Origin: Candidatus Omnitrophota bacterium | GTDB taxonomy: Bacteria > Omnitrophota > Gorgyraeia > Aquiviventales > Aquiviventaceae | DNA: 56,090 bases | Assembly (NCBI GenBank): GCA_016198905.1 | Contig: JACQHR010000036.1 | Location: 1 to 56,090 of the forward strand | Reading direction: 5' to 3' | Shown here: one piece after another, positions 1-56,090 of the stretch | Position numbering within the stretch: the stretch's first letter is position 1 | Layout: the number at the start of each line of letters is the position of its first letter | Notes under the pieces: generated by a model | What the model was told of the DNA's origin: nothing | What the model saw: the letters and a program-made list of their open reading frames with translations, nothing else | The model's database searches: none | Translations under genes and position numbers: made by a program

Positions 1-37
1 GCACCTGTGGCACGACACGCGTTCCAAAGACCTGCAT
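1..37 (-). CDS. 5' fragment of a CDS running off the window edge (MQVFGTRVVPQV...)
   Basis: ATG at 37 preceded by SD-like GGAGGTG on the minus strand; only 12 codons are visible. Confidence 0.4.
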   Translation of the reverse strand, partial: MQVFGTRVVPQV

Positions 38-205
38 GGGGACACCTCCGGTGAGATTCCATCATACCGAAGTGTCACCCATCATTCTGAACGAACTCAC
101 CCCTACACCAATCTGCGAAACGACACCGAATCTACAGTATGCCCGCGATCAGAGATACGAACCGGTTGCTACGAGTTGCATCCGCTTAGCAGATTGGTGT
201 GGGGG

Positions 206-1228
206 TCAAGCGCCTGGCGAGGAGGGCCGCCGCTTCGGCGCGTCCTCGTGAATTTCTCCAACGATTTCCTCCAGCAAATCTTCGATGGTCACCAGGCCGA
301 TCGTCTCGTGTTTCGCGTCGCGCACGATCGCGATCTGCACCTTATCTCGCTGAAACTCGCCCAGCAGCTCGGCCACGCGCTTCGTCGGCGGCACGACCAC
401 GATGGGACGAATCACATCTGAGAGGATAAAGAGCCCTCCATGACGCACCATCGCCAGCACATCCCGCGCATAGATGACTCCGACAACCTCATTGATCGAT
501 CCTCGATAGACGGGAATCCGAGAATGCCCCGCCTCGATCAGCACATCCAGCGCTTCGTCGGGCTTCGTCTCCAGATCGATCCCCGCAATGCGCTCGCGCG
601 GCACCATCACCTCACGCACCAGCGAATCGCTGAACTCGAAGATACGGTGGAGCATGCGCAACTCGTCTTCGGCCAGCACCCCGGCCTCGCGTCCCATCTG
701 GATCATCACCTTGATTTCTTCTTCCGTCACGAGCGGCGACCGGCGCTTCGTGGGAACGCGCAGCATGCGCAGGATCCCTCGCGCGGCGGCCGTGCAGAAC
801 GTCGCCACGGGATTGAGGATCGTGATCAAGATTCGCAACGGCCTGACCATGAGAAAGGCCACGAACTCAGGGTGCGTGGCGGCAAACATCTTCGGGGTGA
901 CTTCCCCCACCAGGAGCAGAACGATCGTGACGAGCACCGTGGCGATGGCCAGGCCTCGCTCTGAACCAAACTGCGTGACAAAGATCCATGAGGCAATCGC
1001 GGAAATCGCCACGTTGACGATGTTGTTGGCGATCAGCAGCGTGCCGATGACGTGATCGAGCTTGGTGAGCAAACCAAAAGTCAGCTCGGCTTCCCGGTGG
1101 CCTTGCTCCATCAAATGCCGCAGACGGACTTTATTGATCGACAGGATCGCCGCTTCGGAGGCCGAGAAGGACGCCGAGAGGATGAGCAGCACGGTGAGAA
1201 AGATCACGAGAGGAAACGCGATCACCAT
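206..1228 (-). CDS. CNNM/DUF21 + CBS-pair membrane protein (TlyC/CorC-like), without the C-terminal CorC domain
   Basis: SASEAA, LLIANNIVN, GEVTPK, VMVPR, HSRIPVY and EDLLEEIVGEI motifs. Confidence 0.9.
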   Translation of the reverse strand: MVIAFPLVIFLTVLLILSASFSASEAAILSINKVRLRHLMEQGHREAELTFGLLTKLDHVIGTLLIANNIVNVAISAIASWIFVTQFGSERGLAIATVLVTIVLLLVGEVTPKMFAATHPEFVAFLMVRPLRILITILNPVATFCTAAARGILRMLRVPTKRRSPLVTEEEIKVMIQMGREAGVLAEDELRMLHRIFEFSDSLVREVMVPRERIAGIDLETKPDEALDVLIEAGHSRIPVYRGSINEVVGVIYARDVLAMVRHGGLFILSDVIRPIVVVPPTKRVAELLGEFQRDKVQIAIVRDAKHETIGLVTIEDLLEEIVGEIHEDAPKRRPSSPGA

Positions 1229-1237
1229 TGGGACGCC

Positions 1238-1837
1238 TTACGGCAAATGCCCATGCGCAGTCTCCGGGGTGGGTGGCGTCCCGTAGAGGCGATGCTCTGC
1301 GATGTACCGGATCACCGCATGAGGGACGAGATAGCGAATCGACCGTCCTGACTTGATCCGCTGCCGAATCTCCGAGGAGGCAACCTCCACACGGGGCATG
1401 TCGAGCCACTTGATGCCGGTCTCGCGGCGCATCGCCGTCGTCCCCGTCCGGCGCGCGCCGACAATCGTGCAGAGTGTCTTGACCTCATTCCATGCCGCCC
1501 ACTTCACGGTGAGCATGTCCTCTCCAACCAAGAGAAACAATTTCGCCATCGGCAGCTGCGTGTGGAGCGTCTTCACCGTCTCGATGGAATATGAGGTTCC
1601 CTTGCGCTGGAGTTCAATATCAGAGGCGACGAATGCGGGTTGATCGCGAATCGCCAGCTCGATCATCGCCATGCGAACGTCTCCAGGGAGCAGCCCTTGG
1701 GCGCGTTTGTGCGGCGGCTGGAAAGTAGGAATGAACAGGACGCGATCCAACTGAAGCTGCTCCCGCGCCGTCTCGGCCAGCAGCAAGTGCCCGAGATGAA
1801 TCGGATTAAATGTCCCGCCAAATACCCCAAGTCTCAT
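1238..1837 (-). CDS. nadD: nicotinate-nucleotide adenylyltransferase
   Basis: GVFGGTFNPIHLGH and SSEIR motifs; ATG at 1837 chosen. Confidence 0.95.
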   Translation of the reverse strand: MRLGVFGGTFNPIHLGHLLLAETAREQLQLDRVLFIPTFQPPHKRAQGLLPGDVRMAMIELAIRDQPAFVASDIELQRKGTSYSIETVKTLHTQLPMAKLFLLVGEDMLTVKWAAWNEVKTLCTIVGARRTGTTAMRRETGIKWLDMPRVEVASSEIRQRIKSGRSIRYLVPHAVIRYIAEHRLYGTPPTPETAHGHLP

Positions 1838-1852
1838 AGAGAACACCTTTAC

Positions 1853-3151
1853 CTAGTCTCGTAATTGGCCGGTCCCGTGGACGACATACTTGTAGGTCGT
1901 GAGCTCTTCGAGGCCCATGGGCCCCCGGGCGTGCAGACGGTCGGTGCTGATGCCGATCTCCGCGCCGAGGCCGAACTGGAATCCGTCCGTGAACCGCGTG
2001 GACGCATTCACGTAGACCGCAGCCGAATCTACGCCCTGGGTAAAACGCGTCGCGTGCGCCTCATCCTTCGTAACGATCGCATCGGAGTGGGATGAGCCAT
2101 ACCGGCTGATATGCGCAATCGCCTCATCGAGCGACGAGACGACACGCACGGAGAGAATGAGATCGAGGTACTCGGTCACCCAATCCTCTTCCGTCGCGGC
2201 CTTCACGCCGGGAACGATGGCGCGCGTGCGCTCATCCCCGCGGACTTCCACTTTCGCTTCCTGCAAGTGACGAATGATGTCCGGCAAAAAGGTCTTGGCC
2301 ACGCGCTCATGCACCAGCAGCGTTTCCATGGCATTGCACGTGGCCGGCCGCTGACATTTCGCGTTCATGACAATCGCCTGCGCCATCGCCAAATCCGCTG
2401 CGTCATCGACATAGACATGGCAGACGCCCTTCGCGTGCTTAATGACGGGAATCCGCGAGGTCTCGACGATTTTTCGAATGAGCGCTTCCCCGCCTCGCGG
2501 AATGATCACATCGATGAGCGAATCCAGCTGCAGCATCGCGTCGACACCGGCTCGCTCCGCAGTCGGGATCAGGCTCACCGCCGCTTCGGGCAAACCCGCC
2601 GAGCGCAACGCGTCGCGCAAGACGCTGCCGATCGCTTGATTCGAACGGAAGGACTCAGCACCCCCGCGCAGGATCACCGCATTGCCGCTCTTGAGGCACA
2701 GCGAGGCGCACTCGCTCGTCACGTTCGGCCGCGATTCGTAGATGATGCCAATGACGCCGAGCGGCACGCGGACTTTTTGAATCACCAGGCCGTTGGGCTG
2801 CTGCCATTTGCGGATCACTTCGCCGACAGGATCAGGCAGCGTCACGACCGCCTCGATGGAGGCTTCCATCTCTTGCAGCCGCGTCGCATTCAGGGTCAGC
2901 CGGTCGATGAGCGCCGCTGACAACCCTTCCTGGCGAGCCGACTCGACATCCGTGGCGTTCGCGTCGAGGATCACCTCGCGGCGCTGCCGCAGACCCTTCA
3001 CCATCGCCTGCAGCGCCTGATTCTTCTGCTGCGTCGAGATGGAGGCGAGCTGCCGCGCGGCGGCTCGCGCCTCCTGGGCGATGCGGAGAATCTGCTCGCG
3101 CAATCCCGTCATCGCCCTGTCCCTTGATGATGAGGTCTGCGCGTTACTCAT
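1853..3151 (-). CDS. proA: gamma-glutamyl phosphate reductase
   Basis: IYESRPNVT, CNAMETLLV, NASTRFTDG, LHARGPMGL. Confidence 0.97.
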   Translation of the reverse strand: MSNAQTSSSRDRAMTGLREQILRIAQEARAAARQLASISTQQKNQALQAMVKGLRQRREVILDANATDVESARQEGLSAALIDRLTLNATRLQEMEASIEAVVTLPDPVGEVIRKWQQPNGLVIQKVRVPLGVIGIIYESRPNVTSECASLCLKSGNAVILRGGAESFRSNQAIGSVLRDALRSAGLPEAAVSLIPTAERAGVDAMLQLDSLIDVIIPRGGEALIRKIVETSRIPVIKHAKGVCHVYVDDAADLAMAQAIVMNAKCQRPATCNAMETLLVHERVAKTFLPDIIRHLQEAKVEVRGDERTRAIVPGVKAATEEDWVTEYLDLILSVRVVSSLDEAIAHISRYGSSHSDAIVTKDEAHATRFTQGVDSAAVYVNASTRFTDGFQFGLGAEIGISTDRLHARGPMGLEELTTYKYVVHGTGQLRD

Positions 3152-4256
3152 GCTGCAACTCCGTCGCTAACACCAGCTGATCTCGATGGATCACCTCGCG
3201 AGCACGCGCGTGTCCCAACGTCCGTGCCGCTTCCGCGCTCTTCATCCCGCGCACCCGCATCAGTTCCGACGAGGAAAAATTGGTCAGCCCGCGCGCCAGC
3301 TCGCGGCCGGCGCCATCGGTCACCACAACGCACGCCCCGACCTCGAAGCGCCCGTTCACGCCCTGAATGCCCGAGGCCAGCAAGCTCTTGCCCTGCTCCA
3401 CCATCGCCCGAACCGCGCCATCATCAATGGAGACCGCCCCGCGCGGCTGGCGCAACGCGAAGGCGATCCACCACTTGTGAGACGCCAATCGCGTGCGGGA
3501 CGGGACAAAGAGTGTCCCCACCGGCTTGCCCGCCAGCAAATCCGTCAAGACCGTCGGTGATGTCCCGTTGGCAATCACCATGGGAATGCCGCTGTGGCCG
3601 ACGATGCGAGCCGCCTCCAACTTGGCATCCATGCCGCCTTTCGTTGTCTGCCGCTTGGCGTGGCGCATCACCGCGCTCTGCAGGCCGCTGACACGCTCCA
3701 CCCGCTCCAGCAGCTTGCCGTCTTGAAGGAATCCGTCCACATCCGAGAGGATGACGAGCAGCTGCGCGTCCACGGCTGAGGCAACGAGGGCTGCGAGCCG
3801 ATCATTGTCTCCGAAGGTCAATTCCTCGATGGCCACCGTGTCGTTCTCGTTGATGATCGGTACGACCCGACGATGCAGTAGCGTCAGCAGCGTCTGTTTG
3901 GCGTTGCGAAACCGCGCGCGATCCGCCAAGTCATCTTGCGTCAGCAGCACTTGGGCCGTCATCATGTCGTGCGCGGCAAACGCCACCGTGTACAGATGCA
4001 TGAGCTCGCTTTGGCCGATGGCCGCACACGCCTGCAGCTGCGCAAGCGCCTTGGGACGACTGCTCAGCCCGAGCTTTGCCATGCCGCAGGCAATCGCCCC
4101 TGAGGAGACGATGAGCGGCTGATGGTGCTCATTCGCGCAGGATGAGACTTGATCCGCCAAACGCTGGACACGCCGGGCGAGCAATCGCCCCCGCTCGTCG
4201 GTGAGGACGCTGCTGCCCACCTTGATCACAAAGCGTTGGATGACTTGTTCGCTCAT
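3144..4256 (-). CDS. proB: glutamate 5-kinase with PUA domain
   Basis: VIKVGSS, PIINENDT, FGDNDRL, GKSLLASG. Confidence 0.97.
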   Translation of the reverse strand: MSEQVIQRFVIKVGSSVLTDERGRLLARRVQRLADQVSSCANEHHQPLIVSSGAIACGMAKLGLSSRPKALAQLQACAAIGQSELMHLYTVAFAAHDMMTAQVLLTQDDLADRARFRNAKQTLLTLLHRRVVPIINENDTVAIEELTFGDNDRLAALVASAVDAQLLVILSDVDGFLQDGKLLERVERVSGLQSAVMRHAKRQTTKGGMDAKLEAARIVGHSGIPMVIANGTSPTVLTDLLAGKPVGTLFVPSRTRLASHKWWIAFALRQPRGAVSIDDGAVRAMVEQGKSLLASGIQGVNGRFEVGACVVVTDGAGRELARGLTNFSSSELMRVRGMKSAEAARTLGHARAREVIHRDQLVLATELQHE

Positions 4257-5257
4257 GAGGTGTTCTGCTCGGTTTCAGACACGTCGATCACCGGCGCGTG
4301 AAGCTGCTCCCAGATCGCGTGCATGAGGGCCGTGATGCCCGCGTTCGTCGCGCACGAAATCGGCCAGACCTTCTGCTGCACGGCGGCTTCAAACCGCGGC
4401 AGAGATTCGTGCGCCTGCGGCAGATCCATTTTATTCGCGACAATCAGCTGTGGGCGCGTCGTGAGGGCGTCGCTGTACGCGGCCAGCTCGTGATTGACTT
4501 GATGGTACGCCTCAATCGGATCGCGCCCGTCCACGGCGGCCATGTCGATCACGTGCACGAGCAGCCGCGTGCGCTCGATGTGGCGCAAGAATTGGATGCC
4601 CAACCCCTTGCCCTCGTGCGCGCCTTCGATCAGCCCGGGGATATCGCACGCCACACACGAGCCGCGTCCCTCGACCTTCACGACGCCGAGCACCGGATAA
4701 CGCGTCGTAAACGGATAGGCCGCGATCTTCGGATGCGCGGTGGAGATGCGCGACAGCAACGACGATTTGCCCGCGTTGGGCACCCCGATGATGCCGACGT
4801 CCGCGATAAGCTTGAGCTCCAGCACGACCTGCCGCTGCTCACCCACAATGCCCGGCAGTGCTTCCGGTGCCGTCGCATTGCCCAGTCCGCCGCGTCCGCC
4901 GTGCGCGATGATCACGTCTTCGTCGGCGCGCGCCAGATCGCGCAGGATCAGGCCTGTCCCGACATCGTGAATCACCGTGCCGACCGGCACGTGAATCAGG
5001 AGGTCTTCTCCGCGCTTGCCCGTCTTCTGATTGCTGCCTCCGTGCCCGCCGCGGCCCGCCTTGAACTCATGACGAAAATGGAAATCCAGCAAGGTGGCGA
5101 TGTTGGGGTCGGCATGGACGATGACGTGGCCGCCGTCGCCTCCGTCGCCGCCGTCAGGATAGGGATAGCGGGTGTACGGCGGTTGCGCCAATGAGGAGCA
5201 GCCGCGGCCGCCGTCGCCGGCTTTGACATTGATTTCGGCTCGATCGACAAACCACAT
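4253..5257 (-). CDS. obgE: Obg family GTPase ObgE/CgtA (divergent N-terminal loops)
   Basis: Gly-rich Obg domain; GVPNAGKSS, YPFTT, DIPGLIEGA, NKMD; next to rplU-rpmA. Confidence 0.95.
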   Translation of the reverse strand: MWFVDRAEINVKAGDGGRGCSSLAQPPYTRYPYPDGGDGGDGGHVIVHADPNIATLLDFHFRHEFKAGRGGHGGSNQKTGKRGEDLLIHVPVGTVIHDVGTGLILRDLARADEDVIIAHGGRGGLGNATAPEALPGIVGEQRQVVLELKLIADVGIIGVPNAGKSSLLSRISTAHPKIAAYPFTTRYPVLGVVKVEGRGSCVACDIPGLIEGAHEGKGLGIQFLRHIERTRLLVHVIDMAAVDGRDPIEAYHQVNHELAAYSDALTTRPQLIVANKMDLPQAHESLPRFEAAVQQKVWPISCATNAGITALMHAIWEQLHAPVIDVSETEQNTS

Positions 5258-5378
5258 AGGATGTTAGACCGTCGTTGAGGGAACGAGAGAGGATGGAAAA
5301 TATCCCGGGGCTGCGACACTGCTGCACCGCCGGGCCCGCGGACGTGAGCGCTCGCCACCACGCCGCGCGATGGACCAG

Positions 5379-5654
5379 TTATGCGGATGAACTGCGCGCT
5401 GCACTGGAGGCAGCCTGCGGCTCGATGCTCACCACGCGAGGTTTGGGAAATCGGACGATGCCGTTTTTCTTGGCAAAAAGGGTCCAGTCGCTACCGGTGC
5501 CGACGTACCAGCCGGCTTTAAACACCGTGCCGCGCTGCCGGATGAGAATCGACCCGGCCGACACCCACTCGCCGGCATAGTGCTTGACCCCAAGCCGTTT
5601 CCCGCAACTATCACGACCGTTTTTTGTCGACCCTGCCCCTGCTTTATGCGCCAT
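5379..5654 (-). CDS. rpmA: 50S ribosomal protein L27
   Basis: [20 protein letters not shown] and RQRG. Confidence 0.97.
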
Positions 5655-5685
5655 CGTTTCGTCTCCTTACCGTGCACACGCGCGG

Positions 5686-6147
5686 TTACTTCGCCGCACT
5701 CTTTGGGGTTCTGGTTGGCCGTTTGGTCAGGCTCTTGTTGACGGTTACGCGCGACACGCGCGCCCGAGGCTTGGCGGCGCTCGAGGCGACCGGCTCTTCA
5801 CGCTTGGCCGCGGATGCGGTGGCGGCGGCGATCCCCGGCACCACGATGTCCTTGACGACGAGCCGGCTCAGCGGCTGACGGTGTCCGACGGTCTTGCGCC
5901 AATTTTCGCGCCGTCGATAGTGGTAGGAAATCTCTTTGGGGCCCAGGAGGTGTGCCAGCACTTCGCACACGACCGACGCGCCTTCAATGTAGGGCCGGCC
6001 GATCTTGATCTGGCTGCCATCCTGCGCAAGCAGCACCTGCCCGACCGTGTGGGTCGCTCCGACCGCAGCCGAGATTCGGTTAATCTCAAATGTCGTGCCC
6101 GACTCGACCTTCCACTGCCGGCCACCGGCTTCAACAATAGCGTACAT
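5686..6147 (-). CDS. rplU: 50S ribosomal protein L21 with Ala/Lys/Arg-rich C-terminal tail
   Basis: MYAIVEAGGRQWKV and GHRQ. Confidence 0.96.
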   Translation of the reverse strand: MYAIVEAGGRQWKVESGTTFEINRISAAVGATHTVGQVLLAQDGSQIKIGRPYIEGASVVCEVLAHLLGPKEISYHYRRRENWRKTVGHRQPLSRLVVKDIVVPGIAAATASAAKREEPVASSAAKPRARVSRVTVNKSLTKRPTRTPKSAAK

Positions 6148-6234
6148 GAGTGGTCCTTTCTGTCTATTCCGAGATGATCATGCGGACGATCCCTTCAGGG
6201 ATCGCCATCTTCGAGGGATCTCCAACGGGCGTAT

Positions 6235-6263
6235 AGGATAGCGAAAATCCTCGGTGGGGTCAA
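6235..6263 (-). promoter_or_regulatory. sigma70 promoter of rplU-rpmA-obgE
   Basis: TTGACC-17 bp-TATCCT on the minus strand. Confidence 0.6.
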
Positions 6264-6289
6264 TGGCTTTTCCTCGACTTCGAAGTGGC

Positions 6290-6973
6290 TTAGCGACTTC
6301 GGAGGCGAAACATCAGCAGCGCCCAAAGGGCCAGGACCCCGTCTCGCCAGGTGAGTTTCTTGCCTTCCGCGTAGGAGCGGCCGGAATACGAAATCGGCAC
6401 TTCATAGACGCGGAACTGGTGACGGAATAACTCCGCCGTCAACTCCACTTCGATCCGGAAGTCCTTCGACGTCAACCGCAATTGCTGCAACGCGTCCCGG
6501 CGAAATGCCTTGAGGCCTGTTTCAAGATCGGTCAGCGTCGTATCGTACAGGACGTTCGCCAATGCGTTGACGAGCCAGTTGCCGATGCGATGGGAGAGCA
6601 GAAACACCCGGCGCGCCCCGTCGAACCGGCACCCGTACACCGCGTCCGCCCACCCCTTGAGGATCGGCCGCAAGACATGGACGTAGTCTTCCGGATGGTA
6701 TTCGCCATCGGCGTCCTGAATGATTACGATGTCTCCGGTCGCCACCGCAAACCCGTCGCGCAGCGCGGTCCCTTTGCCCTGCCGCACCGGATGGCGGATC
6801 ACCTTCAGCTCATGCTGCGCCTGGAACTCTTGTACGATCCGTGGGGTTGCGTCGGTGGAACCATCATCCACCACAATGACTTCCTTGTCATAGTGCGTCG
6901 CGAACACCGCCTCGAGCACCTCGCGGATCGTCCGCTCCTCATTCAATGCCGGTACAATAATGGACACCTTCAT
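6290..6973 (-). CDS. family 2 glycosyltransferase (polyprenol-phosphate glycosyltransferase/DPM1-like)
   Basis: IIVPALNEE, VVDDGSTD, QDADGEY, TDLETG, EGKK. Confidence 0.92.
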   Translation of the reverse strand: MKVSIIVPALNEERTIREVLEAVFATHYDKEVIVVDDGSTDATPRIVQEFQAQHELKVIRHPVRQGKGTALRDGFAVATGDIVIIQDADGEYHPEDYVHVLRPILKGWADAVYGCRFDGARRVFLLSHRIGNWLVNALANVLYDTTLTDLETGLKAFRRDALQQLRLTSKDFRIEVELTAELFRHQFRVYEVPISYSGRSYAEGKKLTWRDGVLALWALLMFRLRSR

Positions 6974-6991
6974 CAGGTGGGGAGTGTTCTA

Positions 6992-8515
6992 CTACCCTGA
7001 AAGCTGCACCTTGATTTGCTCGAAGTGGAGGCTTGGATCAGAGAGCACCAGGATTTTTGCGCGCGTCTGCCCTTCAAGCGCCGTCAGGCTGGGCCGATCT
7101 TCCTGAAGCAAGCGGACCGCCACCTGCGGATGCACCAGCAGTTCCAGCGTCTGATGCTTGGTGTTCTTCAGCGTCTTCTTGGCCTGCCGGATGGCCTCGA
7201 TCGCCATCGTCACGGCGGATTTGATGGTCCCGCGTCCGTGGCAGTAGGGGCACGGCTGATGGCTCACCGTTTCCACCGAGCGGCGCATCCGCTGGCGCGT
7301 CAGCTCCGCGACGCAGATCTCCGAGAAGGACACAAGGTTGGTCTTGGAGCGGTCACGGTCGAGGGCGTCTTCCAGGGTCTTGACGAGCTCGCGGCGATGC
7401 GCCGGGATATCGAGGTCGATAAAATCGATGACGACAATGCCGCCGATGTCGCGCAAGCGCAGCTGCCGGGCCACTTCGATGGCCGCTTCCTTGTCCACTT
7501 GGAAGGCCGTCTCTTCCAGGTTGCGCCGGCCGGTAAATTTGGCCGTGTTGACGTCGATCGCCACCATCCCCTCGGTGGGCTCGACCACGATCGACCCTCC
7601 CGAGGGCAGCTGCACGGTCTTGTCGAACATGGCCGCGATGTGCTCGTCGAGCCCCTCTTTTTCGAAGAGCGGCTCTTCTCCGCGATACAGATCGAGGCGG
7701 ACTTTCACACCGGGAATCAAATCGTTCAGAAAGCGCCGCAGCCGATGGAACTGCTCCTTGGAGTCCACGACGACGCGGTGCGTGTCTTCCGTGAAGCTGT
7801 CGCGGATGACGCGCTGGGCCAGCTCATACTCTTGATAGACGCACACCGGCGCCTTCGCCCGGCCTGAGAGCCGCTTGCTCTGCTGGTAGATCCTCGAGAG
7901 GTAGCGCACGTCGCGCGCGAATTCCTTTTCGCCCTTGCCCGTGCCGGCGGTGCGGATGATCAGCCCCGCTTCCTGGGAAAAGCGCAGCTTGTTCAAAATG
8001 TCCCGCAGGCGGCTGCGCTCCTGCGGATCCTCGATGCGCTTGGAAATTCCTAAGCGCGAATCGTTGACCATCAGCACCATGTAGCGCCCGGGAAGGCTGA
8101 TGTGCGTGGTCAATCGTGCCCCTTTCGTGCCGAAGGGCTCCTTCACGACCTGGACGAGGATCTCCTGGTTCACCTTCACGACATCTTCGATGCGCGAGTG
8201 CCGGTGCTGTTGATGATGGGCCGCCTGACGCGATCCTTCGCCGGGATGCTCGCCTTCGAGGATCGCATCCTCTTCCGGTTTCGGCTCGACGATATCTGCG
8301 ACGTACAAGAACCCGTTCTTCCCCAGCCCGATATCGACAAACGCGGCCCCGATCCCCGGCACCACCGAGGTGATGCGGCCCTTGTAGATGCTGCCGACCA
8401 TGCGCGTATCCGAGGCGCGCTCCACATAGTATTCCTCAAGACGCTTATCCTCGGTGATCGCCACCCGTGTTTCCTGGGCGTCAGTGCTGATACAAATCTC
8501 TTTCACAGAAGCCAT
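6992..8515 (-). CDS. rng: ribonuclease G (Rne/Rng family)
   Basis: GSIYKG, AAFVDIG, KGARLTT, IDVNT, RQLRLRDIGGIVVIDFID, CPYC. Confidence 0.95.
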   Translation of the reverse strand: MASVKEICISTDAQETRVAITEDKRLEEYYVERASDTRMVGSIYKGRITSVVPGIGAAFVDIGLGKNGFLYVADIVEPKPEEDAILEGEHPGEGSRQAAHHQQHRHSRIEDVVKVNQEILVQVVKEPFGTKGARLTTHISLPGRYMVLMVNDSRLGISKRIEDPQERSRLRDILNKLRFSQEAGLIIRTAGTGKGEKEFARDVRYLSRIYQQSKRLSGRAKAPVCVYQEYELAQRVIRDSFTEDTHRVVVDSKEQFHRLRRFLNDLIPGVKVRLDLYRGEEPLFEKEGLDEHIAAMFDKTVQLPSGGSIVVEPTEGMVAIDVNTAKFTGRRNLEETAFQVDKEAAIEVARQLRLRDIGGIVVIDFIDLDIPAHRRELVKTLEDALDRDRSKTNLVSFSEICVAELTRQRMRRSVETVSHQPCPYCHGRGTIKSAVTMAIEAIRQAKKTLKNTKHQTLELLVHPQVAVRLLQEDRPSLTALEGQTRAKILVLSDPSLHFEQIKVQLSG

Positions 8516-8584
8516 GAACCGCACGTATCCTTTCTCTTCTCTGCTGCCGAATCACTCTGATGTCTACACGATGAAGTCCACAGA

Positions 8585-8613
8585 ATTATACAGGGATTGC
8601 CGCGTGCTGTCTT
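8585..8613 (-). promoter_or_regulatory. putative sigma70 promoter of rng
   Basis: AAGACA-17 bp-TATAAT on the minus strand. Confidence 0.5.
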
Positions 8614-8615
8614 GC

Positions 8616-10229
8616 CTAGATACGACCGCGCTGCTCCCGATGCCAAGACAGATCAACGATCACCATGCCGATGGCGCCCCACAGGAAGACGAACCCCAGC
8701 CACAGCGGAAGAACCGGTGTAGCCACCTGCCGCCTCGTCGTGGCCAACGGGTTACGAAACACAAAGGCCATGTCCGTTTCACCGATGAGCCTCAACGACC
8801 ACTCCCGCTGCAGCTGCGTCAGCGACGGCATGCCAGGCAGCGAGGCTGCCTTCAACCAGACGATGAGGTGCGCGTGACGCAGCGTCTCCAGGGGCTGCTG
8901 TTGCGCGGCGCGCACTTCGGCGAACATCCCCGTGGCCATTGCACGATGGCTGACGGCTGCGAAGAGCCCGCAGGTGTAGGGGAAATTGCATCCGATGAGC
9001 TCGTCGGCTTGGCTGTGTTGATCGATGAGTTGGCCGATCGGGCTCATGAACTGCGGACGGTAGAACGAGGAGCCGTACCCGCGTGTGACATGCTCACTGC
9101 GCAGCGTCAGATCGAGCAGGCTGCTATCCCCGACGACGACAAACCGACGACCTTCTTGTAGAAAGACGGTCGAGTTCACGGCAATCGCCAGACACGTCAG
9201 CATCGCAGGAATCACCCACGCCGCCACACGAACGCGTCCCCGCCATACTCCTTCCATCCATGCATGGATCCGCGTCAATCCCAGCCCGGCCAAGAGGCTG
9301 ATGCCGAGGATGCCTTGTCCGCTGAAGAAACGAAACCGATAGTGGATCACCATGAGCCAGAGGCTCGCCCACAGGCTGAGCAACAGCCGTCCGGCCGTCG
9401 TCGATCGTTCCTTCAGCACCATCCCCAGACCGACCAAGGCAAACAGATAGAGGAGGATCGGCAGCTCCAACTGGGTATTTTCCAGACTGCTCATCGGACC
9501 AAGAGACGCGTGATGCCTCCATAGATGCCACAACCATGGCGATGCCAACGCAAATGTCCATGCGGCTGCACGCAGAAGAAATCCTCGCATCGGGGCATAC
9601 CACAATCCCACCAGCATCCATGAGCACACCATGACCCACGGCATGCCAAGATGCGTATAGAACACCAAGGCCCCGCACAAGACAAACGCCAGCCGCGCAC
9701 GATGAAAGAGTGCGACCAGTCCCACGAGCCACGCCACGATCGCCCAAGAGGCCGCGACGGTGTTGCACGAGACCAGCAGATACGAAAAGGGCAAGACGCT
9801 ACAGAGGGTAGCCCAATACGCGGGCACGCTGCCCCACCACGTCCGCATGAACCACCACGTCGCCAACAGCAGTACCGGATAGGTGACCACGGTGAGAAGG
9901 CGTGCTAGTGTGACCGGCGGCAGATGACACCAATCGAGGCTGAGCACGAGCAGGTGCAGCGCGGGCGGATACAGATGCGGGCGTCCCAGCGGCGCAAACT
10001 CCCAAAAATCGTGCAGGACAACGCCACCCGCGTCGCGAAACGCCTGGATCACATTCAGATGATAGTAGCTATCGAGGAAGAACGGCAGGAGCGGCCACCA
10101 CGAGAGCAGGAGGACGGCGTGTACGAGGATCACGAGCCACGCGGCACGGTCCCACACAGCGCCCGCAGAATCACGGCTCGCGAGACTATTCACTGGCGCG
10201 TCTCGATGAGCGCTGGGACACATCCTCAT
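8616..10229 (-). CDS. polytopic membrane protein, probable GT-C-fold glycosyltransferase
   Basis: many TM segments; DSYYH and YPP motifs in the first loop after TM1, as in GT-C enzymes; start uncertain. Confidence 0.6.
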   Translation of the reverse strand: MRMCPSAHRDAPVNSLASRDSAGAVWDRAAWLVILVHAVLLLSWWPLLPFFLDSYYHLNVIQAFRDAGGVVLHDFWEFAPLGRPHLYPPALHLLVLSLDWCHLPPVTLARLLTVVTYPVLLLATWWFMRTWWGSVPAYWATLCSVLPFSYLLVSCNTVAASWAIVAWLVGLVALFHRARLAFVLCGALVFYTHLGMPWVMVCSWMLVGLWYAPMRGFLLRAAAWTFALASPWLWHLWRHHASLGPMSSLENTQLELPILLYLFALVGLGMVLKERSTTAGRLLLSLWASLWLMVIHYRFRFFSGQGILGISLLAGLGLTRIHAWMEGVWRGRVRVAAWVIPAMLTCLAIAVNSTVFLQEGRRFVVVGDSSLLDLTLRSEHVTRGYGSSFYRPQFMSPIGQLIDQHSQADELIGCNFPYTCGLFAAVSHRAMATGMFAEVRAAQQQPLETLRHAHLIVWLKAASLPGMPSLTQLQREWSLRLIGETDMAFVFRNPLATTRRQVATPVLPLWLGFVFLWGAIGMVIVDLSWHREQRGRI

Positions 10230-10980
10230 GCTCGTCTCGGTGAGCCAATGCGCCGTGGGTGTAGTGCAGAATGCTCAGGATTGTAAGGGCGGCAGTTTCC
10301 GCTCGCAGCGTCACAGGACCTAAGGACACCGCCTCAGCGCCACGACGTTGCGCTTGCAACACCTCTTCGGGCGTGAAATCACCCTCCGGTCCGATCAGCA
10401 CGGTGACGGCGCGCAACGCTCGGTGTTTCATGAGCACGCCGCCCAACGGCGACGCCTCGACCGCGAGCGTTGGCATGAGGAGCAGCTCGCTGCGATCAGA
10501 CGACTGCAGAAACTGCGAAAGAGAGGTTGGACTCTCAAGCGTTGGAATCATCGGACGGCCGCATTGCTTGGCGGCTTCTCGCACGATGCGCTGCCAGCGG
10601 TTAAGCTTCGCGTGTGCGCGTTCGGTCGTCAGCCGGCTGACGGTTCTGGCCGTCAGCAGTGGGATAATGCGTCGGACTCCCAGCTCCGTCGCTTTCTGGA
10701 TCGCCCACTCAAATCGCTCGGGCTTGATGAGCGCTTGCGCAAGTGTCACCTGCAACTCGGATCCTTCATCGCGCTGCCGTTCATCGATGTGAATAACGAT
10801 CTCCTTGCGGGTGCAGCGCAGAACCGTGCCTCGGTATCGTCCGCCTTCGCCGTCCAGACATTCCACTGGATCGCCAGCCGTAACACGCAACACCGTCACA
10901 AGATGATGCCGCTCGCGAGGATCAGTCACGGTAATGGTGTCACCTTGAATGGCTTGAGGAGCAACGAGAATACGATGCAT
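10186..10980 (-). CDS. rsmE: 16S rRNA m3U1498 methyltransferase
   Basis: HHLVTVLR, QKATELGV, EAAKQCGR, IGPEGDF, LRAETA. Confidence 0.95.
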   Translation of the reverse strand: MHRILVAPQAIQGDTITVTDPRERHHLVTVLRVTAGDPVECLDGEGGRYRGTVLRCTRKEIVIHIDERQRDEGSELQVTLAQALIKPERFEWAIQKATELGVRRIIPLLTARTVSRLTTERAHAKLNRWQRIVREAAKQCGRPMIPTLESPTSLSQFLQSSDRSELLLMPTLAVEASPLGGVLMKHRALRAVTVLIGPEGDFTPEEVLQAQRRGAEAVSLGPVTLRAETAALTILSILHYTHGALAHRDEHEDVSQRSSRRASE

Positions 10981-11021
10981 GGGGGAGCCGCGGCTAGTCA
11001 CTTCACAACGTAGCAGCTATT

Positions 11022-11134
11022 TCGAAACAGGGGACCCTGGGTGTTACAGACGAGGCTCGCGCAGCTTGATCAGACACGGCTGGACCTCGACTCGTAATTC
11101 CCGCTTGAGTCGTTGGCCGAACCGGCTGTTTCGA
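11022..11134. repeat. structured intergenic element closed by a 9-bp inverted repeat
   Basis: TCGAAACAG (11022-11030) / CTGTTTCGA (11126-11134); internal CGACTC/GAGTCG stem. Confidence 0.4.
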
Positions 11135-11186
11135 CGACGATACCGCTTGGTTGGTTTGCACAGGCTACATGTGGCCGGATGAAGTC

Positions 11187-11447
11187 TCATGGACGTTTTA
11201 GCACCTCGTCATGATTGCCGACTACTCTCAGATACACCGTCTCACCCACGAGCTCAAACGTCAGTCGGTACTGCAGGTCGACGCGACTTTCCCAGATCGC
11301 CCGAGTCCCCTGAATCTTCTTCACCTGAAGAGAAGGATGACGAGGATTCGCCACAAGTTGCTTCAGCTGTCGGTCAACTTTTCGCTGGATGTGTCCGGGG
11401 AGTTCTTGGTAGGCTTTTCGGAAGCGTTCGTAGGCGAGGATCTTCAT
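11187..11447 (-). CDS. RelE/ParE-superfamily toxin
   Basis: 86 aa; F.K.Y..L, NPRHPSLQVKKIQG, WESRV...YRLTF, GNHD; ATGA overlap with the upstream partner. Confidence 0.85.
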   Translation of the reverse strand: MKILAYERFRKAYQELPGHIQRKVDRQLKQLVANPRHPSLQVKKIQGTRAIWESRVDLQYRLTFELVGETVYLRVVGNHDEVLKRP

Positions 11448-11692
11448 CGGCGCTTGAGCGCCTTGAGCAATCCTTTCAGAGTTCCATTTCCCACAAGACG
11501 CCTGGAGCGCTTATCAGCTTCGGCTTCGCGCTCCCATGCTTGCCATCGCTTCGACCAAAAATAGAGCTGCGTGGGATCAATCGTATCTCGTGCTTTGAGA
11601 AAGTACACATAGGCCCTGACCTCCCGAAGCTCAGAAGGGGGAAGTGTTCGAATTTCCTGAATGACTTCGTTCGCAAGACCGCTTTTCGTCAT
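11444..11692 (-). CDS. cognate antitoxin
   Basis: 82 aa, coupled to the toxin; C-terminal Q.YFWSK.WQ..EREAEAD resembles antitoxin tails paired with this RelE class. Confidence 0.75.
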   Translation of the reverse strand: MTKSGLANEVIQEIRTLPPSELREVRAYVYFLKARDTIDPTQLYFWSKRWQAWEREAEADKRSRRLVGNGTLKGLLKALKRR

Positions 11693-11754
11693 GGTGTCCT
11701 CGACTGCAAAAGGAGCTTACCACATCGTTCGCCATCTGGTCAATGAACGATGAT

Positions 11755-12103
11755 GAGAAGAAACGTGGAGCAGCGGGGGATCGGCGCCTCCACTCGCTTT
11801 GCTCGTTCCGGTCGCCGCCCGGCCCTCCCAAGGAAGTCGCCGCTCCTATTCGTCGCGGCTCGCTAATTTGGGTCGGGCCTCCCTTCGATCCCTATAGCTC
11901 CACGAGAGAGAAGAAACGATGGTGGAGCAGCGGGGGATCGGCGCCTCCGGCCCCAAAGAATGCAACCGGGCCTCCGGTAGCCGCCCGCGCCTCCCAAGGT
12001 GGTCGTCGCTCGCTACTCGCTCGCGACTCCGTCAATCTTAGTCGGCGCTCCCTTCGATCCCCTGAGTTCTTGACGAGAAGAAACGTGGAGCAGCGGGGGA
12101 TCG
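11755..12103 (-). repeat. three direct copies of the tRNA-Ala 3' end plus trailer, separated by two homologous structured units
   Basis: GAGAAGAAACG(ATGG)TGGAGCAGCGGGGGATCG at 11755-11783, 11908-11940 and 12075-12103. Confidence 0.9.
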
Positions 12104-12158
12104 AACCCCGGGCCTCGACAGTGCGATTGTCGCGCTCTCCCAGCTGAGCTACTGCCCC
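12086..12158 (-). tRNA. tRNA-Ala(CGC), CCA not encoded
   Basis: GGGGCAG/CTGCTCC-A acceptor with G3:U70; D arm AGCTCAGCTGGGAGAGC; anticodon stem CGACA/TGTCG with loop ATCGCAC; GGTTCGATCCC T arm. Confidence 0.97.
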
Positions 12159-12298
12159 ATCAGCCTGTCAATTTAACAGACACTATTCTGGCATCAAATG
12201 GAAGAGTCGTCAAACCAACACGGCCTTCACGTTCTCCATCGCCCATTAGTAACGTTGTCTTCCCTGGGGGCGCTCTGTGTGCAGTTGCGTGAGTCTGC

Positions 12299-12526
12299 CT
12301 AGTCGCGCAGTAACGGAATATAAAGGGCTAGGCGGAAACACAGGTAGCTCACGACGAACAAGAGCACCCCAAAGAGATACCGGTACCGAATCAACTGTTC
12401 ATCAAGCGTCACTAAGGTGCGATTCAAGGCACGGCTGAACTGTAGCAGTGGGTGAGGAAACAGCACAAACGATGCCCCTGCCACCACACACACGAGACTT
12501 ACGAAAAGCAGCCCAGAATCTGGCAT
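12299..12526 (-). CDS. small two-TM hypothetical protein directly downstream of the major pilin
   Basis: strong SD AAAGGAGGAGG; two hydrophobic segments. Confidence 0.7.
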   Translation of the reverse strand: MPDSGLLFVSLVCVVAGASFVLFPHPLLQFSRALNRTLVTLDEQLIRYRYLFGVLLFVVSYLCFRLALYIPLLRD

Positions 12527-12542
12527 GTCCTCCTCCTTTCAA

Positions 12543-12980
12543 TCAAGGACACGCGACAGCAGTTGGATCCAGTCCTGCAGATACCGCGAAATTCCCACAG
12601 ACTGTTCCAACTGCATGCGTGATGCCAAGAACCTTAGTAGCGTACGCTCCTCCCGTTCGCGCCAGTGATGCGCTGTTCGCTGTTAGCGTGAGATTCGTAG
12701 GAATGATTCCCCAGGATTTTGTTGTAAGCGGATTCGCTGGATCGATCATGTCTAAGTCCGCCGCGGTCGCAGTGTAGACGTTCGTGGGCGATTGAGCTTT
12801 GTACCGTCCTTCGGCGCTGCGGATCGTACCTAACAACTGGAGCGCTTCAGCCGCCCGTGCTTTTTCTGTCGCCCTAATGTACTGCGGAAGAGCGATCGAC
12901 GCCAAAATTGCAATGATGATGACGACCATCAAGAGCTCAAGCAGGGTGAACCCGCGTTGAGACTCGCGTAGGCTTCTCAT
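12543..12980 (-). CDS. pilA: type IVa pilin, likely the major pilin
   Basis: QRG|FTLLELLMVVIIIAILASIALPQY class III signal; strong SD GGAGG; C-terminal Cys pair; last pil gene of the operon. Confidence 0.85.
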   Translation of the reverse strand: MRSLRESQRGFTLLELLMVVIIIAILASIALPQYIRATEKARAAEALQLLGTIRSAEGRYKAQSPTNVYTATAADLDMIDPANPLTTKSWGIIPTNLTLTANSASLARTGGAYATKVLGITHAVGTVCGNFAVSAGLDPTAVACP

Positions 12981-13069
12981 CACAACCTCCTTGTTATCGT
13001 TCCCGTTTGCCTTGCTCGTTCTGTTCCCTACCACCGCACAAGCCACGCGTCGCTGCCCTCACCTCCTTT

Positions 13070-14320
13070 TTAGTGGTGTGACGACAATACTCCGCCTGAC
13101 GACAGTTGAAATAGTGGCATGAAAATCGAAAGGACAATAAACAGGACGACGACCCCCATAAAGACGATCGCAATCGGCTCAAACAGCCGCGTCATTCTGG
13201 CGATGAACGTCGAGACGCGCTCTTCGTAATAGGCGGCCATCCGGCCCGTCATCTTGGACAACTCGCCGACCTCTTCCCCCACTTGCACCATTTGGACGGT
13301 CATGGGCGGAAACAGCCCGGTTTCCTCCATCGGCTGGGCCATGGTCTTGCCTTCCTTGACGTAGTCCTTAATGTTGTTGATGGCTTGGCCGTAGACCTTG
13401 TTCGTGGAGCTGTTCCCAAGAATCTCCAAACTGGAGAGCAGCGGCACCCCGCTTTCCAGCAGGGTGGCCAACCCCCGTGAGAACTCCGCCAACTGGAGAT
13501 AGGTAAACAGCGATTTAAAGAGCGGCAGGTGCAGCAGCACCCGGTCGCGCATCCATTGGCCTGAGTCCGTCGCGAGATAGCGCCGCACAAGGTAGATCAT
13601 CGCGGCCGCCCCCCCAATTACGACCACCACATAGCGCCGCGCGGCATCGCTGATGCCAATCACGATGCGGGTAATCAGCGGCAGCTCCATGCCTTCCATG
13701 CTGGCAAACATCTCGGCAAACTTCGGGATGAGCCAATAGACGAAGACCCCCATCACGGCAATCGCCGCCACTCCAAGAAAGGCCGGATACGTCATGGCGG
13801 TCTTCGCTTCGTTCTGCAAGTGTTGCGCGGACTCCAGATGACGCGAAAGCTGTTGCAAGGACTGCGCCAGGTGGCCGCTCGCCTCACCCGTTTCCACGAG
13901 GTTCACCCAGAGGTTGGAAAAAATCTTCGGGTGTTTGGTCAGCGCATCCCGCAACGTATGTCCGCCTGCCACGTCGCGGCGGACGTCTTCCAATGCCAGC
14001 AAGAGCTTTTGGCTCTCAACTTGCGCCGAAACCACCTCAAGACTGCGCAGCAACGGCACCCCGGCGCCCACCAGCGTCGCCAACTGCTGGCACAACAGCA
14101 CTTGGTCCTCGGTCGTCACGCGCACATGCATGCGGCGCGCCATGACTCGACGCACCAGCGGCTTCGCCTCCCCCTGTGCGGCATGTTTGCGGGCAATGGA
14201 GGTTACCAAGAGCCCGCGATGCTGCAGGACCGAGACGACTTCGTCCTCCGTCACCGCATCGAGGTGCCCGGTCTGCACCGATCCCTCTTGATCTCTGGCG
14301 ATATAGGCGAAGCTTGGCAT
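13070..14320 (-). CDS. pilC: type IV pilus platform protein (PilC/GspF)
   Basis: QLATLVGAGVPL, GEASGHL, TYP, LLESGVPL, GEEVGEL. Confidence 0.95.
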   Translation of the reverse strand: MPSFAYIARDQEGSVQTGHLDAVTEDEVVSVLQHRGLLVTSIARKHAAQGEAKPLVRRVMARRMHVRVTTEDQVLLCQQLATLVGAGVPLLRSLEVVSAQVESQKLLLALEDVRRDVAGGHTLRDALTKHPKIFSNLWVNLVETGEASGHLAQSLQQLSRHLESAQHLQNEAKTAMTYPAFLGVAAIAVMGVFVYWLIPKFAEMFASMEGMELPLITRIVIGISDAARRYVVVVIGGAAAMIYLVRRYLATDSGQWMRDRVLLHLPLFKSLFTYLQLAEFSRGLATLLESGVPLLSSLEILGNSSTNKVYGQAINNIKDYVKEGKTMAQPMEETGLFPPMTVQMVQVGEEVGELSKMTGRMAAYYEERVSTFIARMTRLFEPIAIVFMGVVVLFIVLSIFMPLFQLSSGGVLSSHH

Positions 14321-16038
14321 CAGCGATCGAGTAAGATCACGCCCTCCAACTCTTCCAAGCTGGTCAACCCCTCTCGCACTTTGATGAGCCCTTCATCCCA
14401 CAACGTCGACATCTTCCCGGCCTGCACCGCAATATCTTTGAGCGTGTGGGCCGGCGAGCCTTTCGCAATCTCATTACGCAACTCACGCGGCAGCACCATC
14501 ACCTCGTACACCCCCAACCGTCCCCGATACCCCGTATTGACGCAGTGCTCGCATCCCTTGGCCTTGTACAAGAGCTCTTCGGTGATGTGGAACCGATCGC
14601 GCGTCTCCGACAGCGGCTCGTAGGCCTGCTTGCAACGGTCACAGAGTTTGCGCAGCAACCGTTGGGCCACGACGAGGCTGATGGTCGAGGAGAGCAGGTA
14701 GGGCGCCATCCCGATGTCGATCAAGCGGCTCACCGCGCTGGGCGCATCGTTCGTGTGCAAGGTGCTGAAGACGAGGTGCCCGGTGAGTGCCGCGCGCACG
14801 CAGATTTCAGCGGTCTCTTGGTCGCGCGTCTCTCCCACCATGATAATGTCCGGGTCTTGACGCATGAACGCGCGAAGCCCCGCGGCAAAGGTCAACCCGA
14901 TCGAGGGCTTGATTTGAACTTGGTTGACGCCCTCCAGACGATACTCCACCGGGTCTTCAATCGTCAGGATGTTCTTGGTCGGCGAATTGATTTCGTTGAG
15001 CGCTGCATACAGCGTCGTGGATTTTCCCGACCCGGTCGGCCCGGTGAGCAGAATCAGCCCATAGGGGTCACGAATCGCGGAGCGAAAATCCTCCAGCGCC
15101 TTGGGAGCAAACCCGAGGCGGCCCAAATCAAGCAGCGACGGAGACTTGTCCAAAATGCGGATGACGACCTTCTCGCCGTAGATGGACGGGATGCTCGAGA
15201 CGCGAAAGTCGATGCCCCGGCCTTCCATCATCATGATGAAGCCGCCATCTTGCGGCAGGCGCTTCTGGGCGATGTCGAGCTTGCAGAGGATCTTGATGCG
15301 CGAGATGATCGCGGCGTGCAGCCGTTTATCCGGCGGAGAAATTTCGCACAGCGCCCCGTCGATGCGATACCGCAGACTGATGCGCTCTTTGAACGGCTCG
15401 ATGTGGATGTCGCTCGCGCGCTCCTTGATCGCCTGCCGGATGATCAAATCCACCAGCCGAATGACCGGCGCGTCTTCCGCCGCTTGCTTGAGCCGGTCCA
15501 AGTCGAGCGTTTCGTCTTCCTCGCCTGTCGAACTTTCCTGCTCGCCGATCTTATAGGACTGCCCGATCGCCTCCCGCAGCATCGTGTCGCCGCCATAGAA
15601 CCGGTCGATGGCCTGCTCCAAATCGGCTCTCGTGGTGACCACCGGATTGATATCGCAGCGGCTGACGCGACACAGGTTATCCATCGTGATCAGATCGAGC
15701 GGATTCACACAGGCGACGGTGAGAGAGTTGAGATTACGGGCAAGCGGCAGCACGAGGTGCTGTCTGGCAAACTCTTCTGAGACGATCTGCTCGAGCCCGT
15801 CTCCTTTGCGAGGGCTGAGCAGGCCCGACGCGCTCGTGGTAAAGGGAATGCCCAGCTGGCGGCTCAGCGCCGAGGCGATGTCATGCTCCGTCGTCAACCC
15901 CAGCTCGATGAGCACCTCGCCAATGCGCTTGGTCGTGCCGCGCTGCACCTCAAGCGCTTTGGCCAGCTGCTCCTGTGTGACCGTGCCATTGCGGAGCAGC
16001 AGCTCACCGATTTTTTCTGCCGTCTTCAACATGGACAT
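14320..16038 (-). CDS. pilB: type IV pilus extension ATPase (PilB/GspE) with MshEN-like N-terminus
   Basis: KIGELLL...RIGEVLIELG, ASDIHIEP, RLPQDG, GPTGSGKST, RQDPDIIMVGE, STLHTND, tetra-Cys motif. Confidence 0.96.
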   Translation of the reverse strand: MSMLKTAEKIGELLLRNGTVTQEQLAKALEVQRGTTKRIGEVLIELGLTTEHDIASALSRQLGIPFTTSASGLLSPRKGDGLEQIVSEEFARQHLVLPLARNLNSLTVACVNPLDLITMDNLCRVSRCDINPVVTTRADLEQAIDRFYGGDTMLREAIGQSYKIGEQESSTGEEDETLDLDRLKQAAEDAPVIRLVDLIIRQAIKERASDIHIEPFKERISLRYRIDGALCEISPPDKRLHAAIISRIKILCKLDIAQKRLPQDGGFIMMMEGRGIDFRVSSIPSIYGEKVVIRILDKSPSLLDLGRLGFAPKALEDFRSAIRDPYGLILLTGPTGSGKSTTLYAALNEINSPTKNILTIEDPVEYRLEGVNQVQIKPSIGLTFAAGLRAFMRQDPDIIMVGETRDQETAEICVRAALTGHLVFSTLHTNDAPSAVSRLIDIGMAPYLLSSTISLVVAQRLLRKLCDRCKQAYEPLSETRDRFHITEELLYKAKGCEHCVNTGYRGRLGVYEVMVLPRELRNEIAKGSPAHTLKDIAVQAGKMSTLWDEGLIKVREGLTSLEELEGVILLDR

Positions 16039-16075
16039 GGCTGACCGTCCTTACGTGCCCCTCGCCGTCACCGCT

Positions 16076-17701
16076 TCAACGCGGTTGCTCGTGCACGTTC
16101 AAGGCTTGCTCGATCACGTCTTGCCGCGCCCCCGAGGGTTCCTGTTCACGCAGTCCCATCGAGGTGTGACTCGTCCCGGCGAGCTGCGGGACCGGTTCGT
16201 CAAGAATGCGCGGCGTGATAAACACCAACAACTCGCTCGAGGAATTCGAGATGTCCGAGTGCTTGAAGGCTTCCCCGATGACCGGGATCCCTGAGAGGAC
16301 CGGAACCGTCGTCCTGGTTTCTTGTTCGCTGCGATCGATGAGCCCGCCGACCACCAAGGTATCACCGCTGCGGATTCGCACCATCGTCCGAGAACTGCGC
16401 GTCTTGGGGTCCTTCGGTTTTGATTGGCCGCTCGGAGGGGTGAGATTCGACGTCACCGTCTTGGTCACCGACGGCTCGACCATCATGGTGATGTCACTGT
16501 TGTCGTTGATTTGCGGCGTCACCACCAGGACCACCCCGGTCGTGGTGCGCTCCGGCGTCTGGGTCTGTGTTCCTGTGGTCGCTTGGTTGGACGTGGTGAA
16601 ACCAATCGCTTCGTCCGTCGTCAACCGCACCACCGCGCTCTCATTGTCCAGCGTGAGCACTTTGGGTCGCGCGAGAATCTTGGTGTCTCCATCCGCTTCG
16701 ATTGCCTCGAGCACCGCCTTGAAGGATGAGGCGTCGAGCGTGCTGGCCACAAATGGAGTTTTCACAGACTTGGTATTATCCTGCACACCCGGTTGAATGC
16801 CCTCCTTAAACATATTGAAAGGAAAGCGAGTCTGCCGGGAAGTCGGTGTAAAGGTAATGAGCTGCCCTGACGTTCCAGTGCCCCACTTAATCCCAAAGTC
16901 CTTGGCCTTCGTCAGGCTCGTCTCAATCAACTCGGCATCCACCATGATTTGAGACGTGCGCACATCGAGCGCGGCTAACGCCGCTTCCAATCGCGGGAAA
17001 TTTTCCGGCACATCGGTGATGATGAGGCTGTTCGTCCGCTCATCGACCACCACGGCGCCATGGTCCGTGAGGAGCTTTCCAATGACAATATCGATGCCCA
17101 CGTCGCCCCCACCTCCGCCGCCGCCACCCCCGCCTTGCGCTTGCAGAGTCGCCTCAAATGGCGTCCGACTCCCAAAGGAGGTCGCGGTTTTCGCGAGAAT
17201 CGATTTCGACACGCGAGCATACTTCAGCTTGTAGACGCGCGTCATCGGTTCGACGGGTTTCCCCTGTTTCGCGCTCTCATCTTGCTTCGGCCTGACGATG
17301 TAGATGTCGCTGCCCGCCGGCCGCTCATATTCCAGGTTGCCGACGCGCAGGATTTGATCAAGCGCATCCATGACGGTCACATCTTCCAAGTAGAGCGTAA
17401 TGGTGGCGTTGCTGATATCGCTGCGCGCAATCACATTGATGCCGGTCTGCTGAGAGAACGCTTTGAGGACGTCTTTCAACTGCGCATTCTGAAACTCCAT
17501 GGAGACGCGCAGCTGAGACTTGGCCTCACTCTCCTCGCCTGACGCGGGCGTTGCGGTGTCAGTCAACGAGGCGCCCGACCCCATGGTGGTTGTCGCCGGA
17601 TCGCTGTCGTTCTCATAGGTGAAGCCCTGCCCGCCCCCCAGCACCATGACGACCGCCACGACGATTCCCTGCCAACTCCCGTCACGCATCCTCACCTCCA
17701 C
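16076..17701 (-). CDS. pilQ: secretin (PilQ/GspD family; STN + N3 + secretin domains)
   Basis: VSMEFQNAQLKDVL, DERTNSLII, ILARPKVLTLDN, VPVLSGIPVIGEAF, ELLVFITPRI. Confidence 0.93.
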   Translation of the reverse strand: MEVRMRDGSWQGIVVAVVMVLGGGQGFTYENDSDPATTTMGSGASLTDTATPASGEESEAKSQLRVSMEFQNAQLKDVLKAFSQQTGINVIARSDISNATITLYLEDVTVMDALDQILRVGNLEYERPAGSDIYIVRPKQDESAKQGKPVEPMTRVYKLKYARVSKSILAKTATSFGSRTPFEATLQAQGGGGGGGGGGDVGIDIVIGKLLTDHGAVVVDERTNSLIITDVPENFPRLEAALAALDVRTSQIMVDAELIETSLTKAKDFGIKWGTGTSGQLITFTPTSRQTRFPFNMFKEGIQPGVQDNTKSVKTPFVASTLDASSFKAVLEAIEADGDTKILARPKVLTLDNESAVVRLTTDEAIGFTTSNQATTGTQTQTPERTTTGVVLVVTPQINDNSDITMMVEPSVTKTVTSNLTPPSGQSKPKDPKTRSSRTMVRIRSGDTLVVGGLIDRSEQETRTTVPVLSGIPVIGEAFKHSDISNSSSELLVFITPRILDEPVPQLAGTSHTSMGLREQEPSGARQDVIEQALNVHEQPR

Positions 17702-18330
17702 TGAGCGCTTCGCGATAGTGATCGACGACCCGCATTCGCGATGGTCGAAAACTGCACGGCTGTTCCCTCAAAGTCCATGGTGATGCCGCCTCGTGCAATC
17801 GCAGTGATGACTCCGCCTCCCACGCGATCGCCAATGTAATAGACCTGCCCCTTGATGAGGACCTGCGGCCGCGGACCGCCCCAAATCAACCCTTCGATGA
17901 TGAGATCTGAGGGAGGCGTGATCTTCGGTTTGGGAGGCTCGGGCGGCGTCAGCTCCTGCGCCGTTTGCACCGGCGCGGAAGGCGGCTCGGGCAGCAGACT
18001 CTCAAACGGGTTGCGAAGATCAATCGCGGTGTAGTTGGGTGCGGCTGCCGGCGAGGCCGAGTCTGAGGAGGCATCTGCAACTTTGAGCTGATACTCCGGA
18101 TCCGAACGTTGCTGGTACGACTGGACCATCTCGCTCAACGGTCTTGACATGTTCACGCCGGCGCCGGCCACGGCGCCGGCCGAAGCGCTCTTCGGCAGCA
18201 GATTCCCCAAGAACGCCATGCCGCGCATCGGCCCGAAAAAGAACACGATGCCAAAGATTCCCAGCAGCGCCATCACCGCGCGCTGCTCAAACTTGGCTTT
18301 TTGCTCGGGATCGCTTGGAATCAACGCCAT
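17692..18330 (-). CDS. PilP-like / GspC-like pilus assembly protein
   Basis: N-terminal TM, RNPF motif, LIIEGLIWG beta domain; lies between pilO and the secretin. Confidence 0.7.
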   Translation of the reverse strand: MALIPSDPEQKAKFEQRAVMALLGIFGIVFFFGPMRGMAFLGNLLPKSASAGAVAGAGVNMSRPLSEMVQSYQQRSDPEYQLKVADASSDSASPAAAPNYTAIDLRNPFESLLPEPPSAPVQTAQELTPPEPPKPKITPPSDLIIEGLIWGGPRPQVLIKGQVYYIGDRVGGGVITAIARGGITMDFEGTAVQFSTIANAGRRSLSRSAQWR

Positions 18331-18348
18331 CACGTCATCCGCTCGTTG

Positions 18349-18867
18349 TCACTGGGTAGCGCGGCTCGGCATGGGCAGATAGAAGCTGCTCACGGCTAAT
18401 CGCACCATCGCCACGCCTTTTTGTCCAGGCATTTCGGAGAGCTCCAACCGATCCACCCGCATGAACGCTTTGCTTTGCTCGAGTTGATCGATGAAGGAAC
18501 CAAGCAGATGATAGGACGCGTTGAATTCGAGATTGACGCCCAGGCGCGTCAGTTGGGGAGAGACTTGGGGAGGATCCTGGGTCATGGTCGTCACCTCAAC
18601 ACCCGCCTGTTGAGCGAGGGCGACCACTTCCCGGGCCAGCCATGAAGAATCGGCTTCGGGTGCCAGTCGTTTGCTGCGCCGCCCCAGATCCTTGAGGAGG
18701 ACGGCGACGTCGCCGCCTGTGTTCTGGTTCGACTGTTCCTGCGCAAGCTGAGCTTCGATCAGGCGCACCGTCTGTTGCTGCGGGACATAACCGTAATTAT
18801 AGCCCACGTATCCGCCCACCGCAATTCCTATTGCACCAAGGAGAAGCATCGATTTCATGTGTTCCAC
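18349..18867 (-). CDS. pilO: type IV pilus assembly protein PilO
   Basis: TM + coiled coil + ASYHLLGSFIDQLE ferredoxin-like core. Confidence 0.82.
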   Translation of the reverse strand: MEHMKSMLLLGAIGIAVGGYVGYNYGYVPQQQTVRLIEAQLAQEQSNQNTGGDVAVLLKDLGRRSKRLAPEADSSWLAREVVALAQQAGVEVTTMTQDPPQVSPQLTRLGVNLEFNASYHLLGSFIDQLEQSKAFMRVDRLELSEMPGQKGVAMVRLAVSSFYLPMPSRATQ

Positions 18868-18876
18868 CCTCCCGTG

Positions 18877-20562
18877 CTACAGGTTCCGATCTGAGTTGCA
18901 ACTGAGCTCAAACGTTCGGTAGCTGTGTTGGCTAAGAGAGTCTTCCGCCGAGTTCTGGTTGAGCTGGGCCGCCGCAAATCCAGAAAAAAACTTCGGGTTG
19001 TGCTTGACCTGTTGTTCGAATTGCTGGATCGCGGTGAGCTCCTTCGAGGCCTCACTTAAGTAGCAGGCCCCGCCGATAACGAGATGCGCCCGGCTGCGTC
19101 CATCCGCATCGAGCATATTATCAAATGAGAGTTTGGTGAGCCACACGCCGTCTGGCATCGACCGCACGAGCGCGTCCAGCTTGGCCGCCACACTCACCCG
19201 ACGATCCATGATGGTCTTGAGGAGTGTGACTTGAGCCTGCGCGCGATTCTGCAGATCCTGCAGCTCCGTGGCACTCATGGCCTCGAGCCCCCACCCGATG
19301 GCGGGCTGTGATCGCTTCGATTGATTCAGCCGCGCCCGCGCCGCGGAAAGCTGCTGGCCTCCGGCGATCCAACAGATCGCCATCACCGTCGCGGCCAGCG
19401 CCGCGCCGACGGTCAGCGCCTTGGGATCGCGAAATGACGCGGAAAATTCAGACGCCGCCGCCGTGGACAGCGCGTGCGCTCGCTGCTGCACGTTGACGGA
19501 CGTAGACTTGGCGGTGATGCGTTTCAAGAAATCCAGCGAGGCGGTACTCGGCTCCTGGATGGCGCGCAGCAATCCCACCGCCGAGGCGAACGACAGCGGA
19601 ATGTTGTCTTGGACCTGAGCCCCTAACAGCGCATTGCCGAGTTCGACGGTACGGTGCAGTTGATCCGCCAGCGCGCGGCACCACGGCCCGACGCGCGTTT
19701 CCTCTCCAATCAGGATGACGCGGGGGATCGTCGTCGAGGGATACTCGCGCATGAAGAAATCCATCGAGACGCTCAGCTCGGTGAGCAGTCGCTCGGCCCG
19801 CCGATCGGTCGCCGACTCGACGGCTTCAGGATGCGCATCCGGCGTGGTCCCTTCCGCTGGTGTCGACGGCGTTGCCGCGTCATCGGACGCGGCGGGCAGC
19901 TCCACGTGCATGAGCAAATTCAAATCTCTCGTCAAATACGGCAGCCCGTTCTTCACAATCGCCAGGTGCGCGGTGTCCTGTTCGATATCGACCAAACACA
20001 CAAACTCATTGGTGGGTTGTTTTCCCCTGCCCGCATCCACGAGGCGCGCGAGGCTCAGGCTCCTTGGCTCAATCAGCGTCGGCTGAATGCCCGCCGCCGT
20101 AAGAACAGTCTGAATGCGCTCAAACGCATCGCGCTGGATCGCCGCGAACACAACGTCAAGCCGGCTGGGGACATCGGAAGGTCGTACGCGGTAATCCCAG
20201 ATGAGTGTCTCCATCTTAAAGGGGATGTATTTGCGCGCCTCGAACTGGACGGCGGCGTCCCATTCCGCCTTCGGCACGACCGGGATCGTGAAGAAACGAA
20301 AGAGGACGTCTTGGGTGGAAATCGACACGGCCAGCCGCTTGGTCTTGACTGCCACCGCCCCCAATGCTTTTTGAATGGCGGTCACGAGGGCTTGATCGTC
20401 GTTGCCCTCCAAGGGCACGCGCACGCGATTCGTGACACTCTTACCTTTCATCGCAAGGAATTCGACTTCGCTTGCGCGAATCACGAGTCCCGCCGCTGCC
20501 CCGCCTCCGCCGCCTGGAAGTGAGAACTTCGGTAACGTCAACTGTGGCAGTGCAAACTTCAT
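18877..20562 (-). CDS. pilM: fused PilM-PilN protein
   Basis: N-part with AVQFEARKYIPF, WDY, LVDIE...HLAIV (PilM); then TM and C-terminal L..SMPDGVWLTKL (PilN). Confidence 0.85.
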   Translation of the reverse strand: MKFALPQLTLPKFSLPGGGGGAAAGLVIRASEVEFLAMKGKSVTNRVRVPLEGNDDQALVTAIQKALGAVAVKTKRLAVSISTQDVLFRFFTIPVVPKAEWDAAVQFEARKYIPFKMETLIWDYRVRPSDVPSRLDVVFAAIQRDAFERIQTVLTAAGIQPTLIEPRSLSLARLVDAGRGKQPTNEFVCLVDIEQDTAHLAIVKNGLPYLTRDLNLLMHVELPAASDDAATPSTPAEGTTPDAHPEAVESATDRRAERLLTELSVSMDFFMREYPSTTIPRVILIGEETRVGPWCRALADQLHRTVELGNALLGAQVQDNIPLSFASAVGLLRAIQEPSTASLDFLKRITAKSTSVNVQQRAHALSTAAASEFSASFRDPKALTVGAALAATVMAICWIAGGQQLSAARARLNQSKRSQPAIGWGLEAMSATELQDLQNRAQAQVTLLKTIMDRRVSVAAKLDALVRSMPDGVWLTKLSFDNMLDADGRSRAHLVIGGACYLSEASKELTAIQQFEQQVKHNPKFFSGFAAAQLNQNSAEDSLSQHSYRTFELSCNSDRNL

Positions 20563-20608
20563 TGGCCTATCCTCCTACTCCTGCGCGTCCCGCCCAACCC
20601 ACGAGTGA

Positions 20609-22426
20609 TCACGGTACGTTACACGTAATCGTGCTATAGCAGACCCATACCGTTGGTGTGACCTGGCCAGCCGAGACACTCGGGGCAACACAAGCTGACG
20701 CACTGACCCAAATTTGCTTCACGCATGTGTCCGTACTTGGAGCAGCCGCGGCAGGCAGCGTCGCCCATTGCGGCCTTCCAGTATCATTGATCAGCACCGT
20801 TGACCCAGTGGTCGCCGTCCCCGAACCCGCGGTCAGGGTCGCGTTGGTTACATCCAACATCCCCCCAGTATCAATCGTGAGCGTCGAACCGGTCTGAATG
20901 GAAATGCCCCCTCCGTTGAAGATCGCATTCCCTGCTTTCGACAGCACATTAAAACCGCCACTACTATCTGCATCTAGAGTATTCACAAGCCCGATAGCCT
21001 GGAGGTGGCACACTCCCGCACCAGTACACTCTGCTCCTGCCTTGGCACCGCCGGACATAGTGCCAACACCTAAGTTACCGCCTCCACCCCCGACATAGCT
21101 TGTGCTACTTCCATCCGTAGCCGTGAGATCACGACCTTGGACAAGGTTGATCGTGCTGCTCACGACTAAGGGCGAGGCTCCTCCATCGTTTCCAATCGCG
21201 CCTCGAAAATCTGACGTGCCGGTGACTTTCAAGTTGCCATTGATGGTCAGATTGCCCACCAACTCATCCAGTGTCAGTTTGTGCAGCTTCGAGTCTTGGT
21301 CTGGGTCTACGAGGTACGCTGCGGCATCCAAATCCACAAATCGCTTCCCTTTCACATCGCGGTGGGCAATGACATCTAGTGTGGCGTCGATGGATCCGAC
21401 GGTCTGAATGCTCGTATCCAAACGAGCCGCTGACGGGGTGATGACAGAAATAAAGTCCTCCGCCGTGACGCTCTTAAACTTCGCATCCCCTGTCACCTCG
21501 AGACCCCCAATCACTTTTGTATTGCCTGTGATCTCGGCCCCACGGCCCACCGTCAGCTTCCCATGAATGATCACATCATTGGTCGCTTCAAGGCTGGTCG
21601 GACTACCATTGAGGATGAGTTTCTCATCCAGCGTCACATCTTTATGAAACTCTGCCTTGCCCAGCACATCTAACACAGTCGTGTTGGCATTCGCCGCCGT
21701 GCCGATGGTTGTTTTCTCCTTGAGAGCGGTTTGGCCCATGACATCCAGGACCACGGTGCTGGCATTCGCCGCCGTACCGACGGTCGTCAGGTCCTTCAGA
21801 TTGCTTTTGCCATTCACGTCTAAGACGAGGTTGGTGTTACCCGCGAGACCGACGGTCGTCTTCTGCTCAAGTTTGGTCTCGCCGTTGGTCACCAAGAGTC
21901 CAGGGTTCGCCGCTCCTGTCCCAGTCACTTTCAACACCTGCGCGCCGGACACGCTGCTCGCGATTTCGGTGGCGTCATCGAGGAGTGTTTTGCCAAAGCG
22001 CACATGGAGCGCCTTGTTTGTCGCTGCGATGGCTTGAACGTACAATGGGGCATCTGCCGCAGCAAACGCGACACCCGACGCATGATTCTCGATGACTGCG
22101 GTGCGATTGAGCGTCGTCGGCCCATCAATGGTTAGTGCCACATAAGTCACCCCGCCAATCGGGGTTCCCTTCACCCACAGACTGCCTGTGATGGTAAGAT
22201 TGCCCAGGTTGTTTTGCGTATTGACGTCGAGTTTATCCAGCTTCGTCTGGTCATTGGGGTCAACCTTGTAGATTGTGTTATCGTAATCCTCCGCCTTCCT
22301 GAACTGGAGATCGTCATAGACTCCTCGTGGAGACGGGTAATACGTGGTGACGGTGACATCTTCGGCCCACGCCGCCCCTGCCACCACCATCATCCCCACG
22401 ACACCCCACATTCGCCAGGTCTTCAT
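20609..22426 (-). CDS. secreted beta-rich fibre-like protein, paralog 1 (EDVTVTTYYPSPRG family), putative pilus adhesin
   Basis: signal peptide ending AAWA|EDV; Gly/Thr/Val-rich beta repeats; 25-aa internal repeat; Cys-rich C-terminus. Confidence 0.75.
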   Translation of the reverse strand: MKTWRMWGVVGMMVVAGAAWAEDVTVTTYYPSPRGVYDDLQFRKAEDYDNTIYKVDPNDQTKLDKLDVNTQNNLGNLTITGSLWVKGTPIGGVTYVALTIDGPTTLNRTAVIENHASGVAFAAADAPLYVQAIAATNKALHVRFGKTLLDDATEIASSVSGAQVLKVTGTGAANPGLLVTNGETKLEQKTTVGLAGNTNLVLDVNGKSNLKDLTTVGTAANASTVVLDVMGQTALKEKTTIGTAANANTTVLDVLGKAEFHKDVTLDEKLILNGSPTSLEATNDVIIHGKLTVGRGAEITGNTKVIGGLEVTGDAKFKSVTAEDFISVITPSAARLDTSIQTVGSIDATLDVIAHRDVKGKRFVDLDAAAYLVDPDQDSKLHKLTLDELVGNLTINGNLKVTGTSDFRGAIGNDGGASPLVVSSTINLVQGRDLTATDGSSTSYVGGGGGNLGVGTMSGGAKAGAECTGAGVCHLQAIGLVNTLDADSSGGFNVLSKAGNAIFNGGGISIQTGSTLTIDTGGMLDVTNATLTAGSGTATTGSTVLINDTGRPQWATLPAAAAPSTDTCVKQIWVSASACVAPSVSAGQVTPTVWVCYSTITCNVP

Positions 22427-22448
22427 AGGAGTCACCGCCTCCTTCTTA

Positions 22449-22501
22449 CCCTCCAGCGGCACGCGCACGCGATTCGTCCACGATGGCAATCGCAGTCTCA
22501 T
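22449..22501 (-). pseudogene. relic of the pilM 5' end at the duplication junction
   Basis: 22449-22477 matches pilM 20405-20433 at 27/29 nt (TNRVRVPLEG). Confidence 0.7.
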
Positions 22502-22521
22502 TCAACACTCCACGGTTAAGG

Positions 22522-24474
22522 TCACGGGCTGAGCGTCAACAGGCAACAGGTCACACCGACTTTATGGTTGTTGTTGTCCCCGCTGCAGGTCGATGGGTTG
22601 CTCCACGTCACCGCGGTGACAACCTCGCCCCCTGCGCAACTCAGAGTTCCGTTACATGAGGGAAGAATGGTATAGCAGTTGCTGAATGTCAGCGTCGCAG
22701 ATGCGGCAGGCAGCGTCTGCCATTCCGCCTTGCTGCCATTTTGTGCAAGCACCTTCGCATTAGCGGCTGCTGTTGTACCCGGATCACCGGCCGTGAAGTT
22801 ACCATTGATGATGTTAAGCGTACTGCCGGTGTCGAATGTTGCACTCCCTCCTGTCGCCGTAAAATTAACGCCACCAGCGCTATCGAAATCCACGCTACCG
22901 CCGCCCCCACCCACCTGCAAATGGCATAGTACGCCACTACATTCAGCTCCTGCATAGGCACCGCCGGATATAGTGCCAATACCTAAGTGACCGCCACCGC
23001 CCCCGACAAAGCTTGTGCTACTTCCATCCGTAGCCACGAGATCATGACCTTGGACAAGGTTGATCGTGCTGCTCACGACTAAGGGCGAGGCTCCTCCATT
23101 GTTTCCAATCGCGCCTCGAAAATCTGAGGTGCCCGTGACGAGCAGGTCGTCATCTACCTTGACGGGAGTATTAGGGGTGCTGTTCCAAATCTTGCCTTTT
23201 ACATCCAGGTCATTCACCGTAAAATTTCCGGTGATTTCGAGATTGTTCAGCTTCGAGTCGCCGAATGGATCAACCAGAAACGTGGGATCATCAAGATCGA
23301 TGAACTGCTTGGCGGTCACATTGCCCTGCGCCACGATGCTCCCAATGGTCTGAATGCTCGTACTCAAACTTGTGGACGGCCCCACGAGGTTCACGTAGTC
23401 CTCCACCGTCAGGTTCTTAAAGTGCGCATCTCCTGTCACCGTGAGCTTCCCTAACTCCGTGTCGCCTACTACCTTGAGCCTTGCATTCAATTGTGTATCG
23501 CCGTCCACCTTCAGCTTCCCATGAATGAGCACATCATTGGTCGCTTCAAGGCTAGTTGGATTCCCATTGAGGACGAGTTTTTTATCTAACGTGACATCAT
23601 CATGAAATGCCGACTTGCCATTCACGTCCAACACGAGGCTGGAGTTATTCAGGGGACCGATGGTCGTCAGGTCCTTCAGATTGCTTTTGCCATACACCTC
23701 TAACATGAGGTTGGTGCTACCAGTGGTCGGACCGACGGTCGTCTTCTGCTCAAGTTTGGTCTCTCCGTTGGTCACCAGCAACCCGGTGCTGGCCGCACCT
23801 CCACCAGTGACCTTGAGGACTTCAGTCGCTGTGGCGTTCGTTGTCTTGTCAACCGTCGCGGCCCCGGTGATTTTCGTGAGGCCCGCGCCGATGTCGGCGG
23901 CGGTCTGGCCTGCCCCGCTGCCGATTACCTTCAGAGCCACGGTTCCCCCGCCGCTGCCAGTGACTTTGAGGACCTCAGTCGCTGAAGCATTGGTTGTCTT
24001 GTCGACCGTGGCGGCGCCGGTGATCTTGGTCAGGCCCGCGCCGATGTCGGCGGCAGTAGCGCCCGCACCGCTGCCGGTAACCTTCAAGGCTTGTGTCGCA
24101 GCAGCATTCGTCGATTTGTCGATGACCGCGCTTCCGGCCAGCGTCGTGGTCGCGTTTACCACCTTCAACCCTAACCCATACGGGAACGCAGGGACTGTGG
24201 GTTGGCTTTGGACATAGACGCTGCCGGTGATCTTGAGATTCCCTAAGTTGTTGATCGTCGTGACGTCGAGGATGTTCAACTTGCTCGTTTGATCCGGATC
24301 CACCTTGAAGACTGTGTTATCGTAATCTTCCCCTTTCCTGAACTGGATGTCATCGAACACGCCTCGTGGAGATGGATAGTACGTGGTGATCGTGACATCC
24401 TCGGCCCACGCCGCCCCCGCAACCACCATCACGCTCACGATCCCCCACATGCGCCAAGTCTTCATGAGGGTCAT
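22522..24474 (-). CDS. secreted beta-rich fibre-like protein, paralog 2 (EDVTITTYYPSPRG family), putative pilus adhesin
   Basis: same signal peptide and N-terminal motif; 51-aa (153-bp) internal repeat; six-Cys C-terminal domain. Confidence 0.78.
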   Translation of the reverse strand: MTLMKTWRMWGIVSVMVVAGAAWAEDVTITTYYPSPRGVFDDIQFRKGEDYDNTVFKVDPDQTSKLNILDVTTINNLGNLKITGSVYVQSQPTVPAFPYGLGLKVVNATTTLAGSAVIDKSTNAAATQALKVTGSGAGATAADIGAGLTKITGAATVDKTTNASATEVLKVTGSGGGTVALKVIGSGAGQTAADIGAGLTKITGAATVDKTTNATATEVLKVTGGGAASTGLLVTNGETKLEQKTTVGPTTGSTNLMLEVYGKSNLKDLTTIGPLNNSSLVLDVNGKSAFHDDVTLDKKLVLNGNPTSLEATNDVLIHGKLKVDGDTQLNARLKVVGDTELGKLTVTGDAHFKNLTVEDYVNLVGPSTSLSTSIQTIGSIVAQGNVTAKQFIDLDDPTFLVDPFGDSKLNNLEITGNFTVNDLDVKGKIWNSTPNTPVKVDDDLLVTGTSDFRGAIGNNGGASPLVVSSTINLVQGHDLVATDGSSTSFVGGGGGHLGIGTISGGAYAGAECSGVLCHLQVGGGGGSVDFDSAGGVNFTATGGSATFDTGSTLNIINGNFTAGDPGTTAAANAKVLAQNGSKAEWQTLPAASATLTFSNCYTILPSCNGTLSCAGGEVVTAVTWSNPSTCSGDNNNHKVGVTCCLLTLSP

Positions 24475-24974
24475 CGCCTCCCTTGGGCTGTGAGCGGGGC
24501 CTGTGTCCCGCTGTCGTCAAACCAGATGCTGTTGAGTTCCACGTTGTTCGCCTCGTTCGTCTCGTGCACGTCGTTGCCGGTATCCACCTTCAGGGTCATG
24601 CTGTGCAATCCGTTGGCCATCGTCATCGGCCGCATGAAGAGGAGCTTCACCGAGTGCTCGGCATTGGCTGGAACCGACTCGTCCACTCGTTGCCGGCCCA
24701 GGAGTCGGTCATCGAGCCACAGCTCGACGTCGAAACTGTTGCGCACTACCCGGTCTCCTCTGTTCTGCATAAAGACAAAGACCTTTGGAGGCTCGACCGC
24801 CGAAGGGACGATGCCCGCGGGCACGAGATCGACCCCGGAGGGCTGTGTTGGGGGCCTTGCGGTGCCATACTCCTCCGCCGCGATGCGCAACTGTCCGCTC
24901 AACAAGATAAGACCGATCACCGCGCAACTGGCACTGACCTGTCCCCATCGATATCGCATCTGTCCGCTCCTCAT
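24471..24974 (-). CDS. secreted CARDB-domain protein
   Basis: DLVP...NRG...F.V.LWLD...G.H...LKVDTGNDVHETNEANN; ATGA overlaps with both neighbours. Confidence 0.8.
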   Translation of the reverse strand: MRSGQMRYRWGQVSASCAVIGLILLSGQLRIAAEEYGTARPPTQPSGVDLVPAGIVPSAVEPPKVFVFMQNRGDRVVRNSFDVELWLDDRLLGRQRVDESVPANAEHSVKLLFMRPMTMANGLHSMTLKVDTGNDVHETNEANNVELNSIWFDDSGTQAPLTAQGRR

Positions 24975-25660
24975 GGGCACGACGCAGGGTTCGGGGCGAC
25001 GGTGTCCCCCGTGAGTCCGACCAGCAGTTTCGTATAGGCCGTGGAACCCAATCTTGTCTCTCCACGAATGGTAATGTACCCTCCAGGAGTTTTTGGATCC
25101 GGCGTTGTGATTTCGATTTTCAGCATGTTATTGTCCTCAGGAGGAGCCAGATGCGTCCCGATCGGGTCGCCTCCCAACGCCGCCGGCGACTCATCCATGT
25201 ACCGGAGCACCAATCCTGTGATCCCGAAAGCGATCTTGCTCGTGACAGGAGGACAGGGCCCTCCAATTGGAATGTTGTCGTAGAAGAGCACTTGATTGAG
25301 CAGAGGCCCGGTGTGGCTGTACTGTCTCCACGTATAATTGTTCACGTTGCCGGCAGTCCCTGCACTCGTCACGCTGGTGGGGACACGGAACATCACCTTG
25401 GCATATGGCGCTGCGGGCGGATTGTTCCCACGTTCGACTAAGACGACGCGGTCGGCATTTTTGAGCTGTTTGAGCATATGGTTCATGGCGTAGACCGCTT
25501 CCATATATTGGGTGGCGCGCCCGCGCGCTTGCTCAGCCAGAAGCACGCGCGTCACATCGGTTTGGCCTACCACGAGGATCACGATGAATCCAATCGCTGA
25601 GGCGATCAGCAGCTCGGTCATCGTGAATCCATGACGCGCAAAGGGCTTAGTTCGGCTCAT
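24971..25660 (-). CDS. minor pilin, PilW-like
   Basis: RHG|FTMTELLIASAI class III signal. Confidence 0.8.
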   Translation of the reverse strand: MSRTKPFARHGFTMTELLIASAIGFIVILVVGQTDVTRVLLAEQARGRATQYMEAVYAMNHMLKQLKNADRVVLVERGNNPPAAPYAKVMFRVPTSVTSAGTAGNVNNYTWRQYSHTGPLLNQVLFYDNIPIGGPCPPVTSKIAFGITGLVLRYMDESPAALGGDPIGTHLAPPEDNNMLKIEITTPDPKTPGGYITIRGETRLGSTAYTKLLVGLTGDTVAPNPASCP

Positions 25661-26189
25661 TCCACGTCACCGTTCCGCTCACGATGTAGTAGTCCGGCTT
25701 GCCATCCCCGTCAAGGTCAGGCCCGCTCTTGACCTCATATGTCCGCCCTGTCCCGCTATACCCCAAAATGGATGGCACGATACCGCCCGGCAGCGGCTCA
25801 GGTCTTGATCCGGCGTCAATCGGAGAAGTCGCCGGGTTTAGCGCCGCGCCTGTCGTATCAGGTTTGCACGAGTCAGTTGGCACAAGTATTGATACTGGTA
25901 GAAACCAGGCATCACCGCCTGTCTCTGCTGCCCGACGACACGCGATCTTGTTGCGCTTGTCTTCCAAGGTCTGGGTCACGTAGGTGACCGCCTCAGCTTT
26001 GCCGATCGAGCGTCCTGAGAGCCGGGCCGCCATCCCGAAGGCCATCATCGTCCCAGCGGCCACCAACGTGCCGATCACAAGCGCGAGCATGACTTCGACT
26101 AACGTCATGCCAGCCTCGAGGCGCGCGGCAACCATATAGCCGTCCTTATTCGACATTCGAGAGAGGTCTCGATTCATTAGTATTGCCAC
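25647..26189 (-). CDS. minor pilin, PilV-like (start uncertain)
   Basis: AG|MTLVEVMLALVIG signal; C-terminal V.GTVTW. Confidence 0.78.
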   Translation of the reverse strand: MAILMNRDLSRMSNKDGYMVAARLEAGMTLVEVMLALVIGTLVAAGTMMAFGMAARLSGRSIGKAEAVTYVTQTLEDKRNKIACRRAAETGGDAWFLPVSILVPTDSCKPDTTGAALNPATSPIDAGSRPEPLPGGIVPSILGYSGTGRTYEVKSGPDLDGDGKPDYYIVSGTVTWNEPN

Positions 26190-26710
26190 TTATCGAATCC
26201 AGATCCCGCACAGGCTGTAAACGGTGCGACGGTTGGGTTACCGTTATGGCACCATCCACGGTTAGCATCGATCGTCATCGCTGGATCATGTGCCGCCGAT
26301 CTGCTTCGGTCAGCGGTCGCGGTAAAACCAGTATCCCCGAATGCTACCAGTGGCGGACCAACACTAAAATCAATCGGGATGGAACCGAGATTCGGGTTAT
26401 CCATCTTGATCATCCGCCAATCCGAATTGGGACTGAATTTGGTCAGCCCCGTCTTCCACGTCCCGTTGTTAAACTGGTAGTTTCGCTCGCCGGTGTAAAT
26501 AGTCAGGAGAATGTCCTGAGCCGATTGCCAATATCCTCGCCTGATCGTCTTGATGTAGCTGGGAATCGCCATGCTCGCGAGAATGCCGACAATCACCACG
26601 GCCATCATCACTTCAGTTAGGGTAAACCCGCGCACACTTCGACGATAACGATTCGCCCGCTTCCCCATGCCCAACCAGCGCATTATCCCAATCATGCATT
26701 CCCACATCAT
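26177..26710 (-). CDS. minor pilin, PilE-like
   Basis: RG|FTLTEVMMAVVIVGILASMAIPSY; FTATA motif. Confidence 0.85.
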   Translation of the reverse strand: MMWECMIGIMRWLGMGKRANRYRRSVRGFTLTEVMMAVVIVGILASMAIPSYIKTIRRGYWQSAQDILLTIYTGERNYQFNNGTWKTGLTKFSPNSDWRMIKMDNPNLGSIPIDFSVGPPLVAFGDTGFTATADRSRSAAHDPAMTIDANRGWCHNGNPTVAPFTACAGSGFDKWQY

Positions 26711-27282
26711 TGGTAGCTCGCTTTCACGTGAATGGTATGTTGACGTGGAGCAAACGGCGGCAATGGAGGAAGTGGTGGAGGTTGTACCCCGCAGTTCGTC
26801 ACAGTGACTTCCACATAGGGATCAGTGAGATCCCCCGGCGGACCAATAATGCCGTTACCGTTAGCATCAATGAATTCAGCCGACTCCGCATCAAAACCAT
26901 TGATGGACGGATTACAGGCTTTACTCGGATCAGGAGCGCTAGGATCATGACCAAACGTGCAGTGCGATTTTCCGGGAATGATGGCGCAACTTGGAATCGA
27001 TCCAGTCGCATTATCGGGATAATTGCGGAAATCTACGAGAGGAGGTCCAGGTTTGTAGGTCATGAGTTTGTGCGCGACCAGGACATAGCCCGCCTCCGCA
27101 AGATACTGCGCTTTCGCGCGCTCTTCCATGCCCTGCGATTGTCCGGATTGACTGTTCGCAATATTCAATATGACGTAGCCGAGCACTCCCATCAGAAATC
27201 CCATGATTAAAATGATCCCGAGCGCGCTGCCGCGTTCGTTCTGCAGCGATCCTCGACGCTGTGCAACCTCTGGGCGCATCAT
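26707..27282 (-). CDS. minor pilin, PilX/GspK-like (no Glu5)
   Basis: NERG|SALGIILIMG and KAQYLAEAG; GGAG SD upstream of ATG 27282. Confidence 0.8.
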   Translation of the reverse strand: MMRPEVAQRRGSLQNERGSALGIILIMGFLMGVLGYVILNIANSQSGQSQGMEERAKAQYLAEAGYVLVAHKLMTYKPGPPLVDFRNYPDNATGSIPSCAIIPGKSHCTFGHDPSAPDPSKACNPSINGFDAESAEFIDANGNGIIGPPGDLTDPYVEVTVTNCGVQPPPLPPLPPFAPRQHTIHVKASYQ

Positions 27283-27299
27283 GCGTATCGGCTCCATCA

Positions 27300-27326
27300 A
27301 TAAAAAAACCGAACCACTGGTTCGGT
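27300..27326 (-). terminator. intrinsic terminator (riboswitch expression platform)
   Basis: ACCGAACC-AGT-GGTTCGGT followed by a U tract on the minus strand. Confidence 0.88.
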
Positions 27327-27423
27327 AGCTCAGCCATCTCACGTGTGGTCGGCAGCCCGGCTGTCTCGCGAGACCCGTAGCTTTGCGCCCTCCGCTCACG
27401 CGAAGTTTGCCCTTTCGCCAGTC
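27316..27423 (-). ncRNA. c-di-GMP-I (GEMM-I) riboswitch with duplicated 3' strand
   Basis: minus strand GGGCAAAC-TTCGC-GTGA-GCGGAG-GGCGCAAAGCTACGGGTCT-CGCG-AGACAGCCGGGCTGCCGA matches the GEMM-I consensus with a GNRA loop; sits upstream of the pilus operon. Confidence 0.9.
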
Positions 27424-27461
27424 CTTTACCCTTCACACAAACTTATCGTTAATACAAAGTA

Positions 27462-27491
27462 AGTATGCCTAATGCGATTTCTCGGTGTCAA
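27462..27491 (-). promoter_or_regulatory. sigma70 promoter of the pilus operon
   Basis: TTGACA-18 bp-CATACT, ~40 nt upstream of the aptamer. Confidence 0.65.
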
Positions 27492-27524
27492 GGCAAGGGA
27501 GAGATTCTTGTAGAGATTCTTGAC

Positions 27525-27869
27525 TTACGAAGGACGGGTGCTGGCAATGACCCAATGAAGGTAGGGTGTGGAGCCTAAAGTGACAGGAAGCGCGATGATT
27601 TCCGGCACGTCATACGGGTGCCACTTGAGCACCGCGCGTTTCAGAGACTCAAACCGTCTCTTGGTCGTCTTGATCACGAGGAGCGTTTCGGGGCAGCGTT
27701 CGACCTTTCCCTTCCAGAAGAAAATAGATTCGACAGCGGGGATGATGTTGACGCAGGCGGCCAGATGGTGCCTGACCAAGGCGGTGCCGAGACGTCGCGC
27801 CACGGCCTTCGTCGGACACGTCACGAGCGCGACAACAATGCCAGTGGGCGCTGACGCGTGGGAGCGCAT
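27525..27869 (-). CDS. cutA: divalent-cation tolerance protein CutA
   Basis: LAACVNI, S.F.WKG, HPYDVPEIIALP. Confidence 0.95.
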   Translation of the reverse strand: MRSHASAPTGIVVALVTCPTKAVARRLGTALVRHHLAACVNIIPAVESIFFWKGKVERCPETLLVIKTTKRRFESLKRAVLKWHPYDVPEIIALPVTLGSTPYLHWVIASTRPS

Positions 27870-27887
27870 GACGTCACGGCGGACACT

Positions 27888-28088
27888 TTAGTGGCGAAGA
27901 TTGATGCGAAAGTCGTTGCCGTCTTTCCGTACCACGACATGGCCTTCACGCGCCAGCCACCCGAGACTCATCAACGCAAGTTCCCGCGACCGATCAATGC
28001 CCGTCACGACCTTCGCAAACGGCACTTCGCCATGTCCGTCAAGGTAGTGCCAAATTTCTCCCGCCACGATGCCAATCTCGGTGATCAT
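27888..28088 (-). CDS. small winged-helix protein (DUF2582-like)
   Basis: IG..AGEIWHYL...MSLGWLAREG; strong SD. Confidence 0.85.
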   Translation of the reverse strand: MITEIGIVAGEIWHYLDGHGEVPFAKVVTGIDRSRELALMSLGWLAREGHVVVRKDGNDFRINLRH

Positions 28089-28184
28089 GCGCCCCTCCTT
28101 GTTTCGTCTTTCAATATGCCATAAAACCCTGAACCATTCTCGATATTTCGTCAGTCAACGCGCGCCACTCAACTGTCGCCGGGA

Positions 28185-30317
28185 TTACTGCACGCGACTG
28201 CCGTCTTGAGGTTTTGCTTGGCGCAACGCCGTCAGCCGTTCCCGCGCGAGCTCCGCCTCCGGGATGGACTCCTCGGCGAGCTGCGCGTAGATCGCTTCTG
28301 CAGCAGCCGGTCGGTCCTGCCGTTCCAACAGTTTCGCCAGCGCCAGTTGGCTGCGCACGCGCCACGGCGGCTGCGTCACGCGCCCGTACCATTGCATCGC
28401 GCGATCCAAGTCGCTGACTTCTTCGTAGCACGAGGCGATGCGATACGCCGCTTCCTGGCTGATCGAGGGGGCGAGCTGCGCAGCGTTGTCATACCACTGG
28501 ATGGCCTCGGGGTAGGCCTGCCGCACCCGGGCCATGTCGCCCAACCGCTTGGCGAGCTTTCCCCGCTGACTTCTTGGAAGGCGGCCCGCCTCGTACCATC
28601 GTGTGAGCGCCTTTTCCATGGCGTCAGGAGCCGCTTCGCGCGTCTGCAAGTTCACGAGCAGGAGCCTGGCCTCGAAGGCTTCGTCCGTCCGCGGGGCAAA
28701 CTGAATCGCCTCCTGACATAACCGCTCTGCGGTGGGTTGGTCGCCGTCACCGAGTGCTAACACCGCGTCATAGTAGGAGGCGCGTGCCGCCGTCACCGTC
28801 CCTGCGCGCTCGCGACGCAGCCGCTCGAGCAGTCCGTGCGCCAATCCCTCCTCGCGTTGATTGAGGTAGGCGATCACGATCGCCAGTTGCGCATCATCGG
28901 CCAGTGCCGCATCGGCGCTGGAGGCCATCTGCTGGAAGACGGCCATCGCGCGCTCAGTCTGTCCGAGTTGCAGGTCGATGCGCGCGGCTTGGTACGTCGC
29001 GTAGGTGACCAACGAGGGATCCGCCGCGAGCTCCATCGCCTGTTGATACTGCGCCTGGGCCTCCGTGAGGTTGCCCAAAAACATCTGGACGTCGCCCAGG
29101 CCGCTGTACGCCGCTTGGCGAACCGTCCGCTCATCGCTGTGCGTGGCCAACTCAAAGATCGTTTTCGCTTTGGCGGCATTCCCTTCTTCCAATGCGACCG
29201 CGCCAAGCCGTAATTGGACCTTCGCGCGAGCCAACTCATCAAGCAGCGGCCAGCGCAGCATCGCATGGAGGAGCTCGTGCGCCTCATCGAGACGCTCGTC
29301 CCGACGGTACAGCTCGGCCATCGTCAGCCCGCTCTCCAACACCAAGGGATGTTTCGGGTAGCTCGAGAGGATGCGATCGAATCGGGCCAGCGCGTCCTGC
29401 TCGCGTCCCACCCGGATGAGACAACTCCCCTGCGCAAACAGCGCTTCCACGACATGCTCATCCGTCCCTTTCAAATGCAGGTAGCGCTCAAACCCATCAA
29501 TGCTCTCCTGGCAGCGGCCACGCTGATACTCGGCCCAGGCCAACCCGAACTGCGACAGACGCCCCCACCGCGACGCCTCTGCGGCCGTCAAGGCGCGCTG
29601 ATAGGCCAACATTGCCTCCTCATAACGCTTCAGCCCACTGAGGCTTTCTCCGAGATAGAACGCGGCCTGCGCAATGCCCTGCGGATCCTGCAACCGGTCG
29701 AGCAGCGGCTGCAAGATCGCCACGGCGTCGGTCCATCGGCCGAGTTGCAGGTTGCAGAGTCCCTCGAAGAGTAACGCGTCGAGCGCTTCGGGTGCTGCCG
29801 CTTGACGCACCGCGGTCTCATGAAAATAGCCCAACGCGGTCTCGAAGGCTTGTTGATGCAGGAGGACGAGTCCCAACCCTAACTGAGCCTGCGTAGCCCA
29901 CGAGGAGGCCGGATACTGCGTGAGGAGGCGCTGATAGGCTTGCTTGGCCCGCAGCATCTGAAACGCGCGCCGACTCACGTCCGCTTCCCAGAAGAGGACC
30001 TCCGGCCAAAAAACACTCGACGGTGCGAGGTGCGTTTTCAGCGAGTCGAACTGTGTGAGCGCTTCGTTGGAGCGCTGCAGCTTATCCAAACTCAACGCGA
30101 GCCATAACCAGACCCGCGGGGTTTCCGGCACATGCTGATAGTGTCCGAGGAAATTCTCCGCGAGCAAGGTCACTTGCTCAAAATCCTCGCGCAGAAACGC
30201 GCGCTGGATCGTCTGGTACCCCGGCGTCGGCTCAAGCGCGCACACGCGACTAGGCATCGCCAGTGCCATGGCGATCAGCATCGCACCGATCAGTAAGAAG
30301 CGTTGTTGATGACTCAT
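28185..30317 (-). CDS. exported tetratricopeptide-repeat protein
   Basis: signal peptide followed by many 34-aa TPR-like repeats (A.F.LG......Y..A...Y). Confidence 0.88.
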   Translation of the reverse strand: MSHQQRFLLIGAMLIAMALAMPSRVCALEPTPGYQTIQRAFLREDFEQVTLLAENFLGHYQHVPETPRVWLWLALSLDKLQRSNEALTQFDSLKTHLAPSSVFWPEVLFWEADVSRRAFQMLRAKQAYQRLLTQYPASSWATQAQLGLGLVLLHQQAFETALGYFHETAVRQAAAPEALDALLFEGLCNLQLGRWTDAVAILQPLLDRLQDPQGIAQAAFYLGESLSGLKRYEEAMLAYQRALTAAEASRWGRLSQFGLAWAEYQRGRCQESIDGFERYLHLKGTDEHVVEALFAQGSCLIRVGREQDALARFDRILSSYPKHPLVLESGLTMAELYRRDERLDEAHELLHAMLRWPLLDELARAKVQLRLGAVALEEGNAAKAKTIFELATHSDERTVRQAAYSGLGDVQMFLGNLTEAQAQYQQAMELAADPSLVTYATYQAARIDLQLGQTERAMAVFQQMASSADAALADDAQLAIVIAYLNQREEGLAHGLLERLRRERAGTVTAARASYYDAVLALGDGDQPTAERLCQEAIQFAPRTDEAFEARLLLVNLQTREAAPDAMEKALTRWYEAGRLPRSQRGKLAKRLGDMARVRQAYPEAIQWYDNAAQLAPSISQEAAYRIASCYEEVSDLDRAMQWYGRVTQPPWRVRSQLALAKLLERQDRPAAAEAIYAQLAEESIPEAELARERLTALRQAKPQDGSRVQ

Positions 30318-30370
30318 GCCTTACACATCCTCATGAACATTCAACACCGTGTGCGAGTGTCTCTCGATAC

Positions 30371-30512
30371 GGCGTGGGGCGGTGGTGAGCGGGGCCTGTC
30401 GGCCAGCGCGAGCACGGTCCCGGCGCACAGCGCCGGGTCGCGCGTCGGCCGACCGGAGCGCCGCGAACCCGCTGGGGCGAGCAAGCGTCCCCGCGCAGCG
30501 CCGCCCCACGCC
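30371..30512. repeat. GC-rich multibranch palindromic element (REP/MITE-like)
   Basis: perfect 12-bp terminal IR GGCGTGGGGCGG/CCGCCCCACGCC; internal hairpin CCCGGCGC-ACA-GCGCCGGG. Confidence 0.7.
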
Positions 30513-30538
30513 CAAAGGTTGGAACATGGCGCATCGCA

Positions 30539-33502
30539 TTACAATGAAGGCTCCTCATTCGTTCCTGCTTGGAGTGTCTCGCCCGCAGCCGGTCCTGTCA
30601 TCAGGATGCGCGCGGACCGCGTGAGTGCGCCTCGAGGTCCGCTCAGCAAGGGACGCAGAAACTGCCCGGTCCACGACGACGGTTCTGCGGCCACCACTTC
30701 GGGCGTGCCGGCCACGACCAGCCGGCCTCCGGCTTCTCCGCCTTCAGGTCCCAGGTCAATGATGTAGTCCGCCGTCTTGATGACCTCGAGGTTGTGTTCG
30801 ATCACGACGACGGTATTGCCATAATCCACCAGTTGATGTAAGACGCCAAGCAGTTTTTCAATGTCGGCCACGTGCAAGCCGGTCGTCGGCTCATCGAGCA
30901 AGTAGAGCGTTCGGCCCGTCGCCCGTCGCGAGAGCTCTTTGGCGAGCTTGATGCGCTGCGCTTCCCCGCCGGAGAGCGTCGTGGCGGATTGGCCCAGCTC
31001 CAGGTACTCGAGGCCGACCGCGTGCATGGTCTGCAAGCGTTGCGCGATCGCCGGAATGGAGGAGAACATCTCGAGCGCTTCTTCGATGGTCATCGCCAGC
31101 ACATCGGCAATCGAGCGGCCCTTGTAGGTCACGTGCAGCGTCTGGTCGTTGAATCGCTTGCCTTTGCAGACTTCGCAGCGCACGAACACATCCGGGAGAA
31201 AATGCATCTCGATGCGCTTCATGCCGTCGCCCTCGCAGGCTTCGCAGCGCCCGCCCTTCACATTGAAGCTGAAGCGGCCGGGCTTGAAGCCGCGCAGCTT
31301 CGCGCCCTGAGTCCGGCTGAACAACTCGCGGATGGGCCCGAATGCGCCGGTGTACGTCGCCGGGTTCGAGCGCGGGGTGCGCCCGATCGGCGATTGATCG
31401 ATCACGACTACTTTGTCGATGGCGTCGATCCCCGTGATCCGCTCATGTGTGCCCGGGTGTTCCTTGCTGCCGTAGAAGCGCCGCGCCAAGGCTCGATAGA
31501 GAATCTCGTCGACCAGTGTGGACTTTCCCGAGCCGGACACCCCGGTGACGCACACGAAGCAGCTAAGCGGAATGCGCACGTCGATGTGTTTCAGGTTATG
31601 CTCGGCGGCTCCCTCGATCATGAGGAACGCTTTCCCCGTGGTTTGACGACGGCGCTCCGGCACCGGGATCCAGCGTTTGCCTCTGAGGTACTGGCCGGTG
31701 ACGCTGCGTTCAGAGGCGAGAATGTCGTTGAGCGATCCGCAGGCCACCACCTCGCCGCCATGTTTGCCCGCCGCCGGCCCAAGATCGACGATGTAATTCG
31801 CGCGCCGAATCGTCGCCTCATCATGCTCGACCACAATGAGCGTATTACCTAAATCGCGCAGCCGCTCCAGCGTGTTGAGCAGCTTCTCGTTATCCCGCTG
31901 ATGCAGCCCGATCGAGGGCTCATCAAGAATGTAGAGGACTCCGACGAGCCCCGAGCCAACCTGAGTGGCGAGCCGGATGCGCTGCGCTTCCCCGCCGGAG
32001 AGACTGGCCGAGGCGCGATCGAGCGTCAGATACCCCAGCCCCACATCGAGGAGAAACTGCAGTCGCTTGCCGATCTCCTTGATGAGCGGCTCAACCACCA
32101 CCTGCTGCCGCGCACCCCATGACAGCTGCGACAGCCATCGCTGGGATGCGGTCACCGAGTCTGTGGTCACCTGGGCAATGGAGCGGCCGTCGATCAAGAC
32201 GCCTAAGCTCTCGGGCTTCAAGCGCGCGCCGGCGCACGCGGGGCACGGCAGCACGCTCATGTACTTCGTGAGCTCTTCCTTCACGTAATCCGACTCGGTA
32301 TGACGGAAGCGACGCTCCAGATTGGGAATGACCCCCTCGAAGACGCCGCCCCAGATTTCATCCGAGGAACCATAGAGAAGAGCGCGCTGCGCCTTGCGAT
32401 CCAGCGACTGAAACGGGATCTCCATGCTGATGCCGAAGTGCCGTGCGGCTTCCCGCAACAGCCGGTTGTAGTACATGATCATGTGCATGCCGCTGCGCTT
32501 CCACGGCTCAATGGCTCCGTCGCGCAACGATTTCGTCCTATCCGGCACCACGAGCTCCGGATCGATTTCCAGGCGCGTCCCTAAGCCATCGCAGGTCGGA
32601 CACGCCCCGTAAGGAGAGTTAAAGGAAAAGAGGCGCGGCGAGAGCTCTTCGAAGCTGAATCCGCACGCCGCGCACGCGTAGAGTTCGCTATATACGTGTT
32701 CCGTGTTTCGCGTTCCGCGTTCCGCGTTTTTGGAAGATGGCCGCTTGGTTTTGCTTCTCAACGCGGAACTCGGAACTTGGAACTCGGAACTGATGATGAC
32801 GATCCCCTTGCCGACTTTCAACGCGGTCTCAATCGATTCGGTGAGCCGCCCTTTCGCCTCCGCTTCGAGCGTGAGACGATCGACGACCACTTCAATGGTG
32901 TGCGCACGTTTTTTATCGAGCGCGATCGGCTCATCAAGATCACGCACGACCCTGTCGACGCGCACGCGGATAAAACCCTGCCGCTTGATGTCGCGGAAGA
33001 CCTCGACGTATTCGCCCTTGCGCCCTCGAATGAGTGGGGCCAAAATCGTCAACTCGCTCTTGGCCGGCAGCTCAAGCACCCGGGCGACGATTTCCTGGGC
33101 CGACTGTTGGCTGATCGGCACCCGGCAGGTCGGACAGTGCGGCTGGCCGGCTCGCGCAAACAGCACGCGCAGGTAGTCGTAGATCTCCGTTTGTGTCGCC
33201 ACCGTCGAGCGCGGGTTGCTCCCGGCGGTGCGCTGCTCGATCGCAATGGCCGGGGAGAGCCCTTCGATGGAATCGACGTCGGGTTTCTCGAGCCGCTCGA
33301 GAAACTGCCGCGCGTAGGCGGAGAGGCTTTCGACGTAGCGGCGCTGGCCTTCCGCATACAACGTATCAAAGGCGAGTGACGATTTGCCGGAACCCGACAG
33401 CCCCGTAATAACGATCAGGGTGTTTCTGGGTAACGTCAGGTCAATAGCTTTAAGATTATGCTCGCGGGCTGCGCGGATGATAATTGGTTGATCGGTGCTC
33501 AT
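30539..33502 (-). CDS. uvrA: excinuclease ABC subunit A
   Basis: two ABC cassettes ([18 protein letters not shown]), LSGGEAQRI twice, Zn fingers. Confidence 0.98.
32696..32792. repeat. inverted pair of heptamer arrays inserted in frame in uvrA
   Basis: GTGTTCC GTGTTTC GCGTTCC GCGTTCC GCGTTTT ... GGAACTC GGAACTT GGAACTC GGAACTG. Confidence 0.85.
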
Positions 33503-33511
33503 GGTGGGTCA

Positions 33512-33540
33512 ATTATAGCGGCTGCCTCGACGAGGTTCAA
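33512..33540 (-). promoter_or_regulatory. sigma70 promoter of uvrA (near-leaderless)
   Basis: TTGAAC-17 bp-TATAAT, 9 nt before the ATG. Confidence 0.75.
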
Positions 33541-33615
33541 TCGTCGGCACGCAGCGGTCCTCATTTGCCTGAACTCCTCCCGGTCAGGTACTCTTTCTTT
33601 ATGAGGAAACGAGCC

Positions 33616-36513
33616 ATGGAGAATGTCAGCGATACCTTGAGACCCTCACGTATGCTGTCGGGAGTGTTCGTGCTCCTGGTGTTGGCGCTGGGTCAGTCGA
33701 ACGCTACGTTCGGTGATGAAACCCCAGTCGACCCAATGGACTACAGCGTCCAGGTGGTCTATTTCGTGCCCGCTGATCGTGCTCCGCTCGATCAATATGA
33801 AACGCGGCTCACCACGGCGGTCGACTTCATCCAGCAGTTCTTTGAGAGAGAAATGGCCCATCATGGCTACGGGTTCAAAACGTTCCGAGTGGAGTCAGAT
33901 CCTGTGACCGGCGCTCCGCTGATCCATTTCGTCCAAGGGCAGCACCCGGCGAGTTACTACTGTCCCGAAGTGATGAGACGCGTCACGGCTGAAGTCGAGA
34001 CCGCCCTTCCTTTCATTAGAGGCAACGGACGTCGTCTGATCTTTGGGCACACGTGGGATGTAGATCCCAAGACAAAGCTGGGGTTTTGTGGGACGGCAGA
34101 AGGCGGAGATCCCAACACCCTGATTGACGTCCCCTTTACGCGCCCCGACACCATGGCGCTTGATACCGCGGGACAGCTTAAGGCGTTTTGCGACTCCACA
34201 CGATCGGGCGCGTACGAACCGGGGAGTCCTGAACGCTATCCGGATGAAGCTTCGGTGGGCGAACTTGCTTCCCGACACTTTGGTGGAACCGCCCACGAGA
34301 TGGGCCATGCCTTTGGCTTGCTCCATCAATGCTATCAGCAGTGGGATGACCGGGACCACAGCGTCCCTGCGGTGATGTGTATGGGGTTTACTGAATTTCG
34401 AAGAGTGTTTACCCCCCCAACGCCAGAGCGACCGCCGGATGGATTGCCTGACTGTGGCAAAGTTCCGGAAGCCCCGGTGCTCACTGAGGATGATGCCGCA
34501 TGGCTGGATCTGAGCCGCTACTTCAATCCGCCTCGGATCTATACCGACAACACCCCTCCGACAGGATCGTTTGTGCGGCCGACGGAAACGGAAGTGATTG
34601 TCATTCCCAAGGCTCAAACAACCTTGCCCGTTCAGGTTCATCTGCGCGATGAGGGAGGCAGCGGTCTGGGGTATGTGCGATTTGGGCGAGGGAACGCGCA
34701 TGGTGATAGTGCGGTGAATGGGGTGTCGCTGAAGCATACCGATACCAACGAAGCCACGGTCGATTTCACATTTGAGGATCTCACGCCCGGCGTCTTTTGG
34801 GACCTGCACGCAGACGTGCTCGACCGCGATGGGAACAGCGCTCCCCTCACGAACCGGATTAAGGTATTCACTGACCCTGGCGGAATTTTCAAACGCGTCT
34901 ATCTGTTGGATCGCCCCTTTGAGTATCCCGAACGCCTGACGGATCCTACTGACCCATCGCCCTTGGCTGCCCCCCTCGCCCGAGACTACCTGGATGGAGA
35001 ATCGAGTATCGCAGATGTGCGCGATGGTAATCGGCTCGCGGAACGGACGTGGCGCACGGTCTCTGCTACCTCACAGCTTACCTTCGATCTGAACGCGTTG
35101 CGGGTTGGGCAGGCTTTTTCCGTGGCATACGCCTATGCAGAGGTCCTCTCGCCACGTCAGATCGACGCAGAACTCCGGGTGGGCAGCGATGACGCTATGC
35201 GCATCTGGCTCAATGGCCAACAGGTCCATAATACCTTAGTGATCCGTGGCACTGAGTTCGATCAGGACCGCATCCCCATTACGCTTCAGGCGGGCGTCAA
35301 TCGGTTCCTTTTCAAAATCCTTAATTATGAATCCGGTTTTGGGTTCCAGGCACGCGTGTGCCATCCGGTCACAGGGCTCGGGTTTGAGGAACTTCAGTTT
35401 CAATCGCCCGCCGCTTCTCAACCCCCAACACTCGATCCCCTCAGTGCCGCTGAGGTAGACGAAGGGCAACTGTTGCGCTTCACAGTCGCGGCCCGTGACC
35501 CGGATGACCAACCGTTACAGTTTCAGGCTGCACCGTTACCGGCAGGCGCATCCGTTCACTTGCTCGGAGATGTCACGCTAGATGGCGCGGTGGATGAGGC
35601 CGATGCGTTCCTGATCGAGCAATATCTCCTCGGTCTCACCGTGCTGACAGCAGAAGCGCTGGATCTCGCTGATGTCGATGAGAGTGGAGCGATCACCCAA
35701 GCAGATGCCGTGTTCATCCAGCAGATCAGCGCTGGCAGTGTACCGCCCCTGAACAAAGCACGGTTCCTCTGGACACCTTCGTATGTCCAGGCGGGGAACT
35801 ATCCCATGACCATCACCGCCACCGATCCTGATGGCCTGCGCGCAAGCGGCGAAGTTCTCGTCACGGTTCGCGATGTCCCGCTGCGCATCGGACAGTTACA
35901 AGCCTCCCCTGATCCCTTTAGCCCACATGAAGCAGGACGCCCAGACAAACAGGTGAAGATCACAGCGAGTTTCAACAGACCAGCTGCGGCTTGGTCACTA
36001 AAAATTCATGATGCCGCCGGCCATTTGGTCCGCACTTTTAAGAAGTCGTCCAATCAGCAAGCAACAGTGACCCAAAGCTGGGACGGACGAGACAATGGCG
36101 GGCAAGTGCTTCCCGATGGGGTGTACCGGTATACCGTCGTCGCATTCGACGAAGAGGCCAATAAGGTCAAGCAATCGAGCTCGATCACGATCGATGGCAC
36201 GCCGCCACGAGTAAAGCAACTCCGCGATGATCCTGATCCGTTTCAACTACGGCAAGGCCAATACATCACGATTCGTTATCGGCTGTCCGAACCTGCCTTT
36301 GTCACACTCGATATCTGGAGTCGCACTGGGGCCTTCGTCCGCTCCCTGCGCTCTGCGACCCTCCAGAGTCGTGGATCACGCCGATGGGATGGGAAGGATG
36401 AAGGTGGGGCCTTCGTTCCTGCTGGAGTTTATCGGTACAAACTCTGGGTTGTCGATCAGGCGGGTAATCCAGCTTCCCCGCTTCCCGCCGAGGGAACTGT
36501 GACAGTTAAATAG
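33616..36513 (+). CDS. secreted multidomain zinc metalloprotease (metzincin + Ig-like + carbohydrate-binding-like + Ig with inserted dockerin + 2 FlgD-Ig domains)
   Basis: signal peptide; HEMGHAFGLLH; GSDD..RIWLNG; GDVTLDGAVD..D / ADVDESGAI...D dockerin loops; WDGRD.GG and WDGKDEGG. Confidence 0.85.
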   Translation: MENVSDTLRPSRMLSGVFVLLVLALGQSNATFGDETPVDPMDYSVQVVYFVPADRAPLDQYETRLTTAVDFIQQFFEREMAHHGYGFKTFRVESDPVTGAPLIHFVQGQHPASYYCPEVMRRVTAEVETALPFIRGNGRRLIFGHTWDVDPKTKLGFCGTAEGGDPNTLIDVPFTRPDTMALDTAGQLKAFCDSTRSGAYEPGSPERYPDEASVGELASRHFGGTAHEMGHAFGLLHQCYQQWDDRDHSVPAVMCMGFTEFRRVFTPPTPERPPDGLPDCGKVPEAPVLTEDDAAWLDLSRYFNPPRIYTDNTPPTGSFVRPTETEVIVIPKAQTTLPVQVHLRDEGGSGLGYVRFGRGNAHGDSAVNGVSLKHTDTNEATVDFTFEDLTPGVFWDLHADVLDRDGNSAPLTNRIKVFTDPGGIFKRVYLLDRPFEYPERLTDPTDPSPLAAPLARDYLDGESSIADVRDGNRLAERTWRTVSATSQLTFDLNALRVGQAFSVAYAYAEVLSPRQIDAELRVGSDDAMRIWLNGQQVHNTLVIRGTEFDQDRIPITLQAGVNRFLFKILNYESGFGFQARVCHPVTGLGFEELQFQSPAASQPPTLDPLSAAEVDEGQLLRFTVAARDPDDQPLQFQAAPLPAGASVHLLGDVTLDGAVDEADAFLIEQYLLGLTVLTAEALDLADVDESGAITQADAVFIQQISAGSVPPLNKARFLWTPSYVQAGNYPMTITATDPDGLRASGEVLVTVRDVPLRIGQLQASPDPFSPHEAGRPDKQVKITASFNRPAAAWSLKIHDAAGHLVRTFKKSSNQQATVTQSWDGRDNGGQVLPDGVYRYTVVAFDEEANKVKQSSSITIDGTPPRVKQLRDDPDPFQLRQGQYITIRYRLSEPAFVTLDIWSRTGAFVRSLRSATLQSRGSRRWDGKDEGGAFVPAGVYRYKLWVVDQAGNPASPLPAEGTVTVK

Positions 36514-36531
36514 TGTTCGGGTTGTAAAAAA

Positions 36532-36587
36532 GGGGACGTTTCTAATTTTTGCACGTATTTCGCAGGGCGAAAATTAGAAACGTCCCC
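36532..36587. repeat. perfect 18-bp inverted repeat (REP-like)
   Basis: GGGGACGTTTCTAATTTT-20 nt-AAAATTAGAAACGTCCCC. Confidence 0.8.
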
Positions 36588-36774
36588 AAGATGCTGACGC
36601 AACGCGCTTTTAGCGACGGCGTCGGCTGCGGCTGCGGCGCTGACCACCTCGGGCCATCCTCGCTCTTGAGATGTCCCCCTGCTTGTCCACGAAATAAAGG
36701 TAGCCGGCCTGCTTCTTGATTCCGACCTTTGCAACTTTTTCTGCCACGACAAGTCACCCCCTCTCCCATTTCTT

Positions 36775-36804
36775 GGGGTCAGACCCTCTTATGGATCTGA
36801 CCCC
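36775..36804. repeat. REP-like palindrome
   Basis: GGGGTCAGACCC-TCTTAT-GGATCTGACCCC. Confidence 0.65.
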
Positions 36805-36817
36805 GCCTTGCGGTACC

Positions 36818-36843
36818 CATCGCCACACCGGGTTGTGGCGATG
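36818..36843 (-). terminator. 10-bp hairpin just after the nadX stop (possible terminator or stabiliser)
   Basis: CATCGCCACA-CCGGGT-TGTGGCGATG; no clear U tract. Confidence 0.4.
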
Positions 36844-36848
36844 AACTC

Positions 36849-37655
36849 TTAGGTTCCGATCTGCACCTTCGCGAAGATTCGATTGAGCGTCGCGATGGCG
36901 GAACGGACGGCCAGCTCGCTGGTTTTTGGATTCGCGCTGGGCCGGCTCTGAATCCGGCACTGGATACGACCACAGTCTCCTTCAACCTCAAGCTCGTGCA
37001 CGTTGACGGTCGCCGTTGGATCGGCGACCACGCGAATCATCGCCCGACGCCCCGCGCGGCCAACAGCAAGGGTCAGCGCCGCCGCCACGTTCACATTCTG
37101 CGGAAACGCCTTGATCGCTTCGCGCGCCGAGCCCTCGAAGATCACGGTAGGCTTCGTCAACCGATCCAGCCGCAAACCTCGACGCTGGACGTAGGGAGCG
37201 TCCGTAAGCGCCCGAGGAGGCTTGCGCGTGGTCAGCGATGCGCGCGTAATCCGGCCGACCGCGAGTGCTTTGATGCCATCAAGTCCTGCGAGTGCCCCGC
37301 TGGGCAGATAGAGCGTGCCCCGCGAGGATTGCGCCTGACGTTGCCACGATCGACTGCGCAAGAGGCCGCCTACGCTCATGAGCAGGACGCTGCGGTGGGC
37401 GCGCAATGCGCGCGTGGCGACATCAGCCGCAGCGTCAACTGAAGCGGCTTCAAGGACCAGGTCACTGCGACGGATAAGCTCGGAAAGCGAGAGGATGGGA
37501 GGATGAACGCGGAGTCGGCGTTGAAGGGTCGTAGCGTGGGATCGATTCGTGTCATGTAGCGCGACGATGCGTGCCACAGCAGTATGCGCTTGCTCCACGG
37601 CAAGAGCCAGCTGCGATCCGATGGTGCCGCAGCCGACCAGGCCAACCCGCACCAT
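36849..37655 (-). CDS. nadX: L-aspartate dehydrogenase
   Basis: GLVGCGTIG, EAAS, PSGALAGLD, TRKPP, FPQNVNVAA, NPKTS. Confidence 0.93.
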   Translation of the reverse strand: MVRVGLVGCGTIGSQLALAVEQAHTAVARIVALHDTNRSHATTLQRRLRVHPPILSLSELIRRSDLVLEAASVDAAADVATRALRAHRSVLLMSVGGLLRSRSWQRQAQSSRGTLYLPSGALAGLDGIKALAVGRITRASLTTRKPPRALTDAPYVQRRGLRLDRLTKPTVIFEGSAREAIKAFPQNVNVAAALTLAVGRAGRRAMIRVVADPTATVNVHELEVEGDCGRIQCRIQSRPSANPKTSELAVRSAIATLNRIFAKVQIGT

Positions 37656-38074
37656 TACCCGCGGGGTGATGGAAGGGAGGAATCAGCTTCACGGTCCTCG
37701 GCGAGCTGACAGCGCTCGGTAACAATCTCTCGGATCCGGTTGTGCTCATCGAGCATGACGAGCTTCGGCGCAAACGTCTCCAGCTCTTCCGGCGTGACCT
37801 GGGCGTACGAGATCACGATGACCTTATCTCCGGCGGAGATCAGCCTCGCTGCTGCCCCGTTCACGCAGACGGTTCCCGAACCCGCTGCGCCTTCGATGCA
37901 GTAGGTCACCAGGCGCACACCGTTGTCGACATCGACGACATGCACCTGCTCATACGGCCGCAGATCGGCGGCGCGCATCAGCGTAGCGTCGAGCGTGAGG
38001 CTGCCCGTATACGCGACGTTCGCTTCGGTCACCGTCGCGCCGTGCAATTTGGATTTGCAGACTGTGCGTAACAT
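37655..38074 (-). CDS. panD: aspartate 1-decarboxylase
   Basis: MLRT..KSKLH.ATVT...YTG|SLT.D and NGAAAR. Confidence 0.96.
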   Translation of the reverse strand: MLRTVCKSKLHGATVTEANVAYTGSLTLDATLMRAADLRPYEQVHVVDVDNGVRLVTYCIEGAAGSGTVCVNGAAARLISAGDKVIVISYAQVTPEELETFAPKLVMLDEHNRIREIVTERCQLAEDREADSSLPSPRG

Positions 38075-38117
38075 CGTCGTGGCTCGTGTGTGTCGTGCGC
38101 GTGTTGTCGTCGGCGTA

Positions 38118-38966
38118 TTATGACACGTCGACGAGAAGATTGTCAATTAACCGCGTCGGGCCGACCCGTACGGCCAGCAGGATGGCCATGCGTCGACGCA
38201 GACGCGACACCGGCTCAAGCGTCACCGCATCGACAATCGCCAGGTAGTCGATGCGCGTTTGCGGCGCTCGTCGGATGAGTCGACGCATCGACGCCAGAAG
38301 CGGTTGTGCGCGCCGCTCGCCTGCTCGAATCCGCGCGCGTGCCAGCGTCAGCGCCTGATACAGCACGGCGGCTTGCGCGCGCTCCTGCGCGGACAGATAG
38401 GCGTTGCGAGAACTCATCGCCAACCCATTAGGCTCGCGCACCGTGGGCAGCACATGGACCGTCAGCGGCAGATGCAGATCGCGCACCAGCTGCTGAATGA
38501 CGCGCGCTTGCTGATAATCTTTTTGGCCGAAGTAGGCGTGCGTCGGCTGCGTCAGCTCAAAGAGAAGCGTGACGACCGTCGCCACTCCGCGGAAGTGCCC
38601 CGAACGCCGCTGCCCTTCCCAGCGTCGTGCCAATGCGCCGACGTCAATGGTCGTCTGAAACCCTTCGGGGTACAACTCGTGCGCATCGGGCGAAAAAATG
38701 ATGGCGGCTCCGGCGGCGCGCGCCACGCGCAGATCCCGCGTGAATGGCCTGGGGTAGCGTGCGAAATCTTCGCTCGGGCCAAACTGAAGAGGGTTGACGA
38801 AAATCGTCACGATCACGACGTCGTTGCGCACCGCGGCCGCACGAATGAGCGAGGCGTGTCCTTCATGGAGTGCGCCCATCGTCGGCACCACGCCGATGGC
38901 TTTGCCCTGCGCTCGAAGACGACGCGCCACGAGCGCCATCTGCTTGGCCGATCGAATGACGGTCAT
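38118..38966 (-). CDS. panC: pantoate--beta-alanine ligase
   Basis: PTMGALHEGH, FVNPLQF, FGQKDYQQ, GLAMSSRN, RLIDN. Confidence 0.97.
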   Translation of the reverse strand: MTVIRSAKQMALVARRLRAQGKAIGVVPTMGALHEGHASLIRAAAVRNDVVIVTIFVNPLQFGPSEDFARYPRPFTRDLRVARAAGAAIIFSPDAHELYPEGFQTTIDVGALARRWEGQRRSGHFRGVATVVTLLFELTQPTHAYFGQKDYQQARVIQQLVRDLHLPLTVHVLPTVREPNGLAMSSRNAYLSAQERAQAAVLYQALTLARARIRAGERRAQPLLASMRRLIRRAPQTRIDYLAIVDAVTLEPVSRLRRRMAILLAVRVGPTRLIDNLLVDVS

Positions 38967-39442
38967 GCGTCAATGACGTCACGAACGAGCTGCTCGAGGA
39001 GCGCTGCGATGGATCGCTGCAGCACCGGATGGACGCCCGCGGGGACAAGCTGTGCCAGCGGCTCGAGCACGAAGCGCCGCTCGTGCATCCGAGGATGCGG
39101 AATCTGCAGCGTCGGCTCATCGATCACCTGATCCTCATAGAGGAGGATGTCCAAATCGATCGGGCGCGGTCCCCAGCGCTGCAAGGAGGGCATGCGTCCG
39201 AGCCGGCGTTCGATATCTTGCAGGACACGCAGGAGCGCGTGCGGAGCCAGCGTCGTGTCGATCTCCACCACGGTATTAAGGTAGGGGCCCTGTGGTGGGC
39301 CTCCGACGGGTTCAGTCTCGGTAATGGTTGCCATCTGCAGGACGCGAACGCCCTGTGCCTCACCCAGATGACGGATCGCCTGGGAGATGAGCGAGAGGCG
39401 ATCCCCTTCGTTGGATCCGACTCCGATAAAGATGCGCGCCAT
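38963..39442 (-). CDS. folK: 2-amino-4-hydroxy-6-hydroxymethyldihydropteridine diphosphokinase
   Basis: IGVGSN.GDR, RWGPRPIDLDIL, PHPRMHERRFVLEPL. Confidence 0.96.
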   Translation of the reverse strand: MARIFIGVGSNEGDRLSLISQAIRHLGEAQGVRVLQMATITETEPVGGPPQGPYLNTVVEIDTTLAPHALLRVLQDIERRLGRMPSLQRWGPRPIDLDILLYEDQVIDEPTLQIPHPRMHERRFVLEPLAQLVPAGVHPVLQRSIAALLEQLVRDVIDA

Positions 39443-39492
39443 CACGCACAACCTCGCTGTCAGTCGGCAACCGGTTGTAGGACGAACAACGC

Positions 39493-40680
39493 TTAGAGGG
39501 CTTTCGCTACACGATCCACAGCCTCTTGAATGCGTTCGGTAGGACTGGTGAGCGAAAATCGCACGTAGCCTTCACCTGACGGTCCAAAGCCGACGCCGGG
39601 CGTGCAAACGACGTGCGAACGCTCGAGGATTCGTGCAGCAAAAGCGATGGAGGGTTCCGTGGTTGGGATTCGCGCCCAGAGATAAAACGTCGCCGCCGGC
39701 TTCGTGATCTTCCATCCAGCCTTCGCCAGGCCATCGACGAACAGGTCGCGCCGGTGCTGATAGGTCGCGACCGCCTGTTGGAGGGGCTGTTGATCGCCTT
39801 CCAGTGCCGCGATGCCCGCCCACTGCACCGGTTGGAAGATGCCGGAGTCGAGGTTCGTCTTCAGCTGACAGAGCGCGGCGATGAGCGTGGCATTGCCGCA
39901 GACAAACCCGATGCGCCAGCCGGTCATGTTGTACGTCTTCGAGAGGCTGTGAAACTCAACGCCGACGGATGTTGCGTCAGGCAATTGCAGAAAACTGATC
40001 GGCTTGGATCCATCGAACGCGACCTCCGAGTACGCCGCGTCGTGCGCGATGGCGATCCCGAAGCTCTTGGCAAAGTCGATGGCTTCTTGCAGCTGTGCTT
40101 GCGTCGCCACGGCCGCCGTCGGATTGTTCGGCGAGTTGAGGAACAGCAGTTTCGCTCGTCGCGCCGCCCTCTGGCTGATCGCGCCAAGATCCGGGAAAAA
40201 TCCATTCTCTTCGAGCAGCGGCATCGACACGACCTCGGCGCCGGCAAAGATCGTCCCGCTGCGATACGGCGGGTAGCACGGATCCGGCACGAGCACCGCG
40301 TCGCCTGGATTCGTCACGGCCAAGGGAAAATGCGCGATTCCTTCTTTAGATCCTAAGAGTGGAAGCACCTCAGTCTTCGGATCAAGGGTGACGCCGAAGC
40401 GCCGCTCGTACCACGCCGCAATCGCGGCTCGAAGCTCCGGCATCCCTTCGGTGAAACTGTAGCGATGATTGCCCGGCTCATCGACGGTGCGTTTGAGCGC
40501 GTCAATGATATGAGCCGGCGTGGGCACATCCGGATCGCCGACTCCAAGATCGATCACATCTTTCCCTTCAGCCTGGAGCCGGCGCTTGGCCTTATCGATC
40601 TCCACGAACAGATATGGCGGCAGCTGCTTCAGCCGCGCGGCCTTATCAAACGTCGGAGCCGATGCCGTCATCGTCGTCAT
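39493..40680 (-). CDS. dapL: LL-diaminopimelate aminotransferase (class I PLP aminotransferase)
   Basis: LPPYLF, LLGSKEG, PNNPT, SLSKTYNMTGWRIG; located within the dap operon. Confidence 0.85.
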   Translation of the reverse strand: MTTMTASAPTFDKAARLKQLPPYLFVEIDKAKRRLQAEGKDVIDLGVGDPDVPTPAHIIDALKRTVDEPGNHRYSFTEGMPELRAAIAAWYERRFGVTLDPKTEVLPLLGSKEGIAHFPLAVTNPGDAVLVPDPCYPPYRSGTIFAGAEVVSMPLLEENGFFPDLGAISQRAARRAKLLFLNSPNNPTAAVATQAQLQEAIDFAKSFGIAIAHDAAYSEVAFDGSKPISFLQLPDATSVGVEFHSLSKTYNMTGWRIGFVCGNATLIAALCQLKTNLDSGIFQPVQWAGIAALEGDQQPLQQAVATYQHRRDLFVDGLAKAGWKITKPAATFYLWARIPTTEPSIAFAARILERSHVVCTPGVGFGPSGEGYVRFSLTSPTERIQEAVDRVAKAL

Positions 40681-41444
40681 GATCCCTGCGATGCGGCAAG
40701 GACGTGCGACATGTCATACAGTCCAGGCTTCTGCGTCACGACGAATTGCGCCGCGCGCAAGGCCCCCTGCGCGAAGACCTCGCGGCTCTGCGCGCGATGG
40801 GTCAGCTCCAACCGCTCCGAGGGCCCAGCGAGGATCACCGTGTGATCGCCGACGATGTCGCCGGCCCGAATCGCATGGACCGGAATCTGGGCCACCGCTT
40901 GTTTGCGCGCCGTCGCCAGCACGTCGGCCAATCGCTTCGCGGTTCCGCTAGGGGCGTCTTTCTTGTGGTGATGATGCGCTTCCACCACCTCGACATCGTA
41001 GGCGGATCCAAGACGCTGCGCTGCGAGTTGGGCGAGCTCAAACAACACGTTGACGCCGAGGCTCATGTTCGGACTGACGAGGAGCGGAATTTTTCGCGAC
41101 GCCGCCTGCAGCAACGCCTGCTGCTGGCCCGCGAGCCCCGTCGTGCCGATCACCATCGGCTTGCCCAAATCCTGAGCTAATTGGACGTGAGCTGCCGTGG
41201 CCTCCGGCGTCGTGAATTCAATCAGCACATCGGCTGCGGCCAACGCGCGCCTGGCATCATCGGTCACCGCCAGCGTCGACGGCAGCGGCTCGGCCAGAAT
41301 GGCGGCATAGTCGCGGCCGACCGCAGGGTGCCCCGGCCCTTCAAGCGCGGCAGCGAGCACAAAGACTCCGTCTCGCAGCGCCCCCTTGGCAATCGCCTGC
41401 CCCATACGTCCGCAACATCCTGAGATGGCCAATCGAATGGACAT
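40677..41444 (-). CDS. dapB: 4-hydroxy-tetrahydrodipicolinate reductase
   Basis: GCCGRMG, GTTG, E.HHHHKKDAPSGTA. Confidence 0.96.
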   Translation of the reverse strand: MSIRLAISGCCGRMGQAIAKGALRDGVFVLAAALEGPGHPAVGRDYAAILAEPLPSTLAVTDDARRALAAADVLIEFTTPEATAAHVQLAQDLGKPMVIGTTGLAGQQQALLQAASRKIPLLVSPNMSLGVNVLFELAQLAAQRLGSAYDVEVVEAHHHHKKDAPSGTAKRLADVLATARKQAVAQIPVHAIRAGDIVGDHTVILAGPSERLELTHRAQSREVFAQGALRAAQFVVTQKPGLYDMSHVLAASQGS

Positions 41445-41445
41445 G

Positions 41446-42408
41446 TTATCCTGCTTTCGATTTACTCTTGCGCGCCGCCGATGGGCGCGACGCCGTGGCC
41501 GGAGTCGGTGTGCCACCGGTTCCGGTTTTGAGCAATCCGTACGTCTCCAGCGCCTGGATGAGCCGTTCTTGATTCGCATCGGACATCTCGCACAGCGGCA
41601 GCCGCAGTCCTGGCTCGATCATGCCGAGCAAACCCATCGCCGTTTTCACCGGAATCGGGTTGGTTTCCAGAAACAGCGCCTTGGTGAGCGGCAACAACCG
41701 CCGATGCCACTGCAGCGCGTCTTCGTGCCGGCCTGCCAGATAGGCATGAACCATCTTGGCGACATCTTTCGGCACGAGGTTCGCCACGACGGAGATCACG
41801 CCGGTGCCGCCGATCGACAGCACAGGCAGCGTCAGCGCATCGTCACCCGAGAGCAGCACCAGCTTGCCTTTTGTGACCTGCATGATGCGGCTCATCTGCT
41901 CAAGGTTCCCGCTGGACTCTTTCACCGCGACGATGTTGCGCAACGTGGCGAGCTGCGCAAACGTTTCCGGCTCGATGTTCACCGCCGTGCGCGAGGCGAT
42001 GTTATAGATGACAAGCGGCAAATCGACCGCTTCGCTGATCGCCTTGAAATGCAGAAAGAGCCCGCGCTGCGTGGGCTTGTTGTAGTAGGGAGAAATGAGC
42101 AGGGCCGCATCCGCCCCGGCTTCGGCCGCGTGCTTCGTGATGCGAATGGCCTCGCGCGTGTTGTTCGACCCGGTGCCGGCGATCACCGGGATGCGTCCGC
42201 GAGCAGCTTGGACGGCCACTTCGATCACACGGTCGTGTTCCGTGTACGAGAGGGTCGCAGACTCCCCAGTCGTGCCGCAGGGGACGATCGCGCTCGTGCC
42301 GGCCTTGATGTGCATGGTGATGAGCCGTTTAAACGTCACTTCATCGACGACATCGTCTTTGAAGGGCGTGACGATGGCCACCATGGACCCGCGAAGACTC
42401 AGGCTCAT
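41446..42408 (-). CDS. dapA: 4-hydroxy-tetrahydrodipicolinate synthase
   Basis: GTTGES, PYYNKP, YNI..RT, KES, NPIPVK. Confidence 0.97.
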   Translation of the reverse strand: MSLSLRGSMVAIVTPFKDDVVDEVTFKRLITMHIKAGTSAIVPCGTTGESATLSYTEHDRVIEVAVQAARGRIPVIAGTGSNNTREAIRITKHAAEAGADAALLISPYYNKPTQRGLFLHFKAISEAVDLPLVIYNIASRTAVNIEPETFAQLATLRNIVAVKESSGNLEQMSRIMQVTKGKLVLLSGDDALTLPVLSIGGTGVISVVANLVPKDVAKMVHAYLAGRHEDALQWHRRLLPLTKALFLETNPIPVKTAMGLLGMIEPGLRLPLCEMSDANQERLIQALETYGLLKTGTGGTPTPATASRPSAARKSKSKAG

Positions 42409-43319
42409 CGACGATCCCTCGGCGGCCACTCCACCGCTCCGTCAAAGACCCGTCGCGCACCGCCCGTCAAGATGACATCCGTCACGCGAACCTCCTGTCC
42501 GTGAGGCACCACAGCAAATGATACCCTCAAGACATCTCCGCTGCGCGCTTCGACGTCGATCTGCTGCGTGCGCGCCCGCTGAACCGCTTTCATCTTCATC
42601 AACCCGTAGATGATCGCCGAAGCTACGATGCCCGTGCCGCACGCCAGCGTCTCTGCTTCGACCCCTCGCTCATACGTGCGCACCCGTAACCGGTTGGCCC
42701 GCGTCGCATCGGGTTGAATGAAGTTCACGTTGGTGCCGCGCGGCGCGAACATCCGATGAGAGCGAATGCTTTGTCCGATGGTCTCCACATTGACGCGCGC
42801 CAGCTGCGTCACCGGGATGACGACGTGCGGCACGCCGGTATTCACAGATCCAAACGCGTACGCCCGCCCATCGACGCGGACGACGCCGTTCGTTCGCAAG
42901 TGTGTCGGGGCAGTCATCCGCATCGCCACCTGCCCATGAGCCACCGTCGCAGAGAGCATTCCGGCTTTCGTCTCGATCGTTGCCGTCCTGTCCCCCGTCT
43001 CGGGCCTTCGGTCTTGAGTCTTGAGTCTTGAGTCTTGAGTCCCATTGGCGATGTACTTCGCTACACACCGCGCCCCGTTGCCGCACATTTCGGCTTCGCT
43101 GCCATCCGCATTGAAGATGCGCATGCGCACATCCGCGCGCGGTGAGCGCTCGAGCACGAGCACCCCGTCCGCCCCAATGCCGGTGTGGCGATCGCACAAC
43201 ATTTTGCTGATCGAAGACCACCGGGTCTTCAGCGATACGAGGCTGCGGTGGGCCACGGTATCGACAATGATGAAGTCATTGCCGGTACCGACCATCTTCG
43301 TAAATGGAATAGCGTTCAT
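42405..43319 (-). CDS. dapF: diaminopimelate epimerase
   Basis: GNDF, GIGADG, EMCGNG, ERG..ETLACGTG. Confidence 0.97.
   Translation of the reverse strand: MNAIPFTKMVGTGNDFIIVDTVAHRSLVSLKTRWSSISKMLCDRHTGIGADGVLVLERSPRADVRMRIFNADGSEAEMCGNGARCVAKYIANGTQDSRLKTQDRRPETGDRTATIETKAGMLSATVAHGQVAMRMTAPTHLRTNGVVRVDGRAYAFGSVNTGVPHVVIPVTQLARVNVETIGQSIRSHRMFAPRGTNVNFIQPDATRANRLRVRTYERGVEAETLACGTGIVASAIIYGLMKMKAVQRARTQQIDVEARSGDVLRVSFAVVPHGQEVRVTDVILTGGARRVFDGAVEWPPRDRR
42990..43045. repeat. heptamer array inserted in frame in dapF
   Basis: GTCCCCC GTCTCGG GCCTTCG (GTCTTGA)x4 GTCCCAT. Confidence 0.85.
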
Positions 43320-44593
43320 GAGAGGATCGCTTTCGGAATCACATCGTAGCGGATCAGGTCCTGCCGTGTTTCCCGTCGACGAATGACGGCCCAGCGCGCG
43401 CCGCGCACCAAGACTTCCACCGGCCGCAGCCGCCCGTTATAGTTCGAGGCCATCGTCGAGCCATACGCGCCGGCACCCAAAATCGCCAACAGCTCTCCCG
43501 AGCCCACCGCCCCGAGCTGCCGATCTCTCGCGAAAACATCGGCGCTCTCGCAAATCGGCCCGACGACATCGTAGCGGCCGTGTCCGTTGCGTGAGGGCCG
43601 CGGAACTCCAACCGGAATCACTTCATGGTACGCGCCATACAAGGCCGGCCGGATCAGATCGTTCATCCCCGCATCCACGACGGCAAACCGCGTGCCGTGC
43701 GCTTTCTTCACGTAGAGCACTTCCGTGACGAGAATCCCGGCATTGCCCACGATGAACCGGCCCGGCTCAAGAATGAGGCGCGCGTGCAGCGACTGCAGCA
43801 GCGGCAACACGGCCGCGGCAAACTGTTTCGGGGTCTGCGGCGCTTCATCTTTGTAGATGATCCCCAACCCGCCGCCTAAGTTGATCCAGTCAATCGGCGC
43901 GCCCATCCGCCGCCCGGCCCGGATGACGTTTGCACCCCGCTTGATCGCCTGGACAAAGGGCGAGGCCTCCGTAATCTGCGAGCCGATGTGCAGGTGAATA
44001 CCGATGATCCGCACACCCGATAAGGCACTGTGCCGACGAAAAATCGCCAGCGCCGTCTTAGGATCGATGCCGAACTTCGTGCCGCGTATGCCCGTCGTGA
44101 TGTGCCGGTGCGTGTGCGCTTCGACATCAGGATTCACGCGCAGGGCAACGCGCGCCACCTTGCCCATGGCGCGCGCAATCGCGTGGATGCTCTCAAGCTC
44201 CGGCTCAGACTCCACGTTAAAGCAGAAGATGCCGACACGGAGCGACTCGCGGATCTCCTCCGGACGCTTGCCGACGCTGGCAAAGACGATCTTCGACGAC
44301 GGACAGCCTGCCTGTAGGGCTTTGTAGAGTTCGCCACCCGAGACGATATCCAAGCCGGCTCCGTGTTTCACCAAGAGCTTGAGAATCGCCAAGTTGCCGT
44401 TGGCCTTCACCGAAAAACAGATGAGCGGTGCCAGCGCGCGAAAGGCTTGTTGCAGCTTCGCGAGGTGCTCGACGAGCGTTTTATGGCTGTAGATGTACAC
44501 GGGCGTGCCGACCTCGCTGGCAATGCGTGCCACCGGCACGCGCTCACAGTAGAGCGCGCCGCGTACGCGATGAAAATCGTGTGGATACTGCAT
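43316..44593 (-). CDS. lysA: diaminopimelate decarboxylase
   Basis: SVKAN, HIGSQI, GGG, EPGR, GPICES.D. Confidence 0.97.
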   Translation of the reverse strand: MQYPHDFHRVRGALYCERVPVARIASEVGTPVYIYSHKTLVEHLAKLQQAFRALAPLICFSVKANGNLAILKLLVKHGAGLDIVSGGELYKALQAGCPSSKIVFASVGKRPEEIRESLRVGIFCFNVESEPELESIHAIARAMGKVARVALRVNPDVEAHTHRHITTGIRGTKFGIDPKTALAIFRRHSALSGVRIIGIHLHIGSQITEASPFVQAIKRGANVIRAGRRMGAPIDWINLGGGLGIIYKDEAPQTPKQFAAAVLPLLQSLHARLILEPGRFIVGNAGILVTEVLYVKKAHGTRFAVVDAGMNDLIRPALYGAYHEVIPVGVPRPSRNGHGRYDVVGPICESADVFARDRQLGAVGSGELLAILGAGAYGSTMASNYNGRLRPVEVLVRGARWAVIRRRETRQDLIRYDVIPKAILS

Positions 44594-44601
44594 CCTATTC
44601 C

Positions 44602-44697
44602 GTTGAGCCGGTTAAGCCCGTTCAGCCTCTTAAGTCTGTTGAGTCGGTTTGGCCGGTTTGGTTTTCTACCGACTTAACTGGCCCAACCGGCCTAACC
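44602..44697. repeat. nonamer tandem array with a shorter inverted counter-array (argH-lysA intergenic)
   Basis: GTTGAGCCG GTTAAGCCC GTTCAGCCT CTTAAGTCT GTTGAGTCG GTTTGGCCG ... TAACTGGCC CAACCGGCC TAACC. Confidence 0.8.
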
Positions 44698-46074
44698 CCT
44701 CTTGAGTTTTTTCTGCCAATTTACAAGCGCTTGTGCGACCATCGTCGGGTTCGTGCTGCCCACACTGCGTTTGCGCGCCACGGATGCCCGTGGATCAAGC
44801 ACGGCCAGGGCCCGCCGATCAAACGCCGTTGAGAATCGTTTCAGTTGCGCGAGTCCAAGCTGTTTGAGCGGTATGCCCTGCCGCTCAGCTGCCACCACCA
44901 CCTGACCGACGATGGTGTGAGCCTGCGCAAACGGCACGCCGCGCTCTACTAAATATTCAGCAAGATCCGTCGCGCAAAGCGCATCGTCGTGCAGCAGCGC
45001 GGTCAGCTGCGATGTCCGAATCGTCGAGCGCTGCACAAGGCGCGCCAGCACGATGAGTGCGTCATGCGTCATCTCGATGGATTCGCAGACGCAGCGCTTA
45101 TCCCACTGCAAATCTCGATTATACGACAAGGGCAGCCCCTTCATCATCGTCAATAATGCCGTGAGGTGTCCGATCACCAAGCCGGCTTGGCCGCGGATCA
45201 GCTCGAGCACATCCGGATTCTTCTTCTGCGGCATGAGACTCGAGCCGGTCGCAAACGCATCATCCAGCTCGAGGATCCCGAACTCCACGCTGTTCCAGAG
45301 GATGAAATCCTCGGCCAAACGGGACAGATGCATCCCGACGATGGCCAGCGCCGAGCACAGCTCCAGCGCAAAGTCGCGATCGCTGACCGCGTCCATGCTG
45401 TTGCGCGAGACGCGCGGAAATTTCAGGAGCTTCGCGACGAACGCGCGATCGATCGGCAGCGACGTCCCGGCCAGCGCTCCCGAGCCAAGCGGCAGCACAT
45501 CGATGCGGATGTGCGCATCGCGTAATCGCTCGATGTCTCGCTCGAACATTTCCACGTACGCAAGCAGATGGTGCGCCAGCAGCACCGGCTGAGCGTGCTG
45601 CAGATGCGTATAGCCCGGCATCACGGCCCGCGCATACCGCGAGGCCAGATGCACGAGCGCTCGCTGCGCGCCGCGCAGATCGTCCGTGAGATACGCCGCG
45701 GCGTCACGACAATAGAGCCGCAGATCGAGAGCCACTTGATCGTTGCGGCTGCGCGCGGTATGCAGTTTCTTCGCCACCGGCCCGATGCGCCGCTCCAGCG
45801 TTTGTTGAATCTGCGTATGGATGTCCTCGGCGCGCGGATTCGGCGCAAAGCGTCCCTGCTGAATCGATCGGAGAATGCGCGTCAACCCTCGCACCAGCTT
45901 CCGGCTGTCCGCGCGGGAGATGATCCGGCAGCGACCGAGCATCGTGGCATGCGCGATGGAGCCCTGCACATCGTAGCGGGCTAGACAAGCATCCACCGTG
46001 ATGCTCGAGGTATAGCGCTCCACGAGCGGATCCGTCGCTTTCTTGAACCGTCCGCCCCATAATTTGCGTGTCAT
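44692..46074 (-). CDS. argH: argininosuccinate lyase
   Basis: KLWGGRF, RSRNDQ, GSSLMPQKKNPD. Confidence 0.97.
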   Translation of the reverse strand: MTRKLWGGRFKKATDPLVERYTSSITVDACLARYDVQGSIAHATMLGRCRIISRADSRKLVRGLTRILRSIQQGRFAPNPRAEDIHTQIQQTLERRIGPVAKKLHTARSRNDQVALDLRLYCRDAAAYLTDDLRGAQRALVHLASRYARAVMPGYTHLQHAQPVLLAHHLLAYVEMFERDIERLRDAHIRIDVLPLGSGALAGTSLPIDRAFVAKLLKFPRVSRNSMDAVSDRDFALELCSALAIVGMHLSRLAEDFILWNSVEFGILELDDAFATGSSLMPQKKNPDVLELIRGQAGLVIGHLTALLTMMKGLPLSYNRDLQWDKRCVCESIEMTHDALIVLARLVQRSTIRTSQLTALLHDDALCATDLAEYLVERGVPFAQAHTIVGQVVVAAERQGIPLKQLGLAQLKRFSTAFDRRALAVLDPRASVARKRSVGSTNPTMVAQALVNWQKKLKRG

Positions 46075-46114
46075 CTGCACCTCTGAGTGACTACGTGACC
46101 GCGTGGCCATGTGG

Positions 46115-47305
46115 TCACTTGGCTACTCGGCCACTTCCTTCATATGCCAGTCCAAAGAGTTTAATGAATCCCTCCGCGGCACGTTGATCAAATTGGTCCT
46201 TCGCCGAGTAGGTCGCCAGCCGCTCCTTGTAGAGCCCATGCGGCGACTTGCGTCCTACCACTTGACACGATCCTTTAAAGAGCTTCAGCCGTATCGTTCC
46301 GCTCACGCGTTGCTGCGTGGCATTGATGAACGCATCGAGCGAGGTCTTCAGCGGCGTGAACCACAGACCAGAGTAAATGAGCTCAGCGTAGGTGATGGCG
46401 ACCCCGCGCTTAAACTGCAGCAGCTGCCGATCCAACACGAGCCGCTCCAATTCCTGATGCGCCTCAAAAAGGATCGCGCCCGCCGGCGCTTCATAGACTT
46501 CGCGCGACTTGATGCCCACGATGCGGCTTTCGATCACGTCGGATCGGCCGATGCCGTGCGCAGCCCCGAGCCGATGAAGCCGGTCAATCAGTTGGAGCTC
46601 AGGCACGCGCGCTCCATTCACACGCACGGGAACTCCGCGCGAGAACTCAATCGTGACATAGGCCGGTGTGGACGCGGCGCGCTCTGGCGAGCGGATCGAG
46701 CGATAGGTATCCGTCGGCGGCTCGGTCCAGGGATTTTCCAACACGCCGGACTCGATGCTCGTGCCCCAGAGATTTTGGTCGATGCTGTACGGACTGCGTT
46801 TCGTCACGTCGATCGGAATCCGATATTTGAGCGCATAGTCGATCTCTTGATCTCGCGAGCGAAACTCCCACACCCGCACCGGCGCGATGATCTCGAGCGT
46901 CGGATCCAGAATGCGCGCGGTCACCTCGAAGCGGACCTGGTCGTTGCCCTTCCCGGTGCATCCATGCGCCACCGCCTTCGCTCCGGCCTTGTGCGCCACG
47001 TCGACCATGTGTTTCGCGATGAGCGGCCGCGACAACGCCGTCGCGAGCAAGTACTCGCCCTCGTAGACCGCTTCCGCTTTCAGCGCAGGCCAGATGTAGT
47101 CGGCGACGAACTCTTTGCGCAGGTCGCGCACGATGACCTGAGCCGCCCCGGCCACTTTGGCGCGCCGGATGGCCGCAGCCGAGGGATCGCCCTGGCCGAC
47201 GTTCGCCATAAACGCGATGACCCGGTAGCCGCGATCCGCCAGCCACTTCACGCATACCGACGTATCCAACCCGCCTGAATAGGCCAACACCACCGTCTTG
47301 CTCAT
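46115..47305 (-). CDS. argG: argininosuccinate synthase
   Basis: LAYSGGLDTS, HGCTGKGNDQVRF, KSREVYE. Confidence 0.98.
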   Translation of the reverse strand: MSKTVVLAYSGGLDTSVCVKWLADRGYRVIAFMANVGQGDPSAAAIRRAKVAGAAQVIVRDLRKEFVADYIWPALKAEAVYEGEYLLATALSRPLIAKHMVDVAHKAGAKAVAHGCTGKGNDQVRFEVTARILDPTLEIIAPVRVWEFRSRDQEIDYALKYRIPIDVTKRSPYSIDQNLWGTSIESGVLENPWTEPPTDTYRSIRSPERAASTPAYVTIEFSRGVPVRVNGARVPELQLIDRLHRLGAAHGIGRSDVIESRIVGIKSREVYEAPAGAILFEAHQELERLVLDRQLLQFKRGVAITYAELIYSGLWFTPLKTSLDAFINATQQRVSGTIRLKLFKGSCQVVGRKSPHGLYKERLATYSAKDQFDQRAAEGFIKLFGLAYEGSGRVAK

Positions 47306-47321
47306 GACACGCAACTCCTCA

Positions 47322-48239
47322 TCATCGGCGCTTCAAGAGAAACGCTAAGAGCGCTTTTTGCGCATGGAGGCGGTTTTCCGCCTGATCGATCACCACCGAA
47401 TGCTTCCCTTCCATCACGTCGTCGGTAATCTCTTCACCCCGGTGCGCCGGCAGACAGTGCATCACACGATAGCCCTTCGCGGCATGTTTCAACAACTGCA
47501 TGTTGAGCTGATAGGGTCGAAACGCTTTCAGCTTCGCGCGGCGCTGCGCTTCCTGACCCATGCTCACCCACACATCGGTATAGATGACCTGCGCCCCGTT
47601 GATCGCGCGCGTTGGATCCGGCATCCACTGCACCGTCGCGCCATGCGACGCCGCCATGCGGCTGACGCGTTTCCAGATGGTGGCATCCGGCCGGTAGGCT
47701 GGCGGAGTCGCCACAGTCAAGTGGGCACCCAGCATCGCGCACCCCTCAGCTAACGAATGCAGCACATTGTTGCCGTCGCCCACATAGGCCACGCGCAGCC
47801 CCTTCACGCGGCCAAACTGTTCGTGCATCGTAAACAGATCCGCCAGCGCCTGGCACGGATGCGCCGCGTCCGAAAGGCCGTTGATCACCGGGCACGTGGC
47901 GTATTGCGCAAACGCTTCGGCGTCGCTGTGCGCGAACGTCCGGGCGACAATCGCATCGACATACCGCGAGAGCACGCGCGCGACATCCTTGATCGGCTCG
48001 CGCTGTCCAAGCTGGATATCATCCTGCCCGAGATAGATCACCGAGCCACCCAGCTGCAGCACCGCCACTTCGAACGCCACGCGCGTGCGCATCGACGGTT
48101 TCTGGAAGACGAGCGCCACGGTCCGGCCCGCCAGCGCCTGATGATGATAGACCCGGCTTCGCTTGTAGCGAGCCGTCTCGCTGAGCAGCGCGCGCAGCTC
48201 AGCCTCCGTGACATCCGTCAACGTCAGAAAATGGCGCAT
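47322..48239 (-). CDS. argF: ornithine carbamoyltransferase
   Basis: SMRTR, HPCQ, DVWVSMG, HCLP. Confidence 0.95.
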
Positions 48240-48242
48240 TGG

Positions 48243-49487
48243 TTACGCTCGCGCGGCCGGCATGGCGCCAGCCTCATCATGCGTTAGCACGTCTTCAAGA
48301 ATCTGCAGCGCGCGATCAAGCTGGGCTTTGGTAATCGTCATCGCCGGCAGCAGCCGAAGCACGCGCTCCTGCGTGCAGTTGATCAGCAATCGCTTGGTTC
48401 GACACGCGTCGACCAGCGGCCGGCCGTCGATCGTCAGTTCGATGCCGATCATGAATCCGCGCCCGCGCACGTCTGTGATGAACGGCACGCGCGCTTTGAG
48501 CTTCTCCAGTCGTTTGAGGATGTAGGGGCCAAACCGGTTCACGCGCTCCAGCAACGCTTGCTTCTTGATCGCTTCGATGACCGCCAGAATGCACGCGCAT
48601 CCCAGTGGACTGCCGCCGTACGTCGTCGCGTGCGTGCCCGGGGTCAGCGTCTCAGCGATGGCGCGTTTCGCAATCACCGCGCCGATCGGGAACCCGCCGC
48701 CTAATGTTTTGGCCAACAACATCACATCAGGCTCAACGCCGCTGTGCTGATAGGCGAACCACGTCCCGGTGCGCCCCATGCCCGTCTGGACTTCATCGAA
48801 GATGAGCAGCAGCTTCTGCTCATCGCATAGCGTGCGCAGCCCCTTCAAGAATGCTTCGCCGGCGATATTGACTCCGCCTTCTCCCTGAATGGGCTCAACT
48901 AGGACGGCCACTGTCTTTAGCGTCACCGCACGGCGCACCGCCTCAAGGTCATTGAAGGGAACGTGCACAAATCCTGGCACCAGCGGCTCAAATCCTTGCC
49001 GGTGTTTGGACTGTCCGGTCGCGCTGACGGCTGCCATCGTCCGTCCGTGAAACGATTGCTGCATCGCGATGATTTCATAGCGTCCGCCTGCTTGGCCTAT
49101 CCCAGCTCCATTGGCGGAGTGTCCCCAGCGACGCACGAGCTTTACCGCGGTCTCGACCGCCTCAGCTCCGCTGTTCGAGAAGAACACCTTCCCATCAAAC
49201 GAGAGTTCGACCAACTGCTTCGCCGCTTGCGCCTGCAGCGGATGGTAGTAGTTGTTGGAGATGTGGATCACCCGGCCGGATTGGCCCCGCAGAGCCGTCA
49301 TCACCCACGGATGATTGTAGCCAAGCCCGCTGACGCCCCAGCCGGGAAAGAGGTCGAGGTATTCGCGGCCCTCAACGTCCCACACGCGGCTGCCCTTGCC
49401 CTTCGTGAGCACGAGCGGGCTGCGCGTGTACGTGTTCATCACGTAACGTTCGTAGTGTGCGATCACTCGATTCGTCGATTGCGCCAT
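48243..49487 (-). CDS. argD: acetylornithine aminotransferase
   Basis: NSGAEA, FHGRT, EPIQGEGG, DEVQTG, AKTLGGG. Confidence 0.95.
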   Translation of the reverse strand: MAQSTNRVIAHYERYVMNTYTRSPLVLTKGKGSRVWDVEGREYLDLFPGWGVSGLGYNHPWVMTALRGQSGRVIHISNNYYHPLQAQAAKQLVELSFDGKVFFSNSGAEAVETAVKLVRRWGHSANGAGIGQAGGRYEIIAMQQSFHGRTMAAVSATGQSKHRQGFEPLVPGFVHVPFNDLEAVRRAVTLKTVAVLVEPIQGEGGVNIAGEAFLKGLRTLCDEQKLLLIFDEVQTGMGRTGTWFAYQHSGVEPDVMLLAKTLGGGFPIGAVIAKRAIAETLTPGTHATTYGGSPLGCACILAVIEAIKKQALLERVNRFGPYILKRLEKLKARVPFITDVRGRGFMIGIELTIDGRPLVDACRTKRLLINCTQERVLRLLPAMTITKAQLDRALQILEDVLTHDEAGAMPAARA

Positions 49488-49488
49488 G

Positions 49489-50340
49489 TCAGCGGAGAAT
49501 CTCGGTGCCAATGCCTTGCTTCGTGAAAATCTCCAGCAGCATTGCGTGCGGAATGCCCGCATCGATGATGTGGGTCTTCTTCACCCCGCGCCGCAGCGCG
49601 TGGACGCACGCCTTCACTTTCGGGATCATGCCCGCCTGAATGACGTGCCGGTCAATCAAGTGTTGTGAATCTTTCACCGACAGCGTCGAGATGAGCGAGC
49701 CCACATCGTCCGCGTGCCGCACAATCCCTCGGACGTTGGTCAGCAGCACGAGTTTCTCGGCCTTCAGGTGCGCGGCCACTTCGCTGGCCACGTCGTCCGC
49801 ATTGATGTTGTAGAGCCGGCCGGCGCCATCGACGCCAACCGGCGAGATCACCGGAATCGCGTGGCGCTTCAAGATCATCCGAATCGGGCCGATGCGCACC
49901 AGGCTGACCGACCCGACGAATCCCAGCGTGGCGGCCTTTGCATGCGGCTCGGCAATGATCACCCGCTGCTTCGCGACGAGGCCTTCGGCATGGCCTCCGA
50001 GCGAGCGAATCCGGGTCACCAAGCGATGATTCACCTCGCTGAGTGCGTGATTGACCACGCGAACGGTCTCGCGATCCGTGACGCGAATGCCGTGGACGAA
50101 CTCGGTCTTGCGCCCAACCTCGGAGAGCTTGCGCGTGATCTCCGGCCCGCCTCCGTGGACGAGCACCGAGCGAATCCCCACGGTGCTGAGAAAGATAAGA
50201 TCCTGCAGCACGGCGTTCATCGCCGCCGGGTTGTCAATGGCGCTGCCGCCGTACTTGGCGACGATAATCTTCGAGCGAAACGCCTGGATGTACGGGATCG
50301 CCTCGATGAGGATCCCGGCTTTCTCAATGAACCGTTCCAT
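49489..50340 (-). CDS. argB: acetylglutamate kinase
   Basis: KYGGS, HGGGP, NINAD, GMIPK. Confidence 0.96.
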   Translation of the reverse strand: MERFIEKAGILIEAIPYIQAFRSKIIVAKYGGSAIDNPAAMNAVLQDLIFLSTVGIRSVLVHGGGPEITRKLSEVGRKTEFVHGIRVTDRETVRVVNHALSEVNHRLVTRIRSLGGHAEGLVAKQRVIIAEPHAKAATLGFVGSVSLVRIGPIRMILKRHAIPVISPVGVDGAGRLYNINADDVASEVAAHLKAEKLVLLTNVRGIVRHADDVGSLISTLSVKDSQHLIDRHVIQAGMIPKVKACVHALRRGVKKTHIIDAGIPHAMLLEIFTKQGIGTEILR

Positions 50341-51539
50341 TACGTCGCGTACCCGGCATTGATGCGCACGTAGTCTTCGGTCAGATCGGACGCGAGCATC
50401 CAGCCGGAGCCTCGTCCCGCATGGAGGTTGACGCGCACGGTCACCGCAGGACGGCTCAAGAGCCGCCGGAGCATCGCGACATTGTTCAGCCGCGCCATCC
50501 CGTTCGCAACGATGGTGTGCGAGCCGATGGCGATCTCCAGCCGCGCGGCATCAAACCGAGCCGTCGAGGCTCCTGCGGCGGCGGCAATCCGCCCGGGATT
50601 CGGGTCGCTGCCGGCCAGCATCGTCTTCACGAGCGGCGAGTTGGCGATCTGCCGAGCGCAGGCTTGCGCGTCGCGATCCGTCCGCGCGCCATCCACATGG
50701 ACGCGCATGGTGCGCGTCACCCCTTCGCCATCCTGCACGATCAGCGTCGCCAGCCGCTCCATCACGGTCTCGAGCGTGCGCGCAAAAAGTCGCGCGCTCG
50801 TGCCCGTGCTGCGAATCACCGCGCCTGCATCCCCGCTGGCCAGCGCAAAGACGGTGTCATTGGTGCTCATATCGCCGTCCACGGTGATGCGATTGAACGT
50901 GCGCGCCGTCGCCTGCCGCAGCAGCGTGCGCAACAGCGCCGGTGCGATCACCACATCCGTTGTCACGACGCACAGCATCGTCGCCATGGAGGGCGCGATC
51001 ATGCCGGCCCCTTTGGCCATGCCGCCCACGCGGCAGCGATGACCACCGATCATCGTTTCCACCGCGGCCTCTTTGATGCGCAAATCTGTCGTCAGGATCG
51101 CCTGGGCCGCATCCGCATGATTCGCGCGGCTGACGTGCTTCACAAGCGACGGCACCGCGCGCAGGACACGCTCAACCGGAAGCCGCTTGCCAATGAGCCC
51201 TGTCGACGCAACCAGCACGTCATTCTCAGGAATGCGTAGTCGCCGTGCCACTGCACGCGTCAGCCGCAGCGCATCCTGCCGTCCCGCGTCTCCCGTGAGA
51301 CAATTCGCGCAGCCGCTGTTGATGAGGATGGCGCTCGCCCGTCCACGGCGCAGCCGTGCCTGGCTGATGAGCACGGAAGCCGCCTTCACACGGTTGGTCG
51401 TCAGGACGCCGGCCGCGCGGGCGGGATGATCCGTCACAATGAGCGCGAGATCGAGCTTCTTGCTCGGTTTGATCCCCGCCGCAACGCCGCAGGCGTTGAA
51501 ACCTTTGGCCGCGGTGACACCCCCGGTAACCGATTTCAT
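50340..51539 (-). CDS. argJ: ornithine acetyltransferase ArgJ
   Basis: KGAGMIAPSMATML, DGDMSTND, DGEG. Confidence 0.96.
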   Translation of the reverse strand: MKSVTGGVTAAKGFNACGVAAGIKPSKKLDLALIVTDHPARAAGVLTTNRVKAASVLISQARLRRGRASAILINSGCANCLTGDAGRQDALRLTRAVARRLRIPENDVLVASTGLIGKRLPVERVLRAVPSLVKHVSRANHADAAQAILTTDLRIKEAAVETMIGGHRCRVGGMAKGAGMIAPSMATMLCVVTTDVVIAPALLRTLLRQATARTFNRITVDGDMSTNDTVFALASGDAGAVIRSTGTSARLFARTLETVMERLATLIVQDGEGVTRTMRVHVDGARTDRDAQACARQIANSPLVKTMLAGSDPNPGRIAAAAGASTARFDAARLEIAIGSHTIVANGMARLNNVAMLRRLLSRPAVTVRVNLHAGRGSGWMLASDLTEDYVRINAGYAT

Positions 51540-52576
51540 GCACAGAGCCCAGTGGTCTCGGGCCATCCGGCCATGACATTCAGATTCTGGACGGCCTGCC
51601 CTGCGGCACCTTTGAGGAGATTGTCGATGGCGGCCGTCACAATGAGGCCGCGCTTGGCCTGATCGACCGTCCATGCAAGGTCGCAGTAATTGGTGCCCGC
51701 GACGTCATGGATCTTCGGCCACTGATTCTGCGGACGAAGCCGGACGAATGGCGCCTCGCGATAGAAGTCGCGATAAGTCGCGTGAACGTCGTCCCAGGTC
51801 GCGGTCTTCGCCAGCCGAAGATACATCGTCGAGAGAATCCCACGGTTCATGGGCACCACGTGCGGCACAAAGCACAGCGAGACACCCCCGGCACCGGCAA
51901 ATGGTGCCAGCGCCTGCTCGACTTCGGGCGTGTGCTGGTGATGGTTGACCTTATACGGCCAGAGGTTTTCGTTCATCTCCGAAAACATCATCGACGGTTC
52001 GGCCTTGCGCCCGGCCCCGGTCAGACCGGACTTCGCGTCGACGACCATCCACTCACGCTCGACGAGTTTGGCGCGCAGCAAGGGCGCCAACGCCAAGATG
52101 ATGGAGGTGGCGTAACAGCCGGGGTTGGCGACGAGCCGCGCGCGGGCGATCGCCTCTTTGGAGAGCTCAGGAATGCCGTAGACGGCCTCGGCCAGCAGCT
52201 CAGGATGTGTGTGCGGTTTTCCGTACCACTGGGCATACGCGGCGGAGTCGCGCAGACGAAAATCGCTGCCAAGATCGACGATGCGACGCCCGGCCTTGAG
52301 GAGGATGGGCACGACATCCATGGAAACGCCATGCGGAAGGGCTAAGAAGGCGACGTCACACGACGACGCAAGGCGAGCAGGGTCGAGGGATTCTACCGAG
52401 AGGTCAAGCTGGCCGGCAAAGCGCGGAAAGACGTCGGCAAGCGCAACGGGGCGGTCCCATTTGGCTGAGGCCGCCAGGTGAGTAAGCTGGATGGATGGAT
52501 GTTGGAGGAGGATCCGGATAAGCTCTTCGCCCGCATATCCGGTCGCCCCTGCGATCGCGACCTTGAGTGTTGACAT
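51536..52576 (-). CDS. argC: N-acetyl-gamma-glutamyl-phosphate reductase
   Basis: GATGYAG, ANPGCY, DNLLKGAAGQA. Confidence 0.97.
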   Translation of the reverse strand: MSTLKVAIAGATGYAGEELIRILLQHPSIQLTHLAASAKWDRPVALADVFPRFAGQLDLSVESLDPARLASSCDVAFLALPHGVSMDVVPILLKAGRRIVDLGSDFRLRDSAAYAQWYGKPHTHPELLAEAVYGIPELSKEAIARARLVANPGCYATSIILALAPLLRAKLVEREWMVVDAKSGLTGAGRKAEPSMMFSEMNENLWPYKVNHHQHTPEVEQALAPFAGAGGVSLCFVPHVVPMNRGILSTMYLRLAKTATWDDVHATYRDFYREAPFVRLRPQNQWPKIHDVAGTNYCDLAWTVDQAKRGLIVTAAIDNLLKGAAGQAVQNLNVMAGWPETTGLCA

Positions 52577-52638
52577 CTGTGAGGTTGAGAGGGTGTCATC
52601 TTATCAGAATGGTCTCGTCGGCGCAACGCGTCCCGGGA

Positions 52639-53046
52639 TCACCGCTTGGTCCACTGGAACCGCTTGCGCGCACCTTTTTGCCCGTACTTCTTGCGCTCTT
52701 TTTCGCGCGGATCGCGCGTGAGCAGCCCCGCCCCATGCAGACTCGTGTGGTGCGCGGGGTCCATCTTCGAGAGGATGCGGGCGATGCCGAGCTTGATCGC
52801 TCCGGCTTGTCCGGTCAGCCCGCCGCCGACCACATTGGCGACGACGTTGTATTTGCCCAGCTGATGCGTTAATAAGAGCGGCGAACGAATCGAGAGCCGC
52901 ATCGTTTCCCGTGGGAAATAGTCTTCATACGGCCGTTGATTGACCACCACGGTACCCGTTCCAGGAACGAGCCGTACGCGCGCAATGGATCGTTTGCGTC
53001 GTCCGGTGGCCATGAGTGGTGCTGTCGCTGTGGTGGTCTCAGCCAT
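52639..53046 (-). CDS. rpsI: 30S ribosomal protein S9
   Basis: [30 protein letters not shown]. Confidence 0.98.
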
Positions 53047-53497
53047 ATGGTTCGTTCGCTCCTAAGAGATATTTGCTGATCGGTTCAGGGTTCTGGGCCG
53101 CGTGCGGATGCTCCGCGCCACGATAGATCTTGAGCTTGCCAAGCAACCGACGTCCCAAGGGACCGTCCGGCATCATCCCCTTGACTGCTTGCCGAAGGAC
53201 GCGATCGGGATGGGTCTCGAGGATCTGACCCATCGTACGCTCGCGCAGCCCGCCGGGATAACCGGAATACCGCTTATACAGTTTCTGGGAGCGCTTCTGT
53301 CCGGTCACGGCAATCTTCTCGGCATTGATCACGATGACAAAATCGCCGGCGTCAAGAAACGGCGTGAACGTGGGCTTGTGCTTGCCGCGCAGAATCATCG
53401 CGATGCGGCTCGCAAGACGCCCGAGCACCTTGTTGTCGGCGTCGATCAGAATCCACTTGCGGCCGAGATGTTTTACGCTTGGAAGGGTGGTCGTCAT
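53039..53497 (-). CDS. rplM: 50S ribosomal protein L13
   Basis: W.LIDA...LGRLAS, GKHKP.FTP, GYPGG, HPH.AQ; true start ATG 53497. Confidence 0.97.
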
Positions 53498-53506
53498 AGT
53501 CCGGCG

Positions 53507-53535
53507 ACTATAACACAGCGAGGGTGCAGTGTCAA
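53507..53535 (-). promoter_or_regulatory. sigma70 promoter of rplM-rpsI (near-leaderless)
   Basis: TTGACA-17 bp-TATAGT with an extended TG, 9 nt before the ATG. Confidence 0.85.
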
Positions 53536-53547
53536 CAACTGCAATTG

Positions 53548-54933
53548 TGAAGCGTCCCATTAACTGTTGGTCTTTTGAGAGAACGTGAACCAGTCCAGGC
53601 CCGTGAGATCGACCCCGGCACACGCTAACGGCGCCTTGCCATTCTTGTGACGATGGCGCCCGCGACAATCGGTGTACGGTTTAAAACGATGGTAGCAGCT
53701 CCAGAGATACAGATAGCCCCGCGCTTGCTGCGGACTCCCGACGCCCTCGAGTGTTTTCAACCGTCGGTTGAGTTGCTTGATGAGGTTCTCGATCCGGTTG
53801 TTCGTCCAGGGCATCTCGGGATGATCGAGGTACGTCATCAGGGCTGCCCGATGGGTCCGCAGCGAGTGCACCAGCGCGCGCTCGTCGGAGGAGCGCGCGC
53901 TGGTGCTCGTGTGCTGAAAGCGGCTCCATCGAACCTCGGCGTCTTCGGCGGTGCGACTCGACAGCCAGATCCGCGCCCGACGCCGCAGACGCAAGGCGAC
54001 TCCAGGCGCTTGCTTGATGGCAGCGAGCCGCTGCCGAATCTGTCGCACCCCCATGTGGTACCAGACCTGATGTCGGTGGAGGATCGGCGTGTCGTCGCGC
54101 CAGCGTCGCCAGCGCTGCAGCTGCTGCCACCGCTGCCGCCGGATCGCGGCATAGCGCGTGTAGTCGTCGATCAGTCGCAGCGTGTGCGTCAAGCAGCCCT
54201 GGTGCGGGACGCCAGGCCAGACCTGCTGCACGGCCCAGAAGATCTCCTCGCGCAAGTCGCTGATCACGCCCCGGATCGGGTAGTGCAGCTCGTCGCGGAC
54301 GACCAGCAGGAAGTCCCGGATCGTCTCCCGCTGCTCGCTCCCCTCGAACAGGGCGACGTGCACCACATCGCCCGTGCTGTCCTGCGCCAGGAACGCCGTC
54401 CAGGCGTAGGCCGGCAGCCCCTTGAGTTTGATCCCTTTGCCGTCGAGGTGCAGGTAGCCGGCCCAGGAGGGCTTGAGCTCGTGGGCGACCTCGATGGGCG
54501 TCTTGCAGGCCTGCGCCGCTCGCGTCAGCGCCCGATGCCCGGTCATGCGTCCGAATCGCCGGTGCGTCAGTTCGCTGAGGCGTTTGGCAATGATCCGGAA
54601 GCTGCTGCGATCTTCGAGGTGACGCTTGACACTCTCGGCCAGCAGATCGCTCGCGTAGCGCTGTCCACGTCCCGGGCGCTCGCTGAAGGTCCGTCCACAC
54701 TGATGGCAGCGGTACCGTTGCGTGTCTCGGCGTCGGGTGCGACGTAAGGCGACTTCCCATCGACGGATGGTCCCGAACTTCTGAGTCACCAGACTTCCAC
54801 ACCAGCGACATGCGTGCCGTCTTTTTTTTCACCGCGTTGCCCTCCTCAAGGCGTGTGCCATTCCTTATGTTCCCTAATCGCCTTGAGGATAAGATGTTGT
54901 AGAGAAATCATCAACAGTTAATGGGACGCTATC
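53548..54933 (-). mobile_element. IS256/Mutator-like insertion sequence (~1.39 kb)
   Basis: 19-bp perfect IR AGCGTCCCATTAACTGTTG (53551-53569 / 54912-54930); 8-bp target duplication TGCAATTG (53540-53547, 54934-54941). Confidence 0.92.
53560..54832 (-). CDS. DDE transposase (Mutator/IS256-like) with Zn ribbon; frameshifted at an A8 run after the GTG start
   Basis: LDG, SD, C..H (QGCLTH), TNNRIE motifs; CRWC/CHQC Zn ribbon; GAGGAGG SD before GTG 54832. Confidence 0.85.
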
Positions 54934-54952
54934 TGCAATTGGACTCATCGTA

Positions 54953-55118
54953 TCTCCGGCAGATCGCTCGCCTCACCGGAGCGCTCGCCGTGTCCCACCG
55001 AGCCACGGCTTCGCTCGGCGGCGCTCCTGGCTCGCCCCAGGACATCAACACCTATGGGGGCACCTTGGCCGCTGCGTCGCGCCGACGTCCGGCTCGTGCG
55101 ATCGACCTGCCGGGGAGA
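54953..55118. repeat. GC-rich multibranch palindromic element
   Basis: CCGGCAG-ATCGC ... GCGATC-GAC-CTGCCGG imperfect terminal IR; shares motifs with 30371-30512 and the tRNA-linked units. Confidence 0.55.
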
Positions 55119-55146
55119 GCTATGGTTCGGTTCCTTGTCATCTGAG

Positions 55147-56010
55147 TCAATGAGGACGCTCCCGCTTGTGATAACCGTACGTCACCGATACGAGCGTCAG
55201 ACCTTTGGCCGGGGCGGTCGTGCCGGCGAGCGCGCGGTGTTTTGTGCGCAGCATCCGAGCGACGGTTCCGGCCGGCAACCGGCCTCGACCGACGTCAATG
55301 AGGGTGCCGGCAATGCTACGCACCATCGTATGCAGAAAGCCGCTGCCCTTGATCTCGAGGTGCAACTCAGAGCCACGACGTTTGAGCTGAACATCGGTGA
55401 CCTGGCGTACCGTTGTCCGTCCAGCCGACCGCGCCCCAGCACCGGTGCCCCGGCCCGCCGCTTGCTGTTGCCGGAGCGGGCGACGCTCGTGATTGTCGAC
55501 GCGGGCAAACGCGCGAAAGTCGTGCCGTCCTTTGAGGATGGCGAGTTCCCGGCGCATGCGCCCCACCTGCAGCGGCACGCGCACGTGGCAGATATAGGGG
55601 CGGATAAACGGCGGCACCACCTCGCCCAGATACCATCGATACCGATACCATTTGCCGGTGGCGTGAAATTGCGCCTGAAACCTGGGGCTGGCCTCTTCCA
55701 GCGCGGTCACCGCGATATCAGTCGGCAAGAGGTGATTGATCGAACGCTGCAGGCGCTCCACAGGCATCGCGGAGCGAGTCTTCACATGCGCCACTTGCGC
55801 TTCGGCGTGCACGCCGGCGTCGGTGCGCCCGCTGCCGATGACATGCACCGGCTCTTGCAGCACCTGCCGCAGGATGCGCTCGAGCGTCCCCTGGATTGTC
55901 GGCCTTTGCTGTTGCTGTGTGCTGAGTGCTGTGTGCTTGGTGCTGCGCTGAACCTGCCAGCCCGCATAGCGGGTGCCGTCATACGCGATCGTCAGCTTCA
56001 GCGTCCTCAT
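55147..56010 (-). CDS. truA: tRNA pseudouridine(38-40) synthase TruA with two insertions
   Basis: IAYDGT.Y.GWQ, SGRTDAGVHA, GRHDF.AF, GFLHTMVR, TAPAKGL.L. Confidence 0.96.
   Translation of the reverse strand: MRTLKLTIAYDGTRYAGWQVQRSTKHTALSTQQQQRPTIQGTLERILRQVLQEPVHVIGSGRTDAGVHAEAQVAHVKTRSAMPVERLQRSINHLLPTDIAVTALEEASPRFQAQFHATGKWYRYRWYLGEVVPPFIRPYICHVRVPLQVGRMRRELAILKGRHDFRAFARVDNHERRPLRQQQAAGRGTGAGARSAGRTTVRQVTDVQLKRRGSELHLEIKGSGFLHTMVRSIAGTLIDVGRGRLPAGTVARMLRTKHRALAGTTAPAKGLTLVSVTYGYHKRERPH
55907..55947. repeat. heptamer array inserted in frame in truA
   Basis: TGCTGT TGCTGTG TGCTGAG TGCTGTG TGCTTGG TGCTGCG. Confidence 0.8.
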
Positions 56011-56016
56011 GACATC

Positions 56017-56090
56017 GCAGGGGCATGGGGCAGGAGACAAGGGGCGAGGATAAGTTGAATGATTCGCCTACCCGCCCCCCGCCCCCCGCC
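56017..56090. repeat. heptamer arrays in opposing orientation upstream of truA, running to the window end
   Basis: CATGGGG CAGGAGA CAAGGGG CGAGG ... CCCGCCC CCCGCCC CCCGCC. Confidence 0.6.

Follow-up and report, generated by a model that had tools for sequence, protein, structure and literature searches.

A conserved N-terminal module on paralogous fibre proteins in an Omnitrophota pilus operon: candidate adhesins of the pilus tip

Introduction

What is the role of two tandem genes for putatively Sec-exported, fibre-like proteins that lie inside an operon for a type IV pilus-like machine? The question is raised by the window analysed here (the whole stretch of 56,090 nucleotides, from an uncultured Omnitrophota nanobacterium), in which the two genes come after a PilW/GspJ-like minor pilin gene and before pilMN. 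A preliminary description had recognized this position as the PilY1 slot, correctly, and had read the products as phage-fibre-like adhesins that dock on the minor-pilin tip through a constant N-terminus and carry exchangeable tips. As a whole, that interpretation is partly supported by our analysis. At a probability of roughly 0.45, we propose that the products, fibres A and B, are Sec-exported fibre adhesins and that an N-terminal module docks them on the minor-pilin tip, much as the PilY1 plug and the TcpF/CofJ signal do. If true, this suggests a new way to arm a pilus with swappable host-binding tips.

The two fibre proteins

Fibres A and B are tandem minus-strand paralogues with 57% identity in a protein alignment. 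Their features are as follows.

22522..24465, minus strand: fibre A (P0003), 647 aa; Sec signal, TYYPSPRG module, beta-rich stalk and Cys-rich tip
24403..24465, minus: signal peptide of A, MKTWRMWGIVSVMVVAGAAWA, with A-x-A site (script match)
24343..24402, minus: N-terminal module of mature A, EDVTITTYYPSPRGVFDDIQ (family alignment and script)
24277..24327, minus: first motif of A, D.D...F.VDP...SKL, residues 47-63 (script)
23804..24086, minus: tandem duplication in the A stalk, 153 nt (51 aa), 1.8 copies, 84% matches
23248..23298, minus: second motif of A, DLDDPTFLVDPFGDSKL, residues 390-406, common to PilV-like pilins and giant S74 proteins
22702..22731, minus: hinge KAEWQTLPAA of A, where similarity to B stops
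22525..22701, minus: tip of A, 59 aa, 6 Cys
20609..22426, minus: fibre B (P0001, from ATG 22426), 605 aa; paralogue of A with a different tip
22364..22426, minus: signal peptide of B (script match)
22304..22363, minus: N-terminal module of mature B, EDVTVTTYYPSPRGVYDDLQ (family alignment and script)
22238..22288, minus: first motif of B, residues 47-63 (script)
21284..21334, minus: second motif of B, residues 365-381 (script and genome search)
20747..20776, minus: hinge RPQWATLPAA of B (script)
20612..20746, minus: tip of B, 45 aa, 4 Cys

The longest open reading frame of fibre B spans 20609-22501 on the minus strand; its start is most likely ATG 22426, because a ribosome-binding site, AAGGAGG, is placed 8 nt upstream and the product then shares the MKTWRMWG start of A. 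The protein collection entry for fibre A also has 647 aa. A script found the signal MKTWRMWG...AAWA in both fibres, followed by the module EDVT(I/V)TTYYPSPRGV(F/Y)DD(I/L)Q, and exactly two copies per fibre of D.[DN]...[YF].VDP...[ST]KL. These features had been listed in the preliminary description together with a KxxWxTLPAA-like hinge and unrelated Cys-rich tips, and each is present; the protein tips of A and B gave no alignment and are unrelated. With the first 85 aa as a genome query the internal motif copies were recovered (E 5e-4 and 0.08) and, since the module also recurs in 134 non-redundant proteins, sequence comparison places the shared features of the paralogues beyond chance.

At the DNA level the paralogues are mosaic. 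Identity is 78% across the 5' 261 nt and 90% over 220 nt (21021-21240 versus 22934-23153); comparison of the two genes revealed no DNA-level similarity between the tips and no counterpart in B of the 153-nt stalk duplication.

The pilus operon

The fibre genes share a strand, with short gaps, with genes for PilX/H/I/J-like pilins and a CARDB protein on one side and the series pilMN-O-P-secretin-ATPase-pilC-pilin on the other.

26707..27399, minus: PilX/GspK-like protein; no family match; ERGSALGI then a hydrophobic helix
26177..26710, minus: minor pilin, FimU/GspH-like, 177 aa; N_methyl, GspG/GspH models
25647..26189, minus: minor pilin, PilV/GspI-like, 180 aa; N_methyl, weak gspI; orthologues aligned
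24971..25660, minus: minor pilin, PilW/GspJ-like, 229 aa; N_methyl; orthologues aligned
24471..24980, minus: CARDB-domain protein, 169 aa; N-terminal hydrophobic segment; Pfam CARDB E 2.9e-7; between the J-like pilin gene and fibre A
18877..20562, minus: PilM-PilN fusion, 561 aa; PilM_2 E 4.8e-15, pilM TIGR01175 E 4.7e-24
18349..18867, minus: PilO/GspM-like
17692..18333, minus: PilP/GspC-like (weak)
16076..17701, minus: secretin; Secretin E 9.8e-40; PilQ 222.3 versus GspD 205.0 bits, both under the curated cut-offs
14320..16038, minus: extension ATPase with MshEN c-di-GMP-binding domain; T2SSE E 3.5e-135; PilB 612.8 versus GspE 594.4 bits, both under the curated cut-offs
13070..14320, minus: platform protein PilC/GspF; GspF 370.5 versus PilC 303.8 bits, both under the curated cut-offs
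12543..13046, minus: major pilin candidate, 167 aa; N_methyl E 4.6e-8; two Cys near the C-terminus

A CARDB gene also follows the J-like pilin gene at two other loci (L019 and L072). The PilM-PilN fusion gene starts 46 nt downstream of fibre B. A terminator-like hairpin (27326-27308) lies within the 5' extension of the PilX/GspK-like reading frame, the true start of which is probably downstream of 27308. On this machine the type IVa pilus and type II secretion models score almost equally and do not allow it to be placed with the former over the latter. A second secretin and some nine ATPase genes of the T2SSE type are present elsewhere in the genome, and other machines could therefore be the partner of the fibres.

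The N-terminal module family

The 20 residues that begin the predicted mature fibres recur in 103 of 251 sampled Omnitrophota genomes, and a single genome can have as many as 20 copies. Across 134 non-redundant proteins, 12 positions of the module are at 90% identity or above and the consensus is E-[DE]-[VIL]-T-x-T-T-Y-Y-P-S-P-R-G-V-Y-x-E-L-R; the rest of these proteins is unrelated, and the module is the only region matched in relatives. The constant part is about 20 aa long, reaching about 60 aa in a subset. In the A-x-A site before the mature Glu, Ala occupies position -3 in 73% and position -1 in 92% of the 134 members. Fibres A and B both carry the combination that defines the family, an A-x-A signal and then, inside roughly the first 45 residues, E-[DE]-x-T-x-T-T-Y-Y-P-[SA]-P-x-G-x-Y. 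A search of 1.84 billion representative proteins gave no full-length relative of the fibres, and every match to the N-terminus has a motif of the YYP[SA]P type or one closely similar to it. Judged from these matches, the module marks a phylum-wide multigene family with mostly dispersed copies.

The full-length monomer model of a fibre is unusable (pLDDT 33.6), and AlphaFold2 gave the module no fold of its own. Conserved ahead of unrelated remainders and predicted to be unfolded alone, the module appears to behave as a shared address tag. The absence of a fold, together with alternating hydrophobics (V-T-L-T-T-Y-Y) typical of a beta-strand, would also suit a separate polymer whose subunits are joined by donor-strand exchange through the N-terminal strand, in the manner of chaperone-usher or TasA-type fibres. 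We regard such a polymer as very improbable; the bodies and tips of the family are unrelated and therefore provide no common acceptor groove, and no chaperone or usher genes lie nearby.

The only Pfam domains recognized in the family are those of phage tail fibres, namely Peptidase_S74 (in 9 of 75 members), Gp53-like_C (in 1 of 75) and Gly_rich_2. S74 is also found in P0015 and in two of ten locus proteins, both pilus-linked. These are the domains of receptor-binding phage fibres, which would count for an adhesin function. The phage-fibre likeness proposed earlier holds to this extent for the family, but not for A and B themselves; these have no match in Pfam (E <= 0.01), NCBIfam or PHROG, and they lack the C-terminal S74 intramolecular chaperone of phage-type tail fibres. 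The domains of the relatives might point to a prophage, a tailocin or another phage-derived tail fibre that is in the pilus locus by chance, and the whole-protein language-model neighbours are phage clusters (score 0.83, a lead only). Such an origin is hardly credible for proteins with a Sec signal peptide and no phage genes among their recurrent neighbours. Moreover, no TYYPSP[RE]G pattern occurs in 2.9 million viral contigs, and 50,697 phage records yielded a single weak match, with no match in PHROG.

Stalks and tips

Stalks and tips form a mosaic across the family. One fibre (L019), encoded in another genus, has a tip 45% identical to that of A on an unrelated stalk, with KSAWPTL at the hinge position. 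The alignments identify the tips as exchangeable modules, in agreement with the earlier proposal.

The likeness to shufflon PilV named in the preliminary description is real in sequence. A pilin with N_methyl and Shufflon_N domains matches residues 250-426 of P0003 over its own residues 274-478 (E 3e-11), and the stalk with the motif D.DD..Y.VDP.G.S.LN is also fused to true type IV pilins (N_methyl; one with Shufflon_N). On this comparison the stalk motif is homologous to that of PilV-type pilins and S74 fibres. By a Rosetta-stone argument, the stalk-pilin fusions would count for an association with the pilus. PilV shufflon pilins and the fibres have in common the beta-helical stalk, its motif and small variable C-terminal tips. 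Unlike PilV, the fibres have neither a prepilin leader (G|F-T-L-x-E) nor a hydrophobic pilin alpha-1 helix and carry a Sec signal, predicted to be cleaved, instead. No match to N_methyl or TIGR02532 was found in them, the A-x-A signal being followed by a polar EDVT start, and none to Shufflon_N (PF04917) at E <= 0.01; the homology of stalk and motif is local only. In the comparisons of the two genes and of the tips, the fibre tips appear to vary through paralogues and recombination rather than through a site-specific shufflon.

Linkage of the module to pilus genes

Linkage of the module to minor pilins had been set beforehand as a test of the proposal, and it was observed. A module gene lies between the J-like pilin gene and pilMN at 10 of 44 loci, which corresponds to 10 of 17 assemblies. 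Such a gene is also embedded in the orthologous operon of at least 13 of the 34 genomes from the same family (11 genomes plus G004 and G027, probably overlapping with the set of 17 assemblies). In a second family (G035) a module gene is located upstream of the PilX-like gene, and in a third (G201) 1.3 kb after the major pilin gene; module genes are therefore present at three different positions of the same operon in three families. This operon position and the repeated embedding count for a pilus association. Among 638 clustered neighbouring ORFs there was no other recurrent neighbour besides the operon and the flanks uvrA, TPR and cutA.

Most family members do not adjoin pilus genes. Linkage is absent at all 13 loci of one assembly and all 11 of another, and in four of five other-family genomes no pilus gene or pilin-like motif occurs within about 8 kb of family members. 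In four genomes (G008, G011, G016 and G018) the slot is empty, the J-like pilin gene being followed directly by pilMN, and a fibre gene in cis is therefore dispensable for the pilus; a search of the G018 genome (90% complete) gave no module match. The module is thus not confined to the pilus slot.

Dispersed copies, empty slots and a spread over 103 of the 251 genomes would be in keeping with pilus-independent surface fibres that resemble the mosaic adhesive trimers (MATs) of Bdellovibrio. The module would then hold the fibre on a component of the outer membrane or the cell surface, or address another exporter, and the operon copies would reflect co-regulation of two attachment devices that are not physically coupled. 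In the sections of the MAT report considered here, these proteins begin with a Sec signal that is immediately followed by a constant N-terminal part; they have a meandering beta-rich fibre and swapped C-terminal tips, with S74 and non-S74 subfamilies and about 20 paralogues (PMC10769870). Our family resembles them in its signal, its constant N-terminus, its variable tips, the presence of classes with and without S74 and its multigene character, a likeness in architecture only. We consider this reading doubtful, because the same operon has been entered at three places in three families and clustering of the 638 ORFs offered no alternative recurrent neighbour. In addition, a peptide of 20 residues without its own fold would make a poor lone anchor when compared with the MAT N-domain, which is folded and about 130 aa long. 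The same sections name no partner for that N-terminal part and describe no pilus-operon location for MAT genes (PMC10769870).

A possible docking mechanism

For docking on the pilus tip, the reading that we prefer, signal peptidase I would cut after A-x-A and expose the near-invariant 20-residue N-terminus, which would direct the fibre to the co-encoded type IV pilus-like machine and dock it there. Once in the periplasm, the module may bind the minor-pilin priming complex by beta-strand addition, the PilX/GspK-like cap being the most plausible partner. The fibre, possibly trimeric, would exit via the secretin on the tip of the pilus as it grows and be retained there, with its variable C-terminal tip presented to a host or prey surface as an adhesin.

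PilC/PilY1 is likewise a Sec-exported non-pilin, encoded after minor pilin genes, in which one part is variable and adhesive and another is constant and serves docking. It docks on the K-type minor pilin PilK via a 12-residue terminal plug by beta-strand augmentation, in the part of the report drawn on here (bioRxiv 10.64898/2026.09.18.752573). Unlike PilC/PilY1, the fibres are devoid of a beta-propeller (PF05567, T4P_PilY1; no Pfam family at E <= 0.01 in P0001 or P0002), their constant part is N-terminal rather than C-terminal, the body is beta-rich and there are many paralogues per genome. A genome-wide search for PF05567 gave no match, a result that carries no weight because the control of the same search was positive in 0 of 14 genomes. 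Since the slot is empty in some genomes, the fibre, unlike PilY1, is probably not needed for building the pilus.

TcpF and CofJ are also encoded in pilus operons. The relevant sections of the source describe a Sec signal and, after it, a mature protein that binds the tip minor pilin through its flexible N-terminus, with critical aromatic residues in the N-terminal signal and a clade-specific motif (PMC9565799). Their motifs (FxxxYxSxS, SxGGAFT and YGF) have no sequence similarity to TTYYPSPRGVY. The type IVb systems have one large trimeric tip minor pilin (TcpB/CofB), whereas four small H/I/J/K-type genes are present here, and by score the ATPase falls with PilB/GspE and the secretin with PilQ/GspD. 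TcpF and CofJ are globular cargo that is released, whereas the proteins described here are fibre-like members of a multigene family.

Release also has to be weighed for the fibres. The module could be a secretion signal that is read by a minor (pseudo)pilin tip, with the fibre pushed through the secretin and then set free or passed to the cell surface. The operon evidence is the same as for tip docking, the machine scores are nearly equal, and the sections cited document, for type IVb pili, operon-encoded substrates that carry their signal at the mature N-terminus (PMC9565799). A set of up to 20 paralogues per genome would be easier to understand if one exporter served many cargoes than if all of them occupied a single pilus tip. 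Secretion without retention is nevertheless unlikely in our judgement. A C-terminal Cys pair is typical of pilus-forming type IVa pilins, and the candidate major pilin has such a pair; the stalk is common to pilus-tip PilV-type pilins, and a long fibre with a small tip would seem to resemble a tethered adhesin and not a soluble factor.

For a pilus armed with docked fibres, the Kil Tad pilus of Myxococcus offers a parallel, in which one machine carries several alternative tip modules with variable domains for prey recognition, as set out in the part of the report considered (PMC12075869). The Kil Tad tips are minor pilin complexes, whereas the variable element here is a non-pilin fibre.

The fibre genes and their operon

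The interval 20609-24474 contains two tandem ORFs on the minus strand, which encode paralogous fibre-like proteins of 57% identity:

22522-24465, minus strand, fibre A, 647 aa
start at ATG 22426 (most likely), minus strand, fibre B, 605 aa

The start of fibre B is placed at 22426 because a strong AAGGAGG lies 8 nt 5' of this ATG and because, when read from here, fibre B opens with MKTWRMWG as fibre A does. The sequence elements listed in the preliminary description were checked by pattern, and all of them are present in both proteins. A signal ending in AAWA is followed by EDVT(I/V)TTYYPSPRGV(F/Y)DD, and the motif D.[DN]...[YF].VDP...[ST]KL occurs in two copies, no more, in each fibre. The hinge reads KAEWQTLPAA in fibre A and RPQWATLPAA in fibre B, and the tips (59 aa with six Cys in fibre A, 45 aa with four Cys in fibre B) cannot be aligned.

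At the DNA level the gene pair is a mosaic. Identity is 78% at the 5' ends and 90% over a 220-nt block (21021-21240 in fibre B, 22934-23153 in fibre A), and the tips display no relatedness. The sequencing runs listed comprise four of DNA from one groundwater study, one of which may be the source, and none of RNA. Contig pieces from these DNA runs are identical to the window over both fibres and carry no information on tip variation or expression. The stalk of fibre A carries a 153-nt (51-aa) tandem duplication (23804-24086, 1.8 copies, 84% matches) that is not found in fibre B; stalk length seems to change by duplication. P0004, a metagenomic fragment of 121 aa, joins the 25-residue upstream extension of fibre B to an N-terminus nearer that of fibre A, as might arise if the paralogues had recombined in a closely related strain.

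Pilus genes lie on both sides of the fibres, all on the same strand and with gaps that are mostly short or overlapping. Upstream are a PilX/GspK-like protein, which has no family match and carries ERGSALGI and a hydrophobic helix, three pilin-like genes with N_methyl (H-, I- and J-like) and a small CARDB protein. Downstream are a PilM-PilN fusion, PilO/GspM, a weak PilP/GspC-like protein, a secretin, an MshEN-type ATPase, PilC/GspF and a pilin with a Cys pair at its C-terminus. With minor pilins on one side and pilMN and its followers on the other, 'PilY1 slot', the name first given to this position, describes it fairly.

The nature of the machine is less readily named. The ATPase (PilB 612.8, GspE 594.4 bits), the platform protein (GspF 370.5, PilC 303.8 bits) and the secretin (PilQ 222.3, GspD 205.0 bits) all score below the curated cut-offs, and these family scores do not decide between type IVa pili and type II secretion. 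The genome (1.41 Mb in 42 contigs, 80% complete) has ten T2SSE matches, including an adjacent pair on C6 and a further pair on C16, and C28 encodes a second secretin; the contigs concerned are C6, C16, C38, C37, C3, C33 and C28. For a genome of such a size, type IV filament machines are unusually numerous here. PF05567 (T4P_PilY1) had no match in the genome in a search that carries no weight, since its control also gave none.

A family defined by its N-terminus

Neither fibre matches Pfam, NCBIfam or PHROGs, and no full-length relative exists among 1.84 billion representative proteins. A homologue search with the protein P0002 returned, among the matches listed, only itself and its paralogue. 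An exhaustive profile search of the representative set gave 101 matches at E<=1e-3, which fall into two classes, one sharing the N-terminus only (class 1) and the other the second copy of the internal motif (class 2).

In class 1, 79 of the 103 collected proteins have [YFWH][YFW]P[SATG]P some 29 residues into the sequence, after an A-x-A signal. When this class was pooled with 57 ORFs of related loci, 134 non-redundant sequences gave the consensus of the mature N-terminus, hereafter the module: A-x-A, then E(94%)-[DE]-[VIL]-T(96%)-[LVI]-T(88%)-T(99%)-Y(97%)-Y(100%)-P(100%), continuing S(92%)-P(99%)-R(90%)-G(97%)-V(94%)-Y(97%)-x-E-L(86%)-R(75%). Variants of the module have either R or F/Y after P-[SA]-P. 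The class 1 proteins range from 41 to 669 aa and are unrelated outside the module.

The pattern TYYPSP[RE]GV, which represents one module variant only, was scanned against 185,579 species, each represented by a single genome. It occurs at 44 loci in 17 assemblies, the titles of which read Omnitrophota/Omnitrophica (11), 'Planctomycetales' MAGs (five) and 'bacterium' (one). A 24-row profile (E<=1e-6) detects the module in 103 of 251 sampled genomes of the phylum and in 91 of 197 that are of high quality. Copy number varies: the genome of the window has two, whereas two genomes that belong to a single genus have 20 and 18. The TYYPSP[RE]G-type pattern is absent from 2.9 million viral contigs. 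The feature noticed in the fibre pair is confirmed and is larger than first described: the module defines a phylum-wide family, with core copies in one pilus operon.

As leads only, the language-model neighbours (ESM Atlas) of fibre A (P0003) residues 1-100 are short hypothetical clusters labelled Minisyncoccota (score 0.93), and low-complexity YYPAP[FY]G variants occur among the representative matches. From these the range of the module may extend to CPR bacteria.

Linkage to the pilus operon

The pilus proteins of the window were compared by tblastn with the 44 TYYPSP[RE]GV loci. A module gene lies between the J-like pilin gene and pilMN at ten loci, one in each of ten of the 17 assemblies. 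The other 34 loci are unlinked; two expanded assemblies, with 13 and 11 loci, account for most of them. Amongst 34 other genomes of the same family, which probably overlap the 17 assemblies and as kin are not independent, 23 have a module match, and 11 of these have a copy on the strand of the orthologous pilMN and at most about 7 kb upstream of it. Two genomes add to these 11: in G004 the module gene directly follows the J-like pilin, and G027, outside the 23, has a module gene in the same slot. This fibre of G027 is 175 aa long and reads TYYPSPKG; it is followed by a secreted Cys-rich protein of 826 aa (L074:3-2480, minus strand) that reaches the end of the compared stretch.

Two arrangements in other families weigh more than linkage within the family. 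Firstly, G035 has the module variant LQLTTWYPAPRGDY upstream of a PilX-like gene, beside cutA as in the window. Secondly, the 3' end of the operon in G201 has a copy, 1.3 kb beyond the major pilin gene. Clustering of 638 ORFs around all loci revealed no other recurrent neighbour. Two observations speak against the link. Of five genomes of other families, four have no pilus-like feature within about 8 kb of the module gene. The slot is empty in G008, G011, G016 and G018, where the J-like pilin gene runs straight into pilMN. The expected linkage of the N-terminal module to minor pilins holds in ten of 17 assemblies and in at least 13 of the 34 same-family genomes, but not at the 34 unlinked loci or in the four genomes with an empty slot.

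Stalks, tips and phage-fibre likeness

The internal motif of class 2 occurs in giant proteins of 1344-4374 aa with a C-terminal Peptidase_S74, the phage tail-fibre chaperone domain (S74), and also in genuine type IV pilins with N_methyl. In one such pilin Pfam Shufflon_N spans the part that matches fibre A, and a pairwise comparison of fibre A residues 250-426 with residues 274-478 of this pilin gives an E value of 3e-11. The likeness to PilV given in the preliminary description is thereby confirmed at the sequence level. P0028, a type IV pilin of 395 aa, has four tandem copies of D.DN..Y..DPS..SE.N and a Cys-rich tip, which shows that in pilus adhesins the motif is a stalk unit able to repeat.

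Amongst 75 family sequences we found Peptidase_S74 in nine, Gp53-like_C in one and DUF5649 in one (E 6e-4), with no match to any other family; these counts are lower bounds because many of the sequences are fragments. Ten full-length proteins from the loci comprise two with S74, both encoded by pilus-slot genes, one with Gly_rich_2 and seven with no domain. Orthologues that bear S74 include L020:9980-11734 and L047:864-2825. Trimers are plausible for the members that bear S74; the two window fibres may be trimeric or not, and the pilins that share their stalk are presumably monomeric. ESM Atlas places the whole fibre protein near phage clusters (score 0.83), again a lead only. The AlphaFold2 model of full-length fibre A is unusable (mean pLDDT 33.6, pTM 0.32). 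A PDB sequence match to a peptidoglycan-recognition protein (E 0.008) was taken as chance.

The tips are highly diverse across the family. The tip of fibre A nevertheless recurs in the slot protein of another genus (L019), with 45% identity over 73 aa; this protein has the N-terminus in common with fibre A (52% over 87 aa) and an unrelated stalk. Tips therefore behave as the exchangeable modules that they had been supposed to be. Dispersed members of the family at L031:9980-13787, L033, L034 and L055 form tandem arrays of two or three genes, and their products have a glycine-rich end (Gly_rich_2, E 7.8e-13) with the C-terminus ...G.VVISW.

Proposed docking at the minor-pilin cap

In its invariance, its place directly behind the signal-peptidase site and its beta-strand-like alternation, the module has the character of a short address peptide. 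Comparable peptides are described in the available text of two reports. PilC/PilY1 has a terminal plug of 12 residues that holds it on the K-type minor pilin by beta-strand augmentation (bioRxiv 10.64898/2026.09.18.752573). The tip minor pilin recognizes TcpF and CofJ, the genes of which lie within the pilus operon, by their flexible mature N-terminus, and the two have clade-specific, aromatic-rich motifs (PMC9565799). The window fibres resemble both types of tip partner, and on these precedents we read them as candidate non-pilin cargo or adhesins that would bind to the minor-pilin cap and be carried out through the secretin as the pilus grows. We put the probability that they then stay on the pilus tip at about 45%; that they are released after export appears quite unlikely.

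AlphaFold2 of residues 22-110 with a 75-row alignment gave no secondary structure (pLDDT 67.2, pTM 0.29) and thus no fold of the module's own. Complex prediction of the module (residues 22-85) together with three pilins (J-like, I-like and PilX-like) gave scores of 0.40, 0.41 and 0.32; unrelated partners scored 0.00 and 0.00, and a control in which the J-like chain was replaced scored 0.35. These scores are taken neither for nor against binding. Comparison of the PilX-like C-terminal strand with module variants at nine loci revealed no clear co-variation.

The family is also akin to the repertoires of mosaic adhesive trimer (MAT) fibres of Bdellovibrio, for which, according to the accessible part of PMC10769870, it is not yet known what the N-terminal domain binds. 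Anchoring to the cell surface independently of the pilus, as for MAT fibres, is an unlikely alternative for the window fibres. The initial interpretation, of phage-fibre-like adhesins docked on the pilus tip, is partly supported: the slot, the likeness to PilV and the exchangeable tips speak for it, the dispersal of most copies does not.

A wider proposal, rather doubtful as yet, is that Omnitrophota nanobacteria equip one type IV pilus machine with a repertoire of interchangeable phage-type receptor-binding fibres encoded across the genome, all with the same 20-residue N-terminal plug fitting the minor-pilin cap. Given up to 20 paralogues with the same plug, a cell could load different tips on one retractile pilus, and these could serve the capture of different hosts or prey.

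We found no published account of such a fibre family, and the string YYPSPRG does not occur in the literature searched. A joint search for 'minor pilin' and 'endosialidase' gave nothing related, and two Omnitrophota genome papers, in the text available from them, make no mention of such fibres. The family is a variant that extends the known PilY1- and TcpF-type tip partners and MAT-type repertoires.

Omnitrophota are widespread, uncultured and ultra-small bacteria with a presumed life on other cells, to which, on one proposal (PMC10066038, in the portion available), they attach by type IV pili. With a large, fast-changing set of fibres with swapped tips, one invariant address peptide and a genomic tie to one pilus machine, the family is a concrete candidate for host recognition by these bacteria. 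The module is short enough for a direct peptide-pilin binding test or a fusion crystal, as for the PilY1 plug, so that the question can be approached without culture. Confirmed docking would represent a third way to functionalize pilus tips, besides modular pilins and PilY1, and would link phage-type receptor-binding proteins to pili. If true, the same logic could also explain how other predatory bacteria export and anchor their MAT-like fibres, for which a route is missing, and, as a lead, may reach CPR bacteria.

Further features of the locus

A scan for promoters and terminators gave site counts no higher than in shuffled sequence. Within this chance frequency, a promoter-like site lies at 27491-27462, and a terminator-like hairpin with a T-run lies at 27326-27308 on the minus strand. 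The hairpin falls inside the 5' extension (27308-27399) of the 230-aa PilX-like ORF, the true start of which is therefore probably further downstream.

The CARDB protein (24471-24980, minus strand) has an N-terminal hydrophobic segment and is encoded between the J-like minor pilin and the fibres. Its gene holds the same place in two other genera (L019:539-961 and L072:2229-2651); most linked loci are without it, and there the fibre directly follows the J-like pilin. Upstream of the operon, a block of uvrA, a TPR protein and cutA (27525-33502) is conserved in 10-11 related assemblies (L020 and others) and is also present in another family (L071).

Follow-up and report, generated by a model that had tools for sequence, protein, structure and literature searches.

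A c-di-GMP-I riboswitch with one 5′ half and two competing 3′ halves, possibly a timing-dependent switch with a non-monotonic response, ahead of a pilin-like operon in an Omnitrophota bacterium

The window analysed here, a 56,090-nucleotide stretch of contig JACQHR010000036.1 from a Candidatus Omnitrophota bacterium, carries on its minus strand a putatively controlled operon of six open reading frames (22522..27282) that we annotated by Pfam and TIGR profile matches. The gene nearest the leader encodes a 191-aa protein without a family match; the others encode three prepilin-type proteins, all of which match Pfam N_methyl and score above the cut-off of TIGR02532, a CARDB-domain protein, and a 650-aa protein that again lacks a family match. 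A CutA1 gene is found upstream. The leader has a σ70-like promoter at 27462..27491 on the minus strand (TTGACA, a spacer of 18 nt, CATACT) that agrees with the consensus at 10 of 12 positions, one such site being found where 0.2 would be expected from shuffled sequences. Rfam and direct reading together place a riboswitch region, consisting of a GEMM-I aptamer and a terminator, at 27302-27422 on the same strand.

The 5′ half of this aptamer is present once. Reading along the minus strand, it consists of a P1 5′ strand, ACTGGCG (27416..27422), a P1b hairpin capped by a GUGA tetraloop and preceded by the G20 equivalent, which is a G at 27411 (27385..27411 together), an A at 27384 that corresponds to A47 and to model position 37 of RF03167, and a P2 5′ strand, AGCTACGGGTCT (27371..27382), with the core AGCTACGGGTC at 27382-27372. 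Here and below we take these positions, and the two C92 equivalents, to match the numbering of Vc2. By direct reading and by pairing in the Rfam register, the P2 5′ strand is the one partner of two successive 3′ halves. The proximal half, B1 (27346..27370, minus strand; 26.3 bits), is made up of a CGCG loop, a P2 3′ strand, a C92 equivalent at 27352 and a P1 3′ strand; the distal half, B2 (27318..27343, minus strand; 22.8 bits), is made up of a CGTG extension, a P2 3′ strand, a C92 equivalent at 27325 and a P1 3′ strand. The position matrix for 3′ halves was built from the 157 family 3′ halves chosen by Rfam, and the same matrix, run along the opposite strand of these regions, reached 12 bits or more at only 4 of 78,427 positions. 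We refer to the pairing of the 5′ half with B1, which is the aptamer that Rfam reports for the window, as register 1, and to its pairing with B2 as register 2; P1 and P2 5′ strands are thus common to both. An intrinsic terminator occupies 27302..27335 (minus strand), with either an inner stem (27326-27308) or an outer stem (27335-27307) followed by T7; it reads CCGAACC-AGT-GGTTCGG-T7, and its 5′ arm lies inside B2.

A first, sequence-only reading of this DNA had drawn attention to the duplicated 3′ half at 27346-27370 and 27318-27343, and it proves correct in every detail that can be checked by direct reading, including the G at 27411. It had also held that the copies differ by transitions that keep pairing with the single 5′ strand. 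Indeed, B1 and B2 differ by six substitutions, all transitions, and by one extra A; three of the substitutions fall at P2 pairs, where they turn G-C into G-U twice and U-G into U-A once, and in the fixed Rfam register 10 of 10 P2 pairs are standard for B1 and likewise for B2. The CGTG extension of B2 is complementary to the loop of register 1. The same reading had described a P1 of 5 bp with the proximal copy and of 7 bp with the distal copy (ACTGGCG / CG-AA-CCAGT), which holds in the window but not as a general trait, most orthologues forming the same 6-bp P1 with either copy.

Judged by its sequence, the window aptamer is an ordinary member of the c-di-GMP-I (GEMM-I) class, as had been proposed, with c-di-GMP as its predicted ligand. 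It matches RF01051 at 27348-27421 with 62.7 bits against a gathering score of 35, and RF03167, the c-di-GMP-I-GGC variant, at 27347-27420 with 60.4 bits against 59, a marginal pass that uses the proximal copy; the RF03167 label of the window arises from clan competition. The window resembles the seed of RF03167 in its short P2, but the consensus G at model position 37, presumably the site that defines the GGC variant, is an A in the window and in all 157 leaders that we examined. It shares with Vc2-type RF01051 aptamers the P1, the GNRA-looped P1b, the P2 and the equivalents of G20, A47 and C92. Across the 157 leaders the A47 equivalent is kept in 157, the G20 equivalent in 147 and C75 (the C92 equivalent, in both copies of the window) in 157. 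Because cmscan reports one best match per overlap, the distal register of the window has no separate Rfam score; in two paralogous leaders of the host genome (L001 and L002), however, RF03167 picks the proximal copy and RF01051 the distal one, and in L004 and L039 RF03167 picks the distal copy; in all four of these distal choices the proximal copy is treated as an insertion in P2. What sets the window apart from described members of RF01051, which have one 3′ half, is the competition of two 3′ halves for a single 5′ half, from which two alternative complete aptamers result.

GEMM-I leaders are abundant in this lineage. The host genome (1.41 Mb, 80% complete) has 12 matches at E < 0.001, and matches were found in 58 of 61 genomes (60 relatives and the host genome), with a maximum of 28 in a genome of 1.7 Mb. 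The sequence-only reading had proposed looking for the duplication in relatives, and it is present there. We examined 157 leaders from 39 genomes (12 from the host genome, 29 loci and 116 further regions), representing the best 150 of the relatives' 536 matches plus the 12 own-genome matches, with overlapping rows counted once. A matrix scan found two copies of the 3′ half in 37 leaders, one copy in 112 and none in 8. The two copies lie no more than 90 nt apart in 35 of the 157 leaders, and one of the two wider-spaced pairs is a true tandem; with L022 and L082 added by eye, the count is 35-37. Linkers between the 35 close copies range from 5 to 80 nt (median 9), and in none of these pairs did we find a second GGCAAAC-type 5′ motif between the copies, such as a tandem riboswitch would have. 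At least one leader has the layout in 20 of the 39 genomes examined, and the host genome itself has four duplicated leaders (L001, L002, L004 and the window). In the first open reading frame, a prepilin motif is present for 7 of 36 duplicated leaders and 4 of 113 single-copy leaders with at least 300 nt downstream, and Pfam N_methyl matches 5 of 36 first-frame fragments in a scan confined to duplicated leaders; we do not read an enrichment into these counts.

The layout is also found further afield. Searching one genome per species for the exact two-copy pattern returned at least 120 loci. A regular expression finds a GEMM-type 5′ half in 24 of them, and the remaining 96 are for the most part chance matches of high GC content. 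By record title, the 24 loci listed belong to Candidatus Omnitrophota (14), Elusimicrobia/Elusimicrobiota (4), 'uncultured Planctomycetales' MAGs (4) and Anaerolineae/Anaerolineales (2), and 13 of the 14 loci tested have an Rfam GEMM-I match above the gathering score. Within the phylum, the strict exact pattern occurs in 11 of 401 genomes and a reversed-pattern control in none; since the strict pattern recovers 15 of the 35 known cases, 11 of 401 is a floor and not a prevalence.

When leaders were clustered by the first downstream open reading frame, the group that includes the window's gene had 11 leaders, each from a different genome and every one of them duplicated; more generally, the leaders of particular operons are always duplicated and those of others never. 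In an RNA-level alignment of 12 orthologous leaders, P1b is 100% paired and has five pairs in which both bases have changed. Pairing amounts to 94.4% for the register-1 P2 helix and to 95.5% for the register-2 P2 helix together with its extension, both bases having changed in two pairs of the former and three of the latter, and it amounts to 96.7% for P1 formed with the distal copy. One of the three covarying register-2 pairs, between columns 61 and 98, exists in register 2 only (AU in 5, CG, GU, UA and UG in 1 each, other in 3). The terminator is paired to 95.2% in its outer stem and to 88.1% in its inner stem, and sliding the partners by 1-3 columns as a control lowers pairing to 27-43%. The three-helix architecture with a GNRA-capped hairpin is thus shared by the orthologues. 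Moreover, B1 resembles B1 of other genomes (16.35 of 19 positions identical), and B2 resembles B2 (16.3 of 19), more than B1 resembles B2 within a locus (15.0 of 19), and position 74 is G in 12 of 12 B1 copies and A in 11 of 12 B2 copies. On this sequence comparison, B1 and B2 behave as separate orthologous lineages, old and without homogenisation.

These observations bear on whether the second copy has any regulatory role at all. Short tandem duplications arise easily, and across the duplicated leaders the two copies of a locus agree at 13-19 of 19 positions, as might be expected of a neutral or decaying local duplication. We consider this very improbable, given that all 11 orthologous leaders, each from a different genome, have retained the layout, that the copies behave as separate lineages, that both pairings covary, and that the layout appears in records titled with three or four phyla. 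The earlier claim that both copies appear maintained is borne out by the covariation and the orthologues.

Both pairings are also kept when all duplicated leaders are considered together. In 35 leaders, 338 of the 350 P2 pairs possible with the 5′ strand of the same locus are formed by B1, and as many by B2; when 5′ strands are permuted among loci the mean is 331 and none of 5000 permutations reaches 338, although such permutation counts overstate independence because the sequences are related. Of 59 differences between B1 and B2 at paired positions, 35 pair in both registers (all of these are transitions), 12 break B1 alone and 12 break B2 alone. Beyond pair 49-62, the B2 helix continues for a mean of 3.34 bp, as against 1.39 bp in permutations (0 of 5000 reaching the observed value) and 1.43 bp for B1, and it enters the proximal hairpin loop about 2 bp deeper than the B1 helix does. 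This extension of B2 appears toehold-like, resembling the toehold of a strand-exchange reaction. G66 and C75 are present in both copies of 36 of 36 leaders found with a detection matrix masked at positions 66, 74 and 75, and position 65, the neighbour of G66, takes all four bases; L022, one of the cases added by eye, has a T at position 75 of its proximal copy.

It is possible that B1 is simply a decoy that competes for the 5′ half, raising the c-di-GMP threshold and lowering basal read-through, with any ligand binding by register 1 being incidental. With such a device, a genome holding 10-28 switches could give its operons distinct c-di-GMP thresholds, and the many GEMM-I leaders per small genome, as well as the confinement of the copy to particular operons, where it is always present, and its absence from others, would suit it. 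Also pointing this way is a conserved A-C mismatch at pair 44-69 in seven proximal copies, since a trap would be weakened by it. In a pure decoy, however, G66, C75 and the P1 3′ strand would be superfluous, but all are retained in 36 of 36 leaders while position 65 drifts, and were ligand trapping harmful, one change at C75 would abolish it. We therefore think a pure decoy quite unlikely.

The terminator is tied to the distal copy throughout. Its 5′ arm overlaps the distal copy, and never the proximal one, in 32 of the 35 leaders as in the window, as in an ON-type platform; no terminator was found in the remaining 3. For strand C, the 3′ arm of the terminator, B2 is the better pairing partner in 27 of the 32 and B1 in 3, the two being equal in 2. 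That the terminator 5′ arm repeats the aptamer 3′ strand, and is not its complement, distinguishes the layout from a classical OFF-type platform. Of the single-copy leaders, 52 follow an ON design, their aptamer 3′ half doubling as the terminator 5′ arm; a separate hairpin is present in 42, and 20 lack a hairpin. We found no classical OFF design among the 42 single-copy leaders with a separate terminator (duplex energy -8.4 versus -9.3 when permuted), and its absence lends some additional appeal to the idea that the duplication promotes termination. The covariation, the retention of G66 and C75, the longer distal helix and the distal-copy terminators together suggest that two mutually exclusive and complete aptamer registers appear to be under selection, one of which would permit the terminator and the other block it. 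Recurrence and covariation thus uphold the structural interpretation first given for the window, namely that of one 5′ half with two 3′ halves, the proximal fold being compatible with the terminator and the distal fold excluding it; the functional part of that interpretation, a kinetic or band-pass switch or an inversion of sign, stands as a proposal.

Folding energies constrain how ligand could act on such a leader. When folding is constrained to the transcript through B1, register 1 forms. When it extends through B2, register 2 is more stable in 25 of 35 leaders, the two registers tie in one, and register 1 is more stable in the remaining 9, the window among them (register 2 -37.0, register 1 -39.2). 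At full length, the minimum contains the terminator in 32 of 32 leaders with a T run, and forcing register 2 costs 0-24 kcal/mol. The explicit states of the window are nearly equal in energy (register 1 plus terminator -35.5 or -37.4; register 2 -36.5). Register 1 plus terminator has the lowest secondary-structure energy with or without ligand, and any ligand effect must therefore be kinetic. We set aside a comparison of explicit structures in which register 2 was lower in 9 of 12 leaders with barriers of about 10 kcal/mol, as it was biased by leaving register 1 without its outer P1 pairs. Two further arrangements were rejected: a Cd1-like anti-terminator formed by pairing of B1 with B2, whose near-palindromic cores gave only weak, mismatch-centred duplexes when paired by hand, and an H-type pseudoknot in which B1 pairs with C while the 5′ half holds B2, given that C prefers B2 in 27 of 32 leaders.

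From the observed anatomy and how well it is conserved, together with the covariation in both registers and the overlap of B2 with the terminator, we infer a mechanism in which each register would bind ligand, ligand-bound register 1 would resist exchange, and the outcome would depend on timing. Register 1 would be completed first during transcription, leaving B2 free to form the terminator with downstream strand C. Register 2, reached by strand exchange for which the B2 extension on the register-1 loop could serve as the toehold, would consume the terminator 5′ arm and thus act as the anti-terminator. Because both copies keep the ligand-contacting nucleotides, c-di-GMP could lock either register; if both bind equally, as we presume, ligand would not shift the equilibrium between them and control would be kinetic. 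Early capture of ligand in register 1 would block exchange and lead to termination, while capture after exchange, in register 2, would block invasion by C and lead to read-through. Were no ligand present, B2 would pair with the 5′ half, C would then retake B2 starting from the unpaired C75, much as in ordinary ON leaders, the 5′ half would return to B1, and transcription would terminate. Read-through would then be expected to peak at intermediate c-di-GMP and to be off at zero and at high c-di-GMP. The amplitude of such a band-pass would be limited, with a peak of about 25% by our own arithmetic if the two binding windows are equal. A two-register c-di-GMP-I riboswitch that gives the pilin-like operon a timing-dependent, non-monotonic response is the reading we favour, tentatively, as one that may well turn out otherwise. 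The stronger form of this proposal, in which the leader is a natural single-ligand band-pass whose output is decided by the time of c-di-GMP binding, so that pilus-like operons are on only at intermediate c-di-GMP, seems to us possible but doubtful.

The B2-C module itself is indistinguishable from that of an ordinary ON switch. The duplicated leaders and the 52 single-copy ON leaders are alike in their energy gap (-6.35 versus -8.55, p 0.62), in hairpin strength (-18.95 versus -20.05, p 0.61) and in the median distance from the aptamer end to the T run (16.5 nt in both), and a plain ON switch with an accessory copy fits these comparisons just as well. In one such arrangement the B1 aptamer, complete 25-45 nt earlier, would pre-load the ligand, which binds slowly and would thus gain time, and B2 would then replace B1 through toehold-driven exchange with the ligand retained and the terminator blocked; B1 would also partner the 5′ half released when no ligand is bound, lowering leak, and the net effect would be a more sensitive and tighter ON switch. 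Along with the shared B2-C module, this would make sense of the toehold in B2, of B1 often being the weaker partner and of the ligand-contacting nucleotides kept in both copies. The decision window of an ON switch is short, with the median of 16.5 nt just given and a ligand-binding window of about 1.2 s for the ON-type pilM switch as reported in PMC9262584, and if ligand-bound register 1 yields to its B2 mimic, the copy would sensitise the switch. The ligand-bound aptamer would nevertheless have to be invaded through its ligand pocket in less than about 1 s; the inner terminator of the window's group needs only the P1 3′ strand of B2, the most protected part in register 1; and even when ligand is present, the lower energy is that of register 1 plus terminator. 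We regard such a hand-off of ligand between the copies as unlikely.

Alternatively, the duplication may simply have inverted the switch, with register 1 as the sole sensor, B2 as a ligand-independent, transient anti-terminator that is aptamer-like merely through having to pair with the same strands, and ligand promoting the terminator. Register 1 does coexist with the terminator, as in the OFF-type Cd1 riboswitch, for which the anti-terminator need be only transiently stable according to PMC9262584. As soon as B2 has been transcribed, its fold is the preferred one in 25 of 35 leaders, G66 and C75 are kept in the proximal copy, and the lineage is without a classical OFF design among the 42 single-copy leaders with a separate terminator. 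On the other hand, C should invade a ligand-free anti-terminator as readily as it does in single-copy ON leaders, because energies, arm lengths and spacing are alike, and the invariant nucleotides of B2 that are unpaired in the aptamer would be superfluous for this role. We consider a simple OFF switch of this kind distinctly unlikely.

In its overall plan the leader recalls attenuation in the trp leader, where the 1:2 and 3:4 hairpins are compatible and bring about termination, the alternative 2:3 pairing brings about read-through, and the ribosome is the arbiter. Here too there are four segments, with two compatible hairpins leading to termination and one alternative pairing leading to read-through. 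Unlike in the trp leader, the alternative pairing is between the non-adjacent segments 1 and 3, since segment 3 mimics segment 2, and the arbiter would be a ligand. Among c-di-GMP riboswitches, register 2 is like pilM, in which aptamer and terminator are mutually exclusive, and register 1 is like Cd1, whose aptamer is compatible with the terminator and whose termination is prevented by a competing fold, as described in PMC9262584. The leader described here differs from both in combining the two logics. It also differs from Cd1 (PMC9262584) in that the switching strand is a copy of the aptamer 3′ strand, which competes for its partner, and not a complement. Tandem c-di-GMP-I riboswitches, as described in PMC9481103 and PMC4759541, likewise use repeated aptamer sequence to modify the dose-response to a single ligand; in tandems, however, what is repeated is a complete aptamer that has a 5′ half, and usually a platform, to itself, whereas here the 3′ half alone is repeated and the two aptamers cannot coexist. 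We note that the survey of tandem riboswitches states that it discarded overlapping matches as single riboswitches (PMC9481103), which would hide a two-register layout.

A full-text literature search, which takes in few subscription papers, found neither a duplicated aptamer half nor two aptamers sharing one 5′ half, in keeping, within that literature, with the initial remark that no riboswitch with this layout had been described. What is new is the logic of the expression platform; the aptamer is a known one. Expression platforms are commonly portrayed as a single aptamer and a single alternative helix that competes for its 3′ strand. In the present leader, what is contested is a duplicate of that very strand, which makes the anti-terminator itself an aptamer, and a ligand would then act solely by way of when strand exchange takes place during transcription. 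If the outputs of the registers are opposite, the leader would provide a natural non-monotonic response from a single small RNA, and if instead the additional copy pre-loads ligand, it would be a natural way to widen the short decision window of an ON switch. Either way, it would be a compact natural system for studying how toehold-driven strand displacement controls genes, and one on which synthetic switches could be patterned.

Lastly, the finding concerns a lineage of small genomes in which many surface and pilus operons stand behind predicted c-di-GMP riboswitches, 10-28 of them per genome of 1-2 Mb. Were the band-pass reading true, it would apply to pilus-like operons in the Omnitrophota and in some Elusimicrobiota and Anaerolineae, and one signal could both raise and lower the expression of a pilus-like cluster.

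We note that Rfam clan competition assigns the aptamer of the window's duplicated leader (27347-27420, minus strand), along with most relatives, to the c-di-GMP-I-GGC variant (RF03167). The same aptamer scores 62.7 bits against the c-di-GMP-I (GEMM-I) model RF01051 and 60.4 bits against the variant assigned by competition, and model position 37 is occupied by A in 157 of the 157 leaders examined. The c-di-GMP-I-GGC label that automatic annotation gives to this lineage is likely a mislabelling. Elsewhere in the window, a further RF03167 match on the minus strand (49939-49992; 14.7 bits, E 0.62) is weak and probably noise, and a tRNA gene lies at 12086-12158 on the same strand (59.2 bits).

In the unconstrained minimum-energy fold, the 5' strand of the P1b hairpin (TTCGCGTG) pairs with the first nucleotides of the aptamer's distal 3' half (CACGTGAG; pairing within 27399-27330, minus strand), because the motif CG(C/T)GAG is present three times in the leader. 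This predicted pairing may represent a misfold or an additional alternative pairing. The downstream operon ends in a 650-aa ORF (22522-24474, minus strand) for which no family match was found; its N-terminal motif, TTYYPSPRGV, is also present in the first gene downstream of L076 and of L087, two further duplicated GEMM-I leaders from one relative.

c-di-GMP-I riboswitches are very dense in these small genomes, with 10-12 in the window's own 1.41-Mb assembly and a maximum among relatives of 28 matches, in a 1.7-Mb genome; at least one match was found in 58 of the 61 genomes searched. Many leaders with a single 3' half (e.g. L006, L031, L064 and L094) have CCGAAGGAG as their terminal sequence and a start codon nearby, such that the P1 3' strand overlaps a Shine-Dalgarno-like GGAG, an overlap that suggests translational expression platforms. 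The G20-equivalent position is A rather than G in three leaders, L009 (G000:C42:16870-16952, in the window's own assembly), L036 and L150, which may be cGAMP-type (GEMM-Ib-like) variants inside the same lineage.
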